Positions 1 through 63,334 of a stretch of DNA of 63,334 nt are shown one piece after another (positions within the stretch are counted from its first letter, which is position 1; each line of letters begins with the position of its first letter). The notes under the pieces were generated by a model. That model saw nothing but the letters and a program-made list of their open reading frames with translations. It did no database searches and was not told the DNA's origin. The position numbers were made by a program, and so were the translations under genes. The stretch covers positions 1 through 63,334 of IMG/VR virus record IMGVR_UViG_3300020393_000006. The stretch is one strand, 5' to 3'. Source of the DNA: a virus. Its lineage: Duplodnaviria; Caudoviricetes.

Positions 1-4
1 TATC

Positions 5-193
5 ATGTCCCTGTTCGTTCACATCGTTCTCTGCACCCTTCGCGTCCTCTTCGGCCTCGGACTCGTCCTTGGCCTCGGGGCTCTCTGCTACCTGACCACT
101 GTCCACGAGTCCCTGCTCGTAACCATCTGTGGTGGTATCATGGTAGGTGCTTCCATCATCGCTGGCTGGGCTTACATCTGCCACGGCGAGTAA
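5..193 (+). CDS. Small membrane protein with two predicted TM segments; first gene of the left-arm array
   Basis: 62-aa hydrophobic ORF; its RBS (GAAAGGATCAC) lies at the window end (63318-63328) if the genome is circular. Confidence 0.7.
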   Translation: MSLFVHIVLCTLRVLFGLGLVLGLGALCYLTTVHESLLVTICGGIMVGASIIAGWAYICHGE

Positions 194-269
194 CAAGACA
201 ATGCCCCTGAGCCTCTGGCTCGGGGGCTCCTTGTTGATCTGGCAATAGTGCCGAAGAAAGGATCACATC

Positions 270-545
270 ATGAACAACCACTACGACTGCCCAATCACCG
301 TCTCTCACTTCTACACCGTTGCCGAAGGCGAAAGCCTCGAGCCCATCCGCTTCTTCCCCTCGTGGGAGGACGCCAACCTCTTCGTGGAGCGGATGGAACG
401 CAAGGAGTTCCCTCGCTGCCGAGAGTGGCACAACAACCCCAACATGGCGTTCTCCGTCGTACGAGCCTCCCAAGGCTTCGTCGTCCGGTGTGATAGCCGG
501 AACGGGGAGCCTCTCCTCTACCTCGGAAGGGAACGCAATCCCTGA
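270..545 (+). CDS. Hypothetical early protein (array unit)
   Basis: ATG follows AGAAAGGATCACATC; stop lies just before the next hairpin. Confidence 0.8.
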   Translation: MNNHYDCPITVSHFYTVAEGESLEPIRFFPSWEDANLFVERMERKEFPRCREWHNNPNMAFSVVRASQGFVVRCDSRNGEPLLYLGRERNP

Positions 546-620
546 CAACAACAGCCCCTGCGCCCATGGCGTGGGGGCTCCTTGTTGATCTGGCAATGGT
601 GCCGAAGAAAGGATCACATC

Positions 621-833
621 ATGAACATCGCACAAGTCTACCTCGACGCACTCGAACTCCTCGAAACCCGTGAGGTTCCTGCACACGACCCGACAACCAA
701 GTGTCGGTACATCTTCATCCTCAATGCCTGCTGTCAGGCAGCGGGGTACGGCGACATCGGCTGGGATTGCCCAACCGAGGACGCCAAGGCCCTCAGAGCC
801 CTCGCAAAGGGCATGGTGGACCTTCCCCTCTAA
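621..833 (+). CDS. Hypothetical early protein (array unit)
   Basis: ATG at 621 after AGAAAGGATCACATC; start trimmed from ORF 582. Confidence 0.8.
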   Translation: MNIAQVYLDALELLETREVPAHDPTTKCRYIFILNACCQAAGYGDIGWDCPTEDAKALRALAKGMVDLPL

Positions 834-917
834 CAACATCTCAAGCCCCTCAGACATCGTCTGGGGGGCTCCTTGTTGATCTGGGCAATGGTGCCCCATT
901 CAGAAAGGATCACTACC

Positions 918-1172
918 ATGGACAACTTCCCATTCAAGGACATGGCCCCTCACACTCTGGGGGACATCACCTTCTTCCCAACCCCTGCCGCTGCTCAAGC
1001 AGTCTGCCTCCGCTTCCAAGCCGAGCAAGACCCTGAGGATGTCGAGGAGGGGATCCACGGGCACGGTGAAACCTTCTCTGTACAAACCTCCGCCTTCGGA
1101 TGGGTTGTGCAGTTCGACAACGGCTCTCCTTGGCCTGAGGAAGCCGTACGCGGGTACTACACCGGCAAATAA
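918..1172 (+). CDS. Hypothetical early protein (array unit)
   Basis: ATG at 918 after AGAAAGGATCACTACC. Confidence 0.8.
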   Translation: MDNFPFKDMAPHTLGDITFFPTPAAAQAVCLRFQAEQDPEDVEEGIHGHGETFSVQTSAFGWVVQFDNGSPWPEEAVRGYYTGK

Positions 1173-1213
1173 CAGGATATGCCCTCAAGCCTCTGGCTTG
1201 GGGGCTCCTGTTT

Positions 1214-1325
1214 GATACCACAACATCTGCGCAATGCGCTGGGCTTCCTCCCATGGATGTTGTTGGCACGGCCCGTGTAGGGCAGACATGTGTCCGCGTT
1301 GGACACGTGCATCCATCCCACCTGA
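1214..1325 (+). ncRNA. Candidate structured small RNA (array unit without a credible ORF)
   Basis: No RBS or long ORF; stems CAACATC/GATGTTG, GCGCA/TGCGC, GCCC/GGGC, GTGTCC/GGACAC. Confidence 0.4.
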
Positions 1326-1396
1326 GCCCCTGACCTGACGAGGTTGGGGGCTCCTGTTTGATCTGAGCAATGGTGCTCACAGAAAGGATCACTATC

Positions 1397-1846
1397 ATGT
1401 TCAAGAACCTCTCATCCGATCAAGTCGTCTCCTCCCTCGACGATTGCCGTATCCTCGACGAGATCACCCATTACAGCAACTACGAAGGTGGTGGCATGGA
1501 ATGGATCGTCCGTGCGTACCTCGACCTCGAGACTGACAGCCTCCGCTTCGTCATGTTCACCGGTCGAATGCGCAAGGAAGCCGGTGGCGGAACCAATACC
1601 GAGTTGACCGGTATCACCGAGTTCACCGACATCAACGCAGTCAAGGACTGGCTGCACGGTGCCGAGGACGCCAAGGCTGAGGTGGCCTTCGAGTCGTACC
1701 AGACCCGCAAGGGGTACGGGTACGCCTCCCACCCCTTCGGTGGCTACGTCGACGACGACGAAGGTCGGCGGCACTTCAACAAGCCTGAGGGCTGGTGGAC
1801 CTATACCATCACCCCCGGCAAACTCGACTGGTCCGAGTTGGCCTAA
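1397..1846 (+). CDS. Hypothetical early protein (array unit)
   Basis: ATG at 1397 after AGAAAGGATCACTATC. Confidence 0.85.
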   Translation: MFKNLSSDQVVSSLDDCRILDEITHYSNYEGGGMEWIVRAYLDLETDSLRFVMFTGRMRKEAGGGTNTELTGITEFTDINAVKDWLHGAEDAKAEVAFESYQTRKGYGYASHPFGGYVDDDEGRRHFNKPEGWWTYTITPGKLDWSELA

Positions 1847-1865
1847 GTTTGGGATACCCATAGGA
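1844..1865 (+). promoter_or_regulatory. Putative T7-type phage promoter, copy 1
   Basis: TAAGTTTGGGATACCCATAGGA; differs at 2 positions from the copy at 22414. Confidence 0.6.
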
Positions 1866-2046
1866 CCCCGGCTTAGGTCTGGGCTATGGCCCACCCTAAG
1901 CCCACACCATAATACCCTTTATACCCTAGGTAGACCTAGGGTATAAAGATGGTGTGGTGTCGTCACTAGCAATCCAAGCCCCTCAGCCTCTGGCTGGGGG
2001 GCTCCGGTTTGATCTGGCAATTGTGCCTCAAGAAAGGATCCCTATT

Positions 2047-2229
2047 ATGCGTTTTCGCTCCAAACTTGACCCTGCCGACCTCGCCGCCCACCTCATCAAA
2101 GAGAAGGCTGGCGACGTCGCTCTGGCAATCTCCGAACTGACCAAGGCTCTGGACTCCCAGCGCTGGATCAGTTCGGACATGATCGATGTTCTCGAGCAAA
2201 CTCGGGCCATCTTGCGTCAGCAGGCGTAA
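2047..2229 (+). CDS. Hypothetical early protein (array unit)
   Basis: ATG at 2047 after AGAAAGGATCCCTATT. Confidence 0.75.
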   Translation: MRFRSKLDPADLAAHLIKEKAGDVALAISELTKALDSQRWISSDMIDVLEQTRAILRQQA

Positions 2230-2360
2230 AACAACACATGCCCCTCAGCCTCTGGCTGGGGGGCTCCTGTTTGATTGGAAGGCAATGTGCCACCTGATCA
2301 TTTCCTAGCCCTCTACGGGGCATTCACGGCCTCGTATGGCCATCTCAGAAAGGTTCTACC

Positions 2361-2543
2361 ATGAACGACAACAATGACATCCGTATCTCCATCCTCGACG
2401 AACTCGCTGCCGCCAACGACAGCCTTCGTGTCATCGAGGACAAACTCAACCAAGACCCCAACAACTGGGAGTTGCAGGGTGAGTTTGACGAGCAGCAGCA
2501 AGTCTGCTTGGCTCTCGAGGGCGATCTCGAGAACTGGGGCTGA
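2361..2543 (+). CDS. Small acidic early protein (array unit)
   Basis: ATG after AGAAAGGTTCTACC. Confidence 0.75.
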   Translation: MNDNNDIRISILDELAAANDSLRVIEDKLNQDPNNWELQGEFDEQQQVCLALEGDLENWG

Positions 2544-2662
2544 GCCCTACAATCGCACAGGAAGCCACGCGCCCATCGAGGGCCCGTGGCTCCTTTGTGA
2601 TCATGGAAGCCGACAGGCGGCCTCCAGATCCCAACAAACCGATTCTAGAAAGGATCACTATC

Positions 2663-3001
2663 ATGCCCATTACTATGAGCGATGAACTCTTCACCTTCCA
2701 ACGTCGTGCTGCCGAAGTCGCCTTGCTTCTTCAGCAACGCATTGATGATCAACGCGAACACGATGGCAAGGACGTTGTGCCAGTCATCATGCACTGGTCA
2801 GTTCCATCCTTGTTGGAGGAACTGAAATGGGAAACAGAACGAGTCTGCAACAGGTTCAACATCAGCAACATGGCCGAGATTGCCATGTATGCGCTGGACC
2901 ACTTAGAGATGGACGGGCTGATCCCTAGCGGATTCGCCGCTGAAGCCTATCACTATGCCGGTTCCGAACTGGGATGGAAACTCGAAGGCTACAACAACTG
3001 A
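2663..3001 (+). CDS. Hypothetical early protein (array unit)
   Basis: ATG at 2663 after AGAAAGGATCACTATC. Confidence 0.8.
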   Translation: MPITMSDELFTFQRRAAEVALLLQQRIDDQREHDGKDVVPVIMHWSVPSLLEELKWETERVCNRFNISNMAEIAMYALDHLEMDGLIPSGFAAEAYHYAGSELGWKLEGYNN

Positions 3002-3088
3002 AGTCTCTCCAAAACCCTTGCCCCTCAGCCTCTGGCTGGGGGGCTCCTTTTTGATGACAATGGTGTCATCACAACAGGAGATTGGCAC

Positions 3089-3328
3089 ATGCCTATCGAT
3101 CCAAAGCGACTTGCCGCTAAGCAAGACAACGTGACCCCCGAGGTCGAACCTATCATCCGTCAAACTCTCGAGTTTACGGAAACCGAGTACGCTCGATTCA
3201 TGGATCTCATCTTGGCTGCCGACGAGGAACTCACTCCCGGCGATGCTATCATCTACGGACATTACAAAGCCGCCCGAGTGCGTGCCAAGTTGACCGACGC
3301 AGCCGCTAAGGAGGTGTCCCGTGGCTGA
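3089..3328 (+). CDS. Hypothetical early protein
   Basis: AGGAG RBS; overlaps the next ORF. Confidence 0.75.
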   Translation: MPIDPKRLAAKQDNVTPEVEPIIRQTLEFTETEYARFMDLILAADEELTPGDAIIYGHYKAARVRAKLTDAAAKEVSRG

Positions 3329-3614
3329 TGAGAAATCAACCATCCGTGACTTCGGTCGTTACTGCCAAATCATCTTCGTTCGGGCCACCAAGGCCCAGAC
3401 GGGGACTGACATTTGGCCCAAGCAGGGCGACACCCTTGAACTCTACGACAAGATCTACGAGTTCAAGTTCGTCCCTCGTCGCCTCAAGTCTGGCAAGACT
3501 GGGGTGAAGGCACTGGCTCGGAAGGTCGATGCACCTACCGAGTCAGGTCGCCATGTCGTGGCTGAGGCTGCGACCAAGACAGAGCCTCAAGCGTCTGAGG
3601 AACTGCCCTTCTAA
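3321..3614 (+). CDS. Early protein with an SSB-like acidic tail (…SEELPF)
   Basis: GTG start with AAGGAGGT RBS; C-terminal acidic-PF motif. Confidence 0.7.
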   Translation: MADEKSTIRDFGRYCQIIFVRATKAQTGTDIWPKQGDTLELYDKIYEFKFVPRRLKSGKTGVKALARKVDAPTESGRHVVAEAATKTEPQASEELPF

Positions 3615-3700
3615 AAGTTGCCCCGCTTCGGCGGGGCTCCTTTTTGATAATGGCGAACGGTTCGTCACTATCACCGTTCCAAATCCATAGGAGGATAACA

Positions 3701-5692
3701 ATGGAACTTCTCATCAAAGCCTTGGTCGCGGCTCTTTGCGACCGTCGTAACCTCGCCGACTGTAGCGAGTGGCACACCCCTCTGGCGCAGTCTTTCCTGC
3801 GTTACTTCCGAACCAAGCACTCCAGCCGCACGCTGGCACGCTGGATCGAGAAGAACGTGGGTGTCTTCGCCCTGTCTCAGCGTGTCAGCGTTGAGTCAGC
3901 AACCCGTACTCTCGCCCAAATCGTGGGCGAGTGGAAGGCAGCAGGGATCATCGACACACGACACGGATCCCGTGGTACGCTTGTGTCGTGGCCCAACCAC
4001 AGCAGAGACGACTTCATTGTCTTGCCTCTGCTGGAGGAGCCAGCCTTCCACAGTGGCGACACTGGTGGAACGGGTACACGTGCCATCTGCGGTGGTCGTC
4101 CTCACAAGTATGTGAGCGACCAGCAGAAGGAAGCCCTCGATGCCATCCAAGGCGTTGCGTACAGCGTGCATCCCAAGATGCTTTGTGCTGCACTCGACGC
4201 ACTGGAGCGTGGGCTGTTCGACGACCAACCGAAACGCAGTTTCGTCTTGGAACGTCGGGCTCTCGAGTTCGCGCTTGAGAACCTTGCAGATGGTGAATCG
4301 TACTGGTTGCCGGTGTTCATGGATCACCGTGGCCGCATCTACACCGACTCAGGTGCATTGCTGTCCTATCAAGGCAGCGATGTTCACCGTGGGCTCTGCT
4401 GGTATGCAGATGCCAAGGATGTGGATGTCCTGAGTACCGCGTGGGCGGAGTTCCTCGAATCGGCACAAGCCGAGTATGGGGTCACTCCAGACAATGCAGA
4501 AAGCATTGCACAATCTGACATCACAGACGTAACTGGCAAGCAGTTTCGTCGGATGGCTTGTGCAATCGCCGTTGTCGAAGTCATGACCACTGGTCGGACT
4601 TCGTACATCTGGCAGCAAGATGCCACATGCTCTGGCATGGGCAACATTGCCTGCATCACGCGAGACCCCAAACTTGCCAAAGCAACTGCCCTTCTGGGCA
4701 AGATTGCTTCGACCGATGACCTCTACTGCCAGACCTCCTCAGAGGCTGTCAGCAACCCACGCTACTTCCGTCTCACTGAAAGCGGAAAGCGTGACGAGGT
4801 CATCTTCGACTTCAGCCCTGCGCTGGAGGATACGCAAGTTTGGAACGAGTTGGCGGCCCGCACGGCAGCCAAACACCCAGTCATGTTGTCGTCATACGGC
4901 AGCAGTGCATACAGCCTTGCTCAGTCATGGATCGTCGAATGCGGCATCCTTGATGATGACGGTAACGTCATGTCCGAGCAAGCAGCCAAGGATCTCGAGT
5001 TCGAGGACTTGCAAATGCTGGACTGGAGTGATCTCGTTGGCTCACCAACCGCGTTCACTATCTCAACTGCCAAAGCCCGCTCCATGGGAGCAACGCCTTG
5101 GGATTGGTTCCTCTGCCTTGCAACGGCGTACCAGCATGCACTCATGCATCTGTACCCCAGCATTGGAGAGTTCCAATCGCACATGAAGAAGATTGCCCGA
5201 AAGACATTTGTCAATCACGGCAGACCTTCCTTCTGGCGTTCGTCTGTCGGTATGCTTTGTGTCTATGCACCAGTCATCGCTGGTGATGAGGACACGCTGC
5301 AGTTCACCACAAGCAATGGTCGTCAGTCACTGACCCTGCCAGTCTTCAGCACTACGCCATGCGTAGATGACAAGACACAGCGGGCGAAAGACATCGACCG
5401 CTTGTCTGGACAATCGGCAATGCCGCCCAACCGCATCCACTCTGAGGATGCTTCGATCGTGGTACTCAGTGTGCTCGACGTTGCCGATGATGGCATCGTT
5501 GTGTCGCCGATCCACGACTCGTGGGGTACGCACATCTGCAATGGTATTCGGATGCGTCATGCAGTCCGCAACGCCATGATCAGTGTGCATGGCAAAGACC
5601 TGCTGTCCAAGCAGGAAAAGGATGCGGACATGTTGCCACTCCACCGTGGAGATTGGAACCTCTTGGAGATCCAAGATACCTTGATCCGGTGA
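3701..5692 (+). CDS. Compact T7-family single-subunit RNA polymerase (RNAP-1, ~663 aa)
   Basis: DHRGRIY…QGSD, motif A QDATCSG, motif B RTAAKHPVMLSSYG, PPNRIHSED, motif C IHDSWGT; AGGAGG RBS before ATG 3701. Confidence 0.92.
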   Translation: MELLIKALVAALCDRRNLADCSEWHTPLAQSFLRYFRTKHSSRTLARWIEKNVGVFALSQRVSVESATRTLAQIVGEWKAAGIIDTRHGSRGTLVSWPNHSRDDFIVLPLLEEPAFHSGDTGGTGTRAICGGRPHKYVSDQQKEALDAIQGVAYSVHPKMLCAALDALERGLFDDQPKRSFVLERRALEFALENLADGESYWLPVFMDHRGRIYTDSGALLSYQGSDVHRGLCWYADAKDVDVLSTAWAEFLESAQAEYGVTPDNAESIAQSDITDVTGKQFRRMACAIAVVEVMTTGRTSYIWQQDATCSGMGNIACITRDPKLAKATALLGKIASTDDLYCQTSSEAVSNPRYFRLTESGKRDEVIFDFSPALEDTQVWNELAARTAAKHPVMLSSYGSSAYSLAQSWIVECGILDDDGNVMSEQAAKDLEFEDLQMLDWSDLVGSPTAFTISTAKARSMGATPWDWFLCLATAYQHALMHLYPSIGEFQSHMKKIARKTFVNHGRPSFWRSSVGMLCVYAPVIAGDEDTLQFTTSNGRQSLTLPVFSTTPCVDDKTQRAKDIDRLSGQSAMPPNRIHSEDASIVVLSVLDVADDGIVVSPIHDSWGTHICNGIRMRHAVRNAMISVHGKDLLSKQEKDADMLPLHRGDWNLLEIQDTLIR

Positions 5693-5738
5693 GCAATCAC
5701 CACAGCCACAGGGCCCCGCTTCGGCGGGGCTCCTGTTT

Positions 5739-5947
5739 GAATGCCAGGCCAAGGCTTGGCATTCTTCAAAGACAAAAGGAATCGCTACGCTCATCTTCCT
5801 TTGTCCTCGCCGGACAGGCCTTTGATGCGCCTACGGCGTTCCCCAAGCAGGCGGTATGTAGCCCGCTTCGCGGTCGGGAGGATTGCCATTGGCTGCTGCA
5901 ATCTCGTTGATCCGCAGCAGAACGTGATCCTCCTTTCTGATTTGGAT
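5739..5947 (+). ncRNA. Candidate structured RNA between the last two array modules
   Basis: Stems GAATGCCAGGCC/GGCTTGGCATTC and GACAAAAGGA/TCCTTTGTC; no RBS-supported ORF. Confidence 0.35.
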
Positions 5948-5981
5948 GTCTATGGCCTAGCGGCCATAGGCTCCTTTTTTT
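5948..5981 (+). terminator. Intrinsic terminator closing the array
   Basis: GTCTATGGCC-TAGC-GGCCATAGGC hairpin followed by TCC and T7. Confidence 0.65.
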
Positions 5982-6129
5982 GCGAGAGGGCGTTGCCCCC
6001 TCGCGCTCCCCCACCAAGGGGCTTTCCCCCCCTTGGATCCCCCCCTTCACTATCACTCGGTACCGGCCTTAGTCTAGTACTAACACCCGAAACCGTTCGC
6101 CGCACCACACTCAATACAGGAGTCTAGTC

Positions 6130-6375
6130 ATGAAATGCTTTACAGTTTATGATCTGTGCCGCGTTATTGTCGAACAAGCTGACGCTCTTGAAAGAGCCTT
6201 GAATCGTTTTGATTCTGCTCTTGAAACCCTTGACAACAACGAAATCTGCATTGCTCACCGCAACATGGATATCATCTTGACTGTCATGATGGCTCTTGCT
6301 GACGAAGCAACCGATGCTTTGGCCGACGATCCTGACATCTACAAAGATGATGATGAATGCTGGGGCGACCACTAA
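6130..6375 (+). CDS. Hypothetical acidic protein
   Basis: AGGAG RBS; TAATG overlap with the next gene. Confidence 0.75.
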   Translation: MKCFTVYDLCRVIVEQADALERALNRFDSALETLDNNEICIAHRNMDIILTVMMALADEATDALADDPDIYKDDDECWGDH

Positions 6376-6815
6376 TGATTGCCCTGCTTAGTCTAATGCT
6401 TTCAACCGGAGCTGGAAAAGACATTGTCTTGACCGATGCTAACATCGATCGGCTCCTCGATGCAATCTGGTACGTCGAGTCTGGTTGCCGCAATGGCCCT
6501 ATCAAGGGCGATGGCGGTAACGCCCTCGGCCCTTTGCAAATCTGGCGTGCCTTCTGGCAGGACGCCGTTGAGTTCTCTGGACAAGGCGGCAAGTACGAAG
6601 ATGTTGCTGACATCAAGTACGCCAAGAAGACAGTTAAGAACTACTGGACTCGGTACTGCACCGAGCGGAGAGTAGGAAGAAAACCCACCCTTTGGCACGC
6701 AGCTGTCATGGTTAATGGTGGACCTAACGCCCATAAAGCCTCGGGCAAGAAGAAGGCTAACCTTGTAATTTACTGGGACAAAGTTTGGGCCCGGTACCAA
6801 GCCCTAGGAGGCTAA
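6375..6815 (+). CDS. Lysozyme-like / lytic transglycosylase-like protein with N-terminal hydrophobic signal
   Basis: AIWYVESG and GPLQIWRAFWQDA motifs (ES plus G-x-x-QI of the lysozyme superfamily, i-type/destabilase-like). Confidence 0.75.
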   Translation: MIALLSLMLSTGAGKDIVLTDANIDRLLDAIWYVESGCRNGPIKGDGGNALGPLQIWRAFWQDAVEFSGQGGKYEDVADIKYAKKTVKNYWTRYCTERRVGRKPTLWHAAVMVNGGPNAHKASGKKKANLVIYWDKVWARYQALGG

Positions 6816-6816
6816 C

Positions 6817-7224
6817 ATGTCTGACACTGACGACAAACGATGGGCACCTGATGCCTACTTGCATGAGTTCGTTTACTTCAACAAAGACGACTTTCCTAAC
6901 GCCACTGGCAGGACCATTTGGACCTGTGGCCAGTATTACTTCCTCGTGTCATCCATCATCAACGAAGAGATGGATGCCAGTGAGACCATGGTCTTTCAGT
7001 GCAACAGCATTGGAGTGAAGACCAACGGAAGCCAAGATCTGGCCTTTTGTAATGATCCATATCCGGAAGTTTCGATGGTCAAAGAACTTGTCCAATCCGC
7101 TTACCGGACCTTGCACGAAGACAAGCTTCGTGAATCCATTGAGCACTTCGTGCGTTACGAAGCGACTCCTGATCAACTTCAAAGCATCAAGACAATGCAC
7201 ATGACCCCTAGAGTCTTTGACTGA
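6817..7224 (+). CDS. Hypothetical protein
   Basis: AGGAGG RBS. Confidence 0.75.
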   Translation: MSDTDDKRWAPDAYLHEFVYFNKDDFPNATGRTIWTCGQYYFLVSSIINEEMDASETMVFQCNSIGVKTNGSQDLAFCNDPYPEVSMVKELVQSAYRTLHEDKLRESIEHFVRYEATPDQLQSIKTMHMTPRVFD

Positions 7225-7231
7225 GGTTTAC

Positions 7232-7336
7232 ATGACTCATTTTGTTGCTGATATCATTTTAGGCCTGATCATTGCATCAGGCGTGTTGACATTCATTTAC
7301 GTGCTTTGCACATGGGATAAAGGAGATTGGGTTTGA
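7232..7336 (+). CDS. 34-aa single-TM protein
   Basis: MTHFVADIILGLIIASGVLTFIYVLC…; GAGG RBS; below the ORF-track cutoff. Confidence 0.55.
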   Translation: MTHFVADIILGLIIASGVLTFIYVLCTWDKGDWV

Positions 7337-7443
7337 TTTACATCGATTTTGAAGCTACTATCGGACCAGATCTGATTGTAACGTTTTTTCTGGCAGGATG
7401 TTTAACAGCTCTTGCTCTTTCAATTGTCAAAAAATACCACTAA
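7333..7443 (+). CDS. 36-aa single-TM protein
   Basis: TTG start with AAGGAG RBS; hydrophobic core LIVTFFLAGCLTALALSIV. Confidence 0.5.
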   Translation: MIYIDFEATIGPDLIVTFFLAGCLTALALSIVKKYH

Positions 7444-7461
7444 TTTTTAGCGGAGAAACAA

Positions 7462-7851
7462 ATGACTTACCTTGATGATTGCAATCACGAGATTGCACAA
7501 CTTCGGGCTGCTATTCGAGAGTGCTATGCTCAGTCAATGAGCTACGAAGAAGAAGGCGATATTGAAAACGCCAATGTTTATCTTGAGCAAGCTGAAGATA
7601 TTCATAAAGAACTTCGTGCAGCACTCGATTACCGAGAGCAATGCAAAGAATCATGCCGATTTGATCCTACTGACTTGGACCAATCTTATCAGCTGGATGT
7701 TCTGCTCAATGAGCTGAATGTCATGGGTAGTCAGATTGAATACTTGCAAGATGAAAATGACTTCTTGCAGGACGAGCTCACAGATGCTGAGAAAGCTGTT
7801 CAGTTTTGGAAAGATCAAGCCATCTTTCGAGAGGATCGATCCAATGACTGA
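7462..7851 (+). CDS. Acidic coiled-coil hypothetical protein
   Basis: GGAG RBS; rich in D/E. Confidence 0.75.
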   Translation: MTYLDDCNHEIAQLRAAIRECYAQSMSYEEEGDIENANVYLEQAEDIHKELRAALDYREQCKESCRFDPTDLDQSYQLDVLLNELNVMGSQIEYLQDENDFLQDELTDAEKAVQFWKDQAIFREDRSND

Positions 7852-8008
7852 AGCAGAATTTGCCTTTGAAAACGAACCATGCGAAGAAGATGTTTTCTCT
7901 TCTGGATGGTACGACACTGAATACGGGGACGAAGTTCCCGATAACGTTTATGAAAACGGAATGTACCTCGGCGACGGGGTTTGGGTTTCAGAAGATTTCT
8001 TTGGATAA
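7844..8008 (+). CDS. Small, very acidic hypothetical protein
   Basis: ATG 7844 with GAGGA RBS. Confidence 0.65.
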   Translation: MTEAEFAFENEPCEEDVFSSGWYDTEYGDEVPDNVYENGMYLGDGVWVSEDFFG

Positions 8009-8019
8009 AGGAGATTGTT

Positions 8020-8616
8020 ATGACTATCGGAAAAGAACTGGACCAAGCGTTTTACAATCTCGGTCAACGCATCACCCGCCTCGAAAAGAAAGAAGTGGAG
8101 TACCCCATCGTCAACGACTTCGTTGACAAGGAAATGGTACTCGGTATCGAGTCAGGCTTGACTTCTCAGATCGAGAGACTCGAGTGCGAGCTCAATGATC
8201 GCGTAGACCGGCTCGAAGACGACATGGGCTTTGACCCTGACGACCTGCGCTGTGACCTTGAGTCGCAAATCGAGGAAGTTTCGGACAACTGGTCTTACCT
8301 CGATGACCGCGTCGACGACATCGACTGCATGAAGATCACCGAAGACGAAGCCCGCAACATCGCTATTGATGTTGTACGGGAAGAGATCAGTGAGGTCATT
8401 AGCGACTATGTCGAAGAGGCTGTCTGCCACGAAATCAACACTCGTGCTGTTGGTTTCACTGAGTACCTCAACATGTGCGATCGAGTCAAGGAACTCGAAG
8501 ATCGCCTCAACAAGCCCACCTTGGGCGCTCGTGTCCTACGATGGCTCCGCGAAGGACCATCTGCCAAGGAGCTGGCTACTAAATGGTATGCCAGTTTGCG
8601 CCGTGCCCGTGTATGA
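8020..8616 (+). CDS. Acidic coiled-coil hypothetical protein
   Basis: ATG 8020 with AAGGAG RBS. Confidence 0.75.
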   Translation: MTIGKELDQAFYNLGQRITRLEKKEVEYPIVNDFVDKEMVLGIESGLTSQIERLECELNDRVDRLEDDMGFDPDDLRCDLESQIEEVSDNWSYLDDRVDDIDCMKITEDEARNIAIDVVREEISEVISDYVEEAVCHEINTRAVGFTEYLNMCDRVKELEDRLNKPTLGARVLRWLREGPSAKELATKWYASLRRARV

Positions 8617-8744
8617 CGCTTTAGCCTTAATCCTTTCATCCCTGTTCTTTTCAGGATTAGCTACAATTGGATGGGCATTCTATGCCTTTCCGGTTGAGTG
8701 CAATAACTTTGTAAAGCGTGTAAAACGCTTTTTCAAAAAGTAAC

Positions 8745-8985
8745 CTACTGGGTTACTGCCGCAACCTACCAAGGAGATAAGACGGCTCCCGCATCTGCAG
8801 CAATGTATGTGTAAGCCGGGCTTCTACTACTAGCCCTGACGTAACAGGCACCCCTATGTTTGTGCGTTGCGTCAGTGTCTACCTCAGGAGGGTGAAGCAC
8901 CCAGCTGTACTGAGGATATGCCGTACCCCACAGGCAATACAACAAAGGTGGGTAGCAGGGGTGCGTCTGCTAAATCAACGCACAT
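8745..8985 (+). ncRNA. Candidate pseudoknotted non-coding RNA upstream of the tRNA
   Basis: GCACCCCT(8848)/AGGGGTGC(8957) crosses TGTGCGTTG(8861)/CAACGCACA(8976); internal stems CCTCAG/CTGAGG and GGGTG/CACCC. Confidence 0.45.
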
Positions 8986-8987
8986 CA

Positions 8988-9060
8988 GGTCCCGTAGCCC
9001 AACGGTAGAGGCAGAGGACTTAAAATCCTTCCAGTATGGGTTCGAATCCCATCGGGACTA
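8988..9060 (+). tRNA. tRNA-Leu(TAA), short variable loop, no encoded CCA
   Basis: Acceptor GGTCCCG/CGGGACT, anticodon arm GAGGA-CTTAAAA-TCCTT, T-arm ATGGG-TTCGAAT-CCCAT. Confidence 0.85.
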
Positions 9061-9065
9061 CTTGT

Positions 9066-9227
9066 ATGCTTGATACACTTGTTCGGGTTATACCCGCTAT
9101 CGTTGCTGTTTTATACGGCATTACCGCACTTGGCTACGCCTTGAAAAAAGATTGGCCTTGGGCACTCGTTTGGGGATGTTATTCCCTATCAAACATTGGC
9201 CTTATTCTGGCCGCAGCCAAGGAGTAA
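9066..9227 (+). CDS. Small membrane protein
   Basis: Two hydrophobic segments. Confidence 0.55.
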   Translation: MLDTLVRVIPAIVAVLYGITALGYALKKDWPWALVWGCYSLSNIGLILAAAKE

Positions 9228-9231
9228 TCCT

Positions 9232-10470
9232 ATGGATCTTGTTAACTTCCCTCGTCCCGGCAGTCCCATGGTAGACCACATGGATTGGGATTGGGTCTGT
9301 GAGTCTGGCATGGCCGGTGGCGATAACTCTATTCAACTAGACGGCAGCACTCACTTTACTAAACCTGAAGGTGGAATGAAGTTCTTCAATGTTTATGGAA
9401 TCTACGAACAAAATGTCAAGTTAAACAACTTGGTGCGGGGTTCTGGTGTTGAGTGGTACTTTATTCCATTGAACTGCGATATGTGGGCAGACAACGATGT
9501 CAACGAAGATGAGCGTTTTGCTCTCAAGCTTCGACAGCTTCCTTGCTATTCACGTACCGGATTAGCAACTGAGATTAGTCGGGTTTCTCGAGGGTGGGAT
9601 ATCCATTACATTAGTTCCTACAAGCCACAAGAAGCAGACACCACTATGGACGAGCAGTCTAATGATGAATGGCTCGATTGGTTCTTTTACAAGTACCACA
9701 AAGACGAGGTAGTCATGGAGCAGGCTCTTGATTCCTACGAAATGCAACGAGAAGCTGCTAAATTAGACGCTGCTCCACCTGTAGGTGAGCCTGCTATTCT
9801 CAAGCTAATGGCTCCTATTTACTTTCACTGCACAGACAAGAAAGATGGAACGCCTATCGTAGTTGAAAAGCACATTCGTGCTGTATACTTTGGCTTTGAA
9901 ACTTGCATTGCAGATACAGATGACTGTATGGAAAATATTTTCTACGATACTGAATGGGCTATGGATCGTGCTCACGAAGTGTGGTGGGATGTCTGTAACT
10001 GGAAACTTATTCCGTACATTCGTGACCTTGAACTAAACGCCGAAGAAGCTAAACGAATATTCGAAGATCGTGATATTATTCACGGCGATCTTTGTATTAC
10101 TCGACAAGATATTAATCAAGATCTTTTTGACTTGTGTTATGAGGGTTGTCGAGATCTTGATAATCCAGACTATCAAGATGAAGTTATGGAGTGCTTTACT
10201 GCAGCGGCTGAGCAACTTCTTGATCACATGTGCGATATTGTTGCTCAAGGTGGTGATCTATCAGACTTTACAGATCGAGAGCTTTATAACGGTGTAGATA
10301 TGGAAGCGTGGGATTGTTACCAAGCTTTTATTTATGTTAATGAAGACATTGAAGATCTTAGAGAGCGCCTTTATTCCGTTGGCGCTGGTGCAGATTTGCA
10401 CGGAGGCAATATAGCTTATTGGAACGGAAACATTGTATGCATCGACTTTGGTGCATGCTCATCAACTTAA
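9232..10470 (+). CDS. Protein kinase-like protein (positional analogue of T7 gp0.7)
   Basis: C-terminal DLHGGN…IVCIDFG catalytic-loop and DFG motifs; AAGGAG RBS before ATG 9232. Confidence 0.6.
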   Translation: MDLVNFPRPGSPMVDHMDWDWVCESGMAGGDNSIQLDGSTHFTKPEGGMKFFNVYGIYEQNVKLNNLVRGSGVEWYFIPLNCDMWADNDVNEDERFALKLRQLPCYSRTGLATEISRVSRGWDIHYISSYKPQEADTTMDEQSNDEWLDWFFYKYHKDEVVMEQALDSYEMQREAAKLDAAPPVGEPAILKLMAPIYFHCTDKKDGTPIVVEKHIRAVYFGFETCIADTDDCMENIFYDTEWAMDRAHEVWWDVCNWKLIPYIRDLELNAEEAKRIFEDRDIIHGDLCITRQDINQDLFDLCYEGCRDLDNPDYQDEVMECFTAAAEQLLDHMCDIVAQGGDLSDFTDRELYNGVDMEAWDCYQAFIYVNEDIEDLRERLYSVGAGADLHGGNIAYWNGNIVCIDFGACSST

Positions 10471-10477
10471 GGTAAAT

Positions 10478-10753
10478 ATGGAACGTATTTATAAAAAGGG
10501 CGACATTTGTTCGTTCTATCCTAACCCTATGATTTCAGGTGAAGGTCCTCAAAAAGACTTTCAATTTGATCTCGGACTTGGCGAGATGATCCGCATGGCT
10601 CGTCTTAATGATACAGCACTTAGCTTTGCTAGTGCTAAACAAGCTGCGCGCTTAAGCAATCAAGAAGAGCCCAGCATTACTGACCGCAAGTATGCGGACC
10701 TTAAGTACCACCCTCGGTACAAGAGGCAGTTCAAAGGAGAACGTAATGGATAA
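10478..10753 (+). CDS. Hypothetical protein
   Basis: Tightly packed + strand ORF; AAGG RBS. Confidence 0.65.
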   Translation: MERIYKKGDICSFYPNPMISGEGPQKDFQFDLGLGEMIRMARLNDTALSFASAKQAARLSNQEEPSITDRKYADLKYHPRYKRQFKGERNG

Positions 10754-10970
10754 CCCTATGATCGAAGTACCAGTTACCAGTCAAGCCCAAGAAGTATACT
10801 TCTTTGAAGTCACTCCAGATATTTTGAAAGAAACTGGTGTAACTAAAGCAGAAGAACTTGTTGTTCTTATTCAAAATGGCGCAGTTCATCCTTTTGATTT
10901 TGATGGCGACTGGGACACCTGTGACAGCGAAGTTCAACACATTTATTACGAGGAAGCAAGAGTATGCTGA
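10746..10970 (+). CDS. Hypothetical protein
   Basis: AAGGAG RBS. Confidence 0.7.
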   Translation: MDNPMIEVPVTSQAQEVYFFEVTPDILKETGVTKAEELVVLIQNGAVHPFDFDGDWDTCDSEVQHIYYEEARVC

Positions 10971-11404
10971 TTACTTATCGAGAACGTGACATTGATGGCC
11001 CTGAGTTCGCTTCTTACTACTACATGTCTGAAGCTTTGGGCTCATGGACCAAACGTCCTTTGGTTCAAATTATGGAAGACGGTACCTCCACCGGAAAGTT
11101 GCAGGGCGCTAACCCTGACGCTTGTTTGTCCGCTGCTCTTAACCGTGGAGAAACAGTCTACTTGGTTGGTGAAAATCCAACTAATGCGGGCAACATCTAT
11201 GTCCCTTATACACTGAGCATGATTAACGCTATGTTTACTGAGTTCAACGACTTTTGTCGGGACACTTACAACAACAACCACTTTGAAGGCTCAGACGTTA
11301 ACACAGCACCACAACATATTCTCGCAGAGCGAGACGCTGTGGGTGCTGAGTACGCAGACATCTTTATCCAATGGCTCCTCTACGGAGAGGTGCCCTTTGG
11401 CTAA
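10964..11404 (+). CDS. Hypothetical protein
   Basis: GAGG RBS; overlaps neighbouring genes. Confidence 0.7.
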   Translation: MLITYRERDIDGPEFASYYYMSEALGSWTKRPLVQIMEDGTSTGKLQGANPDACLSAALNRGETVYLVGENPTNAGNIYVPYTLSMINAMFTEFNDFCRDTYNNNHFEGSDVNTAPQHILAERDAVGAEYADIFIQWLLYGEVPFG

Positions 11405-11600
11405 ACAGTGGGCCATTGAAGTTCACGACAAAGCCAACGTCCGTTACGTTACGGATGAGGACTACAAGACACCGGCTCTCTTCAGTCTCCGCCGTGAAGC
11501 GCAGGCTGAAGCAGAGTCTATGAACAAACTAGTTAAACAAGATATATGGAAAGTTGTTGAATGGAAACCCACGACAAAACCGAAGAAGTCCGAATCCTAA
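11397..11600 (+). CDS. Hypothetical protein
   Basis: TTG start after GGAGAGGT. Confidence 0.55.
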   Translation: MAKQWAIEVHDKANVRYVTDEDYKTPALFSLRREAQAEAESMNKLVKQDIWKVVEWKPTTKPKKSES

Positions 11601-11920
11601 AGTGCATTGACCGTGATGTACATACTTTGGTAAACCTTTGGGGCGAAGAGACTTATGTAGAATACTATACCGGAAGTAGCAAATACTTGTATGAAATGCA
11701 CTTGCCCGATTTGTATTTAACAGAGGATGAAGAGGGCGATATTCCTGAGCCAGATCCAATGCAATACTATATTATTGATCAGTGGCTGGCGGAAAAGATG
11801 ATCCAAGATAGAGATCGCCGAGATCCTGTTATGGAAACAAATGATGGTTTGCATATCTGGGTGCGATGTGGCTGTGGTTATGGGCTTTACGACGACCTTG
11901 CTAAGTACTATATGAGTTAA
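11561..11920 (+). CDS. Hypothetical acidic protein
   Basis: ORF fills the gap before the promoter and RNAP-2. Confidence 0.65.
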   Translation: METHDKTEEVRILKCIDRDVHTLVNLWGEETYVEYYTGSSKYLYEMHLPDLYLTEDEEGDIPEPDPMQYYIIDQWLAEKMIQDRDRRDPVMETNDGLHIWVRCGCGYGLYDDLAKYYMS

Positions 11921-11939
11921 GTTTGGTACACCTATAGAG
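11918..11939 (+). promoter_or_regulatory. Putative T7-type phage promoter, copy 2, directly upstream of RNAP-2
   Basis: TAAGTTTGGTACACCTATAGAG; ends in CTATAG like the T7 consensus. Confidence 0.65.
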
Positions 11940-11976
11940 CAACTTGAGGTCTATAGATATACAAAAATGGAGCATT

Positions 11977-14448
11977 ATGGACGATAAAACACTTATCGGA
12001 CTAGAAATGGTTCGTGAAGAAGATATGCTTTTGGCTGGCTTACGACGGTACTGGGGTACTGCTCAGCTTCAGGATCCTTCAGAAACAGAACTAATTTCTA
12101 GCCAGTCTGCTGACAATCTACGTACTCCAGAAGAGCTTGTGATTCGCAGATATGGTTCTTATTTTCTTCCAGCATTTAACTCGATGCAGGATCGCATTGT
12201 AAACGGCATGAAGAACCACGCACAATGGGCTACGCCTGCGTTGTTTCTTACGCCAGAACACCTGTGCCTGCTTACTTTTAAGGCTCTGTTGCCTTCAGCA
12301 TATCCCAAGAGAGATCAAGGCGTTGGTGTCATCGGTAACAGGATTAAGCTCCAAAGCGCTGCTGAAAGTTTGGCTACTCAAACTTGGCAGCTCTTGCATT
12401 ACCTGCGTGCCAAAGAAGAATACCAAGAAATCTGGGAGTTCAGAACCAAACTAATTAAGAACTGGACACCGCAAAAACAAAAGAGATTTGTTAAAGAAGT
12501 TCTTGGCATGGCTGAGCTTTCAAAGAAAGAACGGCTAGCTTTTGGTGTGGCTATGATTCAGTGCGTTATTGATGCTGTTACTGATGAGCAGATAGAAGCC
12601 GGAGAGTACTATGCGAAGCGTCTTCTTATACGAGAAGGGGCTAACAGGACTACAACATACATTGAAGTAAATCCCACGCTAGTTCAAGAAATGTTGGACG
12701 ACCATAACTTTCGTCAATGGTTGAGACCTAAGTGGGGCCCAATGGTTTGTGAGCCTAACCCATGGATAAAGGATGAAAACAATCAATGGGTAGGCGGATA
12801 CTTGTTACCGGGAATGCAAATGAAATTTGTACGTCCTGCTACACCCGGCCATGATAACTATGGTAAAACAGAACCGGGAGATAAAGCAGTCCTTGCTATT
12901 AACAGGCTGCAGTCTACTCCGTATGCAGTAAATACGCAAGTCTTAGACATTATGCGTATGACTTTTCATTCTAACCTTGAGCTAGGAGAATGTCCTAAAT
13001 CTTCACAAAATGAATGGAGTTTCCCTGAGTACGACGGCGAACCAAAAAATGCCGATGGTACTTACAAAGATGATTTCAAACTACATCTAAAGAAATTAAG
13101 AGAATCTCATGAGGAGTGGGCAAAGGCATGGGCAGATCGTCTGCGCATGATTCAACGCTTAGATCTTGCAAGAGATATTTCAAAGTATCCTGCTTTCTGG
13201 TTGCCAATTACTATGGACTTCCGTGGTCGTTGTTATACTTCTACAGAAATGCTAAGTCCACAAGGCTCAGACTTTGATAAGGCTTTGTGTTGTTTTGGTA
13301 AGGCAAAACCATACACCGACAAAGCTCGATACTGGATGAAGGTACAGATTGCAAACTTGTTTGGACAAGATAAACTTTCATATGCCAATCGTATTGCTTG
13401 GTTTGAAGAAAACGAATCAGCTATACGAGATATTGCTAAGGATCCTATTAAGAATACTTGGTGGTCTGATGACGGCGATGATAAAAAGAAGTGGCAGCTT
13501 CTTGCTTCAATCCTAGATTACTATCGAGACGACGGAAAAAACCAAGTGGCCGTTCAAATGGATGGCTCTTGTAATGGCATTCAGCACTGGTCAGCTATTG
13601 GTAGAGACGAGATTGGAGCTGCTGCTACAAACTTGGTTTGGTCTGAACAACCTAATGATTTGTATCATGAAGTTGCAACAAAGGCTAACGAGCTGCTGTC
13701 TTATCCAAGAGACAATGAATGGCATAGTATTTGGCAGGACGTTTCTGTTAGCAGGAAATGCGCTAAACGTCCATGCATGACATACCCTTATGGTGTAACA
13801 GTTCGAGGCTGTATTGATGCTTTAAAGGCAGATGGACATTGTGATTGGGCAGGAGATAAAAAACTTGCTGCTGCTCAATATATTGGCAACTTGTTAATGA
13901 ATGAAGCAATACCAGCTGTTATTTCTGCATCTTATAAATATATGGCATGGGCAAAAGAAATTGCTAAACAAGCTAATGAAGCTAATACTTATGTTGAATG
14001 GACTACTCCTCTTGGAACTGTTGTTAAACATAATTATTACAAAGAAGAACGATTTCGTTTAAATGTAGATAATCAAAGAATTGTATTCGAAATTCCAAGT
14101 AAAGAAGATGCAAAACTATCTACTACAGAAATGGTAAGCGGAATTGCACCTAACTTCATACACTCATTAGATGCTACACATATGCTGGCTACTATTAATG
14201 CTATGTGGCATGATGATCTTAAATATTTTAGTATGATTCATGATTCATATGGTTGTCATGCTTGTGATGTAGAAGCAATGCAAAAACATATACGACAAAC
14301 TTTTTATTGGATGTATTCTTTTTACAATCCAGCAACAGAAGTTGCAGAAACTATGGCAGAAAAAACAGGACTAGATGCAATCTATCCACCAGAAAGCGGC
14401 GAATACGACTTGAAAGAAGTACTTATAGCTCCTTACTTTTTTGCTTAA
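11977..14448 (+). CDS. Full-length T7-like DNA-directed RNA polymerase (RNAP-2)
   Basis: PMVCEPNPW…GGY, DFRGRCY, PQGSD, motif A DGSCNGIQH, motif B RKCAKRPCMTYPYG, APNFIHSLDA, motif C IHDSYG, C-terminal YFFA. Confidence 0.97.
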   Translation: MDDKTLIGLEMVREEDMLLAGLRRYWGTAQLQDPSETELISSQSADNLRTPEELVIRRYGSYFLPAFNSMQDRIVNGMKNHAQWATPALFLTPEHLCLLTFKALLPSAYPKRDQGVGVIGNRIKLQSAAESLATQTWQLLHYLRAKEEYQEIWEFRTKLIKNWTPQKQKRFVKEVLGMAELSKKERLAFGVAMIQCVIDAVTDEQIEAGEYYAKRLLIREGANRTTTYIEVNPTLVQEMLDDHNFRQWLRPKWGPMVCEPNPWIKDENNQWVGGYLLPGMQMKFVRPATPGHDNYGKTEPGDKAVLAINRLQSTPYAVNTQVLDIMRMTFHSNLELGECPKSSQNEWSFPEYDGEPKNADGTYKDDFKLHLKKLRESHEEWAKAWADRLRMIQRLDLARDISKYPAFWLPITMDFRGRCYTSTEMLSPQGSDFDKALCCFGKAKPYTDKARYWMKVQIANLFGQDKLSYANRIAWFEENESAIRDIAKDPIKNTWWSDDGDDKKKWQLLASILDYYRDDGKNQVAVQMDGSCNGIQHWSAIGRDEIGAAATNLVWSEQPNDLYHEVATKANELLSYPRDNEWHSIWQDVSVSRKCAKRPCMTYPYGVTVRGCIDALKADGHCDWAGDKKLAAAQYIGNLLMNEAIPAVISASYKYMAWAKEIAKQANEANTYVEWTTPLGTVVKHNYYKEERFRLNVDNQRIVFEIPSKEDAKLSTTEMVSGIAPNFIHSLDATHMLATINAMWHDDLKYFSMIHDSYGCHACDVEAMQKHIRQTFYWMYSFYNPATEVAETMAEKTGLDAIYPPESGEYDLKEVLIAPYFFA

Positions 14449-14457
14449 GGAATAAAT

Positions 14458-14703
14458 ATGGACGATGCAAACAATCCTAAGTACCATGCTGAGCGTAAAG
14501 CTCAAGAAGGTCCTGCAGGAAAAGCAATTAGAGAACGATCAGGAGCTGGTAAAGGAGATAGAACATCTTCGGCATGGATTACTAGCGACAAATACCAAAG
14601 ATCAATGGCTGCAAATGATGCTTATGCCAATGGTGAAATTACATTAGAGGAATGGCGAGCAATCGTACATCCTAAGAAAACCGAAGGTCAAGGAGATGAC
14701 TAA
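14458..14703 (+). CDS. Hypothetical protein
   Basis: AAGGA RBS; TAATG coupling to the next gene. Confidence 0.7.
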   Translation: MDDANNPKYHAERKAQEGPAGKAIRERSGAGKGDRTSSAWITSDKYQRSMAANDAYANGEITLEEWRAIVHPKKTEGQGDD

Positions 14704-15404
14704 TGGCACGAGTCCTTGTTATAGGTGATACTCATTGTCCTACGATGTTAGACGGATACGTCGACTTCTTATGTGACATTAGAGATTCGTGGGATTGTGA
14801 TCGTATTGTTCACATTGGAGATCTAGTTGATTGGGCTAGTATCTCTTATCATCCAAAAGCTCCAAGCTTAAAGAACTCTGAAGCAGAGTTTGAAACAGCA
14901 TACGAGCAAGTTCAAGAGCTTTATCATGCTATGGGCAATAACGTAGACTGGCTCGTGGGAAACCACGATGCGCTTACAGAACGACAAGCTACGGACCTTG
15001 GGCTACCATTAAAGGTGCTTAAGGAATATGATGAACTCTGGGGACTTGAAGGATGGAATGTTATTCCGCGCTTTGGAAACATTACTATTGATGGAGTGTT
15101 TTATCAGCACGGAGACAGAGGCAAGGGTGGTCGAATGGCTGCACTTAATAATGCAAAGGCTGAGTTTTGCTCAGTAGTCCAAGGCCATTCGCATAGTCAA
15201 GCTGGTGTTGAATACCACGCTAATTCAAACTTGCGAGTCTTTGGAATGCAAGTAGGTTGTGGTGTAGACTACCGGAAGGCTGCTATGTCTTACGGCGTAA
15301 AGTTTAATGCTAAACCAATCTTAGGTTGCGGTGTAGTTATTGACGGAACTACTGCAGTCTTTGAGCCAATGCCTCTTGGCAATAAATATGGTGTGCTTAA
15401 GTGA
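14703..15404 (+). CDS. Calcineurin-like metallophosphoesterase
   Basis: GDTH, HIGDLVD, GNHD, HG and GHSH motifs. Confidence 0.9.
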   Translation: MARVLVIGDTHCPTMLDGYVDFLCDIRDSWDCDRIVHIGDLVDWASISYHPKAPSLKNSEAEFETAYEQVQELYHAMGNNVDWLVGNHDALTERQATDLGLPLKVLKEYDELWGLEGWNVIPRFGNITIDGVFYQHGDRGKGGRMAALNNAKAEFCSVVQGHSHSQAGVEYHANSNLRVFGMQVGCGVDYRKAAMSYGVKFNAKPILGCGVVIDGTTAVFEPMPLGNKYGVLK

Positions 15405-15503
15405 AAAGATCATTCGGGCAAACCTTAGCTTTCTACTCTGTTACGTACGGAGTACCCCTAATAATTGTATTAATTAATTTGATTTTAATCAAGGAGTTTA
15501 TTT

Positions 15504-16061
15504 ATGGCTAATAAATACGCAAAAGCATTTATCTCAGATAAAGTCGAAGTTGTTTGGTCACACCTTCACAAGCCAGATACTAAGTTTGGAAACCCAAACC
15601 ACAACATTACTGTAAAGCTTACTGACGAGTTGCAGGCTTGCATTCAAGATGCTGCTAAAACTGCAGGCTTTACTAATATTACTAAGATTAATGGTATTGG
15701 CGAACGTGATGAACATGGCAAAGTTCTCAAGGTAAAGAACTCTCAGTACATTAAGGACAATCCCGGTGCTAGCTCTTACCCTTGCGTTGATGGAAACGCT
15801 AAAGCTACAGAAGCAGTTCCCTTTGGTGGAGATGTTGTTAAGCTGAAGCTTGTTCCATGTTGCTTAGATCGAGATGGATCATTGAGCCTGTATCTTGATG
15901 GTTGTCAAATCATTGAGAAGAACGAACGTGAAGCAAACGGCAGTGGATTCTCTGCAGAAGAAGGCGCTTACGATGGTTCGGCAGCAACTGGTTTTGTTGA
16001 CTCTTCCGAAACTTTGGCTGAAGAAGTTACTGAAGAAGCTGACGTAGACCTTCCGTTCTAA
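15504..16061 (+). CDS. Single-stranded DNA-binding protein (gp2.5-like)
   Basis: WSHLHKPDTKF N-terminus, acidic DVDLPF tail, position in the replication module. Confidence 0.8.
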   Translation: MANKYAKAFISDKVEVVWSHLHKPDTKFGNPNHNITVKLTDELQACIQDAAKTAGFTNITKINGIGERDEHGKVLKVKNSQYIKDNPGASSYPCVDGNAKATEAVPFGGDVVKLKLVPCCLDRDGSLSLYLDGCQIIEKNEREANGSGFSAEEGAYDGSAATGFVDSSETLAEEVTEEADVDLPF

Positions 16062-16072
16062 GTTGAAGTCTC

Positions 16073-16435
16073 GTGCATCGCGTCAACGTAAAACCGTTGA
16101 GCATGAACGAGGCGTTTATGGGCAGGAAAAGAAAGACTGCCGCTTATAGAAACTACGAAATAAAAGTTCCACCGGAACTTCCAGATTTAAACATACCGAC
16201 ATCAGGGCCTCTTGCTTTAAGCCTCATTGCAGGCTTAAGCAATAGGGCTGCTGATATAGATAATGTTATTAAACCTTTCGTAGATATCCTGCAAAGCCAC
16301 TATGGCTTCAACGATAATAGAATATACAACCTTGAAGTTGTAAAAGTAAAAGTTCCAAAGGGTGAAGAATATATTTCATTCAGTCTGTCCCCTATGGAAT
16401 CAGAACCAACAAATGACGGTAGTCCTCCAGCATAG
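16073..16435 (+). CDS. RusA-like Holliday junction resolvase
   Basis: PLSMN…, DIDNVIKPFVDIL…NDNRI. Confidence 0.8.
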   Translation: MHRVNVKPLSMNEAFMGRKRKTAAYRNYEIKVPPELPDLNIPTSGPLALSLIAGLSNRAADIDNVIKPFVDILQSHYGFNDNRIYNLEVVKVKVPKGEEYISFSLSPMESEPTNDGSPPA

Positions 16436-16462
16436 TGCTGGGGGGCTTGATGGAGAATAACT

Positions 16463-16858
16463 ATGCCTATGTACTATCCTGAGTGGAGCAAGCACACCAT
16501 CGAAGAATCAACCGACGCTATCCTCGCCATGTGTGGTGAGGATCTCGCAGCCAAGGTACACTTTGGTTTCTATGCGGAGGTCGAATGTGAATGGAGCATC
16601 TACGACTTTAACCCAAGCGATCCCGAAGACTACCCTGAGCCCCCAAGCTTCAGGGACTACACCATCGAGGAGCTAACGCTCTATATCAATGGGGAAGAAG
16701 CCCATCCGGGAGACACGTTGTACACCTTGTGTAACGACTGGGCCCGAGAACAAATCAGATACTACGACTACGAAAATGGCCTCGAGTTTGTTGAACGGGA
16801 CAACCCAGCCGACGAGTACGATGGCGATTACTATGATGACTACACGGAGAGTGATTAA
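16463..16858 (+). CDS. Acidic hypothetical protein, GC-richer than its neighbours, preceded by an array-like hairpin
   Basis: GGAG RBS; hairpin at 16422-16446. Confidence 0.75.
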   Translation: MPMYYPEWSKHTIEESTDAILAMCGEDLAAKVHFGFYAEVECEWSIYDFNPSDPEDYPEPPSFRDYTIEELTLYINGEEAHPGDTLYTLCNDWAREQIRYYDYENGLEFVERDNPADEYDGDYYDDYTESD

Positions 16859-18576
16859 TGTGTGATCAAGAGTTTGAACTTACACATGTTGTAGATCGTG
16901 AACCTTGTCCTCAGTGTAGAGAAGAAGGTAAAGATAGTACAGGAGATAATCTAGCAAGATACAACGACGGACATGGTCACTGCTTTGCTTGTGGGTATCA
17001 CGAAAAAGGCGATGGCACTGCTAAGAAAAGTAAACCAGTAGAAATCGAAGGTAGTTGGTCTCCATACAATGGAGCTTTTGCAGATCTATCTGACAGGCAA
17101 ATTAATGCTAAGACTTGTCGTTTGTATGGATACAAAAGCGCAAAAGCAGGTAATCAAGAGTTTCAATTTTGGAACTGCTTTGACACCGATGGAAAACTAG
17201 TAGCACAAAAGCTCCGAAAGGTAGGAGCAAAGGAATTTAAGTGGCACGGAAACGGACGGAACCCTACTTTATTTGGTCAGAACCTCTTCAAGAAGGGTGG
17301 CCGACGATTAATAATTACAGAAGGCGAGATCGATTGCATGACGATCAGCCAACTGATGGAAAACAAGTGGCCAGTAGTAAGCATCCCAAATGGGTCTGCC
17401 TCCGCCCCGAGAGACATCAAGACAAACTTGGACTTCGTGGCAAGCTACGATGAAGTCGTACTGTGCTTTGATAACGATGAACCGGGTCGAGAAGCAGCAA
17501 AGGCTGTAGCAGAAATCTTACCTCCGGGTAAGTGCAAAATTGCTAGAACTATGCTTAAGGATGCAAATGAGCATTTGTTGTCAGGAGAAACACAATCTCT
17601 TATTAACGCTTTGTGGGAGGCTCAGCTTTACTCTCCGGATGAGATTTTGCATGTGTCAAATATTATGGCACAAGAAGACTTGTCAGAGCAGGAAGTTTGG
17701 GCTTTTCCTTGGAATCAAATGACTGATTACTTGATTGGTCAACGATCTGGAGAGATTACTTTATGGACTTCTGGTACAGGCTCAGGCAAATCTACTATTG
17801 TTCGAGAGCTTATGTATCACCACTTGCAAGAAGGCAGATCTGTCGGTGCTATTATGTTAGAAGAAACACCAACTGAAACTATTGATGATCTGATTTCTAT
17901 TCGAATTGGCAAACCTGTACGTGCATTACGAGCAGGTAGAATGATGAATGACTTGCGGGGCCGTATGGGTCTTGATCCTGTTTCAATTAATTTATCAGAA
18001 GATTACACAGATGATGAATACTATGATGCAAAAAAGTGGTTAGCTGATACAGGGTTTTATGTATACGATCATGAAGGTCATAATGCTATGGCTAACTTGC
18101 TTGCTCGCATGGAATACATGGCAACGTCGCTTGGAGTAAAAGTTATTATTTTAGATCATATTACTGCTGCTGCAACAGCAATGCTAGAATCAGATGATAA
18201 CAATAGCGAGCGCTTACTTATTGATACAATCATGAAACATCTTCGATCTCTATGTGTTAGAACAGGAGTTCATATTGATGTTATTTCACAGCTAAAGAAA
18301 TCGGAGAAAGCATATGAAGAGGGCAGTAGAATTACTCTTCAAGACCTTAGGGGTTCAGGTTCTTTGGCTTCTGTTCCTAATACCGTTGTTGGTCTTGAGC
18401 GCAACAGGCAAGCTAACGACGAAGAAGAAGCCAACACAACTATAGTTCGTGTTCTTAAGAATCGTTTGACAGGCAGAGCTGGTATATGTACTGGTTTGTA
18501 TTATGACGCATCAACAGCATCTTTGTCTGAAGTAGATCCAACATTCCAATCTAATGCGGAGTTCTCTAGTGTCTAA
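16858..18576 (+). CDS. DNA primase-helicase (T7 gp4-like)
   Basis: Zn finger CPQC…CFAC, TOPRIM ITEGEID and FDNDEPG, Walker A GTGSGKS, ILDH, LRGSG, KNR. Confidence 0.97.
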   Translation: MCDQEFELTHVVDREPCPQCREEGKDSTGDNLARYNDGHGHCFACGYHEKGDGTAKKSKPVEIEGSWSPYNGAFADLSDRQINAKTCRLYGYKSAKAGNQEFQFWNCFDTDGKLVAQKLRKVGAKEFKWHGNGRNPTLFGQNLFKKGGRRLIITEGEIDCMTISQLMENKWPVVSIPNGSASAPRDIKTNLDFVASYDEVVLCFDNDEPGREAAKAVAEILPPGKCKIARTMLKDANEHLLSGETQSLINALWEAQLYSPDEILHVSNIMAQEDLSEQEVWAFPWNQMTDYLIGQRSGEITLWTSGTGSGKSTIVRELMYHHLQEGRSVGAIMLEETPTETIDDLISIRIGKPVRALRAGRMMNDLRGRMGLDPVSINLSEDYTDDEYYDAKKWLADTGFYVYDHEGHNAMANLLARMEYMATSLGVKVIILDHITAAATAMLESDDNNSERLLIDTIMKHLRSLCVRTGVHIDVISQLKKSEKAYEEGSRITLQDLRGSGSLASVPNTVVGLERNRQANDEEEANTTIVRVLKNRLTGRAGICTGLYYDASTASLSEVDPTFQSNAEFSSV

Positions 18577-18724
18577 AACTAAACTAACTGAAAGCGAAGC
18601 CTTAGGCTTAATTGAAATTTTACAATTAGTAGTAAGCCATCCAAACAGAATTGATTATGTTGATGCTGATCTGATGGCTGCTATTACTTGGATCAATAAA
18701 CAACTAATTGAACGGAGAATCTAA
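18569..18724 (+). CDS. 51-aa hypothetical protein
   Basis: GTG start with GGAG RBS; TAATG coupling to the DNA polymerase. Confidence 0.55.
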   Translation: MSKTKLTESEALGLIEILQLVVSHPNRIDYVDADLMAAITWINKQLIERRI

Positions 18725-20529
18725 TGGCTCATTATGTCTGGGATATTGAAGGCAATGGTCTTCATGAAATTACTTTAGATCAGAAAGGACAACCTACAAT
18801 TGAATGCGATACTGTGCATTGTTTGGTTGCAGTCGATGCCCAGACTGGAGACATGAAAACTTTCCGTCCCCATCAAATTAGAGAAGGATGGGACTTACTA
18901 TGCAAAGCAGATTCTATTATTGGTCACAATATTTTAGGATATGATATTCCAGTTATGGAACGAATTACTGGCAAACGTTTGCCTGATACTGTAAAAGTAA
19001 TCGATACTTTGCTTATGGCAATGCTTTTATGGCCTGATAGAAGTAGTTGTCCTGCAAATGGTTACAGCCTAAAGAATATTGCATTGTATTATGGTGGTAA
19101 TCAAAAGTCAGATTATGACGGAGGATGGGAAGAGTTTAATGAAGACATGCTTAAGTATTGTCAGCAAGATGTAAGAACAAATCTTAACATCTTTCAAAGG
19201 CTTTCTTCTGACTGTAAAGGACGAGTGCCTGCTAATGTTTTTCAACTTGAGCATGATTTTTCTAGAATTATTTGCGACCAAACAGCACATGGTTGGTACT
19301 ATGATCTGAATGGTGGTGAAAAATTACTAATGGATATCCTTCTCAGAAAACGAGGAATCGAAGATCAACTTCGAAAAATTTTTCCTGATATTAAAGAAGA
19401 ACTAAAAACACCGCAGTATTGGATTGATCCTCAATCAGGCAACCAATACACAACTAAAAGCGATGTTAAAGGCAAAGGATCAGGTGCTATCAAAGCTAGG
19501 CTTGTAAAGGGGCCTAATAAATACAAACTTATTCCATTCAATCCCGGCAGCTCTTTACAAATCGCAAAGCGACTTAAAGATAAGTATGGCTGGCAAGCTA
19601 AAGTAAATGAAGAAACAGGCAAGCCTATCTGTGGAAGCGAAGAGCTTGAACAACTTGAGTTCCCAGAAGCCAAGCTACTGCTAGAATATAGGGATGTGGA
19701 TAAGCTCCGTGGTCAGGTCGAAGATTGGAATGCTCGAGCTGGATACAGCCGAGATGGTCGAATACATGGTACTCTAAAAACACTTGGTACAGTTACTGGC
19801 AGAACAGCTGCAACACAACCAAATATTCAGCAGGTTTCTGGAGAAAAATCTGCTAGAGAACTATGGCAACCTACGCCTAACTTGGTTCAAGTAGGCGCTG
19901 ACCTTTCTGGTCTTGAGCTTAGATGTTTAGCGCATTACATGGCTCCTTATGATAACGGAGACTATGCTGACTTGATTTTGAATGGTGATATTCATACTGC
20001 AAATCAAAAAGCTGCTGGACTTGAAACAAGAAACCAAGCTAAAACATTTATTTATGCTTTGATTTATGGTGCTGGTAATGCTAAAATTGGCAGCACTGTA
20101 GGAGGATCAGCACATAAGGGTGGAAAACTTAAGAGCACATTCTTTGAGAATCTTCCTGCTCTTAAAACTGTTATTGATCAAGCTGTCGATTGTGCAGCTA
20201 ATCATGGAGAAATTAAAATGCTAGATGGAAGAATATGCCCTGTTCGATCTAGCCATAAAGCCTTAAATGTTTTGCTTCAGGGAGCTGGTGCAATTATTTC
20301 CAAAACATGGTGTGTAATTGCAAACCAAAAAGTAAAAGAAGAAGGACTACGAGCACATCAGATTGGATTTATTCATGATGAAATGCAATGGGAGTGTAAT
20401 CCCTTTGATGCTTCTAGGTTATGTGAAATTTTAACTGCATCTTCTTTACTTGCTGGCGAAAAACTAAACTTTCGAATGCCTGTAGATTCTGAAGCAACTA
20501 TTGGAACAAGCTGGGCGGAGTGCCACTAA
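18724..20529 (+). CDS. Family A DNA polymerase with 3'-5' exonuclease (T7 gp5-like)
   Basis: WDIEGN, GHNILGYD, YCQQD; DLSGLELR; RNQAKTFIYALIYGAG; IHDE; WAECH. Confidence 0.97.
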   Translation: MAHYVWDIEGNGLHEITLDQKGQPTIECDTVHCLVAVDAQTGDMKTFRPHQIREGWDLLCKADSIIGHNILGYDIPVMERITGKRLPDTVKVIDTLLMAMLLWPDRSSCPANGYSLKNIALYYGGNQKSDYDGGWEEFNEDMLKYCQQDVRTNLNIFQRLSSDCKGRVPANVFQLEHDFSRIICDQTAHGWYYDLNGGEKLLMDILLRKRGIEDQLRKIFPDIKEELKTPQYWIDPQSGNQYTTKSDVKGKGSGAIKARLVKGPNKYKLIPFNPGSSLQIAKRLKDKYGWQAKVNEETGKPICGSEELEQLEFPEAKLLLEYRDVDKLRGQVEDWNARAGYSRDGRIHGTLKTLGTVTGRTAATQPNIQQVSGEKSARELWQPTPNLVQVGADLSGLELRCLAHYMAPYDNGDYADLILNGDIHTANQKAAGLETRNQAKTFIYALIYGAGNAKIGSTVGGSAHKGGKLKSTFFENLPALKTVIDQAVDCAANHGEIKMLDGRICPVRSSHKALNVLLQGAGAIISKTWCVIANQKVKEEGLRAHQIGFIHDEMQWECNPFDASRLCEILTASSLLAGEKLNFRMPVDSEATIGTSWAECH

Positions 20530-20867
20530 TGACTACAATTTATATCGCTGGTCCCATGACTGGTTATGAACTTAATAATTTTCCACGATTTAATGAAAAA
20601 GCAGAACAATTACGAAAACTTGGTTGGATTGTGCTTAATCCTGCTGAATTAGATATTGAAGCTGGTTTTGATCCTTCGGAAGAGTTTACTCCTTTAGATT
20701 ATATGAGAGCTGCTCGAAGAGACTTACATGCTATTTCAGGATCAAATGCTATTTATTTATTAGATGGCTGGGAAAATAGTATTGGAGCTCGATGGGAGTG
20801 GGCTTATGCTAAAAATATGTCTCTCAATATTTATTATGAAACTCCTTTACCTCCGGAGACAACATGA
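20529..20867 (+). CDS. DUF4406 / nucleoside deoxyribosyltransferase-like protein
   Basis: IYIAGPMTG…LNPA…GWENSIGARWE. Confidence 0.75.
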   Translation: MTTIYIAGPMTGYELNNFPRFNEKAEQLRKLGWIVLNPAELDIEAGFDPSEEFTPLDYMRAARRDLHAISGSNAIYLLDGWENSIGARWEWAYAKNMSLNIYYETPLPPETT

Positions 20868-21670
20868 AAGTTATTGGATTTACTGGACAAGCAAAAAGCG
20901 GAAAGAGTTTTTTAAGCAAAGAATTAGCTCGTATTGCTTTTGAATCGGGATTTATTCCTAATTTAGTTTCTTTTGCTGGCGCTTTAAAAAGAAATGCTAT
21001 TGCTGCAGGTTTTTCTAAAGAAGATAATCCAAGAGAATACAGAAAATACTGCCAAACAGAAGGCGCTGCTCGAAGAGCAGAAGATCCAGACTATTGGATT
21101 AAACTTACTGTAAAAGAAATAAATAATATTTTACAGAAAGAATATGAATGTTTAGATCGCGGAGATAAATACTGGGAACATGTAGTTATTATTGACGATG
21201 TTCGATACCAGAATGAGATTGATACAGTACTTCGTATGGGCGGTAGCATGATTCACGTATGCGCTGGAAAGAGATTGCCTACTCCTTATGCAAACTTTAG
21301 AAAGCATGAATCGGAAAAACTTGCTAAAGCTTTGGATAGGACTAAAGGGCAAGGCAAACGTTTTGAAAAGTTTTACAAAACAAAAATGCCTTGGGGAGAA
21401 CCATGCGAAACAGAAGTAGTTTGGTTTGATAATTCTGGTCCAGACGAAAATGGAAAAGTAATGATTGAAGCAGTAGCTCCTTTAGTTTTAGGTACTCATT
21501 TATTTACAGAAAACGATCGAGAGGAAGTAGGAATACAACAACTTAGCGAAGAAGATCGTGCTGCGTTGTTAGAAGAGATTCAAAAAACATTAGACCTTTT
21601 ATTTGATTGGGTTGAAGATCAAGAAGACTTTGAGGATTTAGAAGATGATGCCGACACAAGCAGTGATTGA
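20864..21670 (+). CDS. Deoxynucleoside monophosphate kinase
   Basis: P-loop GQAKSGKS, SFAGALK, IDDVRYQNE, HESE. Confidence 0.8.
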   Translation: MKVIGFTGQAKSGKSFLSKELARIAFESGFIPNLVSFAGALKRNAIAAGFSKEDNPREYRKYCQTEGAARRAEDPDYWIKLTVKEINNILQKEYECLDRGDKYWEHVVIIDDVRYQNEIDTVLRMGGSMIHVCAGKRLPTPYANFRKHESEKLAKALDRTKGQGKRFEKFYKTKMPWGEPCETEVVWFDNSGPDENGKVMIEAVAPLVLGTHLFTENDREEVGIQQLSEEDRAALLEEIQKTLDLLFDWVEDQEDFEDLEDDADTSSD

Positions 21671-22400
21671 TGGTGATTGGATAGCTTATACTGCTGCTTG
21701 CTATGCAGAAAATGAAGGATTCAATTGGTTAGAGGAACGGATTAATTATGACCTTAACGATTTGGGAAGCAATTTTGACCGTGTCGCTATTGCGTTTAGC
21801 TGTTCTCGCGCTGACAATTTTCGTCGTGATTATTGGAACTTGTATAAAGCTAATCGTGACAAAAGAGAAAAACCGCAATTCTTAAAAGATGCAATGGATA
21901 TGCTTCATGATAAAGCAGAAATGGTTGTGGAACGACCAAGACTTGAAGCTGATGATTTAATGTCTATGTTATTATGTCAAGGCTGGTGTTGTATTGCTAT
22001 TGATAAAGACATGCGAACTGTTCCGGGTTGGCATTGGAATCCCCGAAAAGAAGATAATCCAGTAGAAGTTAATGAAGAAGATGCTGCAGCTTTTGAAAGA
22101 ATTCAAATGGTAACTGGAGACAGTACTGATAATATCTTTGGAATTCTAGGACGAGGCGAAGCATGGGCTAAGAAACAGTTAAACTGGCATTGGCCTTCTA
22201 TTTTGCAAGAGAACCGAGATGCTTTTAATAATCCCAGCAAACGATATGTTGAAAAACGAGATCGAATTATTAATGAAGCTGGAATTAATGACGCAGATGA
22301 ATATTTTGAGGCACAATATAAGTGTCTTCACCTTCTTAGGCCTGAGGAATATGATAAAGAAACTGGCGCAATAACGCATACCTTTCCTTGGAATGTGTAA
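21645..22400 (+). CDS. 5'-3' exonuclease (T7 gp6-like)
   Basis: IDGD, YKANR, LEADD, DKD, GDSTDNIFG. Confidence 0.92.
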   Translation: MMPTQAVIDGDWIAYTAACYAENEGFNWLEERINYDLNDLGSNFDRVAIAFSCSRADNFRRDYWNLYKANRDKREKPQFLKDAMDMLHDKAEMVVERPRLEADDLMSMLLCQGWCCIAIDKDMRTVPGWHWNPRKEDNPVEVNEEDAAAFERIQMVTGDSTDNIFGILGRGEAWAKKQLNWHWPSILQENRDAFNNPSKRYVEKRDRIINEAGINDADEYFEAQYKCLHLLRPEEYDKETGAITHTFPWNV

Positions 22401-22413
22401 TATTACGCCATGT

Positions 22414-22435
22414 TAAGTTTGGTACACCCATAGGA
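22414..22435 (+). promoter_or_regulatory. Putative T7-type phage promoter, copy 3, upstream of the lysis/late block
   Basis: TAAGTTTGGTACACCCATAGGA in an intergenic gap; followed by hairpin CCCTCTG…CAGAGGG. Confidence 0.65.
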
Positions 22436-22569
22436 CAGCAACATACCAAAGTACCCTATGTACATACAAAAGTTGTCCATTTAATTAATCATCTCCTTGG
22501 CCCTCTGGAGGCCCTCTTGTTTATCTTGAGGGTCTCAGAGGGACTTAGGGAGACATCAAGGAGAAATAA

Positions 22570-22959
22570 ATGACTGAAGAAACTATTCCAGAAGTTAAGG
22601 ACAATGTTCCTGAAATTAAAGAACAAGGACAAAAAGAAACCTTTAAGGCAAAGTCTGTAAACTTTGTTCCTTCTCATCTTACTGAAATTGTTCGTAATCT
22701 TGGACATGCAGTTGAACACTTAGTAAAAGCACAAGAACATGCCTTACCCGGAGATCAAGCAGTATTTGTTGCATTGGCTGTACAAATTGATGCAGTAGCA
22801 GAGCTGTTTATTTCTTCGGCTGAAGCAGCAGTTAAGTCTGCTGAAGAGAAGTGTCCAGCAGATAAAGAAAAATCAGAATGCTGTGGAAATCCTAATGAAT
22901 GCACAGAAGAACCAGAAGCATATAAGATTCAAGAAGAAGAGGATGATGTTGAATGCTAA
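22570..22959 (+). CDS. Hypothetical protein
   Basis: AAGGAG RBS. Confidence 0.75.
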   Translation: MTEETIPEVKDNVPEIKEQGQKETFKAKSVNFVPSHLTEIVRNLGHAVEHLVKAQEHALPGDQAVFVALAVQIDAVAELFISSAEAAVKSAEEKCPADKEKSECCGNPNECTEEPEAYKIQEEEDDVEC

Positions 22960-23387
22960 CTGCTGAACTTCTTACAACCCTCGGCGGATCTGTTGCAGGG
23001 TTTGTAATGAAGCTCTTAGCAATTCGCTCACAACAACAAAACGACATTATGATGCGAGCTCTTGAACGAGATAAGCATCGTGAAGAAGCAGCAAATTCTG
23101 CAGCACAACGTGTAAATGTAAGTGCTGGAAAGTTTGTTCGTCGTTCAATTGTTTTAGCTATTCTTTTTGCTGTGGTGTTTATTCCTCTGTTAGCCCCTAT
23201 GTGGGGCTTACCAGTTGTAGTAGAAGGCGATGTGCCTGGACGTTCTGTTTTGTGGGGTTTAATTACTGAAGCTCCAACAAAAATGTTTACAGAAATTAAC
23301 GGCGTCTTACTAATTCCAGAATTACGTCAAGTATTACTGGCTATTGTAGGATTTTACTTCGGTACTGCTAGCGCTAAAGCTCGATGA
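22953..23387 (+). CDS. Putative holin (3-TM type)
   Basis: Hydrophobic segments; C-terminal IVGFYFG. Confidence 0.6.
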   Translation: MLTAELLTTLGGSVAGFVMKLLAIRSQQQNDIMMRALERDKHREEAANSAAQRVNVSAGKFVRRSIVLAILFAVVFIPLLAPMWGLPVVVEGDVPGRSVLWGLITEAPTKMFTEINGVLLIPELRQVLLAIVGFYFGTASAKAR

Positions 23388-23572
23388 AATATTTACTATG
23401 CTTGCTGTTATTTGGATGTAGCAGTATTCCTATTGCTTCGGTAGAGCAAGAACCTACCGCAATCACAACTACATTTAACCAACCCCAAAATATTGATAAG
23501 CCAAAGGTAGATCCTGTGTGGTATTTACTAGCAGGCTTAGCACTGCTCTGGCTTTTGCTTGAGGATAATTAA
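23384..23572 (+). CDS. Small lipoprotein with C-terminal TM segment (possible unimolecular spanin)
   Basis: Lipobox LLLFGC and C-terminal hydrophobic helix; adjacent to the holin. Confidence 0.5.
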   Translation: MKYLLCLLLFGCSSIPIASVEQEPTAITTTFNQPQNIDKPKVDPVWYLLAGLALLWLLLEDN

Positions 23573-23712
23573 TGCTTATTACTTTTTTACGAACGATTGA
23601 ACGATCGTTGTTAGCTTCTATTGACTTTTTAATTTCTATTGTTGCAGGAATTACAGGTGGGATCACTCGTGGTCTTCGTAGTTTCCAAGACTGGATTCGT
23701 AAAGCAATCTAA
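23572..23712 (+). CDS. 46-aa hypothetical protein
   Basis: GAGG RBS; TAATG coupling. Confidence 0.5.
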   Translation: MLITFLRTIERSLLASIDFLISIVAGITGGITRGLRSFQDWIRKAI

Positions 23713-23721
23713 GGAGTTATT

Positions 23722-24153
23722 ATGGATACTTTAAAGTTCTTTTGTATTACGCCTGACCTTCGCCCTAAAATTGCTACATCTGGTTCTGCTGGTTTAGATT
23801 TACGAGCAGACAAATGGACTACAATTGAAAAGGGACAACAAGTAAAGGTAGCTACTGGTGTTATTGCTGAGATTCCTGACGGTTACGTTGGGCTTCTTAT
23901 TCCGCGATCATCGCTTGGAGCAAAAGGACTTAAGCTCGTTAATACTATTGGCGTCATTGATTCTGATTACCGTGGAGAAATCATGGCTATCGTTGAGAAT
24001 ACATCTGACGTCCCCTTTGACATTGATCGAGGCGAAAGGTTTGTACAACTTGTTGTTGTGCCTTGCCCTCATATGAAAGTCGAAGAAGTCGAACTTAATG
24101 ATTTATCTGATACAGAAAGGGGAGATGGTGGATTTGGATCTACCGGCAAATAA
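23722..24153 (+). CDS. dut: dUTP diphosphatase
   Basis: AGLDL, PRSS, GVIDSDYRGE, RGDGGFGSTG. Confidence 0.97.
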   Translation: MDTLKFFCITPDLRPKIATSGSAGLDLRADKWTTIEKGQQVKVATGVIAEIPDGYVGLLIPRSSLGAKGLKLVNTIGVIDSDYRGEIMAIVENTSDVPFDIDRGERFVQLVVVPCPHMKVEEVELNDLSDTERGDGGFGSTGK

Positions 24154-26096
24154 TGCTTCCCACTTTATACCAAGAATTTATTCACCTTTCCCGTTACTCT
24201 CGTTGGCTTGCTGAAGAAAACCGACGAGAAACTTGGGAAGAAACAGTTGCACGATACTTTGATTTCTTTGAAGAACATCTTAAGGAAGAGTGTGACTATA
24301 CTGTACCAGCAGATCTTAGAGAAGAACTCGAGACTGCTGTGTTAAACTTAGAGATCATGCCTTCAATGCGTGCTCTCATGACAGCTGGCCCTGCACTCGC
24401 TAGAGATAACGTGGCTGGCTACAATTGTGCTTTCGTAAGCGTCAACCGCCTCCGTGCTTTTGATGAGATTCTATATGTTCTCATGTGCGGCACTGGAGTA
24501 GGCTTTAGCTGTGAAGATGAAGAAGTTAAACAAATTCAACCTGTTGCCGAAACCTTCCATGATACTGATACGACTATTGTAGTTGCTGACAGTAAGATTG
24601 GATGGGCTAAGGCATACAAAGAATTGATTGCTCTTCTGATTCAAGGACAGATTCCTCAATGGGATACGTCTAAGGTTCGACCAGAAGGCGCACGCCTCAA
24701 GACCTTCGGAGGGCGTGCTTCGGGACCAAGACCACTGGAAGAGCTGTTTAAGTTTACAGTGGCTACGTTCCGTGGAGCGGCTGGTCGTAAGCTCTCATCC
24801 ATTGAGTGCCACGACATCGTATGTAAGATTGCAGAAATTGTGGTCGTAGGCGGAGTTCGACGCTCCGCTCTGATTTCACTGTCTAGCTTGAACGATGACC
24901 GTATGCGTCATGCTAAGGATGGGCAGTGGTGGAACACTTCGCCTCATCGCGCACTTGCTAACAATAGTGCAGTATACGAGGGCGATGTGTCCGTAGGCCA
25001 GTTCATGGAAGAATGGCTGGCTTTATATAACTCCAAATCAGGAGAACGTGGTATCTTTAATCGAGATGCCGCAAAGAAACTGGTTGGTCGTACTGACGTT
25101 CGAGATCCAGAGGTTCATCGAACTAGATCAGTTGACTATGCTTTTGGTACTAATCCCTGTTCTGAAATTATCTTACGAGATTCAGAGTTCTGTAACTTGT
25201 CGGAAATTGTAGTTCGAGCAGATGATACGCCTAAGACTTTAAGAAAGAAAGCACGACTTGCTTCTATTCTAGGTACGTGGCAAAGTACTCTTACCAACTT
25301 CCGTTACCTTGGCTCTTCTTGGAGAAAGAACTGCGAAGAAGAACGATTGCTTGGAGTCTCAATGACTGGCATTATGGACAATGCTTACACTAATGGTAAA
25401 AAAGATGGAATTAGAAGTCTTCTCGAAATGCTTCGAGAGGATGTTATTGAAGCCAATCGAAACCATGCAGCTGACTTAGGCATTGAACAATCAGTTGCTA
25501 CTACTTGCGTGAAGCCATCAGGAACTGTCAGCCAATTGGTTGATGCCGCCTCTGGTATTCATGCACGCCATAACCCGTACTACATACGTACGGTTCGTGG
25601 AGATAACAAAGATCCTTTGTGTGAGTTTATGAAAGCAGCAGGCTTCCCACATGAACCTTGTGTCATGAAGCCAGATAATGTAACCGTATTCTCATTTCCA
25701 ATGAAGGCTCCAGAAGATTCTGTTTACCGAAACGATATGACTGCTCTTGAGCAGCTTGAGCTTTGGCTTACCTATCAGAAATACTGGTGCGAACATAAGC
25801 CCTCTGTAACTATTAGTGTCAAAGAACACGAATGGGTTGAAGTAGGTGCTTGGGTATGGAATCATTTGGACTTGATCAGCGGCATTTCATTCTTGCCTTT
25901 TTCAGATCACTCGTACCAACAAGCTCCATACCAAGATTGTGTCGAAGATGAGTATTACTTACTTGCGGCAACACTTCCAAAAAATGTTGACTGGACTGAA
26001 CTCCAGAAATACGAACAAGAAGATACAACAACTGGTACACAAACTATGGCATGCACTGGCAGCTCTTGTGAACTAGTAGATATTGGTGGAACTTAA
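24153..26096 (+). CDS. nrdJ: Class II (B12-dependent) ribonucleotide reductase
   Basis: RRETWEE, YNCAF, TNPCSEI, CVKPSGT, C-terminal ACTGSSCE; no beta-subunit gene. Confidence 0.9.
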   Translation: MLPTLYQEFIHLSRYSRWLAEENRRETWEETVARYFDFFEEHLKEECDYTVPADLREELETAVLNLEIMPSMRALMTAGPALARDNVAGYNCAFVSVNRLRAFDEILYVLMCGTGVGFSCEDEEVKQIQPVAETFHDTDTTIVVADSKIGWAKAYKELIALLIQGQIPQWDTSKVRPEGARLKTFGGRASGPRPLEELFKFTVATFRGAAGRKLSSIECHDIVCKIAEIVVVGGVRRSALISLSSLNDDRMRHAKDGQWWNTSPHRALANNSAVYEGDVSVGQFMEEWLALYNSKSGERGIFNRDAAKKLVGRTDVRDPEVHRTRSVDYAFGTNPCSEIILRDSEFCNLSEIVVRADDTPKTLRKKARLASILGTWQSTLTNFRYLGSSWRKNCEEERLLGVSMTGIMDNAYTNGKKDGIRSLLEMLREDVIEANRNHAADLGIEQSVATTCVKPSGTVSQLVDAASGIHARHNPYYIRTVRGDNKDPLCEFMKAAGFPHEPCVMKPDNVTVFSFPMKAPEDSVYRNDMTALEQLELWLTYQKYWCEHKPSVTISVKEHEWVEVGAWVWNHLDLISGISFLPFSDHSYQQAPYQDCVEDEYYLLAATLPKNVDWTELQKYEQEDTTTGTQTMACTGSSCELVDIGGT

Positions 26097-26097
26097 T

Positions 26098-27153
26098 ATG
26101 ATTTTAGAGCTTTTGCTTTTAACTAGTGATCCTGCTGGACCTCCAGCTGATCCAAATGTAGTAGATATGTGGATTGATGACCTTGGACGTTTAACCCCCT
26201 TTGGTCGGACGTTTGATGTCTACATCCAAACAGGGTTTGATCCTGATTTTTCTTATCCTAATGGTGAACCCCGACGCCCGTATATGATCGGCAGTACCCG
26301 TGGTAACGAGTCGCCGACGCGCGCTTTTGGCTGGGCCATTGAAGGTGACGTATTCAAGAACCACAATGACAACACTTACCCGTGGCTAGACAACTGTCAA
26401 GAGTGCATTGACTATTGGACAATAGACACTGGGATTGAGTGTCCTGAACCCGGTGCTTACTGGGATTGCATTCAAACTAATCCTTACCAACGAACCAATT
26501 ACCTTGGAGCTAAGTTTACTCCCGTCAATTGGGTGTTCGAGGGGCCAGAGGGATGCTGCCCACGGAAAGCTGATCTGGTTGATCTTGAGTACGCATGGTG
26601 CGACTCATGGCTTTTGCACGGCCCACTCGGTAAAAAGTACGGAAACGTTAACCCACAATACAAGTATCCGCTGGTGCAGCAACAACACAAGGATTTGATT
26701 ACTCCACATTACTCTTTGAATCGAGTGTTGAAGTTTTGGCCTCACCGTGAAGACATTGTTGGTCAACAGTGTTGCTCGTCCCCATCACAGAACGACTACG
26801 GCGATCTGATCCGTTGGAATGCTGACGTTGACTGGGAGAGCGAGAAGTGGCCCGGCTCGTTTCACATCGCACGATTCACCGGCCCCGACTACTTTGCTTC
26901 TGGCGGTGTGGTGCGGTTTGCTTGTGGCAACGGGCATCCATGCGATCCAGTATATTACTCGGTCGGCTACTACCCCGACAACTCCTGCCCTTCCGATTTA
27001 AATGAAGATGGTGTTGTTGGATTTGAAGATCTTCTTCAAGTTTTATCTGACGTTGCTGCAGCTAAGTATCACCCTCAAACTAACAATGGCTTTAATGCTA
27101 TTATTAAAGTTTTATCCGAATATGGACCCTGCGAAAGCGGAGGCATCGGATAA
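26098..27153 (+). CDS. Cys/Trp-rich protein with a C-terminal dockerin-like Ca-binding motif
   Basis: CPSDLNEDGVVGFEDLLQVLS…YGPC. Confidence 0.7.
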   Translation: MILELLLLTSDPAGPPADPNVVDMWIDDLGRLTPFGRTFDVYIQTGFDPDFSYPNGEPRRPYMIGSTRGNESPTRAFGWAIEGDVFKNHNDNTYPWLDNCQECIDYWTIDTGIECPEPGAYWDCIQTNPYQRTNYLGAKFTPVNWVFEGPEGCCPRKADLVDLEYAWCDSWLLHGPLGKKYGNVNPQYKYPLVQQQHKDLITPHYSLNRVLKFWPHREDIVGQQCCSSPSQNDYGDLIRWNADVDWESEKWPGSFHIARFTGPDYFASGGVVRFACGNGHPCDPVYYSVGYYPDNSCPSDLNEDGVVGFEDLLQVLSDVAAAKYHPQTNNGFNAIIKVLSEYGPCESGGIG

Positions 27154-27220
27154 TATTTATAGAAACTATGGCTTACCGGCTATAGTTTTCTTTTATTTAC
27201 CCAGTCCCAAAGGAGATATT

Positions 27221-27487
27221 ATGGTTAATGACCCACGAATACGCCAGTTAGCTGGTATTGAAGCTGCTTTGCGCGCAAACACAGGTGGCTGTCAAAATGC
27301 ACATCCTTGGATTAAACCTCTTTGGTTAGAAGTCCAACGATTACGTAAGGAATTAGAGTCTGCTACAAAAGTAGAAGAAGTTCCGCAAAAAACAGCTACT
27401 GAAATACTAAAAGAAAAAAATGAAGCAAATAAACCTAAACCCCGTGCTTCGAGAAAATCTACTAAGACCAAAACTAAACAAGATTGA
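27221..27487 (+). CDS. Hypothetical protein
   Basis: ATG 27221 after AAGGAG. Confidence 0.7.
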   Translation: MVNDPRIRQLAGIEAALRANTGGCQNAHPWIKPLWLEVQRLRKELESATKVEEVPQKTATEILKEKNEANKPKPRASRKSTKTKTKQD

Positions 27488-27881
27488 AATATGGTTTTGG
27501 GAACAAATGCCTTATGACTATAGGCATTGGTGGATTGGCACATGTAGTAAATTAGCTCATTGTGCTATAGTTCTTGGGGATTGGCAACTAGGAGTACATA
27601 CTACTGGAAATAAATGGGATTATATTCCTGCAACACATCCATGGTATCAATCTCCAGATTATATTGTAAATTGCGGATATACCGCTAATACTTATTTAGA
27701 TTTTATGTATCTAGAAAAAGATAAATTAAAACCATTTTCTATATGGTGGCGTTCTTGTGCTAGATATGGATTAGGTTTTAATATTGATTTAGGTACAGGA
27801 TATTGTACCACAACAGTAAATAATTTTTTATGTTTGCCTAAATCTATTTTAACTGTAGATGATTTATGGGAAGCACTATGA
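27420..27881 (+). CDS. Hypothetical protein (start uncertain)
   Basis: ORF fills the gap; His and Cys spacing (AHCAI…YCTT) loosely resembles permuted papain-like enzymes. Confidence 0.5.
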   Translation: MKQINLNPVLRENLLRPKLNKIEIWFWEQMPYDYRHWWIGTCSKLAHCAIVLGDWQLGVHTTGNKWDYIPATHPWYQSPDYIVNCGYTANTYLDFMYLEKDKLKPFSIWWRSCARYGLGFNIDLGTGYCTTTVNNFLCLPKSILTVDDLWEAL

Positions 27882-28075
27882 AAGAAATTCCAAGAATAGA
27901 GCAAGAGCTTATCGATTGTTTAAATGAACGATTTAAACTAACTGAAGCTCATTTAAAAGAACCTGAATGGGACAGAGCTTTTTTAGCTGGACAACGATCA
28001 GTCATTCAGTTTTTATCTAGTGTTCGGATTGCTCAAGAAGAAAAGAACAAACAATCTATAACAAAAAGGGTATAA
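27878..28075 (+). CDS. Conserved small pre-portal protein
   Basis: AFLAGQRSVIQFL motif typical of podovirus pre-portal ORFs. Confidence 0.6.
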   Translation: MKEIPRIEQELIDCLNERFKLTEAHLKEPEWDRAFLAGQRSVIQFLSSVRIAQEEKNKQSITKRV

Positions 28076-28077
28076 AC

Positions 28078-28401
28078 ATGAAACCTAAAATTGTTCAACC
28101 AACAGCAAGTCCCGGCTTAAGTCAAGCAGAACTTGATGCTCAGCTTGAAGAACAACGATTGCAAGCAGAGAGAGATGCTGCTGGTGCAAAAGCTGCTGCT
28201 GAAGCAAGAGAAAAGAAACGTAAAGAAGAAGAAAAACGTAGAGCTATTGCTAATGCGCAACAAATGGAACTTAAACGAGTTCGAGATCAAAGAGCGCAAA
28301 GGTTTGGAGTTAAACAAGTAGCAGCACAACGACGAGTTGCTCAACAAACTGCTCAATCTGGCGGTGCTTATTCTTCTATTGCTGGAACAGGATATAATTA
28401 A
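28078..28401 (+). CDS. Putative small virion protein (gp7.3-like position)
   Basis: Charged helical ORF coupled to the portal gene. Confidence 0.6.
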   Translation: MKPKIVQPTASPGLSQAELDAQLEEQRLQAERDAAGAKAAAEAREKKRKEEEKRRAIANAQQMELKRVRDQRAQRFGVKQVAAQRRVAQQTAQSGGAYSSIAGTGYN

Positions 28402-30026
28402 TGGCTTATGCAATGTCTGAAAAAAGCATTGCGGATCGATTTTTTGCACTAGATTCTTTACGTAGAGCAAAGTTAGATAGAGCTCGAGGCTGTGCAGCCT
28501 TAACCTTACCTGAACTTCTTCCACCATATGGATGGACAGAAACAGAACAACTAGAGCCTCCATATTCTTCTGTGCCTGCAAGGGGAGTTAACGCTCTTGC
28601 AAGCCGAATGATGTCGGCTCTTCTTCCTCTAAATGATATGCCTTTCTTTCGATTTGGTGTACCATCAGGAGAGTCTTTGGCTCTTGAAGCTAAAGAATAT
28701 TTAGAGTCTTTATCTTATCAGGTGTTTAAAAAATTAACGCAAAAGAATTTAAGAGAAACTATTTATCAAGCATTACAGCAATTACTTGTGCTTGGAGATA
28801 CTCTTATTATTTTAGATGACGACATGACTTTTCGAACTTGTAGATTAGATCATTATGTTGTTCGTCGAGATTATAAAGGCGATGTAATTGAAATCATTTT
28901 CTTAGAGCACACTGCATATTCACATGATGAAAATGCACAGAATCCAGTACGATCTGTTATTCCGGGCTCAAGTATGGTTATGAAAAAAGGCTACGATTGT
29001 TTATATCACCGAGTTATTTGGTTAGATGAAGAGCAAGAGTGGCATCAAACTACAGAGCTAGATGGTAAAATTATTGCTGAGGGAACATATAAGATTTCTC
29101 CACTTATCCCTCTTCGCTGGCAATCTATTGTCGGAGAAAACTATGGGCGTTCACATGTTGAATGCAACATTGGTGATATTAAGTCACTTGAGGCTTACAC
29201 TGCCTCGCTTATTGAAGGACTTGCTGCAGGGTCGTCATTTTGGATGGGTGTTGACCCATCAGGTATTACTGCTCTTGATGACATCGCATCTCAACCTAAT
29301 GGTGCATGGGTTGCAGCTAGACAACAAGATGTTTTTACATTGTCTCCTTCAGCAACCATGAATCCACAAATTCAAGTTACATCTACCGCTGTTGAAAAAA
29401 TGCGACAAGAAGTAGGACGAGCATTTTTAATGTCTGGTGCTGCTATTCCGCAAGGAGATCGTGTTACTGCTACAGCAGTTAGAATGGTGGGTGAAGAACT
29501 TGAGCAAGTTCTTGGGGGAGTTTTCTCTTCTATTGCTCGAGATTTATTACAACCTATTGTTCGCCGTACTTTTTATTTAATGGTAGATAACGAGGAAGTA
29601 GATCCTCGTCTTAAGAAACAATTTGAAGCTGAAGAAGGTGTTCTTTCTGTTGATATTGTTACTGGTCTTCAGGCTCTTAGTCGTGAATCAGATCGGGAAC
29701 GATTGATGCAAATGGGAGAAATGGTTCGTAATCTTCCTTCTAATGCTGTACAAAATTTTAGATGGGATGCATATGCTTCTGCCTTAATTACTGCTCTTGG
29801 TTTTGATCCTCGTAACTGGGTTCGATCTCCAGAAGAAGTAGCTATGGAGCAAGGAGCAGTAGCAGCACAAGAAACAAATGCTGCCTTAGCCCAAACAATG
29901 GCTCAACCAGCAGCCCAAGCTATGGCCCAAGCGGCACAGCCAGCTATAGAAGAAGCTATTAATCAGGCTCCCGAAGAAAATGCAGAAGCAGCTATAGCTG
30001 TTGCTCAGCAAATGATGGGACAATGA
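28401..30026 (+). CDS. Portal / head-to-tail connector (gp8-like)
   Basis: ARGVNALASR, LLPLN, RW…GENYGRS, RVTATAVR, TGLQALSR. Confidence 0.95.
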   Translation: MAYAMSEKSIADRFFALDSLRRAKLDRARGCAALTLPELLPPYGWTETEQLEPPYSSVPARGVNALASRMMSALLPLNDMPFFRFGVPSGESLALEAKEYLESLSYQVFKKLTQKNLRETIYQALQQLLVLGDTLIILDDDMTFRTCRLDHYVVRRDYKGDVIEIIFLEHTAYSHDENAQNPVRSVIPGSSMVMKKGYDCLYHRVIWLDEEQEWHQTTELDGKIIAEGTYKISPLIPLRWQSIVGENYGRSHVECNIGDIKSLEAYTASLIEGLAAGSSFWMGVDPSGITALDDIASQPNGAWVAARQQDVFTLSPSATMNPQIQVTSTAVEKMRQEVGRAFLMSGAAIPQGDRVTATAVRMVGEELEQVLGGVFSSIARDLLQPIVRRTFYLMVDNEEVDPRLKKQFEAEEGVLSVDIVTGLQALSRESDRERLMQMGEMVRNLPSNAVQNFRWDAYASALITALGFDPRNWVRSPEEVAMEQGAVAAQETNAALAQTMAQPAAQAMAQAAQPAIEEAINQAPEENAEAAIAVAQQMMGQ

Positions 30027-30047
30027 ATTAAATTCAAGGAGTAAACA

Positions 30048-31007
30048 ATGACAGAAGAACAAGAAAATGCTGAAGTTGTTTCAGAAGAGCAGGTTTCTAT
30101 TCCTGCTACTGAAGAAACACCAACTCCAGCAGAATCGCAGCTTAGTCAAGAAGCTCAGCAATACTCGTATGAACGAGATATGTTTGTTCGTGGAGCTGAA
30201 GCTAATCAAATGAATTTACCCGGCAACTTTAAAGACTTTGGGGATTACTTCGATAGTCTTAAAGAAGCACAGGGTCAATATACTGCAGCAAGACAAGAGT
30301 TAGCTCAGCTCAAAGCAAATGAAGCTACTCGTTTTGCGACTGGTGAACAACCAGAAATTGAAGTAGAAACAGAAGGATCTTCTGAACTTCCTGAGAATCT
30401 TGAAATTAAGGAACCAGAAGCAGAAGTAGAAGCAGATCCAGAGAATCCTGATGACTACGAAATTTACGAAGTAGGCATGACTGAAGAAGAAAGCATGCAA
30501 TGGACTACTGAGTTTATGGAAACAGGAGAACTTACAGAAGATACAATGAATAGTATTCTTAACTCTTTTCCGGGTGCAACTCCAGAAATGGTTATGACAT
30601 ACTTTGAAGGTATGCGAGCTGTTGATCAAACTTCAATGATGGGCGCTGCTGAAACTGTAGGCGGCGTTGAAAACTTAAATAATATTTTAGCTTGGGCTGG
30701 AGAAAACCTTTCTCCTGCAGAACGAGAAGCAGCTAATGAAGCTCTTTCTGGACCTATGGCTAACTATACACTGATGGGATTGCAAGCTCAGTATCAGAAT
30801 GCTATTTCTAATACTCGGCAGGCGACAGAGCCATCACAAATTCCGGGTAGGGTTGCAACTTCGTCTGCTGCTCAGACTATCCAACCCTATGACAATCGAG
30901 CACAAATGAATGCCGATATGTCTAACCCACAATATTACTCTGATCCGAACTTCCGCAGCTTTGTGGAACAACGGTTACGAATGACCCCTTGGGTCACTGG
31001 CGGATAA
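30048..31007 (+). CDS. Capsid scaffolding protein (gp9-like)
   Basis: Acidic; VGG…WAGENL; M..P.Y..DP.FR..V; lies between portal and capsid genes. Confidence 0.85.
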   Translation: MTEEQENAEVVSEEQVSIPATEETPTPAESQLSQEAQQYSYERDMFVRGAEANQMNLPGNFKDFGDYFDSLKEAQGQYTAARQELAQLKANEATRFATGEQPEIEVETEGSSELPENLEIKEPEAEVEADPENPDDYEIYEVGMTEEESMQWTTEFMETGELTEDTMNSILNSFPGATPEMVMTYFEGMRAVDQTSMMGAAETVGGVENLNNILAWAGENLSPAEREAANEALSGPMANYTLMGLQAQYQNAISNTRQATEPSQIPGRVATSSAAQTIQPYDNRAQMNADMSNPQYYSDPNFRSFVEQRLRMTPWVTGG

Positions 31008-31187
31008 TAATGTTTAGTGGTGAATTCTTATTTAAACGTGACTATGCTAGGCATACTCGAACGGTAGAGTAAGAATAATCCCTAAGAATGCTGACTCCCT
31101 TCGAGGTAATAATCAAGCGCTTAGCATCTAAATAAAATCCCCACATTACTACATTATTTTTAATGCCAATCAAAAGGAAAATTTACT

Positions 31188-32402
31188 ATGGCATACTCAG
31201 GTTCAGGTAGTATTACCTATCCCGATTTACCCCTAACTCGATGGGGTGCTAACAACAGTACTCCACAGACTGGTTACACCGCTGCTATCAGCGATGTCGA
31301 TCTGTGGATCCCAACTTGGTCCGGCGAAGTTATGCACGCTTATGACCAATATAACATTTTTGAGCCTATGGTCGATACTCGTACCATCGTTAATGGAATT
31401 AGCATTGAATTCCCAGTGACCGGCACCATTGCCCTTAAGGACAAGTGGGAAGCTGGTGAAGAGCTGAGCGGTGGCGGATCAACGACTAAGAAATACAGCA
31501 TTTCTTTGGATCGTCGTCCAATCGCTGCTCACTTCGAGCTGGATAACATTGACGTCATGCGTGAGCAGTTCGAGTTCCGATCTGAGCTTGCTCGTCAAGC
31601 TGGTTTGACTCTCGCTAACGAGCGTGACCGTCAAATTGCTCGCTTGATTGTTAAGGCTGCTAAGGCGGCTTCTCGTTTGCCCAATGCTGGTGGAGCAAGT
31701 GGTGTGAATGCTGCTGGTGCAGGTACGGCATACTTCTATGCTGATAGCAACACCGGATCGGCTGAGGTTGATGTTATTTCTGATAACGAAACTGGAGCAT
31801 TGGCTATTCTTTCTGCAATTGAAGCAGAACTGGTTAAGTATCGTGAACTCGATATTCCAGAAGGTGCTTTGATGGTTGCTGTTACGCCAGCCATGTTTAA
31901 CGAAATCCGTCGTTTGGGTATTGCTGAAGCAACGACTGGCTCTAAGCCTTCTGGTCTCGGAAATAACCAAAATGCCCCATACTACGGAACTGTTGGTGGT
32001 GGTGTTTCGGTCCCCGGATTCGAAGGTTCGCTTAACTACATGGGTGCAATGATTGTGGCTACTAACCACCTCCCAAGCACTGACTTTACTACCGGCGATG
32101 CTAACTATCAAGTTGATGGCCGCTTTGTTAAGGCTCTTATGTTCCAGCGTAGCGCTGTTGCTTCCGTGAAGAAGCAAGGTCTTAAGGTTGACTCCGTTGA
32201 AGACGTCCGTCGTAACACCGTGTTTACGGTTGCTTCGATGTACTCTGGTGGTGGCATCTTGCGACCAGAACTTGCTTCGGTTGTTCTTACCGGCGATGGC
32301 GCTGAGAGTGATCCTTTCATTGTTTCGGATATCGATGCTACAGAAGCTAGTAGCAAGGAATTAGGTTACACTCGTAAGGTTTACCTTGGCAACATTGACT
32401 AA
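31188..32402 (+). CDS. Major capsid protein (gp10-like)
   Basis: WSGEV, RTIVNG…FPVTG, LANERD, GILRPE; followed by a terminator. Confidence 0.92.
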   Translation: MAYSGSGSITYPDLPLTRWGANNSTPQTGYTAAISDVDLWIPTWSGEVMHAYDQYNIFEPMVDTRTIVNGISIEFPVTGTIALKDKWEAGEELSGGGSTTKKYSISLDRRPIAAHFELDNIDVMREQFEFRSELARQAGLTLANERDRQIARLIVKAAKAASRLPNAGGASGVNAAGAGTAYFYADSNTGSAEVDVISDNETGALAILSAIEAELVKYRELDIPEGALMVAVTPAMFNEIRRLGIAEATTGSKPSGLGNNQNAPYYGTVGGGVSVPGFEGSLNYMGAMIVATNHLPSTDFTTGDANYQVDGRFVKALMFQRSAVASVKKQGLKVDSVEDVRRNTVFTVASMYSGGGILRPELASVVLTGDGAESDPFIVSDIDATEASSKELGYTRKVYLGNID

Positions 32403-32423
32403 TAAAATTTAATACACACTCGA

Positions 32424-32455
32424 GCCCCCTGCCCTAACGGGTGGGGGGTTTATTT
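32424..32455 (+). terminator. Terminator after the capsid gene (T-phi-like)
   Basis: GCCCCCTGCCC-TAAC-GGGTGGGGGGT followed by TTATTT. Confidence 0.75.
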
Positions 32456-32491
32456 AGACATACAATTTAACCCCAGAAAAGGAGGCCTTAC

Positions 32492-33190
32492 ATGGCCGGT
32501 ATTACGCAACTCGAGGCTATCAACTACATGTTAGTTCAAGCCGGAGAGCAGCCAGTTACGGCTCTCACCGGCACTGGTCTCGGTACAGACACAACCATGT
32601 CTTTATTTATCTTGGATGTTGTAACCAAGGAAGCACAGGAACGTGGTTTAGATGAAAATGTTTACGAGCAAATTGTCCCATTAAACTTAACGGACAATTC
32701 TATTCCTGTGCCTTACAATGCTATTGATGTATACACAAGAGACGAACTTCGTGTTACAGATAGCAGCGGTGAATCTAAAGGTCAGATGAATGTATCTATT
32801 CGTGACCAAAAACTTTACAACGTAACAGAGCAAACCTTTGATTTTTCTGAATATAACACTGGAGACATTGTTACTCAGGGTGGCTTTAGATTGGTCTTTA
32901 AGGTTTACTTAGACTTCGATGATTTGAATCCTACTACTAAACGACTGATCATGGAAGAATCTGCACGACGCTACCAGCTGGCTACCCAAGGGGATCAGGC
33001 AGTTGATAGCATGATGTCGCAGCGAGCTCAGCTGTCTCGTATTAACAGCCGAGCAAATGACTTTAACAATAAAGGTAGAAACCTTTTTGACGGCAGTGAT
33101 CCTCGTAGATTGTTTGCCGTTGATCGTAGGTTCCCTTATTATTATGGTACAGATAACCCAGTAGATTCTGCACGACGAGGACTACGATAA
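32492..33190 (+). CDS. Tail tubular protein A (gp11-like)
   Basis: TQLEAINYMLVQAGEQPV N-terminus; synteny. Confidence 0.88.
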   Translation: MAGITQLEAINYMLVQAGEQPVTALTGTGLGTDTTMSLFILDVVTKEAQERGLDENVYEQIVPLNLTDNSIPVPYNAIDVYTRDELRVTDSSGESKGQMNVSIRDQKLYNVTEQTFDFSEYNTGDIVTQGGFRLVFKVYLDFDDLNPTTKRLIMEESARRYQLATQGDQAVDSMMSQRAQLSRINSRANDFNNKGRNLFDGSDPRRLFAVDRRFPYYYGTDNPVDSARRGLR

Positions 33191-36177
33191 TGGCAGCACA
33201 AAATACTACGATTAAAGTTCCTTCAATGATGGGAGGAGTTAGCAAAAGTTCTCCTTCTAAACGAAGGCCAGATCAAGTAGAAGAAGCAGAAAATGTTTTC
33301 TTATCTGCAGAAGAAGGATTGCAAAAGCGACAAGCTACAAAGTTTATGCCGCTTACAGATGCAACCCTTAAAGGCAAACTTGATATTACTGGAGCTAGTC
33401 CTTCGCATGAGTTAATTTATTATGAGTTTCGATTAGCTAAAAATAAATCGGCATTAATAGTTATTAATGTTTTTGCTTCTACTCCTTCTGATCGTGTTCA
33501 GATTTTTGATGCTACTACTGGAAATAAAAAACCTGAGTGGCTTTCTCTTACAGGCAGTAGTCAAGAAACTTCTTTCTTTAATTACCTTATTGAAGGAAGT
33601 TTACCTCCTCTTGAACGTTTACGTTTAGTTCGTATTAAATCTTCTCTTGCTATTTTAAACGTAGAAGTAGAAGCTAAATTTTTAAATATAAACGAAGGAC
33701 AAGCTTTAGAGTATACTGCTCCTCGAACTACATTGCGTTTTCAAGGTAATGATGGAACTACTTCTACTAAACTATATTTTGAGGGAATTGGTTTATATCC
33801 AAGACCCGGAGTAGTTAGAGGAACAACCGATGACACTGGTAGCCAAGTTGGACAAATAGAATTAAAAAATGAAAGTTTTATTGATTGTGAAGATGCTATC
33901 GGTAGGCCTATTGATCCTGAGGCCAATGTATTAGATGACACTGGTCAAGCTAATATTAAATTTACTGCTTTTGAAAAAAATCATTTTGATTACGATAATC
34001 TAATTAAAGAACCCTCTTCACTTATTGATCGACAACCAAATACCGATACAGGTGTTATGGTTGATACTCAGGATTCTATTGCTGTAAACTTTTTCTTTGA
34101 AGTAGGAGGAGCTCCTGATGCTCCTCGATCTTATGATACTTCTACTACCCATATTGATGGTAAAAAAGAACATCATTTTCCTATATTTAGAACTCCATTT
34201 ATTAGAAACTCTGATCCAGTAAGACAAGCTATGGTTGCTTTGCACTCAAATGGTGTACAAGAAGCTACATGGACGTTTCAGGTTAATGATAACCTTACAC
34301 AAAATCCTGCAGATCGAACAGCAGAACCCCGATTTGGTTCCGCTTTATTTGGATCTCCCCATTTAGGTGATGGTTTTATTTTTGAAGTTAAAAATGCTGT
34401 AGCTGGAGCTCCTCGTGGGTTTTACAGAACTATTGCTACTCCTGCAGGTAATGAATTTTTTAAGACAACGTCTAATGAATTTAAGACAGATAGTAGTGGA
34501 AATATTTTATTTGAAGATCCCGGCGCAGATGGCGGCGAGTCTGTAAATGGAGAAGGACCAGTTGTCTATAAGCCTATTTTCTGTCAACTTTTTCCTAGAA
34601 TTAATTCATCTGATTATTCTCCTCAGTTTAGTGTAAGTCATACAAATGAACTTCCTTTTTATCAAAGAATTAGATCTCCGGAAAAGGGATCTGTTTTAGA
34701 TCGTTCTACTTTTCCGCACTTAATTGCATTTAATAATAAAACAAATCCCAATGAAACTCGATTTGCTATAGGACAACTTCCTTTAACACCACGATTTAAT
34801 GGAGATAATACAACAAATCCGGGTCCTTCTTTTATTGCTAATACTGCTGATCCTTATAGTACAACAGCTCCTACTGGAGCAAAAATTAGTTCTATAGGTT
34901 ATTGGAGAAATAGGCTTTGGTTAGCTTCCGGTACTACTATTGTATCTTCTCAAGCAGGAAATCAATATTCTCTTTTTATTGACGACGCTGATACTCTAAC
35001 CGAAAGAGATCCATTAGATATTTCTCTTTCTGATTCTGATGCTGCTACAATTAACTGGATTGTTCCTTTTGAGCGTTCTTTGTTTTTGGGTACAGATGGT
35101 TCTCAGCAGTTTGTTTTAACGGGATCAGATAACTTTATTTCTCCAACAACAGCAGCGCTAGACTCAACATCTCAACATTCAATTTCTGCTGCTTCTCGTC
35201 CGTTTAAAGTTGGACCATTTTTATTCTTTAGTGATGCAGGACGTTTATTCTTGTATCAGGGTAAAGCAGGAGAAGGTGAAGGTCGTTCTATTGATGTGTC
35301 TAGCCATGTTTTAGGTTACTTCCCTAATAATATTTCTCAATCTGTTTCTGTGCCTGAAGAAGATATTATTTTGTTTAAATCTTCTGATGTTGGCGATGAA
35401 AAAACTATTTATGTTATGCGACGGTATACTACTGATGCTCAAGGAAACTTTGCTAGCGCTTTTTGGAAATGGAAGTTTAGAGAAACCGTAGAAAATTTTT
35501 ATTCTTTTGGTTCTGAAGTTTATGTTATTTTAAAAGACAGCGACAATAAAAGGCAGATTGAAAAACTTCCTATTAGAGCTACTAGTGTAACTGATACATT
35601 ATTAGATGGCCAACAATCTATTACTGGCTCGTATTCGGCAACAACAGGTAAAACAACTTGGACTTTAGATTTTGATCCAACAGAAGCCATTGGCGTATAC
35701 GAAAAGAACAAACAAGCTTTTTCTTCTTTTGATATAACAGTTAATGGAAATCAATGGCTTGTTTCTGTATCTGGAGATTTTTCTGAAGCTCCAACAACTT
35801 TTGGATTTAAATATGATATGGAAGTAGAGCTATCTCCTTTTATTTTACGGGACGGAAATAACGTAACTTCTGATGCTTCTTTGCAAATTAAAGACTTAGC
35901 TACCCGTCACTTTAATACAGGAACATATGAAATTGGTGTTTCTCGTAGAGGTCGATACGAAACTAAAGCTACATTCGATCCATATCGAACTACTAATCCT
36001 TTTATTACAGAGGATGAATCATACTTCCAAGAAAACGGACAAGCACAAGCACGGATTTCAGGATCAGCTGATGACATTAGTATTAAGTTAAAATCAGATG
36101 GTTTTGTTCCAGTTAATATTACAAACGTGGAGGCTAGAGTCACGGCTCAAATTGGGCGTGATACGGCAATTGATTAA
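33190..36177 (+). CDS. Tail tubular protein B (gp12-like)
   Basis: GGVS…Q…GLQKR, PSFI…ISSIGYWRNRL, AFWKW. Confidence 0.88.
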   Translation: MAAQNTTIKVPSMMGGVSKSSPSKRRPDQVEEAENVFLSAEEGLQKRQATKFMPLTDATLKGKLDITGASPSHELIYYEFRLAKNKSALIVINVFASTPSDRVQIFDATTGNKKPEWLSLTGSSQETSFFNYLIEGSLPPLERLRLVRIKSSLAILNVEVEAKFLNINEGQALEYTAPRTTLRFQGNDGTTSTKLYFEGIGLYPRPGVVRGTTDDTGSQVGQIELKNESFIDCEDAIGRPIDPEANVLDDTGQANIKFTAFEKNHFDYDNLIKEPSSLIDRQPNTDTGVMVDTQDSIAVNFFFEVGGAPDAPRSYDTSTTHIDGKKEHHFPIFRTPFIRNSDPVRQAMVALHSNGVQEATWTFQVNDNLTQNPADRTAEPRFGSALFGSPHLGDGFIFEVKNAVAGAPRGFYRTIATPAGNEFFKTTSNEFKTDSSGNILFEDPGADGGESVNGEGPVVYKPIFCQLFPRINSSDYSPQFSVSHTNELPFYQRIRSPEKGSVLDRSTFPHLIAFNNKTNPNETRFAIGQLPLTPRFNGDNTTNPGPSFIANTADPYSTTAPTGAKISSIGYWRNRLWLASGTTIVSSQAGNQYSLFIDDADTLTERDPLDISLSDSDAATINWIVPFERSLFLGTDGSQQFVLTGSDNFISPTTAALDSTSQHSISAASRPFKVGPFLFFSDAGRLFLYQGKAGEGEGRSIDVSSHVLGYFPNNISQSVSVPEEDIILFKSSDVGDEKTIYVMRRYTTDAQGNFASAFWKWKFRETVENFYSFGSEVYVILKDSDNKRQIEKLPIRATSVTDTLLDGQQSITGSYSATTGKTTWTLDFDPTEAIGVYEKNKQAFSSFDITVNGNQWLVSVSGDFSEAPTTFGFKYDMEVELSPFILRDGNNVTSDASLQIKDLATRHFNTGTYEIGVSRRGRYETKATFDPYRTTNPFITEDESYFQENGQAQARISGSADDISIKLKSDGFVPVNITNVEARVTAQIGRDTAID

Positions 36178-37610
36178 TGGGTACGACTACTTCTTATACA
36201 ATTAATGGGAATAATGGACCCACTTATTCCATTGGCAATGCTTTAGACTGGCACAGCAAAGCTCTTATTAAAGATCAATTAAGAGTTGAGCGAGCAACTA
36301 CTGCAGGGCAATTTGTAACACTGACTCTTACTTCAGATTATATTGTAAATGAAGAGTTAGATACTGTAACCTTTCTTGACAGCGAAGGACTTCCACAAAA
36401 CCAAGGAACTGGAGTTGAACTTAGGTTTACTCGAGTAACTAAAGAAGATGGTTTCTATGCTTCTATGGAAGAGCTTGGAGCTGCTTCCGCTTTCTCTGCA
36501 TTATCTAATGATGAACAACTTCAGAATAGAATGCAAGAAGTAGAAGCACGCTTAGATCAAGTTACAGGCGATATTGCCCTAACCTTTAATGGAGATCTTG
36601 TTACTTCTTTAGTAGCAGGTACAGGAATTAGCATGGTAGTTAATTCTGCTGGAGCATTAACTGTTACTAATAGTGGCTCTGGTACTGGCGATTCTGGCAA
36701 TGGCAATGATTTTAATACTGCTACTTTTGATTCGCCTATTGCAACTCAAACTGCCGATTCTAATCCTATTTTAGATTTAACATTTGATACAGCAGGGCTT
36801 CATAATGATGCATCTTTGCTGTCTTATTTAACTACTAATTCTTATGCTACACAAAGTTATGTAAGTGATAATACACTTACGCCTACTCAAGTTACTAATG
36901 AAATTTCTTCTAGGTTAAGTGATTATGAGGTTAAGTCTTTAGCTGCAGGCAATAATATAGGCCTTACTACTGATCCAGATGGAACTGGACAGGTTACTGT
37001 AGCTTACACAGGTCCTAATCCTGTTTCTGTTGCTAACCCAACTGGTGCTATTTTAATGTGGGGTGGACCCATTGCAAACCAAAATGAAGCACCAGATGGA
37101 TATTTGTGGTGTAATGGTAATGCGGTTAGTAGAGCTACCTATTCAGATTTGTTTGATGTTATTGGAACAACTTATGGAGCTGGTGATGAAAGTAGCACAT
37201 TTAATCTTCCAAACATGTTAGGGAATGTTGCTGTTGGTGCTCAAAGCCTTCAGAACTATAACCTAGGAGATACTGGCGGTGAAGCTGAGCATACCCTAGA
37301 AGATAATGAACTCCCTAAGCACAGGCACGCTGACCTTAATGACGATACACGGATTTCTATTAGTACAGAACGTGCTAGCGGCAATTCACAGAATGTATCG
37401 ACAAGTCGGCTGCAACGAGGCAGTCTTGCGTCTAACGTTTCTGGTACAGTAGAGACTAACTTCTACTCCGCCACGCAAGGTGATGGCACTCCGCTATCAA
37501 ACCGTACAGGATCGACTCTCTATCCTGCCACAGGAAGCAGTGCTTTAAACCAAACTAACCTTTCATTAATGCAACCTTATGTTGCTATTAACTACATTAT
37601 TAAAACCTAA
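36177..37610 (+). CDS. Tail fibre with tail-collar domain
   Basis: PTGAILMWGG…PDGYLWCNG…VSRATYSDLF…TFNLP; ends QPYVAINYIIKT. Confidence 0.88.
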   Translation: MGTTTSYTINGNNGPTYSIGNALDWHSKALIKDQLRVERATTAGQFVTLTLTSDYIVNEELDTVTFLDSEGLPQNQGTGVELRFTRVTKEDGFYASMEELGAASAFSALSNDEQLQNRMQEVEARLDQVTGDIALTFNGDLVTSLVAGTGISMVVNSAGALTVTNSGSGTGDSGNGNDFNTATFDSPIATQTADSNPILDLTFDTAGLHNDASLLSYLTTNSYATQSYVSDNTLTPTQVTNEISSRLSDYEVKSLAAGNNIGLTTDPDGTGQVTVAYTGPNPVSVANPTGAILMWGGPIANQNEAPDGYLWCNGNAVSRATYSDLFDVIGTTYGAGDESSTFNLPNMLGNVAVGAQSLQNYNLGDTGGEAEHTLEDNELPKHRHADLNDDTRISISTERASGNSQNVSTSRLQRGSLASNVSGTVETNFYSATQGDGTPLSNRTGSTLYPATGSSALNQTNLSLMQPYVAINYIIKT

Positions 37611-37621
37611 GGAGGACTGAT

Positions 37622-39445
37622 ATGACTTTATCTCTTTCGAATATTTATACAGCCCCTTCTTTAGGGCTTTCGCAACCTCAGTTTGATGTGTCGGCTTTGT
37701 CAACTCATCCTTCTGTAACGTTTGGCAATCAAGTTATAATTACTGCTACTCCTTCGGGATCTTCAACCCCAGTAACTCTTGTTGAGGGCGTTGATTGGAA
37801 CTACAATAGGTTTACAGATAAAGTAACTTTTGTTTCTGGTGCTGTGCCAAATGGAGCAACAATTTTATTTAGCATGAATCCAAGCTTTACTTCTTTTGCA
37901 GATACGTTTAGCGATTTAGGATCAGCTCCAGCTAAGGCAACTAAGCTTCGAGATGACCATTTGCTAACTTTGTGTCAGGATTTAGATAATAGAATTAATT
38001 TGGTTTCTACTGGCAACGTTACTGCAGTTTTTAGCTTACTGAATACTGCTGGTGATTCTTTAAATGGAGACATTACACTTCAGAGCGATTCTAATATTAA
38101 TATTAGTTTTAGTTCTCAGGTTATTAACTTTAGTGCTCCTCAAGTAGGAACAAATGCTACTAATATTGGAACATTACAAACTAGTTTAGGGACAGCTGAA
38201 AGCAATATTGCTACACTTCAAAGTAAAAACTTTGTACCAGATACTGCTACTGCTTCTACTGGTGACGTAGTAACATACGATAGTACAAGTAACATTGTTT
38301 GGGCTGCTCCAACAGGTGGTTCTGGCGGAGATCCTACTAATTTAAATGGTCTTAATGATGTTACCTTAAGCAGTGTAACTGCTAATCAAGTTTTAGTATC
38401 TGATGCAGATGGTAATTTTACTAATCAAAATTTTGCTGCTAGCAATATTACAGGATTAGCAGCTGTTGCTACTAGTGGTAGTTATTCTGATTTAATTAGT
38501 AAACCTAATATTACTGTAACAGATAATAGAGTAACTCCAGCTACTTGTGATTTTGAGTTTGTGCAAGCAAATAATACTGCTGGATCTGTGCTAAGATACG
38601 ATGGATCTAATTTTAAGTTAGACAAATTAAATTTTGATGATCTTGCAGGAGGTGTAGGTTTCCAAGACCTCACAGGTACTCCTAACTTTGGTATTGAAGA
38701 TTTAGATGATGTTGCTAATTATGATCCTAATGGAAACGATGCATTAAAAGTTGCCCAGTTAAATAGTCTTGGAAATCAAGTTATATGGCAAACATTGCCG
38801 AGCCAAACTGCAGGTGAAGCTCAAATTTGGAGTGCTTACTTTGACTATGATCCAACAGCAGCAGATTTAAATGATGTTGGTAATCCTAGCGCTGTTTCTG
38901 CTAATGGTTACGTTGCTTTTAGAAATGATCCTTTATGGAATTTTAGCCCTTCTGTAATACGGGGTCAATTTAGAGGCACATCTGGAAATACTACTGTAGT
39001 AAACTGGGACTCAACTAATACGGGTGGTAATGTAGTTTATACAACATTAAATCCTCCCGGCGCTTTGATGCAACCGGGCGATGGTTTTGGTGCAAATTAT
39101 GCTTTTGCGGTTTCAAGTGATGGCATTTATCGCGTTCGCTTGCAAGGTGTATTTAGTTGTAATCATACTTTACAATCCTATCAAATTAAACCTCTTACTA
39201 TGGCTGTATTAAAAAATCAAATCGCAGATGGATCCCCTAGTTGGGGAAGAGATCCTGTAATTGCACGAGCTGATACTAATGTTTCGTCAGGATCAGACGA
39301 AGGAGCTGATGATATTGTTGTAAGTTTATCTTGTGAAAGAATTATTAGTTTAAATTCAACTGATAGGCTTTTTTGTGTTGTTAATCAAAGGACACAAAGT
39401 GTTTATATGTCAAGTGCTAATTGGATTATTGAAAAGATAGGCTAA
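37622..39445 (+). CDS. Second tail fibre / receptor-binding protein
   Basis: S/T/N-rich; LNDV repeat; VATSGSYSDL..KP motif. Confidence 0.75.
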   Translation: MTLSLSNIYTAPSLGLSQPQFDVSALSTHPSVTFGNQVIITATPSGSSTPVTLVEGVDWNYNRFTDKVTFVSGAVPNGATILFSMNPSFTSFADTFSDLGSAPAKATKLRDDHLLTLCQDLDNRINLVSTGNVTAVFSLLNTAGDSLNGDITLQSDSNINISFSSQVINFSAPQVGTNATNIGTLQTSLGTAESNIATLQSKNFVPDTATASTGDVVTYDSTSNIVWAAPTGGSGGDPTNLNGLNDVTLSSVTANQVLVSDADGNFTNQNFAASNITGLAAVATSGSYSDLISKPNITVTDNRVTPATCDFEFVQANNTAGSVLRYDGSNFKLDKLNFDDLAGGVGFQDLTGTPNFGIEDLDDVANYDPNGNDALKVAQLNSLGNQVIWQTLPSQTAGEAQIWSAYFDYDPTAADLNDVGNPSAVSANGYVAFRNDPLWNFSPSVIRGQFRGTSGNTTVVNWDSTNTGGNVVYTTLNPPGALMQPGDGFGANYAFAVSSDGIYRVRLQGVFSCNHTLQSYQIKPLTMAVLKNQIADGSPSWGRDPVIARADTNVSSGSDEGADDIVVSLSCERIISLNSTDRLFCVVNQRTQSVYMSSANWIIEKIG

Positions 39446-39448
39446 TTA

Positions 39449-39697
39449 ATGGAATATCCTTTAGTTTTAGTACATTGGTTAGATCACGAAAGCAGTGGCG
39501 GTCCAGAATGGGAAGATTTAGAGTCTCAACTTGAATGGGCTGCAGAGCTTCCTCCGATCGGACAGACTGTTGGTTGGGTTATTTGGGAAGGCGAAAAGCA
39601 TATTGTTCTAGTTGATACTATTATGAATAATACAGAAACTGGTACTGCCCACAAAATCTTAAAACAAAACATTATCTTTAAACAGGAGCTACAATGA
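39449..39697 (+). CDS. Hypothetical protein
   Basis: V.W.D…TVGW motif common in phage ORFs. Confidence 0.65.
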   Translation: MEYPLVLVHWLDHESSGGPEWEDLESQLEWAAELPPIGQTVGWVIWEGEKHIVLVDTIMNNTETGTAHKILKQNIIFKQELQ

Positions 39698-39900
39698 TGG
39701 ATGAACGATTAGCAAAACTAAGAGACATGCTTATTGATAGCACTATTGAATATCTTAAAGAAGAAATTTCTGATAAGTCTATTAATTCTGCCCGAGCTGT
39801 GCTAAAAGATTTAGCCCCTCGAGAAGATATTGAACTTAGTGAAAAACAAGCTGAACGTATTCAGCAGGCTATGGGCGATGCGCCTTTTAAAATTAAGTAA
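39694..39900 (+). CDS. Terminase small subunit (gp18-like)
   Basis: Size, INSARAVLKD motif, directly upstream of TerL. Confidence 0.65.
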   Translation: MMDERLAKLRDMLIDSTIEYLKEEISDKSINSARAVLKDLAPREDIELSEKQAERIQQAMGDAPFKIK

Positions 39901-39946
39901 TCGTGGGGACTGCCATAATAGGTAGTCTTCGCATTAAGGAAATACT

Positions 39947-41698
39947 ATGACTGATATATCAAATAGGATAAACCCTAGTATGATTCCGGATAATGTTCCG
40001 GACGAAGCTGTTCAAGATTTCCGTAACTTTGCGTATTACGTTATGAAATACATGGGTTATGGAGAACCAACTCCTATCCAGTATGGAATTTGTGAATCGC
40101 TTCAAAATTATAATACTGATATGATTTTAGCAGCAGGTCGAGGTACAGGCAAATCTGTAATTACTTCTATGCTTGCTTCTTGGTGGCTGCTAAGAGATCC
40201 TAACGTAACAATCCTTGTTACTTCTGCTACAGCTCAAAAAGCTATTGACTTTATGAGCATGACAAGACAAATTTTGCAGGTTGTTCCTTTTATGAATCAT
40301 CTGCTTCCCGGCGAAGATGATGTGGATAATGCTCTTGCTTTTAATTCAGCAGCAAGAGTAAAAGTTAGTCAGGATAAATCTGTTTCGGCTGCTGGTATTA
40401 TGTCTCAAATTGTAGGTAAACATGCTGATTATATTGTTGGTGATGACTTAGAAGTTCGAGGCAATTGCGATACACAAGAAGCTAGAGACAAACTATTAGG
40501 ACGAATACATGAGTTTGAATCTATCCGCAATAAAGGAGGGCGTGTCATTTTTCTTGGTACTCCCCATACTCGTGACTCTAACTATAATAAGCTGGCTGCA
40601 GCTGGGTATCCTTTTATTAAGTTTCCTTCTGAGTTTCCCGATCCAACTATTCCTTCTCGCATGGAAAACATTGCTCCATGGATTATGGAACGTATGGAAG
40701 AACTGGAAGCAGAACCAAGTGAAGCTACTCAGCCCGAACGTTTTGATAAAGAAGTATTAATGGAAAGATATGCAAAAATTGGACCAGCAAACTATGCTCT
40801 TCAGTTTTTGTTAGATACTTCTATTTCTGATGATGAAAAATATCCAATCAAACTAAATAACATTATTTGTACAGACGTTGGTTTAGATATGTTTCATCAA
40901 AAAGTACAACATGCTAGATCTACTCCAGTAGATTTTGCAACCTATGGTATGGCTGGAGACAGGGTATTTAAACCTATGTATAAAAGCGATAACATGGAAG
41001 ACTACATTGTTACAACTCTTCACGTTGATCCTTCTGGTCGTGGTAAAGATGAAACAGGTTTGGTTGTAGCTTCTGCTACTCCAACAGGTTATATCTGCGT
41101 TCATGAAATGATTGGACTACCCGGAGGCTATGATGAACAAACACTTACATCAATAGCTAAATTAGCTAATCAATATAAATGCCAGTTAATTAGATACGAA
41201 GGAAACTTTGGCGATGGCATGTTTGGTCAGTTACTTTTACCTATTGTTAAACGAGTTTGTGGTCAAGTAGGCGTCGAAGAGTTTAAAGTTGTAGGACAAA
41301 AAGAACGAAGAATTTTAGATGTTCTTGAACCCGTCATTGCAACACAACGATTAGTTTTTGATCCACGTGCAATGAATGATAAAGAAAATCAAATACAGTT
41401 AACTAGACTTACATATAAACGCGGCGCATTGAAACATGATGATAGAGTTGATGCTCTTTCACATGCTATTAGTTATTACTCTGAAATGCTTGGAGTAGAT
41501 GTTGATGCTGTAATTGCAGCTAATGAGCATAAAGCATACAAAAATGAAGTTGCTTTATGGGCTGATGATAGTCGTCGCAATGATATGATTATTAAAACTT
41601 GCACATCCGGCGCAGCTCGGATTGATAATCCTAAACCAAAGCTTTATAAACAAGGTCGTTTAATAAGCTGGAAAAATATGAAGAAAGGAGGCCTGTAA
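39947..41698 (+). CDS. Terminase large subunit (gp19-like)
   Basis: AGRGTGKS, IVGDDLE, LGTP, VDPSGRGKDE, HDDRVDAL. Confidence 0.96.
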   Translation: MTDISNRINPSMIPDNVPDEAVQDFRNFAYYVMKYMGYGEPTPIQYGICESLQNYNTDMILAAGRGTGKSVITSMLASWWLLRDPNVTILVTSATAQKAIDFMSMTRQILQVVPFMNHLLPGEDDVDNALAFNSAARVKVSQDKSVSAAGIMSQIVGKHADYIVGDDLEVRGNCDTQEARDKLLGRIHEFESIRNKGGRVIFLGTPHTRDSNYNKLAAAGYPFIKFPSEFPDPTIPSRMENIAPWIMERMEELEAEPSEATQPERFDKEVLMERYAKIGPANYALQFLLDTSISDDEKYPIKLNNIICTDVGLDMFHQKVQHARSTPVDFATYGMAGDRVFKPMYKSDNMEDYIVTTLHVDPSGRGKDETGLVVASATPTGYICVHEMIGLPGGYDEQTLTSIAKLANQYKCQLIRYEGNFGDGMFGQLLLPIVKRVCGQVGVEEFKVVGQKERRILDVLEPVIATQRLVFDPRAMNDKENQIQLTRLTYKRGALKHDDRVDALSHAISYYSEMLGVDVDAVIAANEHKAYKNEVALWADDSRRNDMIIKTCTSGAARIDNPKPKLYKQGRLISWKNMKKGGL

Positions 41699-42336
41699 TG
41701 GCCGATCCCGTATCAGCAACTATTGCTATCGGTAGTCAGGTTTTAGGCTCTGTAGCTGGAGCACGAGCTGCTAATGCTCAAGAAGCCCAGCGAAATCAAG
41801 CAGCACTTGATCAATTTAATGTACAACAGTACAATGCTGAAGCACAGGTTATCCAATCAAACATGCGTGGCCGATTGCGTTCTGCTGCAATTGCTAAACA
41901 AAATAGAACTATTGAGCGTAATTCTTTACGTGAACTTTATTTAAATTCTGAATCTTTGCAAATTGAGCAAAAAAATAGAAAGTCTGATTTAGTTCGAAAA
42001 AGCAATGAACATGCTGCAATGATTAATACTCGAACTGAGCAGTCTAATATACAATTAGATTCTGCTATGGCTGATCGATTACAAAATCTTCAAACAAAAG
42101 AACTGCTTAAAGGAGTAAGTGATACGAATAGGCAGTTTGGTATTCAGCGCCAAAACCTTATAGAATCTCGAAAAAAACAATTAGCTTCTCGTGGTGATGA
42201 AACTTTTGTAGCTCAGCGTTTTTATCGTGGAACTCAAGGTAACTTTTATGACAACAGTTCTGCTCGCATGACTGGAGCTCTTATTGAAAGTGCTGGCTCT
42301 ATAGCTGGCGGAATTTACGGATATAATAACCCATGA
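41698..42336 (+). CDS. Internal virion protein (gp14-like)
   Basis: MADPVS-type N-terminus, A/Q-rich, G/A-rich C-terminus. Confidence 0.65.
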   Translation: MADPVSATIAIGSQVLGSVAGARAANAQEAQRNQAALDQFNVQQYNAEAQVIQSNMRGRLRSAAIAKQNRTIERNSLRELYLNSESLQIEQKNRKSDLVRKSNEHAAMINTRTEQSNIQLDSAMADRLQNLQTKELLKGVSDTNRQFGIQRQNLIESRKKQLASRGDETFVAQRFYRGTQGNFYDNSSARMTGALIESAGSIAGGIYGYNNP

Positions 42337-45300
42337 GTCAGTTTCAACAACCACAAGATAATAGATATATTCGCCCCGGAGTTTTAGATCTTGGGACTGG
42401 ACGCCAATTTGATAGATTGTCTGTTTCTACTAGAGGAGAAGGCAATATTGGAACTGGTGCTCAAGGTGGTGGGTTTGTTCAAGGTCAATCTCGTGTAGGA
42501 ACTGGTCTTTCAGGCGTTGATCCTTTAGCTCAAATTCTTGGCACTGTATCAAAAAGTGTTGATAATTTTATGCGAGCAGATAAGTTAATGGCTGAAGCTG
42601 TAGATAATCAAAGAAATAAAGAACTAGATAAACTAGAAGAACAGCTTCAAAATGCTATTGCTTTAGGGGAAGATTCTCCAGAAAAAATGGCAGAAGATCA
42701 TCGCAATCGTGTAGATGAGTATTATAGAAAAACAGGTAAATTACCTAAACGTGGTACTTCTCGTAAACGGTTTGGCGAAATAAGAACAAAAGCTGAACAA
42801 TCTGTTCGTAATTTTGAGTTTGGAAACGAATTTAACGAACATTTGGATAAAATGAGCACCTTTGCTGGACGAACTGAAGATGAAATTCCTGAAATTTTGT
42901 CTTTTAGAGCTCGCTATGAAGGTGGACCCCATGAAGAAAAGGCAATTGAACTTACTCAACAAGCTTTAAATAGTGCTCAAGCTCGATCGCAACAAGCAGA
43001 AGATCGAGATAATGCAAGAATTCTTGCAAATAGATTTGATCAACAACTTGTAACTGATAAAATTATTTCCTATGAAAACGGAAAACAAGTTATTAATGTT
43101 GAAAAAATTATTAGTATGGCTTCATCTGGGCCAAATGCTTTTGATTTAAGTGATCCTGATGCTATAGACAAATTAGGGGCTATGTTTATTAGTAGCATTG
43201 ATATCAGCGATATGGATCAAAGAAGTCAAGATATATATCTTCGAGAATTTTCAAAATTTTTTGCTATTCGTGGACGAGAGTTTATTCCTGCAGCTCGACA
43301 ACATTTGCAAGAGCTTGATCGACGCGAGCAGCGTATTCAACATCAAGCAGAATGGAAAGAAAGTTTACTTTCTGGAGTAGTTGCTCCTCCTACTTCTACT
43401 AATCCTTTTGTAAATTTGACTAATTATTTACAATCTACAGCTACAGCTTTTGCAACTTTAACTCCACAAGCACAAGAAGCTGATCGATTAGATAAAATGG
43501 CTGCATTTATGGTAACTGGCACTTCTAGATATGATGCTCTTCCATTAGATCAAAGACAAAAAGATGATCCTTCACAACGTGTTATGAAAATCATGGGCTA
43601 TTTATTACAAGATAGTATAGATATTGCTGATGATCTTGAAAATCCAGAAGATGCTCTTCAAGTTATGGCTGATGCTCGTAAAGCCATGCCACGTACTCTT
43701 GATGAAGCAATTATGACAGGGCTAATTCCACTTGTAGATGGTCAACCTCCTAAAGGCATGGATGAAACTACATGGAATAGTCTTAGAAAAAATATGGATC
43801 AAACAATGCGAGCTGAACAAGCTAAACATATTAAACCAGTATTTGAGCGTGGTGTAGAACAAGCTACAATTACTGGCGATTTTATGCAACTTGGTCGACT
43901 TAATAATCAACTTATTCTTTTATCGGGAGAAGCTGATCTTGGATTAGCTGGTCCGTATGGAATGCTTGAAGACGGCAACTCAATTGAAATTCTTCCAGTA
44001 AGTCAAGCAGGCAGAGAGTTTTCAGACCTTGCTTTATCTCTTCATAGAGCAAATAATAAAATGAAGGGAAATATCTCTAGTAGCAGTAGAACCCATAATA
44101 TGCTTAAATTTGGATTTGATGCAGAACAAGGAGATCAAAGTAGCTATGTGTCTATTCAAGAAATTAGTGACTCTCCTGTTATGCGTGCTACTGGTAAATC
44201 TATGAGTGATTATCTTAAAGCTAATCCAGATGATGTTTCTGGAGCCTTAGCTGCCGTTTCTGGAACTATTAATAGTATTGATTATGATCCAAATAATCCT
44301 ATTAATGCATTTGATGAAACACGTGCTGTTATTGCTGCATTAGAACAAACTTCAGATGTACCAGCTACTGTAGCTCAAGCTATGGTAGATGCTGCAATGG
44401 TTGTTGGTTATGCTAGAACTAGAGGTACAGAAAATGGAGATGCTTCTATTGTTGTTAATTCAGATTTAACTGGTAGAATCATGTCTGCTATGGGTAGTTC
44501 AACCTCTTCTGCTTTGACTGGAGAAAATGGAATTTTTATTGGTACATTGTACGAAGCATTAGGAACTAATCCTCAAATACGTAAAAAAGTATTTGGAGAA
44601 CATCTCGATCGTGCTGAATTAACCTCCAATCTAATCAAACGTACAGGTGTTACTTTTGACCCCGAAAAGTATAACTGGAGTGGAGCAATTGATATTCCTG
44701 TTTTAGAGAGACAACAAGCTGTTAAAGGTTTTGATAATTTAGACGATTTAGCTAGCTCAAGTGATCAAGGATATCTTAGTATTGCTGATAAAGTTCTTAA
44801 AGTTGCTTTAGATCCGGTTGGTGAACTTTCTATGCCTGATGGTATTCCTTCTGAATTGCAAGAGGGTTTATTAGCTATGCATGCAAATGTTGATGAGCAT
44901 ATGCAAACAATACGCAAACAGTATGGAATTCCCGAAGAAATGACAATGGGAAGTTTTCTTAGTTTAGTTGCTCCAGAAATTATAGATGATCTTCAAATTA
45001 CCGTAGCTTCTGCATTTGGTGATCAAAATCAATATCAACAAATGATGAGTGATCCTGAAAAAATGGCATCCGTTTTAAGCGTTGGTTTAGAAGATGCAAT
45101 TCAAAGGTCTCTTGCAGGTAAGACTGTAATGGGTCTTCAGCCTTACTCTGATCCTGAAGGATCTTTAGCTCATCTTGTTCGTGAAGTTGGTCAAGAAAAT
45201 GCTAACCCTGCAGCAATTGCTGATAGAGTTTTTGATACTTCTATTCATGACAGTGCTCTTGGTGCTGGTCATGAGTATGTTCTTGGAAATGAGCAGGTAA

Positions 45301-45842
45301 TTTATGAAAAGGTTTTTACAGATTCTTTTCCTAATTTACTTGGAGATACACCTTTTCAACAAGTATGGGAAATTGCTTCAACAGGTAAAAATCCAGAAGA
45401 TGTAAGTTTTTTTGATCTTGTTAAAGCTAAACTTGTAGACGTTGATGGTGCTCCAATTAGAATAACACAACAAGAACTAAATAAAACTCAAATTGAAACA
45501 TTATCAGACGGATCTATAGAAATGACTTTTCCGTCTATTGGGCAAACTTTAAGGTATCGTCCTTATAGAAGTCTTAATGATATGGATTTTGCTCCTTTAG
45601 GTAGAGATACTGATCCAACAAGAATACTTGGTCCTGTTAAAACGCTTGATCCTACTCGTGCTTTTGAAGCTGCTGTAATGCGATCTCCGGTATTTGGAAT
45701 CCGTGCAGCTAATATTCAAGCTCAAGAAGAAGCTAATAAAAAGATTATTGAAAAGTATGATACAAACGGTGATGGCAAGCTAACTGGTGCTGAGCGCGAT
45801 GCTGTGAGGCGTGACAGAAATCAAGCAAAGCGAGGAGGATAA
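42333..45842 (+). CDS. Large internal virion protein (gp15-like) with C-terminal EF-hand
   Basis: Synteny and size; KYDTNGDGKLTGAER. Confidence 0.6.
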   Translation: MSQFQQPQDNRYIRPGVLDLGTGRQFDRLSVSTRGEGNIGTGAQGGGFVQGQSRVGTGLSGVDPLAQILGTVSKSVDNFMRADKLMAEAVDNQRNKELDKLEEQLQNAIALGEDSPEKMAEDHRNRVDEYYRKTGKLPKRGTSRKRFGEIRTKAEQSVRNFEFGNEFNEHLDKMSTFAGRTEDEIPEILSFRARYEGGPHEEKAIELTQQALNSAQARSQQAEDRDNARILANRFDQQLVTDKIISYENGKQVINVEKIISMASSGPNAFDLSDPDAIDKLGAMFISSIDISDMDQRSQDIYLREFSKFFAIRGREFIPAARQHLQELDRREQRIQHQAEWKESLLSGVVAPPTSTNPFVNLTNYLQSTATAFATLTPQAQEADRLDKMAAFMVTGTSRYDALPLDQRQKDDPSQRVMKIMGYLLQDSIDIADDLENPEDALQVMADARKAMPRTLDEAIMTGLIPLVDGQPPKGMDETTWNSLRKNMDQTMRAEQAKHIKPVFERGVEQATITGDFMQLGRLNNQLILLSGEADLGLAGPYGMLEDGNSIEILPVSQAGREFSDLALSLHRANNKMKGNISSSSRTHNMLKFGFDAEQGDQSSYVSIQEISDSPVMRATGKSMSDYLKANPDDVSGALAAVSGTINSIDYDPNNPINAFDETRAVIAALEQTSDVPATVAQAMVDAAMVVGYARTRGTENGDASIVVNSDLTGRIMSAMGSSTSSALTGENGIFIGTLYEALGTNPQIRKKVFGEHLDRAELTSNLIKRTGVTFDPEKYNWSGAIDIPVLERQQAVKGFDNLDDLASSSDQGYLSIADKVLKVALDPVGELSMPDGIPSELQEGLLAMHANVDEHMQTIRKQYGIPEEMTMGSFLSLVAPEIIDDLQITVASAFGDQNQYQQMMSDPEKMASVLSVGLEDAIQRSLAGKTVMGLQPYSDPEGSLAHLVREVGQENANPAAIADRVFDTSIHDSALGAGHEYVLGNEQVIYEKVFTDSFPNLLGDTPFQQVWEIASTGKNPEDVSFFDLVKAKLVDVDGAPIRITQQELNKTQIETLSDGSIEMTFPSIGQTLRYRPYRSLNDMDFAPLGRDTDPTRILGPVKTLDPTRAFEAAVMRSPVFGIRAANIQAQEEANKKIIEKYDTNGDGKLTGAERDAVRRDRNQAKRGG

Positions 45843-45844
45843 CT

Positions 45845-46123
45845 ATGTTTATGATTCCTGATGGAGATAATTGGCTTGATCCTGAAACAGGAGAAGTTAT
45901 AGATCTTCAAGGTTTTGAAGTTAATGGTAAGCGAGAAAGCCTTGAACGAACTGAAACGGGTTATCGAAAACACCCGCTTCCTGATAATTTAATTATAGCT
46001 AGAGGTGCTGCTCATGGTCAGCTCTCTGGCGAAGACTATCGTCTTTTAATAGATAGCGGATACGATGCAGTTAATATTGCTAATCGTAACTCACAATTTA
46101 TTTTAATGGGGATGAAAAAATAA
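45845..46123 (+). CDS. Hypothetical protein
   Basis: GAGGAGG RBS. Confidence 0.7.
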   Translation: MFMIPDGDNWLDPETGEVIDLQGFEVNGKRESLERTETGYRKHPLPDNLIIARGAAHGQLSGEDYRLLIDSGYDAVNIANRNSQFILMGMKK

Positions 46124-46190
46124 TATTTACCTGAGCCTACTTAGCGGGAGGCTTAGGTCTTCCTAACATACGTCACCCAGCAGGAGCTGC

Positions 46191-49100
46191 ATGATAATGT
46201 CTGATAAAGATAATTTATTTTCGGTCTTGGGAAATCTTCGTTCAGCAGATGAAACCCTTGACACTTTACGCAGAAAGCGTGAAATTACTGATAACATTTT
46301 AGAAAACAATAGTAAGCTTCAAGAGCAAGACCTTTCAGGCCAATACTGGTATGATGCTGAACAAGGTGCTTTTAAAGATGATGCCACTGATACTGATTAC
46401 GCTGATGCCGTAGAAGCTGAGTGGGATTTAGGAGCTGCTGATACTCCACGTGGATTAACTGGTGCTTATAATCGTAAACGATTTCTTGACCGATCTCAAT
46501 CTATGTTATCTCTTGCTCGTACTATTCGAGGAATTGATAATAATGCGACTTTAGATGCATTAGCTAAATCAGCTAAATACGACTATAGTGAGTCTGGTTG
46601 GGCTCAAATGGGTCGTGGTGCAGTAGGAGCTATTAACATATTTCAAGATATGACTGCTGATACTAAGCAGTTCAAAGAACAAGTTAAAGCTGAAATTGGA
46701 GCTGGTGTTCCACAAGATTTAGAATTACACTTCACTCCTGAAAAGTTTGTGAAGGCTGTTCGTGAAACTAGAGCTACTGCTTTAGCTATGGATGAATATG
46801 GCATTACTGCCGAAAGCTTAAAAGGCGTTTCTAATTACGCTGATGCTGTTGAAGCCTTATCTACCCAATTGTGGATGCGAGGTCGAGAGCAGCGAGCTAG
46901 TCAACAAGTATTATCTAAAAGCGAAAGTACGCTTAAATTTGCTGCTAACTTAGGTAATATGATTCTTCAAGATCCTGATATGGCTGCAGAAATTGGATTA
47001 GAAGTTGGATCAACAATTGCTGTTGGAGTTATTTCTGCTGGTACTGCTATACCTGCATTCCTTGCAGCTAGAATTGCCCGTCGTGGTGCTTCCTTAACTA
47101 AACAGGGTTTAAGTATTACTAAAATTCAACGAAAGTTGGAAAGAGGAGAAAGCATTACTCGAGGATGGGAAGCTGTAGCACGTGCTGCAGAAACAGCTCA
47201 TATGTATAAACCCGGTTTATCTACTGGTGGTAATATTTTTGAAGCTGTTGCTCGCTCCGGTAAACTTGGAACACGTGCTTCTCAAACAAGTGCTTTTATT
47301 GCAGGCCAAATGGTAGATGGATTTATAGGTGGAGCTGGTGCTCGCTATAGATCTAATGTATTTACTAATGCTGAAGCAGTAGGACTTTACGGAGATTATG
47401 CTGATTTAGTACCCGAAACTGACCGTCTTATGTTAGATGGAGGTATGGGTATGGTATTTTCTACTTTCTTAGGATTAGGCTTTCGATTTGGTGGCCGTAA
47501 ATTCTTAAATCAATTTAGAGAAAATAAACCACAACTAGGTTTTGATGACTTTGCTCAACAAAAACTTGATGCAGCAAGAACCGAAAAAGAACAACTTCGT
47601 GCTCTTTATGGGACAGATGATGTCTCTGGAGTTAAAGCTTATCAAGCTGCACGAGCAATGAATAATGATGCTACTCTTCAAATCTCTTTAGCAACTAATA
47701 AAGATTTAGGACCTGAACAACTTCCAGATTTTACTAAATTAATTGGAAACTTAAATCAAGGCATTCCAAGCATTGAGTTTAATTTTGCTCTTGGTCGTGT
47801 CATTGACAATTTAAAGGGTCGCACAATTAGTGAAGAGTCTTTAGCTCTTCGAGTTCTTGAAGATCCCGGATTTATTCGGGCCCTTGAAGGCAATGAACGC
47901 TTGACTCCAGAAGCTTTACAAAATAAAATTAAATATCAACGTGCACATCTTGCCCGTCTTACGGGAGAACGTGATGTTGATCCTGATATTGATAAAAAAA
48001 TAAATGAAGGCAAATCACGAGAAGAAGCTATAGCTGAACTTCGTGCTGAGCGTCTTGAAGAAATTAAACAAAAACAAGCTGAACTTGAAGAACGTGAAGC
48101 TATAAAAGCTGCTGAAGCTGAAGCTGAAGCTATTCGTAAAGCAAAAGCTGAAGAACAACGACTTAAAGAAGAAGCCGATAAAGCTGCTGAAGATGTTGTT
48201 AAGGCTAAAGCAGAAGCTGAAGCTGCTCGTAAGGCTGCTGAAGAACAAGAAGCAGAACTAGAAGCTAAAGCTAAAGAATCTCCTGAAGAAGAAATTGATT
48301 CAGGTCAGCTTCAGACTGTAAAAGCTAAAGCTGAAGAAGCTGAAACTAAAGTTACAGAAGCTGATAAACAACTTGCTGCTATTACGCAAAAACAAGAAGA
48401 GTTTGATTTTGATGCTGCTCTTAAAAAACAACAAGAACGGCAACGTGCTGATCGTGCTGTTGTTGATAGAGAACGTGAAGCTTTATCCCAACGAGAAGAA
48501 GATATTCGACTAGGCCGTAAAGGCGGAGCTGGTGGATTAGATGATACTGCATTAGTACATGTTGACTATCAAAAAACTCTTGAGCTCGAACAAAAGAAAC
48601 AAAAACTCGAAAGAGCTGAACGATACTTAGGTGAATCCGAAGCCCTTCAGCCTGACAATGCTTGGATCCGGCGTAACATCGATCCAGAGTGGGACCGAGA
48701 AGGTCCTGAAGTAGTTAGTCGTGCTGAGGTTAAAAAAATTATTGAGGCTCGAAAACAAAAACTTGAAGAAGAAGCTAAAGAAGTAACAGACCAAGACCTT
48801 GCAAATCAAGAGATTCTTGATAACGAAGGAGTACGTGCTGATGCTGAGCTTTTCCTTGAAGGACAAAAAGTCCAAACTCAAGCTTTACATAATGCATTCT
48901 TAGCTGCTGGTCGTGGAGACTTTACTGGAGATCCTGCAAGATTTAGATCTGTACGTGTGCGTACCGATGATCAAGCAGAAATTGATACTCTTGCTGCTCG
49001 TGAAGATGCTAAAAAAAGAAACGCTAAGTATAGCCGAGAAGACGACCTTGATTCTCTTAGAGAAGCTGAAGTTGGTCTGGCTGCGCTTCAGCGCCAACCT

Positions 49101-52100
49101 AGTCTTGGTACTAAGACAGAAGATATTGGCACTGCAACTTACGATTCACTAGCTGCTGTCTTTGCTGATACTAAGACTCTAAAGGACATTGATCTTGAAA
49201 ACGTCTTTGGAGAAGCCATCGTTGAAGGCACTACGCCTGCTACGATGCGATTCGACATGGATAAAGCTCGTCAGGTAATTCGTCAGCGTATTGATGCTGC
49301 TGAACCAATTCAGCGAAATCCTGATGCTCTTCTTACTCCTCAACAGCTCCGACTCCGTCAGGCGTCTGAGATTGCTGACTGGAGAGCATCTAACGCTGCA
49401 CGTAGGGCTGCTGATTCTGAGTCCGGCTTTGCTGGAGCTGCAGATGCCCAAGCGTGGGAAGACGGTTTCTGGTCCTCCTTGATGCTTCGTCTAAAAGAGA
49501 CAGGCAATAATAAAAATGCTGCATATCTTCGTAGCCCTCAGGCGCTTAAAGATTACATCAACAGTCAGTTTATTCCCTACATGCGAGGCGAGCTGATTGA
49601 TCTGGGCAACGGTAAGTCTGACTTTGTTACACCAAAAATGGCAGCATTTGCTATTGCAGATATTGTTCACGGTAAGTCAGATGGCCGTACCCGATATAAA
49701 ACTACTATTAATGAACTTAACGAAGAGACAGGAGTTACTACACAAAAAACTACTGACTCTGAGTTTATTGAACGCATATCCCATGCTCAGCCCGGAACTG
49801 ATCGAGAGATTGCTCGAGTCTTGGCTAAGCTAGAGTACGATGCTCGTATGGAAGCAATTGTTCGCCTTGATTTTGATAGCCCCGGCCAGCCCTCGCTGGA
49901 TCAAGCTATTAAGTTTATTAAGGATGGAAATCTGCAGCAGGATAATAATCGAGCTCTTAACCGTGAGGAGTTTGCTACTAGAGCTTTTTGGATTCCTCCT
50001 GCCCTTCGTACAAATCTTGACCGCATAGATGAAGATATTGATGCACGTATTGAACGAGTAACTAATGAATTGCTTGAAGAAGACTTTACGGCTTATGATA
50101 TTCTTCACGACGACTTTAAGACCCGTCAGGGGGATTGGGGTGTTGCGGTTGAAGATGCCAATGGTATATTCTTTAAAAACCATGGCGTTGCTGGTGGATT
50201 CCCTGTTGCTTCTGCTATGCCAAATCCTGAGGAAGGATACTCCTTTGGTATGGCTGTTCTTGATGCTCATATGCTCTTGCACCCACAAACGTGGATGGAT
50301 ACTATCTCTGCTCAGAAGCGGGGACAAATGTTACGTGATGAGATTACTGCATTAGAAGCAAAGGATAAACTGTCAGATGCTGAGGCTAAGCGCCTACAAG
50401 TTTTGAAGTCAGGCTCCTATGTTACTTCTATTGATGGTAGTCAAAACGGTGTGCGCCATGCGCATGCTATGGCCATGCTTGAAGGCGAGCAAGCTTTTGA
50501 GACTCTTGCTGAGTTTGTTGCTAAAGGAACTGGCAAAAAACGTGACTTTTATCAAGACCTTCGTACAACTACTCTTAAATTTTTCCAAGAAACTGATGAT
50601 CCCCGTGCCAAGATTTGGTTGAATCTTGGTTTGGTCCAAGACGCAGTCAAGGGCCGTAAGTTTGCTAAAAAACCTGTTATGGTTTTGCCCTATGGCGCAG
50701 GCAAAAAAGCTATTACCAACTCTATTCGAGATAGCCTAAAAGAATTACCTGCTGAAAAACTTCGTGAATTTGATGCTGAAGCAGATCGAATCGGCGCTAG
50801 TCGAGAAGAGCTTATTAACTATCTTGGAACAGAATGGTTTGGTAAACAACAAGAAAAGAAAGCTGGGCTTATCCAGAAGGCTCTTGACCTTCCTGATGCA
50901 GATGCTCAAATGAAAGTCATTATGGCTGATTCTTCAAAAACTGACCCGTATCGCCAGCTTGCTGACGAACCGGATCGTTCGGTTGCTTTGAAGGGTATGC
51001 TTGATGAAGCACAAAAGCTTTCTGAAAATACTGGAATGGATCTTGAAGAAGCATTTTATGCTGTACAAATTCAAACTCGAGCTTTAGCAATTACTCGAGC
51101 AGATGATATTCCTCTTGAAGCTGCAGCTCAAATGGCGCGTCGTCAATTTGCTCGTGAAATGAACTTGATGCATGAGGCTAAAAAGTCAGGAGATTATTCA
51201 AAGGTTATTGCAGCCGGTGAAGCTGGTGAAATGGGCTTTGTAGAAAACTCCCTTCGGGCAATGATGCGTTCTGAATATGTTCAGTCTGAGTCTGCTCAGG
51301 CTCGGGCTACCATGGATCAAACTGGTCAGGCTGGTGCTCGTATTCAACTTCCAGAAGAAGCTGAAGGCTCGTTCTTTGCTCAGCAGCTTATGGACTGGCG
51401 TAGCCGTATGGTTACTCCAAGAAACCAAGAGTTCTTTGCTAAGGGTCGTAAGTCTGAGCGGGCAGTAATGGATATTCTGCAAGTTCTAGAAGAAGGCGAA
51501 TCTGTTGTATACAAAACTTCTAAAGCTGAAGCTGAAGCTGATTTGCATCGAGTAGATGACGATTCTTTAACTTCTGACGAATGGTTTGCTAAACATATTG
51601 ATGAAGAAAAAACAATTGCTTCTGGAGTCTTTGGTCTTCGTGATGTAGAGCTAAGAGATCGTCCTCGTGGAAAATCTAAACGTCGCGTTCTTGAAGAAAA
51701 AGCTATGAGCCTTAAAGGTAAAGAGCTTGAAGCTGAACTGAAGCGTCTTAATATTAAAAACTATTCACGAATGAAAGCCGTTGAAAAACGTGCAGCTGTT
51801 CGTGATGCTTTAATTGAAGCTGAAAAGCTAAGAATTAAAAAGCTTGTAGTTAAGTCTGCTATGGCTGAAGCTGCTCCAGAGTTTGCTCCTCCTGTTCGTC
51901 TTGATGAAGCAGGTAATGTAGCTCAAATGAGTCGCTTAACTGAAGCTGAAAAAATGGATCGATGGGAAGCTCACTCTGAAGATATTCGTAACTCAAATTC
52001 TCGTGCTAGCGAAATCTATAGTAGATTAGATAAAGACGGGAAGAAAGCATACGAAAAAAACTATGGTCGACCAATGGAATCGCTTGTCGGTCCTAATGGA

Positions 52101-55100
52101 GAGCCTATGGTTCAAGAAAAGGTTATTACTTCTGAAGCCTTTGCAAAACTTGAAGATGCGGGTGAAGTTAGTCCTCAAGCTTCTCAAACTATGGGTGGTG
52201 CTTTAGGTACAAGACCTATTCATCCTACTGAAGCTACTGACATGATGCTTGGTGTTCCTGCTGTACGTGAGCTTGCTCAAAATCGCAGCATGGGACAGCA
52301 GGGTATTACTACTAAAACAAAAGATGGTAAAATCCAAAAAACAACCAAGCGTATTGAAATTGATGGAGAAGCTTCTGGACTTCAAGCAGTACGCCGAATT
52401 CAAGATGGAGGAGATATTGTTTCTCGAGCTGAGCGTCATCGTGTTACACATACAGATGAAACTCAGCTACCTATTATTGATAAATCAGAAGAAATGTTTG
52501 ATCCTGAGTTACTTGGACGAATGCCTGATGAAACTCGAGATTTAATGATTCAAACTACCCTTACCCGTCATGCTACTAAGTTTGGTCTTAGTGATCTTGT
52601 CGAGGCAGAAGAGTGGGGCGAAATATATGCTCACCTTGTGTGGCGTAAAAATATGGAAGCTTACGGTAAAGATCTTAAAAAGCTGCAAACTATGGCGCAG
52701 CGTAAAAATGAATCTTCCGAAGCTTATATGAAACGTCGCCAAGAAGCAGAAATGAAACTTTTTGCTAAGTGGGAACAAACTACACGAGAAACTCGAGAAG
52801 GATTTGAAAAAGCGGCTAATGATGAGTGGGATTCTCATAAGATTGATCCGTTTAAGAAAATCCAAACTGTAGATGCTCGTGATGCTGAGGGTAAACCTCT
52901 TACTCGTCGTGAAGCTATTCTTAGATCTGCTAAGTTGCGATCTGATGGTAGCTTACGCTCTGATGTAAGCGCAGCTCAACGTACTAATATTGATTTAATC
53001 GCTGGTGAATCTATTGATGGTGTTCGTCATGCTGGTTCAGAAATGCCTGCTCCAATTGAAATGTCTTCAATGTCTACAGTTGGCGGTCTTTTACCTATGG
53101 CAGGTCGAAGTGATAATAAAATTTATGCTTCTAATGGTGAAGATCTTGGATCTCAAGGCTTTGCTCGTTCTCGTAAGGCTAATGGCCAAGCAGGAGAGTA
53201 CGTAGCATTTGACGATCTTTCAGATAATGCAATTCTTAAAGTTCACTTTGTTCACTCAAAAGACCGAGCAGGAGCTACTGGTTCTGTCGGAATGAGAGAA
53301 GATATTTCTCTGCTTGCAGGCTTAACTACCTCTAATGGTAAAACTATGACTGTTGCAGAAGCTCGGGATTTATTGGCAAATGCTGGATCAGAATCTGGTG
53401 AAGGTTCTATTATTGCTGGCTCTAAAGGTAATGTACGTTTCTTTACAACAGATGGTATTGAAGTAATTGATGGTATTTTTGCTGGTCATAATATTCGTCG
53501 TAATGGTACTCGTAATGAACATTATTGGATTCTTCAAAACTCTGCAAACCGATTCTTAGGAGATCGCTTATCTGTTTCTGCCCTTACACAGCGTCCCGTT
53601 CGTAGGCATAAGTCTACTTGGGAATTAATGGATGATCGAGTTCGTAGGAAAACTGCAGGCACTCGCATTGCTAATGAAAATAAAGTTATGCTTGATTGGC
53701 TAAAGGAAAAAGATCCTAAGGCTATTAAGACCTCTTCATTCCTTGGTAATGTGATGGACTTAGGACAATACTGGGCTCGTCCCGAGTTTCGTGATAGGTT
53801 GTATATGTCTGAATATGATCGTACTCTTGCAGATGCTAAACAACGTTTAGGCATTGAAGCTACTGAAATTACTAATAATGTTCATAGCGAAACAATTACT
53901 AATCTTCGTAATTATATGTTAGATGTGCCTGAAGGAAAATTAGTTAGTGAGGCTACTATTAGATCTTTAGCTAATGAAAGCACTAGAACTCGACGTACTG
54001 ATTCTGATATTACAGGCGAACCTTCTCGAACTCTTGTTAGAACAGGAAACAATCGTAAAGATGTTGTAACAGATAATTGGATTACTAAGACTACTCCTGC
54101 TGAATTAGTTAAGGGTAAAAAACAGTTTTCTGCTGATCAAGTAAATGATCTTATTGCAGATCTTGAGGCTGATCAAGATTCATTTAATCCATCTATTAAA
54201 GATCCAATTGAAGCTCGAGAGGGTGATGAAGGATTCCTTGGTAGTCGGATTACTCCTAATGAGATTAAGTTTGCTAAGCAGATCGCAGGATTGCAGATGC
54301 TGTCGGGCAATGATCTTATGGTTATTGATGCCGATTACATTGCTCGCATGGCTCCAGCAACTATGGAAGGTATTAAAGCTTCTTCTGGTATGCGTGTTGA
54401 AAATATTGTGGTTTTAGCCAATGAAGGCATTGCCCACATGCGTAAGATGCGTAAGCTTGTCAGCTTGGCAAACCAAGATGGAGTTACTGGTCATGGTATG
54501 ACTGGTCTTATTTTGCGTTTAGCTTCTGATGGCGAGATTGATCTCGATAATGTTACTGATGCAACCTACGCTAGGATTAACCGAGCATGGCATGACCATG
54601 AAGTCGGCGGCGCTGATCGAGGTGCAGATAATCTTAATAGTCCTGAAGTTATTTCACATTACCAACATCAAATTAATAATGCTAAGAAGATCCTTGCCTC
54701 TGAAGATAAGGATCCGTTTAGCGACACTACTACTCGCACCTTCCAAGGTGACTTCGTAGACCAAGCAGGCCAGAAGCGTTCTCCTGAATACTTTATGGAA
54801 GCAGACAACTATAGTCGCCTCTCTGGAGAGCATGCTAGGTTCAATGACTTCTTAGAGGATTTGTTGGCTTCGGAAACCTTGGACTTGCCTCAAGTTCGTA
54901 TGCTTCGTGCTACGACTGCTCAAATGGATGGTCGTATCTTTGCTGGCCTAAAGCTTGAAGAGCTGACTGATGCTGACTTCCGCGCTCAAGCAAAAGAGCT
55001 AGGTCTTGGGTCTGCTAAGAAGGCACGTGCTCGTGCGTTGTCTTACAGTAAGGGAAGCTTTGGCTTGTCTCTACTCAAAGGACGCATAGGTCGAGATATC

Positions 55101-58100
55101 GATGCCGTAGATGTTATTCTTCACGAAGTCGGACACGTGTCTATTAACCGAATGCTTGCAGAAAACTCTCCTGAGCTTGAGGTTGCGCGTAACATGGCTA
55201 AGTCTGCTGAAGGTGAAGCTGCTCTCCGTGAAATGGTTAAAGTCATGCATGGTGGTAAGTTTACTCAAGAAGCTGCTAGACAGTTTAAATATTTTAAAAA
55301 AGATCCTGATGAGTTTTTAGCAGCATGGTTCTCTTATACTATGATGTCTCGAACTCTGGATGATAAGGCTACTATTGTTGCTGCCTATCGAGCTCATAAA
55401 GGCTGGGGCACTGCAATTGCTAATATTGTGCGTAAGATGGCATCATATGCTTATCGGCGTATGTCTGGATTCTCTAGAGCCCTTTCAGGCTTGGAGCCCA
55501 GCTACGGTCGTAAAATGAACGAGATCATGGACCACCTTGCTGGTCGTACTGATGTTGCTCCAATGGATAAGCCTAATAACTTTGCTGCTTTTCACGCAGA
55601 AGCTGATGGACGAGCTGCAAATGTTAAAGCAGCAGAAGCTGAAGTCGAAGCTCTTAGAGCTGCAGGTGTTGAAGAAAATGAGCCTCTTATGATAAATGCT
55701 TTAAAAGATCTTCAAACTGCAATTGATGAAGCGTTAGATACTTCAGATCCCGCCCACTTTGGTGGAGATGGATTTGGTGGTCGTACTCTTCGAGACTTCC
55801 TTGCTGAAAAAGTTGAAGAACGATTTACCGAAGATGGTATTATAAACTTTGGACGCATGGTTAAAGAAGACCCAACTGCTGCTGAACAATTTCTTGCTGT
55901 TCATCTTTTACCTAAATTGCAAGAAGGTCGTTATGCGAATGTAGAAGGCGTAACTCGATCAATGGTAGAAGACTCAAGAATGACTACTAGCGAAAAAGTT
56001 AGTTTACGTACTCGAATGGATAATATCATTTTATCTCCTTCAAATGCTTCACATACAGTTAATTCTAGAGTTCAGCTTCAAATTGGAGATACTAGATTTT
56101 CTCTTATGCAGCTTATATCAGAACTTGTAGATAACCATTCAGTGCTTACACAAGCTCGTTTAAATGGAAATCAATTTAGTACTCTTACTGCTCAAGCTCG
56201 AGCTTTAGAATCAAATATAGTTCGTCCTATGGCTATGCTAGATGATGAACTACGTATGGCTTTGGCTAAAAGCACTAATAATCTCCGTGGTAAATCACGA
56301 ACATTAGCTACTGCAGGAAATGAAGATTTTCAGATGCAGTTAGCAAGTCTTCGTGAAATAGCCGGTAAACGTAATCTTCCTAGAGGAACTAAGCTACGAA
56401 AAACAGCTGATGCAGAGTTTGAAAAACTTGATCCACAAGTTAAAGAAGTTGTTGATAAAATGACTAAACAATTTGCTAAAGCTTCGGGCGAAGTTAAATC
56501 TGCTGCTCGATTGGCTAATCTTATTGGACAACGACGTGCTGAAGCTTCTGGTCTTGTGCCTATTCGTTTACGTGCAGAACATATGACTGATAAATCTAAA
56601 GTTGGAGGATTTGGTCCTGAACTGACTAAACGATATGAATCTAGTATGCTTAAGTCTAAAGACTTAGATATGGATACATTAATTGGTGTTGGTTTACTTC
56701 CTTCTCCCGGTAAAGTTATTGATGAACAGGACTTATATACATATCTTAAAAATGCAGAAAAGAATGGATTTGTAGATAAAGACGCTCTTGAAATATTTGC
56801 TTCTTCTCCACGATTCCGCGAAACTGTTCAAGCTATTCGAAAAGGCGGATTTGCAGAAATTCCTGCTATGGATGAAATTCTTACAATTAAGGGACGAAAT
56901 CTCTATATGCGTGGTATTTCTGAAGGCACAGATGCTTTTACTTCTGATGGAGGTAAACACATAACTGCACGTTTTACAGAAGAAGTAGTTAAATCTGGAT
57001 CTGCTGCTGGTAAAGTATATTATCAAACTAATAGCTCTGGCGCTCAACTTCGTGCTCTTGGCCTTGGTCGTCGTGCTGGCTCTACCTCTTATTATTTTGG
57101 TGGAGATGCTTATATGGATGTAGATACACTTTTTGATGAACTTGGAGAATTTTTTGATTACGATGTGCGTACAGGTTCGGCAGCATTACAGCGCGGTATT
57201 GGAATGCAATCTGCTGATGCAGCTAATATGAGCCGTGCCTTTGAAGCAATTGGTATGAAAGTTCGCGGATTATCTGTTAAGTCTATTCTTGATCTTTTAG
57301 ATGATATGGCTTTACGTCGTGGTAATCATGCAGCTAATGATACAATGAAACACGGTGTAGATCATCTTCGTAAAGCGTATGAACGTTTAGGTGGTGGATT
57401 ACCTACTTATGAGCGAACTGGCAATATTGTTGCCGATGGTTTAGCTCGTAATGCAACTAATGTTGCAATGCTTAAATATGGTGGTAATCTTGGTGTAGCT
57501 ATGCTTGCTGAAACCGCAGTAACAACTATGGTTGATATTGCTCCTCGTATGCTTATTACTCCAGTAAAAACAATGACAATGGTTTGGAGATCTATGACTG
57601 AAAGTATGTCTCCAATTCGTAAAACTCAAGTAGCAAGACAGCTTCTTTATGGAATGCATATTGCTCGAGATACTGTTTCTATGCGTTCATTTGATAGAAA
57701 TGTAGATGACCTTGCAGTAGCTGATCCTAATACAGGCTGGCTTACTAATACATTACGTACTGGTGCTGGTCTTACCTCTAAGTTTTCTCTTGCCCCAACT
57801 GTGCAGACTTTTAACAAAGCTTTTGCTGCTTCGGGTGCAATGGATGATTTGCTTACCCACCTAGATTCTGCTGTGCGTATGCGCGAGCTGTTAGATGAAG
57901 CAGGCGGAGTTAAGAATAAAAAGGAATTCCAAGAGCTGGCTAAAAAAGCAGGCTTTGGGCGGAACTGGACTCTGGCTTTGCGTATGCAGGATGCAGGACT
58001 TCTTGATCCGTCAACAATCTCTCAGATTCGTGAGTTTGCTAATTCATCTGATGCTATGACTACTCGTATTCTTGATATTGATTCATGGTCAGATGAAGCA

Positions 58101-58928
58101 GCTAAATCTGCTGCTTCTCGTAGTTCTAAAGCTACTGAAATGGATACTGCAATTCGTGGTGTTCGCTACTTTATAGAAGAAGCAATTGCTAAGAATAACG
58201 TTGAACCTCGTGTTCTTGATATGAAGCTTACAAATAATACTGGTTGGTCTAAACTTATGGATGTTTTCTTATCATGGCCTCGTGCTTTTTATGCACAAAA
58301 ATCTGTTGTTCGTCCCGGCTCTGCATTTGCTGGAGGCGCTGGACATATTGCAGCTTTTTATGCAGCTCAGGCTACATGGGATGCCATGTATACCACGATC
58401 CAAGATTTGGCTCGAGGTGAAGATGAAGATAAAATCTTAAATGAAGTTACTAATGATCCAGCAGGTTGGTATATGTCGAAAGCTGCACGTATGCCTTTAT
58501 TTGGAATTTACTCTCAAGGTCTTGAAATGCTTGTAGATATAGGTCGTAATAAAGCTGCTAACTTAGGTGCTCCTATTGGATATCATACACGAGGTCAAGG
58601 AGATATTGACCTTGGATCAGCTCCAGTAATTGCAGCTATGAATAACTTTGCTACAACTATGATGGATGCTACAGAAGTTCTTTACGGAACAACTATTGGT
58701 AAAACTAATTCTCTTAGCACTAAAGATCCTCAAACTATGAATGCTTTTAATGGTATTTTAGATATGATTCCTTTAGCTAATATGCTTCCTGCTAAAGTTA
58801 TGCGAGATTTATGGCAAGAAAAACCTAATAGCATGAATGCTGCTCGTGGTCAAGCATATTACGAAATGCTGCAAATGAAACGTCAACACGCTTATTGGCG
58901 TAAGCAACTTATAAATAAATACAGATAA
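46191..58928 (+). CDS. 4245-aa multidomain internal virion protein with a T7/N4-family RNAP domain and a zincin motif (putative virion RNAP, RNAP-3)
   Basis: Motif A-like SIDGSQNGVRH (D~1415), RDFYQ, motif B RKFAKKPVMVLPYGAG (R~1489), HEVGH (~2978) with downstream EFLA; gp16-like position. Confidence 0.8.
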   Translation: MIMSDKDNLFSVLGNLRSADETLDTLRRKREITDNILENNSKLQEQDLSGQYWYDAEQGAFKDDATDTDYADAVEAEWDLGAADTPRGLTGAYNRKRFLDRSQSMLSLARTIRGIDNNATLDALAKSAKYDYSESGWAQMGRGAVGAINIFQDMTADTKQFKEQVKAEIGAGVPQDLELHFTPEKFVKAVRETRATALAMDEYGITAESLKGVSNYADAVEALSTQLWMRGREQRASQQVLSKSESTLKFAANLGNMILQDPDMAAEIGLEVGSTIAVGVISAGTAIPAFLAARIARRGASLTKQGLSITKIQRKLERGESITRGWEAVARAAETAHMYKPGLSTGGNIFEAVARSGKLGTRASQTSAFIAGQMVDGFIGGAGARYRSNVFTNAEAVGLYGDYADLVPETDRLMLDGGMGMVFSTFLGLGFRFGGRKFLNQFRENKPQLGFDDFAQQKLDAARTEKEQLRALYGTDDVSGVKAYQAARAMNNDATLQISLATNKDLGPEQLPDFTKLIGNLNQGIPSIEFNFALGRVIDNLKGRTISEESLALRVLEDPGFIRALEGNERLTPEALQNKIKYQRAHLARLTGERDVDPDIDKKINEGKSREEAIAELRAERLEEIKQKQAELEEREAIKAAEAEAEAIRKAKAEEQRLKEEADKAAEDVVKAKAEAEAARKAAEEQEAELEAKAKESPEEEIDSGQLQTVKAKAEEAETKVTEADKQLAAITQKQEEFDFDAALKKQQERQRADRAVVDREREALSQREEDIRLGRKGGAGGLDDTALVHVDYQKTLELEQKKQKLERAERYLGESEALQPDNAWIRRNIDPEWDREGPEVVSRAEVKKIIEARKQKLEEEAKEVTDQDLANQEILDNEGVRADAELFLEGQKVQTQALHNAFLAAGRGDFTGDPARFRSVRVRTDDQAEIDTLAAREDAKKRNAKYSREDDLDSLREAEVGLAALQRQPSLGTKTEDIGTATYDSLAAVFADTKTLKDIDLENVFGEAIVEGTTPATMRFDMDKARQVIRQRIDAAEPIQRNPDALLTPQQLRLRQASEIADWRASNAARRAADSESGFAGAADAQAWEDGFWSSLMLRLKETGNNKNAAYLRSPQALKDYINSQFIPYMRGELIDLGNGKSDFVTPKMAAFAIADIVHGKSDGRTRYKTTINELNEETGVTTQKTTDSEFIERISHAQPGTDREIARVLAKLEYDARMEAIVRLDFDSPGQPSLDQAIKFIKDGNLQQDNNRALNREEFATRAFWIPPALRTNLDRIDEDIDARIERVTNELLEEDFTAYDILHDDFKTRQGDWGVAVEDANGIFFKNHGVAGGFPVASAMPNPEEGYSFGMAVLDAHMLLHPQTWMDTISAQKRGQMLRDEITALEAKDKLSDAEAKRLQVLKSGSYVTSIDGSQNGVRHAHAMAMLEGEQAFETLAEFVAKGTGKKRDFYQDLRTTTLKFFQETDDPRAKIWLNLGLVQDAVKGRKFAKKPVMVLPYGAGKKAITNSIRDSLKELPAEKLREFDAEADRIGASREELINYLGTEWFGKQQEKKAGLIQKALDLPDADAQMKVIMADSSKTDPYRQLADEPDRSVALKGMLDEAQKLSENTGMDLEEAFYAVQIQTRALAITRADDIPLEAAAQMARRQFAREMNLMHEAKKSGDYSKVIAAGEAGEMGFVENSLRAMMRSEYVQSESAQARATMDQTGQAGARIQLPEEAEGSFFAQQLMDWRSRMVTPRNQEFFAKGRKSERAVMDILQVLEEGESVVYKTSKAEAEADLHRVDDDSLTSDEWFAKHIDEEKTIASGVFGLRDVELRDRPRGKSKRRVLEEKAMSLKGKELEAELKRLNIKNYSRMKAVEKRAAVRDALIEAEKLRIKKLVVKSAMAEAAPEFAPPVRLDEAGNVAQMSRLTEAEKMDRWEAHSEDIRNSNSRASEIYSRLDKDGKKAYEKNYGRPMESLVGPNGEPMVQEKVITSEAFAKLEDAGEVSPQASQTMGGALGTRPIHPTEATDMMLGVPAVRELAQNRSMGQQGITTKTKDGKIQKTTKRIEIDGEASGLQAVRRIQDGGDIVSRAERHRVTHTDETQLPIIDKSEEMFDPELLGRMPDETRDLMIQTTLTRHATKFGLSDLVEAEEWGEIYAHLVWRKNMEAYGKDLKKLQTMAQRKNESSEAYMKRRQEAEMKLFAKWEQTTRETREGFEKAANDEWDSHKIDPFKKIQTVDARDAEGKPLTRREAILRSAKLRSDGSLRSDVSAAQRTNIDLIAGESIDGVRHAGSEMPAPIEMSSMSTVGGLLPMAGRSDNKIYASNGEDLGSQGFARSRKANGQAGEYVAFDDLSDNAILKVHFVHSKDRAGATGSVGMREDISLLAGLTTSNGKTMTVAEARDLLANAGSESGEGSIIAGSKGNVRFFTTDGIEVIDGIFAGHNIRRNGTRNEHYWILQNSANRFLGDRLSVSALTQRPVRRHKSTWELMDDRVRRKTAGTRIANENKVMLDWLKEKDPKAIKTSSFLGNVMDLGQYWARPEFRDRLYMSEYDRTLADAKQRLGIEATEITNNVHSETITNLRNYMLDVPEGKLVSEATIRSLANESTRTRRTDSDITGEPSRTLVRTGNNRKDVVTDNWITKTTPAELVKGKKQFSADQVNDLIADLEADQDSFNPSIKDPIEAREGDEGFLGSRITPNEIKFAKQIAGLQMLSGNDLMVIDADYIARMAPATMEGIKASSGMRVENIVVLANEGIAHMRKMRKLVSLANQDGVTGHGMTGLILRLASDGEIDLDNVTDATYARINRAWHDHEVGGADRGADNLNSPEVISHYQHQINNAKKILASEDKDPFSDTTTRTFQGDFVDQAGQKRSPEYFMEADNYSRLSGEHARFNDFLEDLLASETLDLPQVRMLRATTAQMDGRIFAGLKLEELTDADFRAQAKELGLGSAKKARARALSYSKGSFGLSLLKGRIGRDIDAVDVILHEVGHVSINRMLAENSPELEVARNMAKSAEGEAALREMVKVMHGGKFTQEAARQFKYFKKDPDEFLAAWFSYTMMSRTLDDKATIVAAYRAHKGWGTAIANIVRKMASYAYRRMSGFSRALSGLEPSYGRKMNEIMDHLAGRTDVAPMDKPNNFAAFHAEADGRAANVKAAEAEVEALRAAGVEENEPLMINALKDLQTAIDEALDTSDPAHFGGDGFGGRTLRDFLAEKVEERFTEDGIINFGRMVKEDPTAAEQFLAVHLLPKLQEGRYANVEGVTRSMVEDSRMTTSEKVSLRTRMDNIILSPSNASHTVNSRVQLQIGDTRFSLMQLISELVDNHSVLTQARLNGNQFSTLTAQARALESNIVRPMAMLDDELRMALAKSTNNLRGKSRTLATAGNEDFQMQLASLREIAGKRNLPRGTKLRKTADAEFEKLDPQVKEVVDKMTKQFAKASGEVKSAARLANLIGQRRAEASGLVPIRLRAEHMTDKSKVGGFGPELTKRYESSMLKSKDLDMDTLIGVGLLPSPGKVIDEQDLYTYLKNAEKNGFVDKDALEIFASSPRFRETVQAIRKGGFAEIPAMDEILTIKGRNLYMRGISEGTDAFTSDGGKHITARFTEEVVKSGSAAGKVYYQTNSSGAQLRALGLGRRAGSTSYYFGGDAYMDVDTLFDELGEFFDYDVRTGSAALQRGIGMQSADAANMSRAFEAIGMKVRGLSVKSILDLLDDMALRRGNHAANDTMKHGVDHLRKAYERLGGGLPTYERTGNIVADGLARNATNVAMLKYGGNLGVAMLAETAVTTMVDIAPRMLITPVKTMTMVWRSMTESMSPIRKTQVARQLLYGMHIARDTVSMRSFDRNVDDLAVADPNTGWLTNTLRTGAGLTSKFSLAPTVQTFNKAFAASGAMDDLLTHLDSAVRMRELLDEAGGVKNKKEFQELAKKAGFGRNWTLALRMQDAGLLDPSTISQIREFANSSDAMTTRILDIDSWSDEAAKSAASRSSKATEMDTAIRGVRYFIEEAIAKNNVEPRVLDMKLTNNTGWSKLMDVFLSWPRAFYAQKSVVRPGSAFAGGAGHIAAFYAAQATWDAMYTTIQDLARGEDEDKILNEVTNDPAGWYMSKAARMPLFGIYSQGLEMLVDIGRNKAANLGAPIGYHTRGQGDIDLGSAPVIAAMNNFATTMMDATEVLYGTTIGKTNSLSTKDPQTMNAFNGILDMIPLANMLPAKVMRDLWQEKPNSMNAARGQAYYEMLQMKRQHAYWRKQLINKYR

Positions 58929-58937
58929 GGATCCACT

Positions 58938-59279
58938 ATGGATTTTGAATACTCACCATGGCCTGATATGAATAGCTTCCTTGATTTTTTGGAAGTAGAC
59001 ATGGAAGAGCCTACTCCTGAGCTGGATATGTCCGGCGCAATTGGGAGCGTTATGGAAGAGTTTTCATCTGATGCTAATATCTCAGCTATGGCTGGGACAG
59101 CTCCGGCTGTCCCAGTTGTGCCTGAGACTCAACCCCAGCCTGAAGTTGTATCAACTACAGCTCCAATGGCACCTAAGCCATTGGCTGGGGCGGGAGCTCC
59201 AGATGGGCTTTCACAATTAACACAAACGGGGCAACCAGCTGCAGAAGATTCTAGAGCTGATTCGCTTTTCGGAGAATAA
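58938..59279 (+). CDS. Acidic, Pro/Ala-rich hypothetical protein
   Basis: AAGGA RBS. Confidence 0.65.
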   Translation: MDFEYSPWPDMNSFLDFLEVDMEEPTPELDMSGAIGSVMEEFSSDANISAMAGTAPAVPVVPETQPQPEVVSTTAPMAPKPLAGAGAPDGLSQLTQTGQPAAEDSRADSLFGE

Positions 59280-59280
59280 A

Positions 59281-60384
59281 ATGATGACGATTTATATTGG
59301 AGCAACTCCCAATGAAGCGAGGCTACAATCTGGTGGATTTAGAGATATTTCTCCACAAAATAAAAAGAAATTAAGAGATGGACAAAGACTAGCTAAAACA
59401 ATTCCCGGTATTTTAAAAAAGTTTGAAGTCAAAGAAACTCCTGATGGAAGTGGTGAATTTTACGTAAGGTATAATAAGGATACCTTTGGCGGAAGATTTA
59501 CTAATAAGTATACTGCTTTTGGTTCTGTAATGGGAACATACTTACGTAGAGGCGGAACATCTGCTATTAAGGATATTGAAGACGATTTAAAACTGTGGAC
59601 TCCATTTACGTCTTCTATATATAATACGTCTGCAAACTTTGGAGCTAGTGGTCCTCCGCTAGTTGGTTGGTGGAACTCTCAAAATAAAACGGTAAATGCA
59701 AGTAATGATGTTACGTCATTAACTGATTTGTCAGGTAATGGAAACAATATGGGAGCCATGCCTACAACTAGTTTTCCAAGCACAACAGGTGCAAGCACTT
59801 TAAATGGCATTCAAGGTATTAGGTTTACTTCTGGTGAAGCTATGAAAACTTCCGGTAATGTGGGAGATATTGATGCCCAACAGTTTGAAATGATTGTAGT
59901 TGTCAAGGGTGAAACTGCTATGATGGGTTCAGGTATTGAATACGCTTTAGGTTGGGGAACAACTACTGACGGCCATGCTGTTGGTTATTTTGATGTATCT
60001 AATTTTGGTCTTCACGTTTATTATCATAAGTCTGGTTCAACTCAGCAGACTCAAAATGTAAGTGTTGCATCGAGTACCTTAGAAAGCTCAGCAGCTATTC
60101 TTGGCATGGGTAAAAAAAGTTCTTCAGTAGCTAGACTAATGTTAAATGGTACTGAAATCAAACAATTTGGCTATGACAACGATACAGCTAATAATCCAGT
60201 TTATCTTGGAACTCGTGCTGCTGTTGCTCCCACTTTAAATGCAACCATTTATGAAGCTATTTGTTTTATAAATAGTTCAGATGATGATAGACAAAAAGCA
60301 GAGGGATATTTGGCTCATAAGTATGGAGTTCAAGCAAACCTTCCTTCTGACCATCCTTATAAAACAAATGCGCCAACGGCATGA
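59281..60384 (+). CDS. LamG/concanavalin-like domain protein (possible virion decoration)
   Basis: GWW…V..L.DLSGNGN; IYEAI; QKAEGYLAHKYG…LPSDHPYK. Confidence 0.65.
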   Translation: MMTIYIGATPNEARLQSGGFRDISPQNKKKLRDGQRLAKTIPGILKKFEVKETPDGSGEFYVRYNKDTFGGRFTNKYTAFGSVMGTYLRRGGTSAIKDIEDDLKLWTPFTSSIYNTSANFGASGPPLVGWWNSQNKTVNASNDVTSLTDLSGNGNNMGAMPTTSFPSTTGASTLNGIQGIRFTSGEAMKTSGNVGDIDAQQFEMIVVVKGETAMMGSGIEYALGWGTTTDGHAVGYFDVSNFGLHVYYHKSGSTQQTQNVSVASSTLESSAAILGMGKKSSSVARLMLNGTEIKQFGYDNDTANNPVYLGTRAAVAPTLNATIYEAICFINSSDDDRQKAEGYLAHKYGVQANLPSDHPYKTNAPTA

Positions 60385-60830
60385 CTGATTGTCCTAAATG
60401 CAGAGAACGAGATAGTAAAGCAGCTAATTCTTGCGAAACAAAGTATAAAGCTCTTGAAGCTAAATACCAAAAGCTTGTAATTACCTTTGCTATTATTTCG
60501 GGGGTTATTGGAAAAGAAATTGTAGACAAAGCTGTAAATTTACTTACACCTGTTGAAAAAGTTATTTCTCCTGTTTCTAAATCTACGGAGTTAGACACAG
60601 GGTCTTCTGGTAGTTTGGGATTTGCCCGAACCTATCCAAGAATTTATACAGCATCTAATTCAGTTTTGTTTGCTGAGGTTCCTCCGCTTTTGCCGGATTT
60701 AGGATTTTACAATCCTTTAAATCCACTTCCTGATTTATATGAGGATTATATTATCCTTCCAGAGATAGGTATGTCTCCTCTTGTAGGAGCCTTGCCTTTT
60801 TTAAGAAAGAGTAGAAAACGAGATGGGTAA
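60381..60830 (+). CDS. Protein with a PEP-CTERM-like C-terminus
   Basis: ILPEIG, hydrophobic stretch, then RKSRKR. Confidence 0.5.
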   Translation: MTDCPKCRERDSKAANSCETKYKALEAKYQKLVITFAIISGVIGKEIVDKAVNLLTPVEKVISPVSKSTELDTGSSGSLGFARTYPRIYTASNSVLFAEVPPLLPDLGFYNPLNPLPDLYEDYIILPEIGMSPLVGALPFLRKSRKRDG

Positions 60831-60984
60831 GAAAGATGCCTGTTATCATAAAGTAAAGTCACGCTACTCTGTCTGGCCTAGCGCCTATGCTTCTGGTGCG
60901 CTCGTTAAATGTCGTAAGGTTGGCGCAGCCAACTGGGGCAAGGGCGGAAAGAAGAAGGTGAAGGGACGAAAGAAACGTGGCTAA
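60823..60984 (+). CDS. 53-aa basic protein
   Basis: KDACYHKVKSRYSVWPSAYASGALVKCRK, a motif I recognise from marine phages; below the ORF-track cutoff. Confidence 0.7.
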   Translation: MGKKDACYHKVKSRYSVWPSAYASGALVKCRKVGAANWGKGGKKKVKGRKKRG

Positions 60985-61210
60985 TTTTGACAAAGAAAAA
61001 AAGCAGGGCTTGCATGGTTGGTTTTCCCGCAATCGCGGAAAGGGTTGGATTGACTGTAAGACTGGCAAACCTTGCGGGCGCAAGTCTGCTAAGGGTGGAA
61101 GTAAACGTCCTTATCCGGCGTGTCGACCAACTAAAGCTATGTGCACTGCTGCAAAGAAAAAGAAAAAGGGTCCAGCTCGAATCTCTTGGAAAAAGGGAGC
61201 TAAAAAGTGA
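60977..61210 (+). CDS. Small basic Cys-containing protein
   Basis: GLHGWF…WIDCKTGKPCGR…YPACRP. Confidence 0.7.
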   Translation: MANFDKEKKQGLHGWFSRNRGKGWIDCKTGKPCGRKSAKGGSKRPYPACRPTKAMCTAAKKKKKGPARISWKKGAKK

Positions 61211-61581
61211 AGCGTAGAGATCCAGCTAAAGGTACAGGCAAAAAGCCAAAGGGTTCTGGCCGTAGATTATATACTGACGAAAATCCTAAGGATACTGTAC
61301 CAGTTAAGTTTAGTAGCGTGAGTGACGTTAAAAGAACACTAGGTCAAGCTAGTTTTAAGTCTAAGTCTCACAAAAGACAATCTCAAATTATTAATCTTAT
61401 TGAACAACGCTCAAGAGTTGCTAAAGCTAGAACAAAAGATCCAGCCAAGAAACGAAGTTTAACTGCTGCTCATTCTTATATTTCTAAAAAGAAAGAAGCA
61501 AGTAAACGCAAAACCCAACTCATGAGAAAAAACAAAAAGAGTCCAGCTCGGGTCTCTTGGAAAAAGGGAGCTAAAAAATGA
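61170..61581 (+). repeat. ~40-bp direct repeat encoding near-identical C-termini (PAR[I/V]SWKKGAKK)
   Basis: 61170-61210 vs 61541-61581. Confidence 0.85.
61207..61581 (+). CDS. Small basic protein
   Basis: GTGKKPKGSGRRLYTDENPKDTV. Confidence 0.7.
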   Translation: MKRRDPAKGTGKKPKGSGRRLYTDENPKDTVPVKFSSVSDVKRTLGQASFKSKSHKRQSQIINLIEQRSRVAKARTKDPAKKRSLTAAHSYISKKKEASKRKTQLMRKNKKSPARVSWKKGAKK

Positions 61582-61724
61582 AAAGAAAAGTTAAAGCAAA
61601 AAAGAAATTTAAACCACATCCAATGTATGACAAAAATGGTAAAATGGTTTTTGCTAAAACATTCGATGAACATATAGCTCTTGGGAAGAAAGGATATGGG
61701 CATACAAAGCCTAAGGGTAAATAA
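61578..61724 (+). CDS. 48-aa basic protein
   Basis: ATGA/TAATG coupling; FKPHPMYD…KGYGH. Confidence 0.65.
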   Translation: MKRKVKAKKKFKPHPMYDKNGKMVFAKTFDEHIALGKKGYGHTKPKGK

Positions 61725-62014
61725 TGGCTTCTAAGAAAGACATGCCCTGTAACCGAGTACGACCTTCAACCGCAAAGGGCAAAAAGAAAATGGTCAAAGC
61801 CTGTGCCAATGGTCAGGAAAAGATTGTTCATTTTGGTGCTAAAGGTTACGGACATAACTATTCAGCTGCTGCACGCAAGAGTTTTAAAGCTCGACACAAA
61901 TGCAGCTCTGCAACTAACAAATTATCAGCCCGCTATTGGGCTTGCAAACATCTCTGGAAAGGCAAAGGCGGCTCGACTGCTTCATCTCCTAGAGGTAGAA
62001 AAGGTAAGTATTAA
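61724..62014 (+). CDS. Small basic protein
   Basis: KIVHFG…RKSFKARHKC…ARYWACKHLW. Confidence 0.75.
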   Translation: MASKKDMPCNRVRPSTAKGKKKMVKACANGQEKIVHFGAKGYGHNYSAAARKSFKARHKCSSATNKLSARYWACKHLWKGKGGSTASSPRGRKGKY

Positions 62015-62127
62015 TGAAACATGCTAAAGCTGGAATGAAATCATCAAAGTCTATGGCCACTAAGTCTGGTAAAAAGATGGTTAAGACTAAGAAGAAGAAG
62101 AAACCCGGAAAGACTGGGGGTTATTAA
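62014..62127 (+). CDS. 37-aa Lys-rich protein
   Basis: TAATG coupling on both sides. Confidence 0.55.
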   Translation: MKHAKAGMKSSKSMATKSGKKMVKTKKKKKPGKTGGY

Positions 62128-62288
62128 TGCATTATAACCCCGGTTCGAGTCCAATGCGTCCCCCTACAGGGGGGCCTAAGCCCCAAGTGCGTACATATCC
62201 GTGCGCATGTGGGCGGACTACCACTATTCAATACCCTACAACGCCTATGATGCCTAAAGGTATGCCTAAATCAGGAAAGAAATCATGA
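62127..62288 (+). CDS. 53-aa Pro-rich basic protein
   Basis: TAATG/ATGA coupling. Confidence 0.5.
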   Translation: MHYNPGSSPMRPPTGGPKPQVRTYPCACGRTTTIQYPTTPMMPKGMPKSGKKS

Positions 62289-62491
62289 CATTTAACGATA
62301 TTCTTCCGATTATTAACGTGTTTGGTGTTATTGCAGGTGCCGTGTGGAGTGTTGCTAAGATCTCTTCAGCAATCACCTTGTTAAATTCATCTGTAGGACG
62401 GCTTGAAGACGCTGTTGAGAAGATGAATAACAAATTAGACGAGCATGAAAACCGCCTTTCACACTTAGAGGGCGGCACACGTGGCAGCTAA
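62285..62491 (+). CDS. Small protein with TM segment plus coiled coil
   Basis: N-terminal hydrophobic helix; LDEHENRLSHLE. Confidence 0.65.
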   Translation: MTFNDILPIINVFGVIAGAVWSVAKISSAITLLNSSVGRLEDAVEKMNNKLDEHENRLSHLEGGTRGS

Positions 62492-62759
62492 ACGTAAGGT
62501 TAAGGTCCGAAAGACTGCAAAGTACTACCGGAATAACCCCGATGCCCGACAAAAGAAAGCTGCTTACGATACTGAATATCATTCTACTCCACAACGAAAA
62601 AAGTATCGGCGTAAGTTGGCCAAGGCCCGCCGAAAGGCAGGGATTATGGGCAAAGGTGGCAAGGATATGTCTCATACTAAAAGGGGCAAGCTTGTTATCG
62701 AAGACAGATCTAAGAACCGCGCTCGTCAAGGAGCAGGCGGTAAACCTAAAAGGAAATAA
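62481..62759 (+). CDS. Basic protein with a degenerate HNH-like motif
   Basis: GKDMSH…NRAR. Confidence 0.6.
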   Translation: MAAKRKVKVRKTAKYYRNNPDARQKKAAYDTEYHSTPQRKKYRRKLAKARRKAGIMGKGGKDMSHTKRGKLVIEDRSKNRARQGAGGKPKRK

Positions 62760-62762
62760 GCT

Positions 62763-63020
62763 ATGGGAGCACCTGCAATGATTGGCTATGCCCTCGGCAA
62801 ACGCAAGGGCAAAAAAAGAGCTATGAAAGGTATGGGTATGAAGCGTCCTACTAAACGAGCTTTAGATGCGCAGCGGCGTATGGCTATGCAAGAAGAAACT
62901 AAAGCTAAGTTTAGCAAGATGGCTCAAGAAACTGAAAAAGTTCCTTATTCTGGATTTAATAATAGAATGAGTACCATGATGCGGACGATAATGAAACGAC
63001 GCATGCAAGGAATGATGTAA
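62763..63020 (+). CDS. Basic Met-rich hypothetical protein
   Basis: AAGGA RBS. Confidence 0.65.
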   Translation: MGAPAMIGYALGKRKGKKRAMKGMGMKRPTKRALDAQRRMAMQEETKAKFSKMAQETEKVPYSGFNNRMSTMMRTIMKRRMQGMM

Positions 63021-63039
63021 CATTCTTTAGTAACCCCTA

Positions 63040-63096
63040 GCCCAGACCAGAGATTCCATTATGACGAATTTGTTGTAAGTAGTCTCTGGTCTGGGC
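63040..63096. repeat. 14-bp perfect inverted repeat (long hairpin) at the end of the late region
   Basis: GCCCAGACCAGAGA (63040-63053) / TCTCTGGTCTGGGC (63083-63096). Confidence 0.85.
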
Positions 63097-63280
63097 GAGT
63101 GGGGTAAAATGGGGTCGTGTATTCAAAGCATACACTCCGCTTACGCTTCGCCTAACAGCCCCCGGTACCCCCCGCACGCGGGTCCCCCCGGCTTGGCCCA
63201 TGCCTCTGGCATGTGCCGTTCCTTTTCGATGTGTCATTCTGTCCTGTCCTACGTTGGGGCGGGAGGATGATTGCAAACCA

Positions 63281-63334
63281 CAGGACACCCACGGGTGTAC
63301 CTGCTTTTATCGATCTTGAAAGGATCACTATCAT
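63281..63334 (+). promoter_or_regulatory. Variant array module leading into ORF 5..193 across the circular junction
   Basis: CAGG-ACACCC/GGGTGT-CCTG hairpin, 8-nt spacer, GAT at 63312, then GAAAGGATCACTATCAT. Confidence 0.7.

Follow-up and report, generated by a model that had tools for sequence, protein, structure and literature searches.

To our knowledge, virion-carried RNA polymerases (RNAPs) of the T7 family are characteristic of a single family of phages, the N4-like Schitoviridae. In the domain layout given for N4 gp50 in the parts of two reports that concern it (PMC13434306; PMC5512222), an N-terminal membrane region precedes the T7-family RNAP, a zincin-like domain with an HExxH motif and a large helical C-terminal domain. 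The passages on N4 in Iyer et al. (2017; PMC5512222) describe its virion RNAP (vRNAP) as combining a T7 RNAP module with a zincin-like domain and link the latter to lethal factor, which is also among the best structural matches of the zincin described below. Passages of Lokareddy (2024; PMC11445570) report suppression of Cys in the N4-like ejection operon, and place hydrophobic segments N-terminal of the polymerase core in DEV gp71, an arrangement also seen in the protein studied here. The record of N4 vRNAP contains no Cys in 3500 residues, in line with what the initial annotation of our locus stated about this enzyme, and all of the Schitoviridae vRNAPs sampled (9/9) lack Cys.

The passages of Hardies (2016; PMC4819975) on internal virion proteins of the T7 type argue that they can host domains directed to the cytoplasm, the N4 polymerase included. 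Other phages also have virion-borne RNAPs. In phage P23-45, an RNAP is reported to be fused to the tape-measure virion protein and to enter with the DNA. In the crAss-like phages, too, the polymerase is part of a virion protein and enters with the DNA. The polymerases of P23-45 and the crAss-like phages are two-barrel RNAPs, whereas the protein described here resembles the T7 family.

A giant cysteine-free protein in a T7-like phage

The window is the whole virus record IMGVR_UViG_3300020393_000006 (63,334 nucleotides), a 63-kb marine phage genome which is rated complete. Its portal, capsid, tail-tube, terminase, RNAP, primase-helicase and DNA polymerase genes match PHROGs of T7 type, and the best matches of TerL are T7-like phages (≤ 39% identity). 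The features that frame the analysis are as follows.

46191..58928, + strand: giant ORF, 4245 aa, 0 Cys
41698..46123, + strand: three upstream ORFs of 212, 1169 and 92 aa, 0 Cys each
58938..59279, + strand: downstream ORF of 113 aa, Cys-free by count

Counting the translation gives 0 Cys in 4245 residues for the giant protein, as had been judged by eye. The other virion proteins of the phage contain 19 Cys in 4158 residues (0.46%); at this rate the probability of finding none in 4245 residues is 3.6e-9, and the absence of Cys is far from chance. Together with its neighbours the giant ORF forms a block of five consecutive ORFs (5831 aa) without Cys that follows the terminase gene. The order TerL-212-1169-92-giant-113 is kept in two related loci (L001 and L003), and in two others (L004 and L005) the 92-aa ORF is also found upstream of the giant gene. 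The 212-, 1169- and 92-aa ORFs have no family matches and are candidate partner ejection proteins. The lack of Cys and the place of the gene in this block after the terminase gene are, at the level of sequence, consistent with an ejected protein.

In an alternative reading, the giant multi-enzyme protein would be made late, stay unpackaged in the cytoplasm and act, for example, as a late transcriptase or as a polyprotein cut by its zincin. In favour of this, the block follows the terminase gene, whereas in T7 the ejection genes lie between the tail-tube and fibre genes. Against it stand the 5831 aa without Cys, compared with 2.36% Cys in the early and replication proteins, the phage's cytoplasmic enzymes; the known ejected proteins, which are equally Cys-free; the N-terminal hydrophobic segments; and the parallel with the layout of N4 gp50. 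We regard the unpackaged protein as improbable.

Ten full-length or near full-length relatives were found (25–57% identity), each Cys-free, and no Cys occurs anywhere in the 16 family members and fragments (P0001–P0016, P0001 being the giant protein itself). The T7-like RNAPs of about 800 aa found alongside them (P0017, P0019 and P0020) differ in this respect, with 10–18 Cys. The family is rare, with 14 representatives at E ≤ 0.001 among 1.84 billion. The giant gene has no megablast match in 50,697 phage records, no cultured phage carries the protein by megablast and tblastn, and in 185,579 genomes (one per prokaryote species) 162 pattern matches yielded no confirmed case. The whole protein has no phmmer match among PDB sequences at E ≤ 1 and no PHROG at E ≤ 0.01; its single match in NCBIfam is at chance level (E 0.13), and hmmscan at E ≤ 1 returns PF00940 alone.

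In principle, faulty assembly or gene calling could have produced the long reading frame, from several merged genes or a chimeric contig, and one relative is apparently split into proteins of 2869 and 1432 aa. Nine relatives of 4070–4995 aa from different sources nevertheless share one uninterrupted layout, a protein identical to the giant protein (P0002, 100%) is listed on eight contigs, and conservation extends over the entire length; an artefact is therefore highly improbable. The split falls in a poorly conserved segment.

54582..54674, + strand: poorly conserved linker, aa 2798-2828, at which the gene of a relative is split

The alignment of the 2869-aa protein (P0008) ends at residue 2798 of the giant protein, while those of the 1432-aa protein (P0142) and of P0141 begin at residues 2828 and 2827; the longest contig given for P0008, and likewise for P0142, has 62470 bases. 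The alignments suggest that the gene of one relative is divided just before the zincin domain, and this is the only hint towards the self-processing, with release of an RNAP, that the initial annotation had envisaged.

The polymerase core

The significant similarity to T7-type RNAPs is located in the second quarter of the protein.

50415..50744, + strand: T7-type RNAP core, aa 1409-1518, with motif A, DFY and motif B (hhalign)

Motif A is DGSQNG (residues 1415–1420), DFY occupies residues 1452–1454 and motif B, RKFAKKPVMVLPYG (R-x3-K-x7-YG), residues 1489–1502; D1415 and R1489 are 74 residues apart. These motifs and their spacing, as well as HEVGH and EFLA in the zincin, are found in the translation where the initial annotation had put them, and its proposed resemblance to T7-family RNAPs is borne out by profile comparison. 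Against a T7-like RNAP profile, hhalign aligns 97 columns with T7 residues 531–659 (probability 96.4%, E 1e-9) and pairs DFY with the DIY of T7. N4 mini-vRNAP, run as a control against the same profile, has an equal score (E 1.3e-9) but over 297 columns. The core is also detected by hmmsearch in a 13-sequence set (E 1.1e-13) and by tblastn to phage RNAPs (E 1e-8). Among ten family members, three match phrog_414 (best E 2.3e-13), the PHROG that the phage's own 834-aa RNAP also matches, and five match Pfam RNA_pol (families reported at E ≤ 0.05). The PF00940 score of the giant protein is 16.7 bits when the whole protein is run through hmmscan and 22.3 bits in a six-frame search of the genome, the latter over the Pfam gathering score of 22 bits. 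The language-model neighbours of the protein belong without exception to clusters of phage RNA_pol or N4 vRNAP (scores only ~0.8), which we take as a lead for the polymerase module. The alignments support homology to T7-family RNAPs for the stretch that holds motifs A and B: with T7 RNAP, the two motifs and the DxY segment between them align at high confidence. The two proteins differ in that T7 RNAP has 12 Cys and the giant protein none, and in that significant alignment is restricted to the equivalents of T7 531–659, so that the match to T7-type RNAPs is confined to ~110 aa of the module.

In T7 RNAP the Asp of motif A and the Arg, Lys and Tyr of motif B bind NTP and metal. These four residues and DFY are invariant in 10/10 relatives at 25–57% identity, and the Gly of motif B (G1502) is kept in at least nine of the ten. 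The invariance of the motif A and B residues therefore argues for selection on catalysis. Any one motif taken singly is weak evidence, because 2000 shuffles of the giant protein produce HExxH in 118 cases, R-x3-K-x7-YG in 57 and DWRxR in 25.

Arrangement of the remaining polymerase motifs

Outside the core the motifs of T7 RNAP and PF00940 are, unlike in those enzymes, rearranged or unrecognised.

51393..51407, + strand: DWRSR, aa 1735-1739, T/DxxGR-like and out of canonical order (conservation, hhalign)
53241..53264, + strand: VHFVHSKD, aa 2351-2358, resembling T7 NFVHSQD (780-787), which precedes motif C

The D, W, R and R of DWR[S/T]R, which lies downstream of motif B, are invariant in 10/10 relatives. 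The motif aligns with MDWRGR of T7 (residues 420–425) and the QG segment that follows (E 0.03 for the whole region), and the sub-region alone gives E 7.4e-5 with a probability of 62%. At the canonical place upstream of motif A no conserved T/DxxGR is present: HDDFKTR (1306–1312) loses its Arg in P0009 and P0013. DWR[S/T]R is the sole invariant T/DxxGR-like motif of the family, and it follows motif B instead of preceding motif A. In VHFVHSKD, V2351, H2355 and D2358 are invariant in 10/10 relatives; the hhalign match to NFVHSQD is not significant (E 0.084–0.27), and by eye P0009 has THAKDATILRKVV at this site where T7 has VHSQDGSHLRKTVV. No hhalign alignment to the C-terminal polymerase parts of T7 or N4 was obtained for motif C, which holds the second catalytic Asp. 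The HD position of T7 aligns with non-acidic residues, and of the two candidates in a hairpin D2421 is Asp in 8/10 and D2427 in 7/10 relatives, neither being invariant. An AlphaFold2 model of residues 1191–2390 from a seven-row alignment has low confidence (pLDDT 46.1, pTM 0.29), and Foldseek with this model returns helical-repeat noise and nothing at E ≤ 0.001.

An internal duplication of the polymerase region was considered and rejected (hhalign of residues 1100–1800 with 1801–2620, E 0.36). A repeat of motif A or B beyond DWRSR was likewise rejected, since none of the Asp residues from 1761 to 2358 is invariant; EIDGEASGLQ near residue 2060, noticed by eye in the translation, is missing from the family consensus at that place.

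These features raise the question of whether the module still transcribes. It could be vestigial, or could serve an ejection protein in binding nucleic acid or pulling DNA, in which case early transcription would depend on the host enzyme or on the phage's two ordinary RNAP genes. Such a module would fit the failure to find motif C or any invariant acidic candidate in the expected hairpin, the T/DxxGR-like motif being out of order, the match of only ~110 aa and the two complete single-subunit RNAP genes that the phage has already. The Asp of motif A and the Arg, Lys and Tyr of motif B have, on the other hand, been kept in every relative down to 25% identity, with the Gly in at least nine of ten, and DWR[S/T]R, H2355 and D2358 are invariant as well. 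The two free RNAP genes would themselves need transcribing first, and sigma-70-like promoters are not above chance at the left end of the genome (four found against 5.5 expected in positions 1–9500, a weak test, as the consensus used may not be that of the host). We consider a non-transcribing module rather unlikely.

The zincin domain

The region around HEVGH was predicted by AlphaFold2 (residues 2801–3180) with a pLDDT of 74.2 and a pTM of 0.71.

54798..55559, + strand: zincin fold of lethal-factor/PPEP type, aa 2870-3123 (AlphaFold2, VIA-align)
55122-55136, + strand: HEVGH, aa 2978-2982 (sequence)
55311-55313, + strand: E3041, the downstream Glu, at which EFLA starts (sequence)

In the model three strands are followed by the HExxH helix and then by the helix with the Glu (model helices 170–188 and 239–256). 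VIA-align against 48161 chains gives Z ≥ 8 for two chains only, lethal factor (Z 9.9, r.m.s.d. 4.1, 176 aa) and PPEP-3 (Z 8.1). In a second search of 1000 chains, two of which were left unaligned (size or absence), the 31 best chains all have the lethal-factor/PPEP fold (Z 6.8–10.1), after which Z drops to 5.7; over both searches lethal factor scores 9.9–10.1 and PPEP 8–9. Foldseek with the same model has a best E of 0.04 and nothing at E ≤ 0.001. The zincin-like domains of polyvalent proteins (Iyer et al., 2017) and the zincins of lethal factor and PPEP-1 (M34-type) share with the model a three-stranded sheet followed by HExxH and, on a second helix, a Glu; sequence identity between the lethal-factor/PPEP structures and the giant protein is 9–17%. 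HExGH and the EF pair, with H2978, E2979, H2982 and E3041, show no variation among the 12 sequences that cover the region; H2978 and E3041 are 63 residues apart. The model thus supports a zincin fold at HEVGH, as the initial annotation had proposed, and the domain is a predicted metallopeptidase.

Flanking segments

Four further segments lie on either side of the polymerase and zincin.

46980..47069, + strand: hydrophobic Gly/Ala-rich segment, aa 264-293 (Kyte-Doolittle 19-aa mean 1.83)
47427..47483, + strand: second hydrophobic segment, aa 413-431 (Kyte-Doolittle mean 1.39)
48018..48530, + strand: Ala/Glu/Lys-rich stretch, aa ~610-780 (composition)
55560..58925, + strand: C-terminal ~1120 aa, no recognised family, with a hydrophobic segment at aa 3767-3785

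Residues 264–293, which precede the polymerase core, are a candidate for a membrane segment. The Ala, Glu and Lys richness reported for the stretch at 610–780 is confirmed (residues 600–800 contain 19% Ala, 21% Glu and 12% Lys); the coiled coil that was read into it is suggested by this composition. The C-terminal ~1120 aa have no match in Pfam, PHROG or NCBIfam.

Relationship to N4 gp50

N4 gp50, DEV gp71 and the giant protein are all giant single polypeptides (> 3000 aa) without Cys. The order of parts described above for N4 gp50 (N-terminal membrane region, T7-family RNAP, HExxH zincin-like domain, large helical C-terminal domain) is shared with the layout proposed for the giant protein, the distance from HExxH to the C-terminus is almost the same (1267 aa here, 1272 aa in N4), and smaller Cys-free proteins are encoded alongside both. 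The giant protein is the longer by 745 aa. It is also set apart from N4 vRNAP by a T/DxxGR-like motif downstream of motif B and by the lack of a recognised motif C, and N4 has an N4-like backbone, whereas the present genome is T7-like and has two further single-subunit RNAP genes.

The four N4 vRNAP families PF21769, PF21894, PF21624 and PF21867 are carried by all 120 N4 relatives listed, but none of them is detected in the giant protein (E ≤ 1) or in ten family members (E ≤ 0.05). Whole-length hhalign to N4 vRNAPs gives a best E of 0.006 (probability 6%), which covers only DFY to motif B. An N4-family alignment was built from nine named phage records, because the first homologue search gave only relatives at 66–99% identity. 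When four domains of the giant protein are compared with four of this alignment, the lowest E of each row falls on the diagonal, at 0.0071 for the region of residues 264–293 with the N-terminal region of gp50, 0.00098, 0.043, and 0.038 for the C-terminal part with the C2 domain of N4. Each of these colinear matches is weak singly; the Z row is a near tie (0.043 against 0.045) and the remaining off-diagonal values are 0.11–0.81. The four-part layout of N4 and its total avoidance of Cys recur here in a T7-like backbone, in a protein beyond ordinary sequence recognition of N4 gp50.

Relationship to the T7 internal virion proteins

Both phages have, in the structural module, a run of genes of small, intermediate and very large size: gp14, gp15 and gp16 in T7 and the block of the giant protein here. 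T7 gp15 and gp16 contain no Cys by our count; in both phages the large members lack Cys, and the giant gene is the largest of its Cys-poor run. The giant protein is three times the size of gp16, and its block follows the terminase gene, in contrast to the T7 position between tail-tube and fibre genes. No similarity to gp15 or gp16 is detected when the N- and C-terminal parts are compared by hhalign with single sequences, which is a weak test (E 0.18–0.54), and hmmscan finds no transglycosylase match in the giant protein.

Proposed function

We favour, with a probability of roughly 0.6, the reading that a T7-like marine podovirus packs the product of the giant ORF inside its virion as an ejection protein, which also carries enzymes for the host cytoplasm. 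By analogy with the systems above, the best reading is that a phage outside the N4 group ejects a polyvalent protein resembling N4 vRNAP, in which a membrane-interacting region, a T7-family single-subunit RNAP, a lethal-factor-type zincin and a large helical C-terminal domain would follow each other from the N- to the C-terminus. This is in essence the interpretation of the initial annotation, of which the T7-RNAP homology of the motif A to B core and the zincin fold hold, while motif C of the polymerase has not been identified. On the model of N4 and DEV, the capsid would contain a few copies, together with the neighbouring Cys-free proteins, and these would be expelled unfolded through the tail and periplasm; such expulsion is the proposed reason for the lack of Cys. 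The ejected proteins would help to build a conduit for the DNA, after which the genes that enter first, probably those of the GC-rich left end, would be transcribed by the polymerase module. We infer packaging, ejection, polymerase and protease activity, the templates and any self-cleavage.

If the protein is packaged and active, the injection of a phage's own polymerase would extend to a second, marine lineage, and a polymerase core with an unusual motif order would become open to structural study. The gp16-type origin of N4 gp50, as put forward in passages of two reports (PMC4819975; PMC11445570), could then be examined on a concrete example.

A bolder combination of proposals is, taken jointly, doubtful. 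The phage may run a cascade free of host RNAP, in which the ejected giant enzyme acts first and is followed by the two free single-subunit RNAPs; the ejected core may depart in its arrangement from all known enzymes of T7/N4 type, with T/DxxGR after motif B and a non-canonical motif C; and the protein, occupying the place of T7 gp16 in a T7-like genome, may be a living intermediate between T7 and N4 ejection or a second, independent invention of a virion polymerase.

A stretch of the genome outside the giant gene (positions 4800–7600) occurs, at least in part, in marine or estuary metagenome runs from at least nine studies, of which the four best-matching runs were aligned.

A cysteine-free protein with a T7-type polymerase core

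The ORF at 46191-58928 (+) is translated from the window without interruption into a protein of 4245 aa (here called the giant), and a residue count confirms the initial annotation's claim that it is free of cysteine (0/4245 aa). The chance of such an absence is 3.6e-9 at the rate of this genome's other virion proteins (0.46% Cys; early and replication proteins, 2.36%). The motifs named in the same annotation (DGSQNG, DFY, motif B, HEVGH and EFLA) were all found exactly as described there.

Sequence features of the giant (aa numbering; gene on the + strand; motifs by residue search, segments by hydrophobicity)
264-293, hydrophobic segment
413-431, hydrophobic segment
1415, DGSQNG (motif A)
1452, DFY
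1489, RKFAKKPVMVLPYG (motif B)
2978, HEVGH
3041, EFLA

Ala, Glu and Lys are abundant in aa 600-800. A lone motif in the giant is weak evidence, because shuffled versions of it (n = 2000) also yield HExxH (118), R-x3-K-x7-YG (57) and DWRxR (25); weight comes from conservation and from profile or structure comparisons.

In a whole-protein Pfam search the giant matches RNA_pol alone (16.7 bits, under the 22-bit cut-off), and a six-frame search of the genome gives RNA_pol 22.3 bits at the same place. Five of 10 family members match RNA_pol and three of 10 match phrog_414 (best E 2.3e-13). A small T7-like profile, whose members were T7, two RNAPs of the window and three T7-like RNAPs of about 800 aa (P0017, P0019 and P0020), was aligned by hhalign to aa 1409-1516 with a probability of 96.4% (E 1e-9); the match spans T7 residues 531-659, from motif A through the DxY segment to motif B. 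The control, an alignment of nine N4 mini-vRNAPs, matched the same profile at 96.4% (E 1.3e-9), but over 297 columns, T/DxxGR included. Invariant in the 10-sequence alignment are D1415, G1416, N1419 and G1420 of motif A, D1452, F1453 and Y1454 of DFY, and R1489, K1493 and Y1501 of motif B. Because of this profile match and the invariant motif residues, the homology of the A-B core to T7-type RNAPs, with selection on its catalytic residues, is well supported at the level of sequence, in agreement with the T7-family motifs noted initially.

The module departs from the canonical pattern in three ways. The canonical place of T/DxxGR is occupied by HDDFKTR (1306-1312), whose Arg is lost in distant family members. 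An invariant DWR[S/T]R (1735-1739) lies C-terminal of motif B rather than at the canonical place, and aligns with T7 MDWRGR and the next segment (E 0.03 for the whole region; E 7.4e-5, 62%, for a sub-region). VHFVHSKD (aa 2351-2358), with invariant V, H and D, resembles T7 NFVHSQD (780-787), the segment ahead of motif C, in a non-significant match. Motif C was not found in the giant, the residues opposite the T7 HD pair being non-acidic; in a hairpin near its expected position D2421 is Asp in 8/10 sequences and D2427 in 7/10. The polymerase region has no internal duplication. AlphaFold2 modelled aa 1191-2390 poorly (pLDDT 46.1, pTM 0.29), and the model gave no structural match. The language-model neighbours of the giant all belong to clusters of phage RNA_pol or N4 vRNAP; with scores near 0.8 they are only a lead. 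The nucleic-acid-binding domain Rho_N is matched by three of 10 family members (best E 4.8e-7); the giant itself is above E 0.05, and a similar LKGKELEAELKRLNIKNYSRMK stretch is seen by eye at aa ~1840-1875 (window ~51700-51800).

Relatives of the giant

Six relatives, 2869-4584 aa long, came from a word-seeded search through 5.8 billion proteins. HMMER, run in full against 1.84 billion representatives, returned only 14 proteins at E <= 0.001 and added three giants of 4070-4995 aa (identity 29-33%). Each of the giants and fragments P0001-P0016 has 0 Cys; the T7-like polymerases of ~800 aa that match the motif region only have 10-18. No relative beyond the polymerase motif region was found in cultured phages (50,697 phage records and tblastn), nor any giant relative in prokaryote genomes sampled at one per species. 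In one relative the giant gene appears to be split into two ORFs: the alignment of P0008 (2869 aa) ends at aa 2798 of the giant, and that of P0142 (1432 aa) starts at aa 2828. The longest contig given for each is 62,470 bases long, and we infer that the two are adjacent. A further fragment, P0141 (254 aa, from a different contig), likewise starts at aa 2827.

A predicted zincin domain

All 12 sequences that contain the region keep HExGH and the downstream EF unchanged. The model of aa 2801-3180 (pLDDT 74.2, pTM 0.71) has three strands, a helix carrying HEVGH and a later helix carrying E3041. Foldseek returned weak rows (best E 0.04), the top ones all anthrax lethal factor or PPEP-1; on re-inspection every one of rows 1-31 has the lethal-factor/PPEP fold (Z 6.8-10.1), and Z falls to 5.7 at row 32. 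In an independent alignment against 48,161 representative chains, only two reached Z >= 8: the catalytic domain of lethal factor, which came first (Z 9.9, rmsd 4.1, 176 aa), and then PPEP-3 (Z 8.1). As modelled, the zincin fold around HEVGH is real and makes this part of the giant a predicted protease, which bears out the zincin proposed there initially. Iyer et al. tie the HExxH region of N4 gp50 to the lethal-factor family (PMC5512222).

Comparison with N4 gp50 and a probable role in ejection

N4 gp50, the virion RNA polymerase (vRNAP) of coliphage N4, has 3500 aa and 0 Cys, with TRVGR at 1421, motif A at 1556, motif B at 1663, motif C at 1948 and HELVH at 2228. HExxH lies 1267 aa from the C terminus in the giant and 1272 aa in gp50; eight further Schitoviridae vRNAPs are Cys-free, each with 1000-1350 aa between an HExxH and the C terminus. 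In sequence the two families hardly overlap: BLASTP and hhalign of the giant against N4 vRNAPs matched motif B or DFY-motif B alone, and the four Pfam families of N4 relatives had no match in the giant. In a 4x4 domain-wise hhalign matrix the lowest E of each row is on the diagonal (N-terminal 0.0071, polymerase 0.00098, zincin 0.043, C-terminal 0.038); the zincin row is a near tie (C2 cell 0.045 vs 0.043), and the remaining off-diagonal cells range from 0.11 to 0.81. The zincin alignment pairs HEVGH with N4 HELVH and DEFLA with NEFMA. The 2026 paper on the N4 structure divides the C-terminal domain into a subdomain with HExxH (2124-2375) and a helical one of 110 kDa that has no known relatives (PMC13434306), a layout that matches that of the giant. 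The giant fails the sequence-based tests for membership of the N4 vRNAPs, so that membership is not demonstrable; we read its architecture as the same as theirs, perhaps with very distant common descent.

According to Lokareddy et al. (PMC11445570), Cys suppression marks the three N4-like ejection operon proteins, which are equated with T7 gp14, gp15 and gp16, and a membrane segment is predicted N-terminal of the polymerase core in the N4-like ejected protein. Neither T7 gp15 nor gp16 contains Cys, against 12 residues in T7 RNAP. Hardies et al. (PMC4819975) argue for internal virion proteins as hosts of cytoplasm-directed domains, including the N4 polymerase. Because of the Cys suppression, the hydrophobic segments and these N4/T7 ejection-protein parallels, the best explanation is that the giant is an ejected protein with an N4-like role (probability about 0.6). 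The initial interpretation is partly supported: the core of the polymerase and the fold of the zincin stand, ejection is retained at this strength, and self-processing is a conjecture.

Gene neighbourhood

The window is the entire virus record (63,334 bases; completeness rating 100%). Its T7-type family matches comprise an 834-aa RNA polymerase (phrog_414), primase-helicase, DNA polymerase, exonuclease, portal, scaffold, major capsid protein, tail tube A and B, fibre and large terminase; the nearest terminases among 50,697 phage records are those of T7-like phages (identity <=39%). The ORFs 3' of the terminase gene encode, in order, 212, 1169, 92, 4245 and 113 aa, a block of 5831 aa with 0 Cys. 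This order, terminase included, is kept in two related contigs (L001 and L003), where comparison with window 39947-46123 and the giant gives 98% identity for the terminase, 32% for the 1169-aa protein and 56% for the giant; by these identities the ejection block changes, through divergence or exchange, at a far higher rate than the packaging gene.

The Cys-free 92-aa ORF (45845-46123), immediately 5' of the giant gene, has no family match; it also precedes the giant in four related contigs (L001, L003, L004 and L005; identity 27-61%) and looks like a conserved small partner. Two copies of a 74-nt direct repeat (61157-61230 and 61528-61601; 82% identical), each ending at the start codon of a small ORF, resemble a regulatory and leader element that has been duplicated.

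The left end

A possible role of the giant in early transcription can be set against the left end of the genome, whose first 6 kb has 56-58% GC vs about 40% elsewhere. That this end is an assembly chimera is ruled out, because contigs bridge or overlap the GC-rich/AT-rich boundary (5900-6200) in all four marine metagenome runs compared: single contigs span it in X4 and X5, from different studies, and separate contigs overlap across it in X1 and X3.

Within 1-6000 there are ten + strand GC-rich hairpins followed by TCCTKKTTGA (chance expectation 0.02), mostly with an 11-bp stem, a 3-nt loop and compensatory stem changes; several copies are followed by ATCTGGCAAT..AGAAAGGATCAC..ATG, each ahead of a small ORF. 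These hairpins could be promoters for the giant/virion polymerase, terminators or RNA-processing sites. In 1-9500, terminator-like hairpins are above chance (32 found vs 7.8 expected) and sigma-70-like sites are not (4 vs 5.5). The GC-rich end also holds a third RNAP-like gene (3644-5692; 682 aa, 14 Cys), whose product matches Pfam RNA_pol (E 9.3e-23) and shares 27% identity with the 834-aa RNAP across 222 aa.

One marine run carries a 12-to-47-letter variant at 6031-6044. The early region has, in a non-coding interval at 1917-1948, an inverted repeat with perfect 15-nt arms (CTTTATACCCTAGGT/ACCTAGGGTATAAAG) 2 nt apart.
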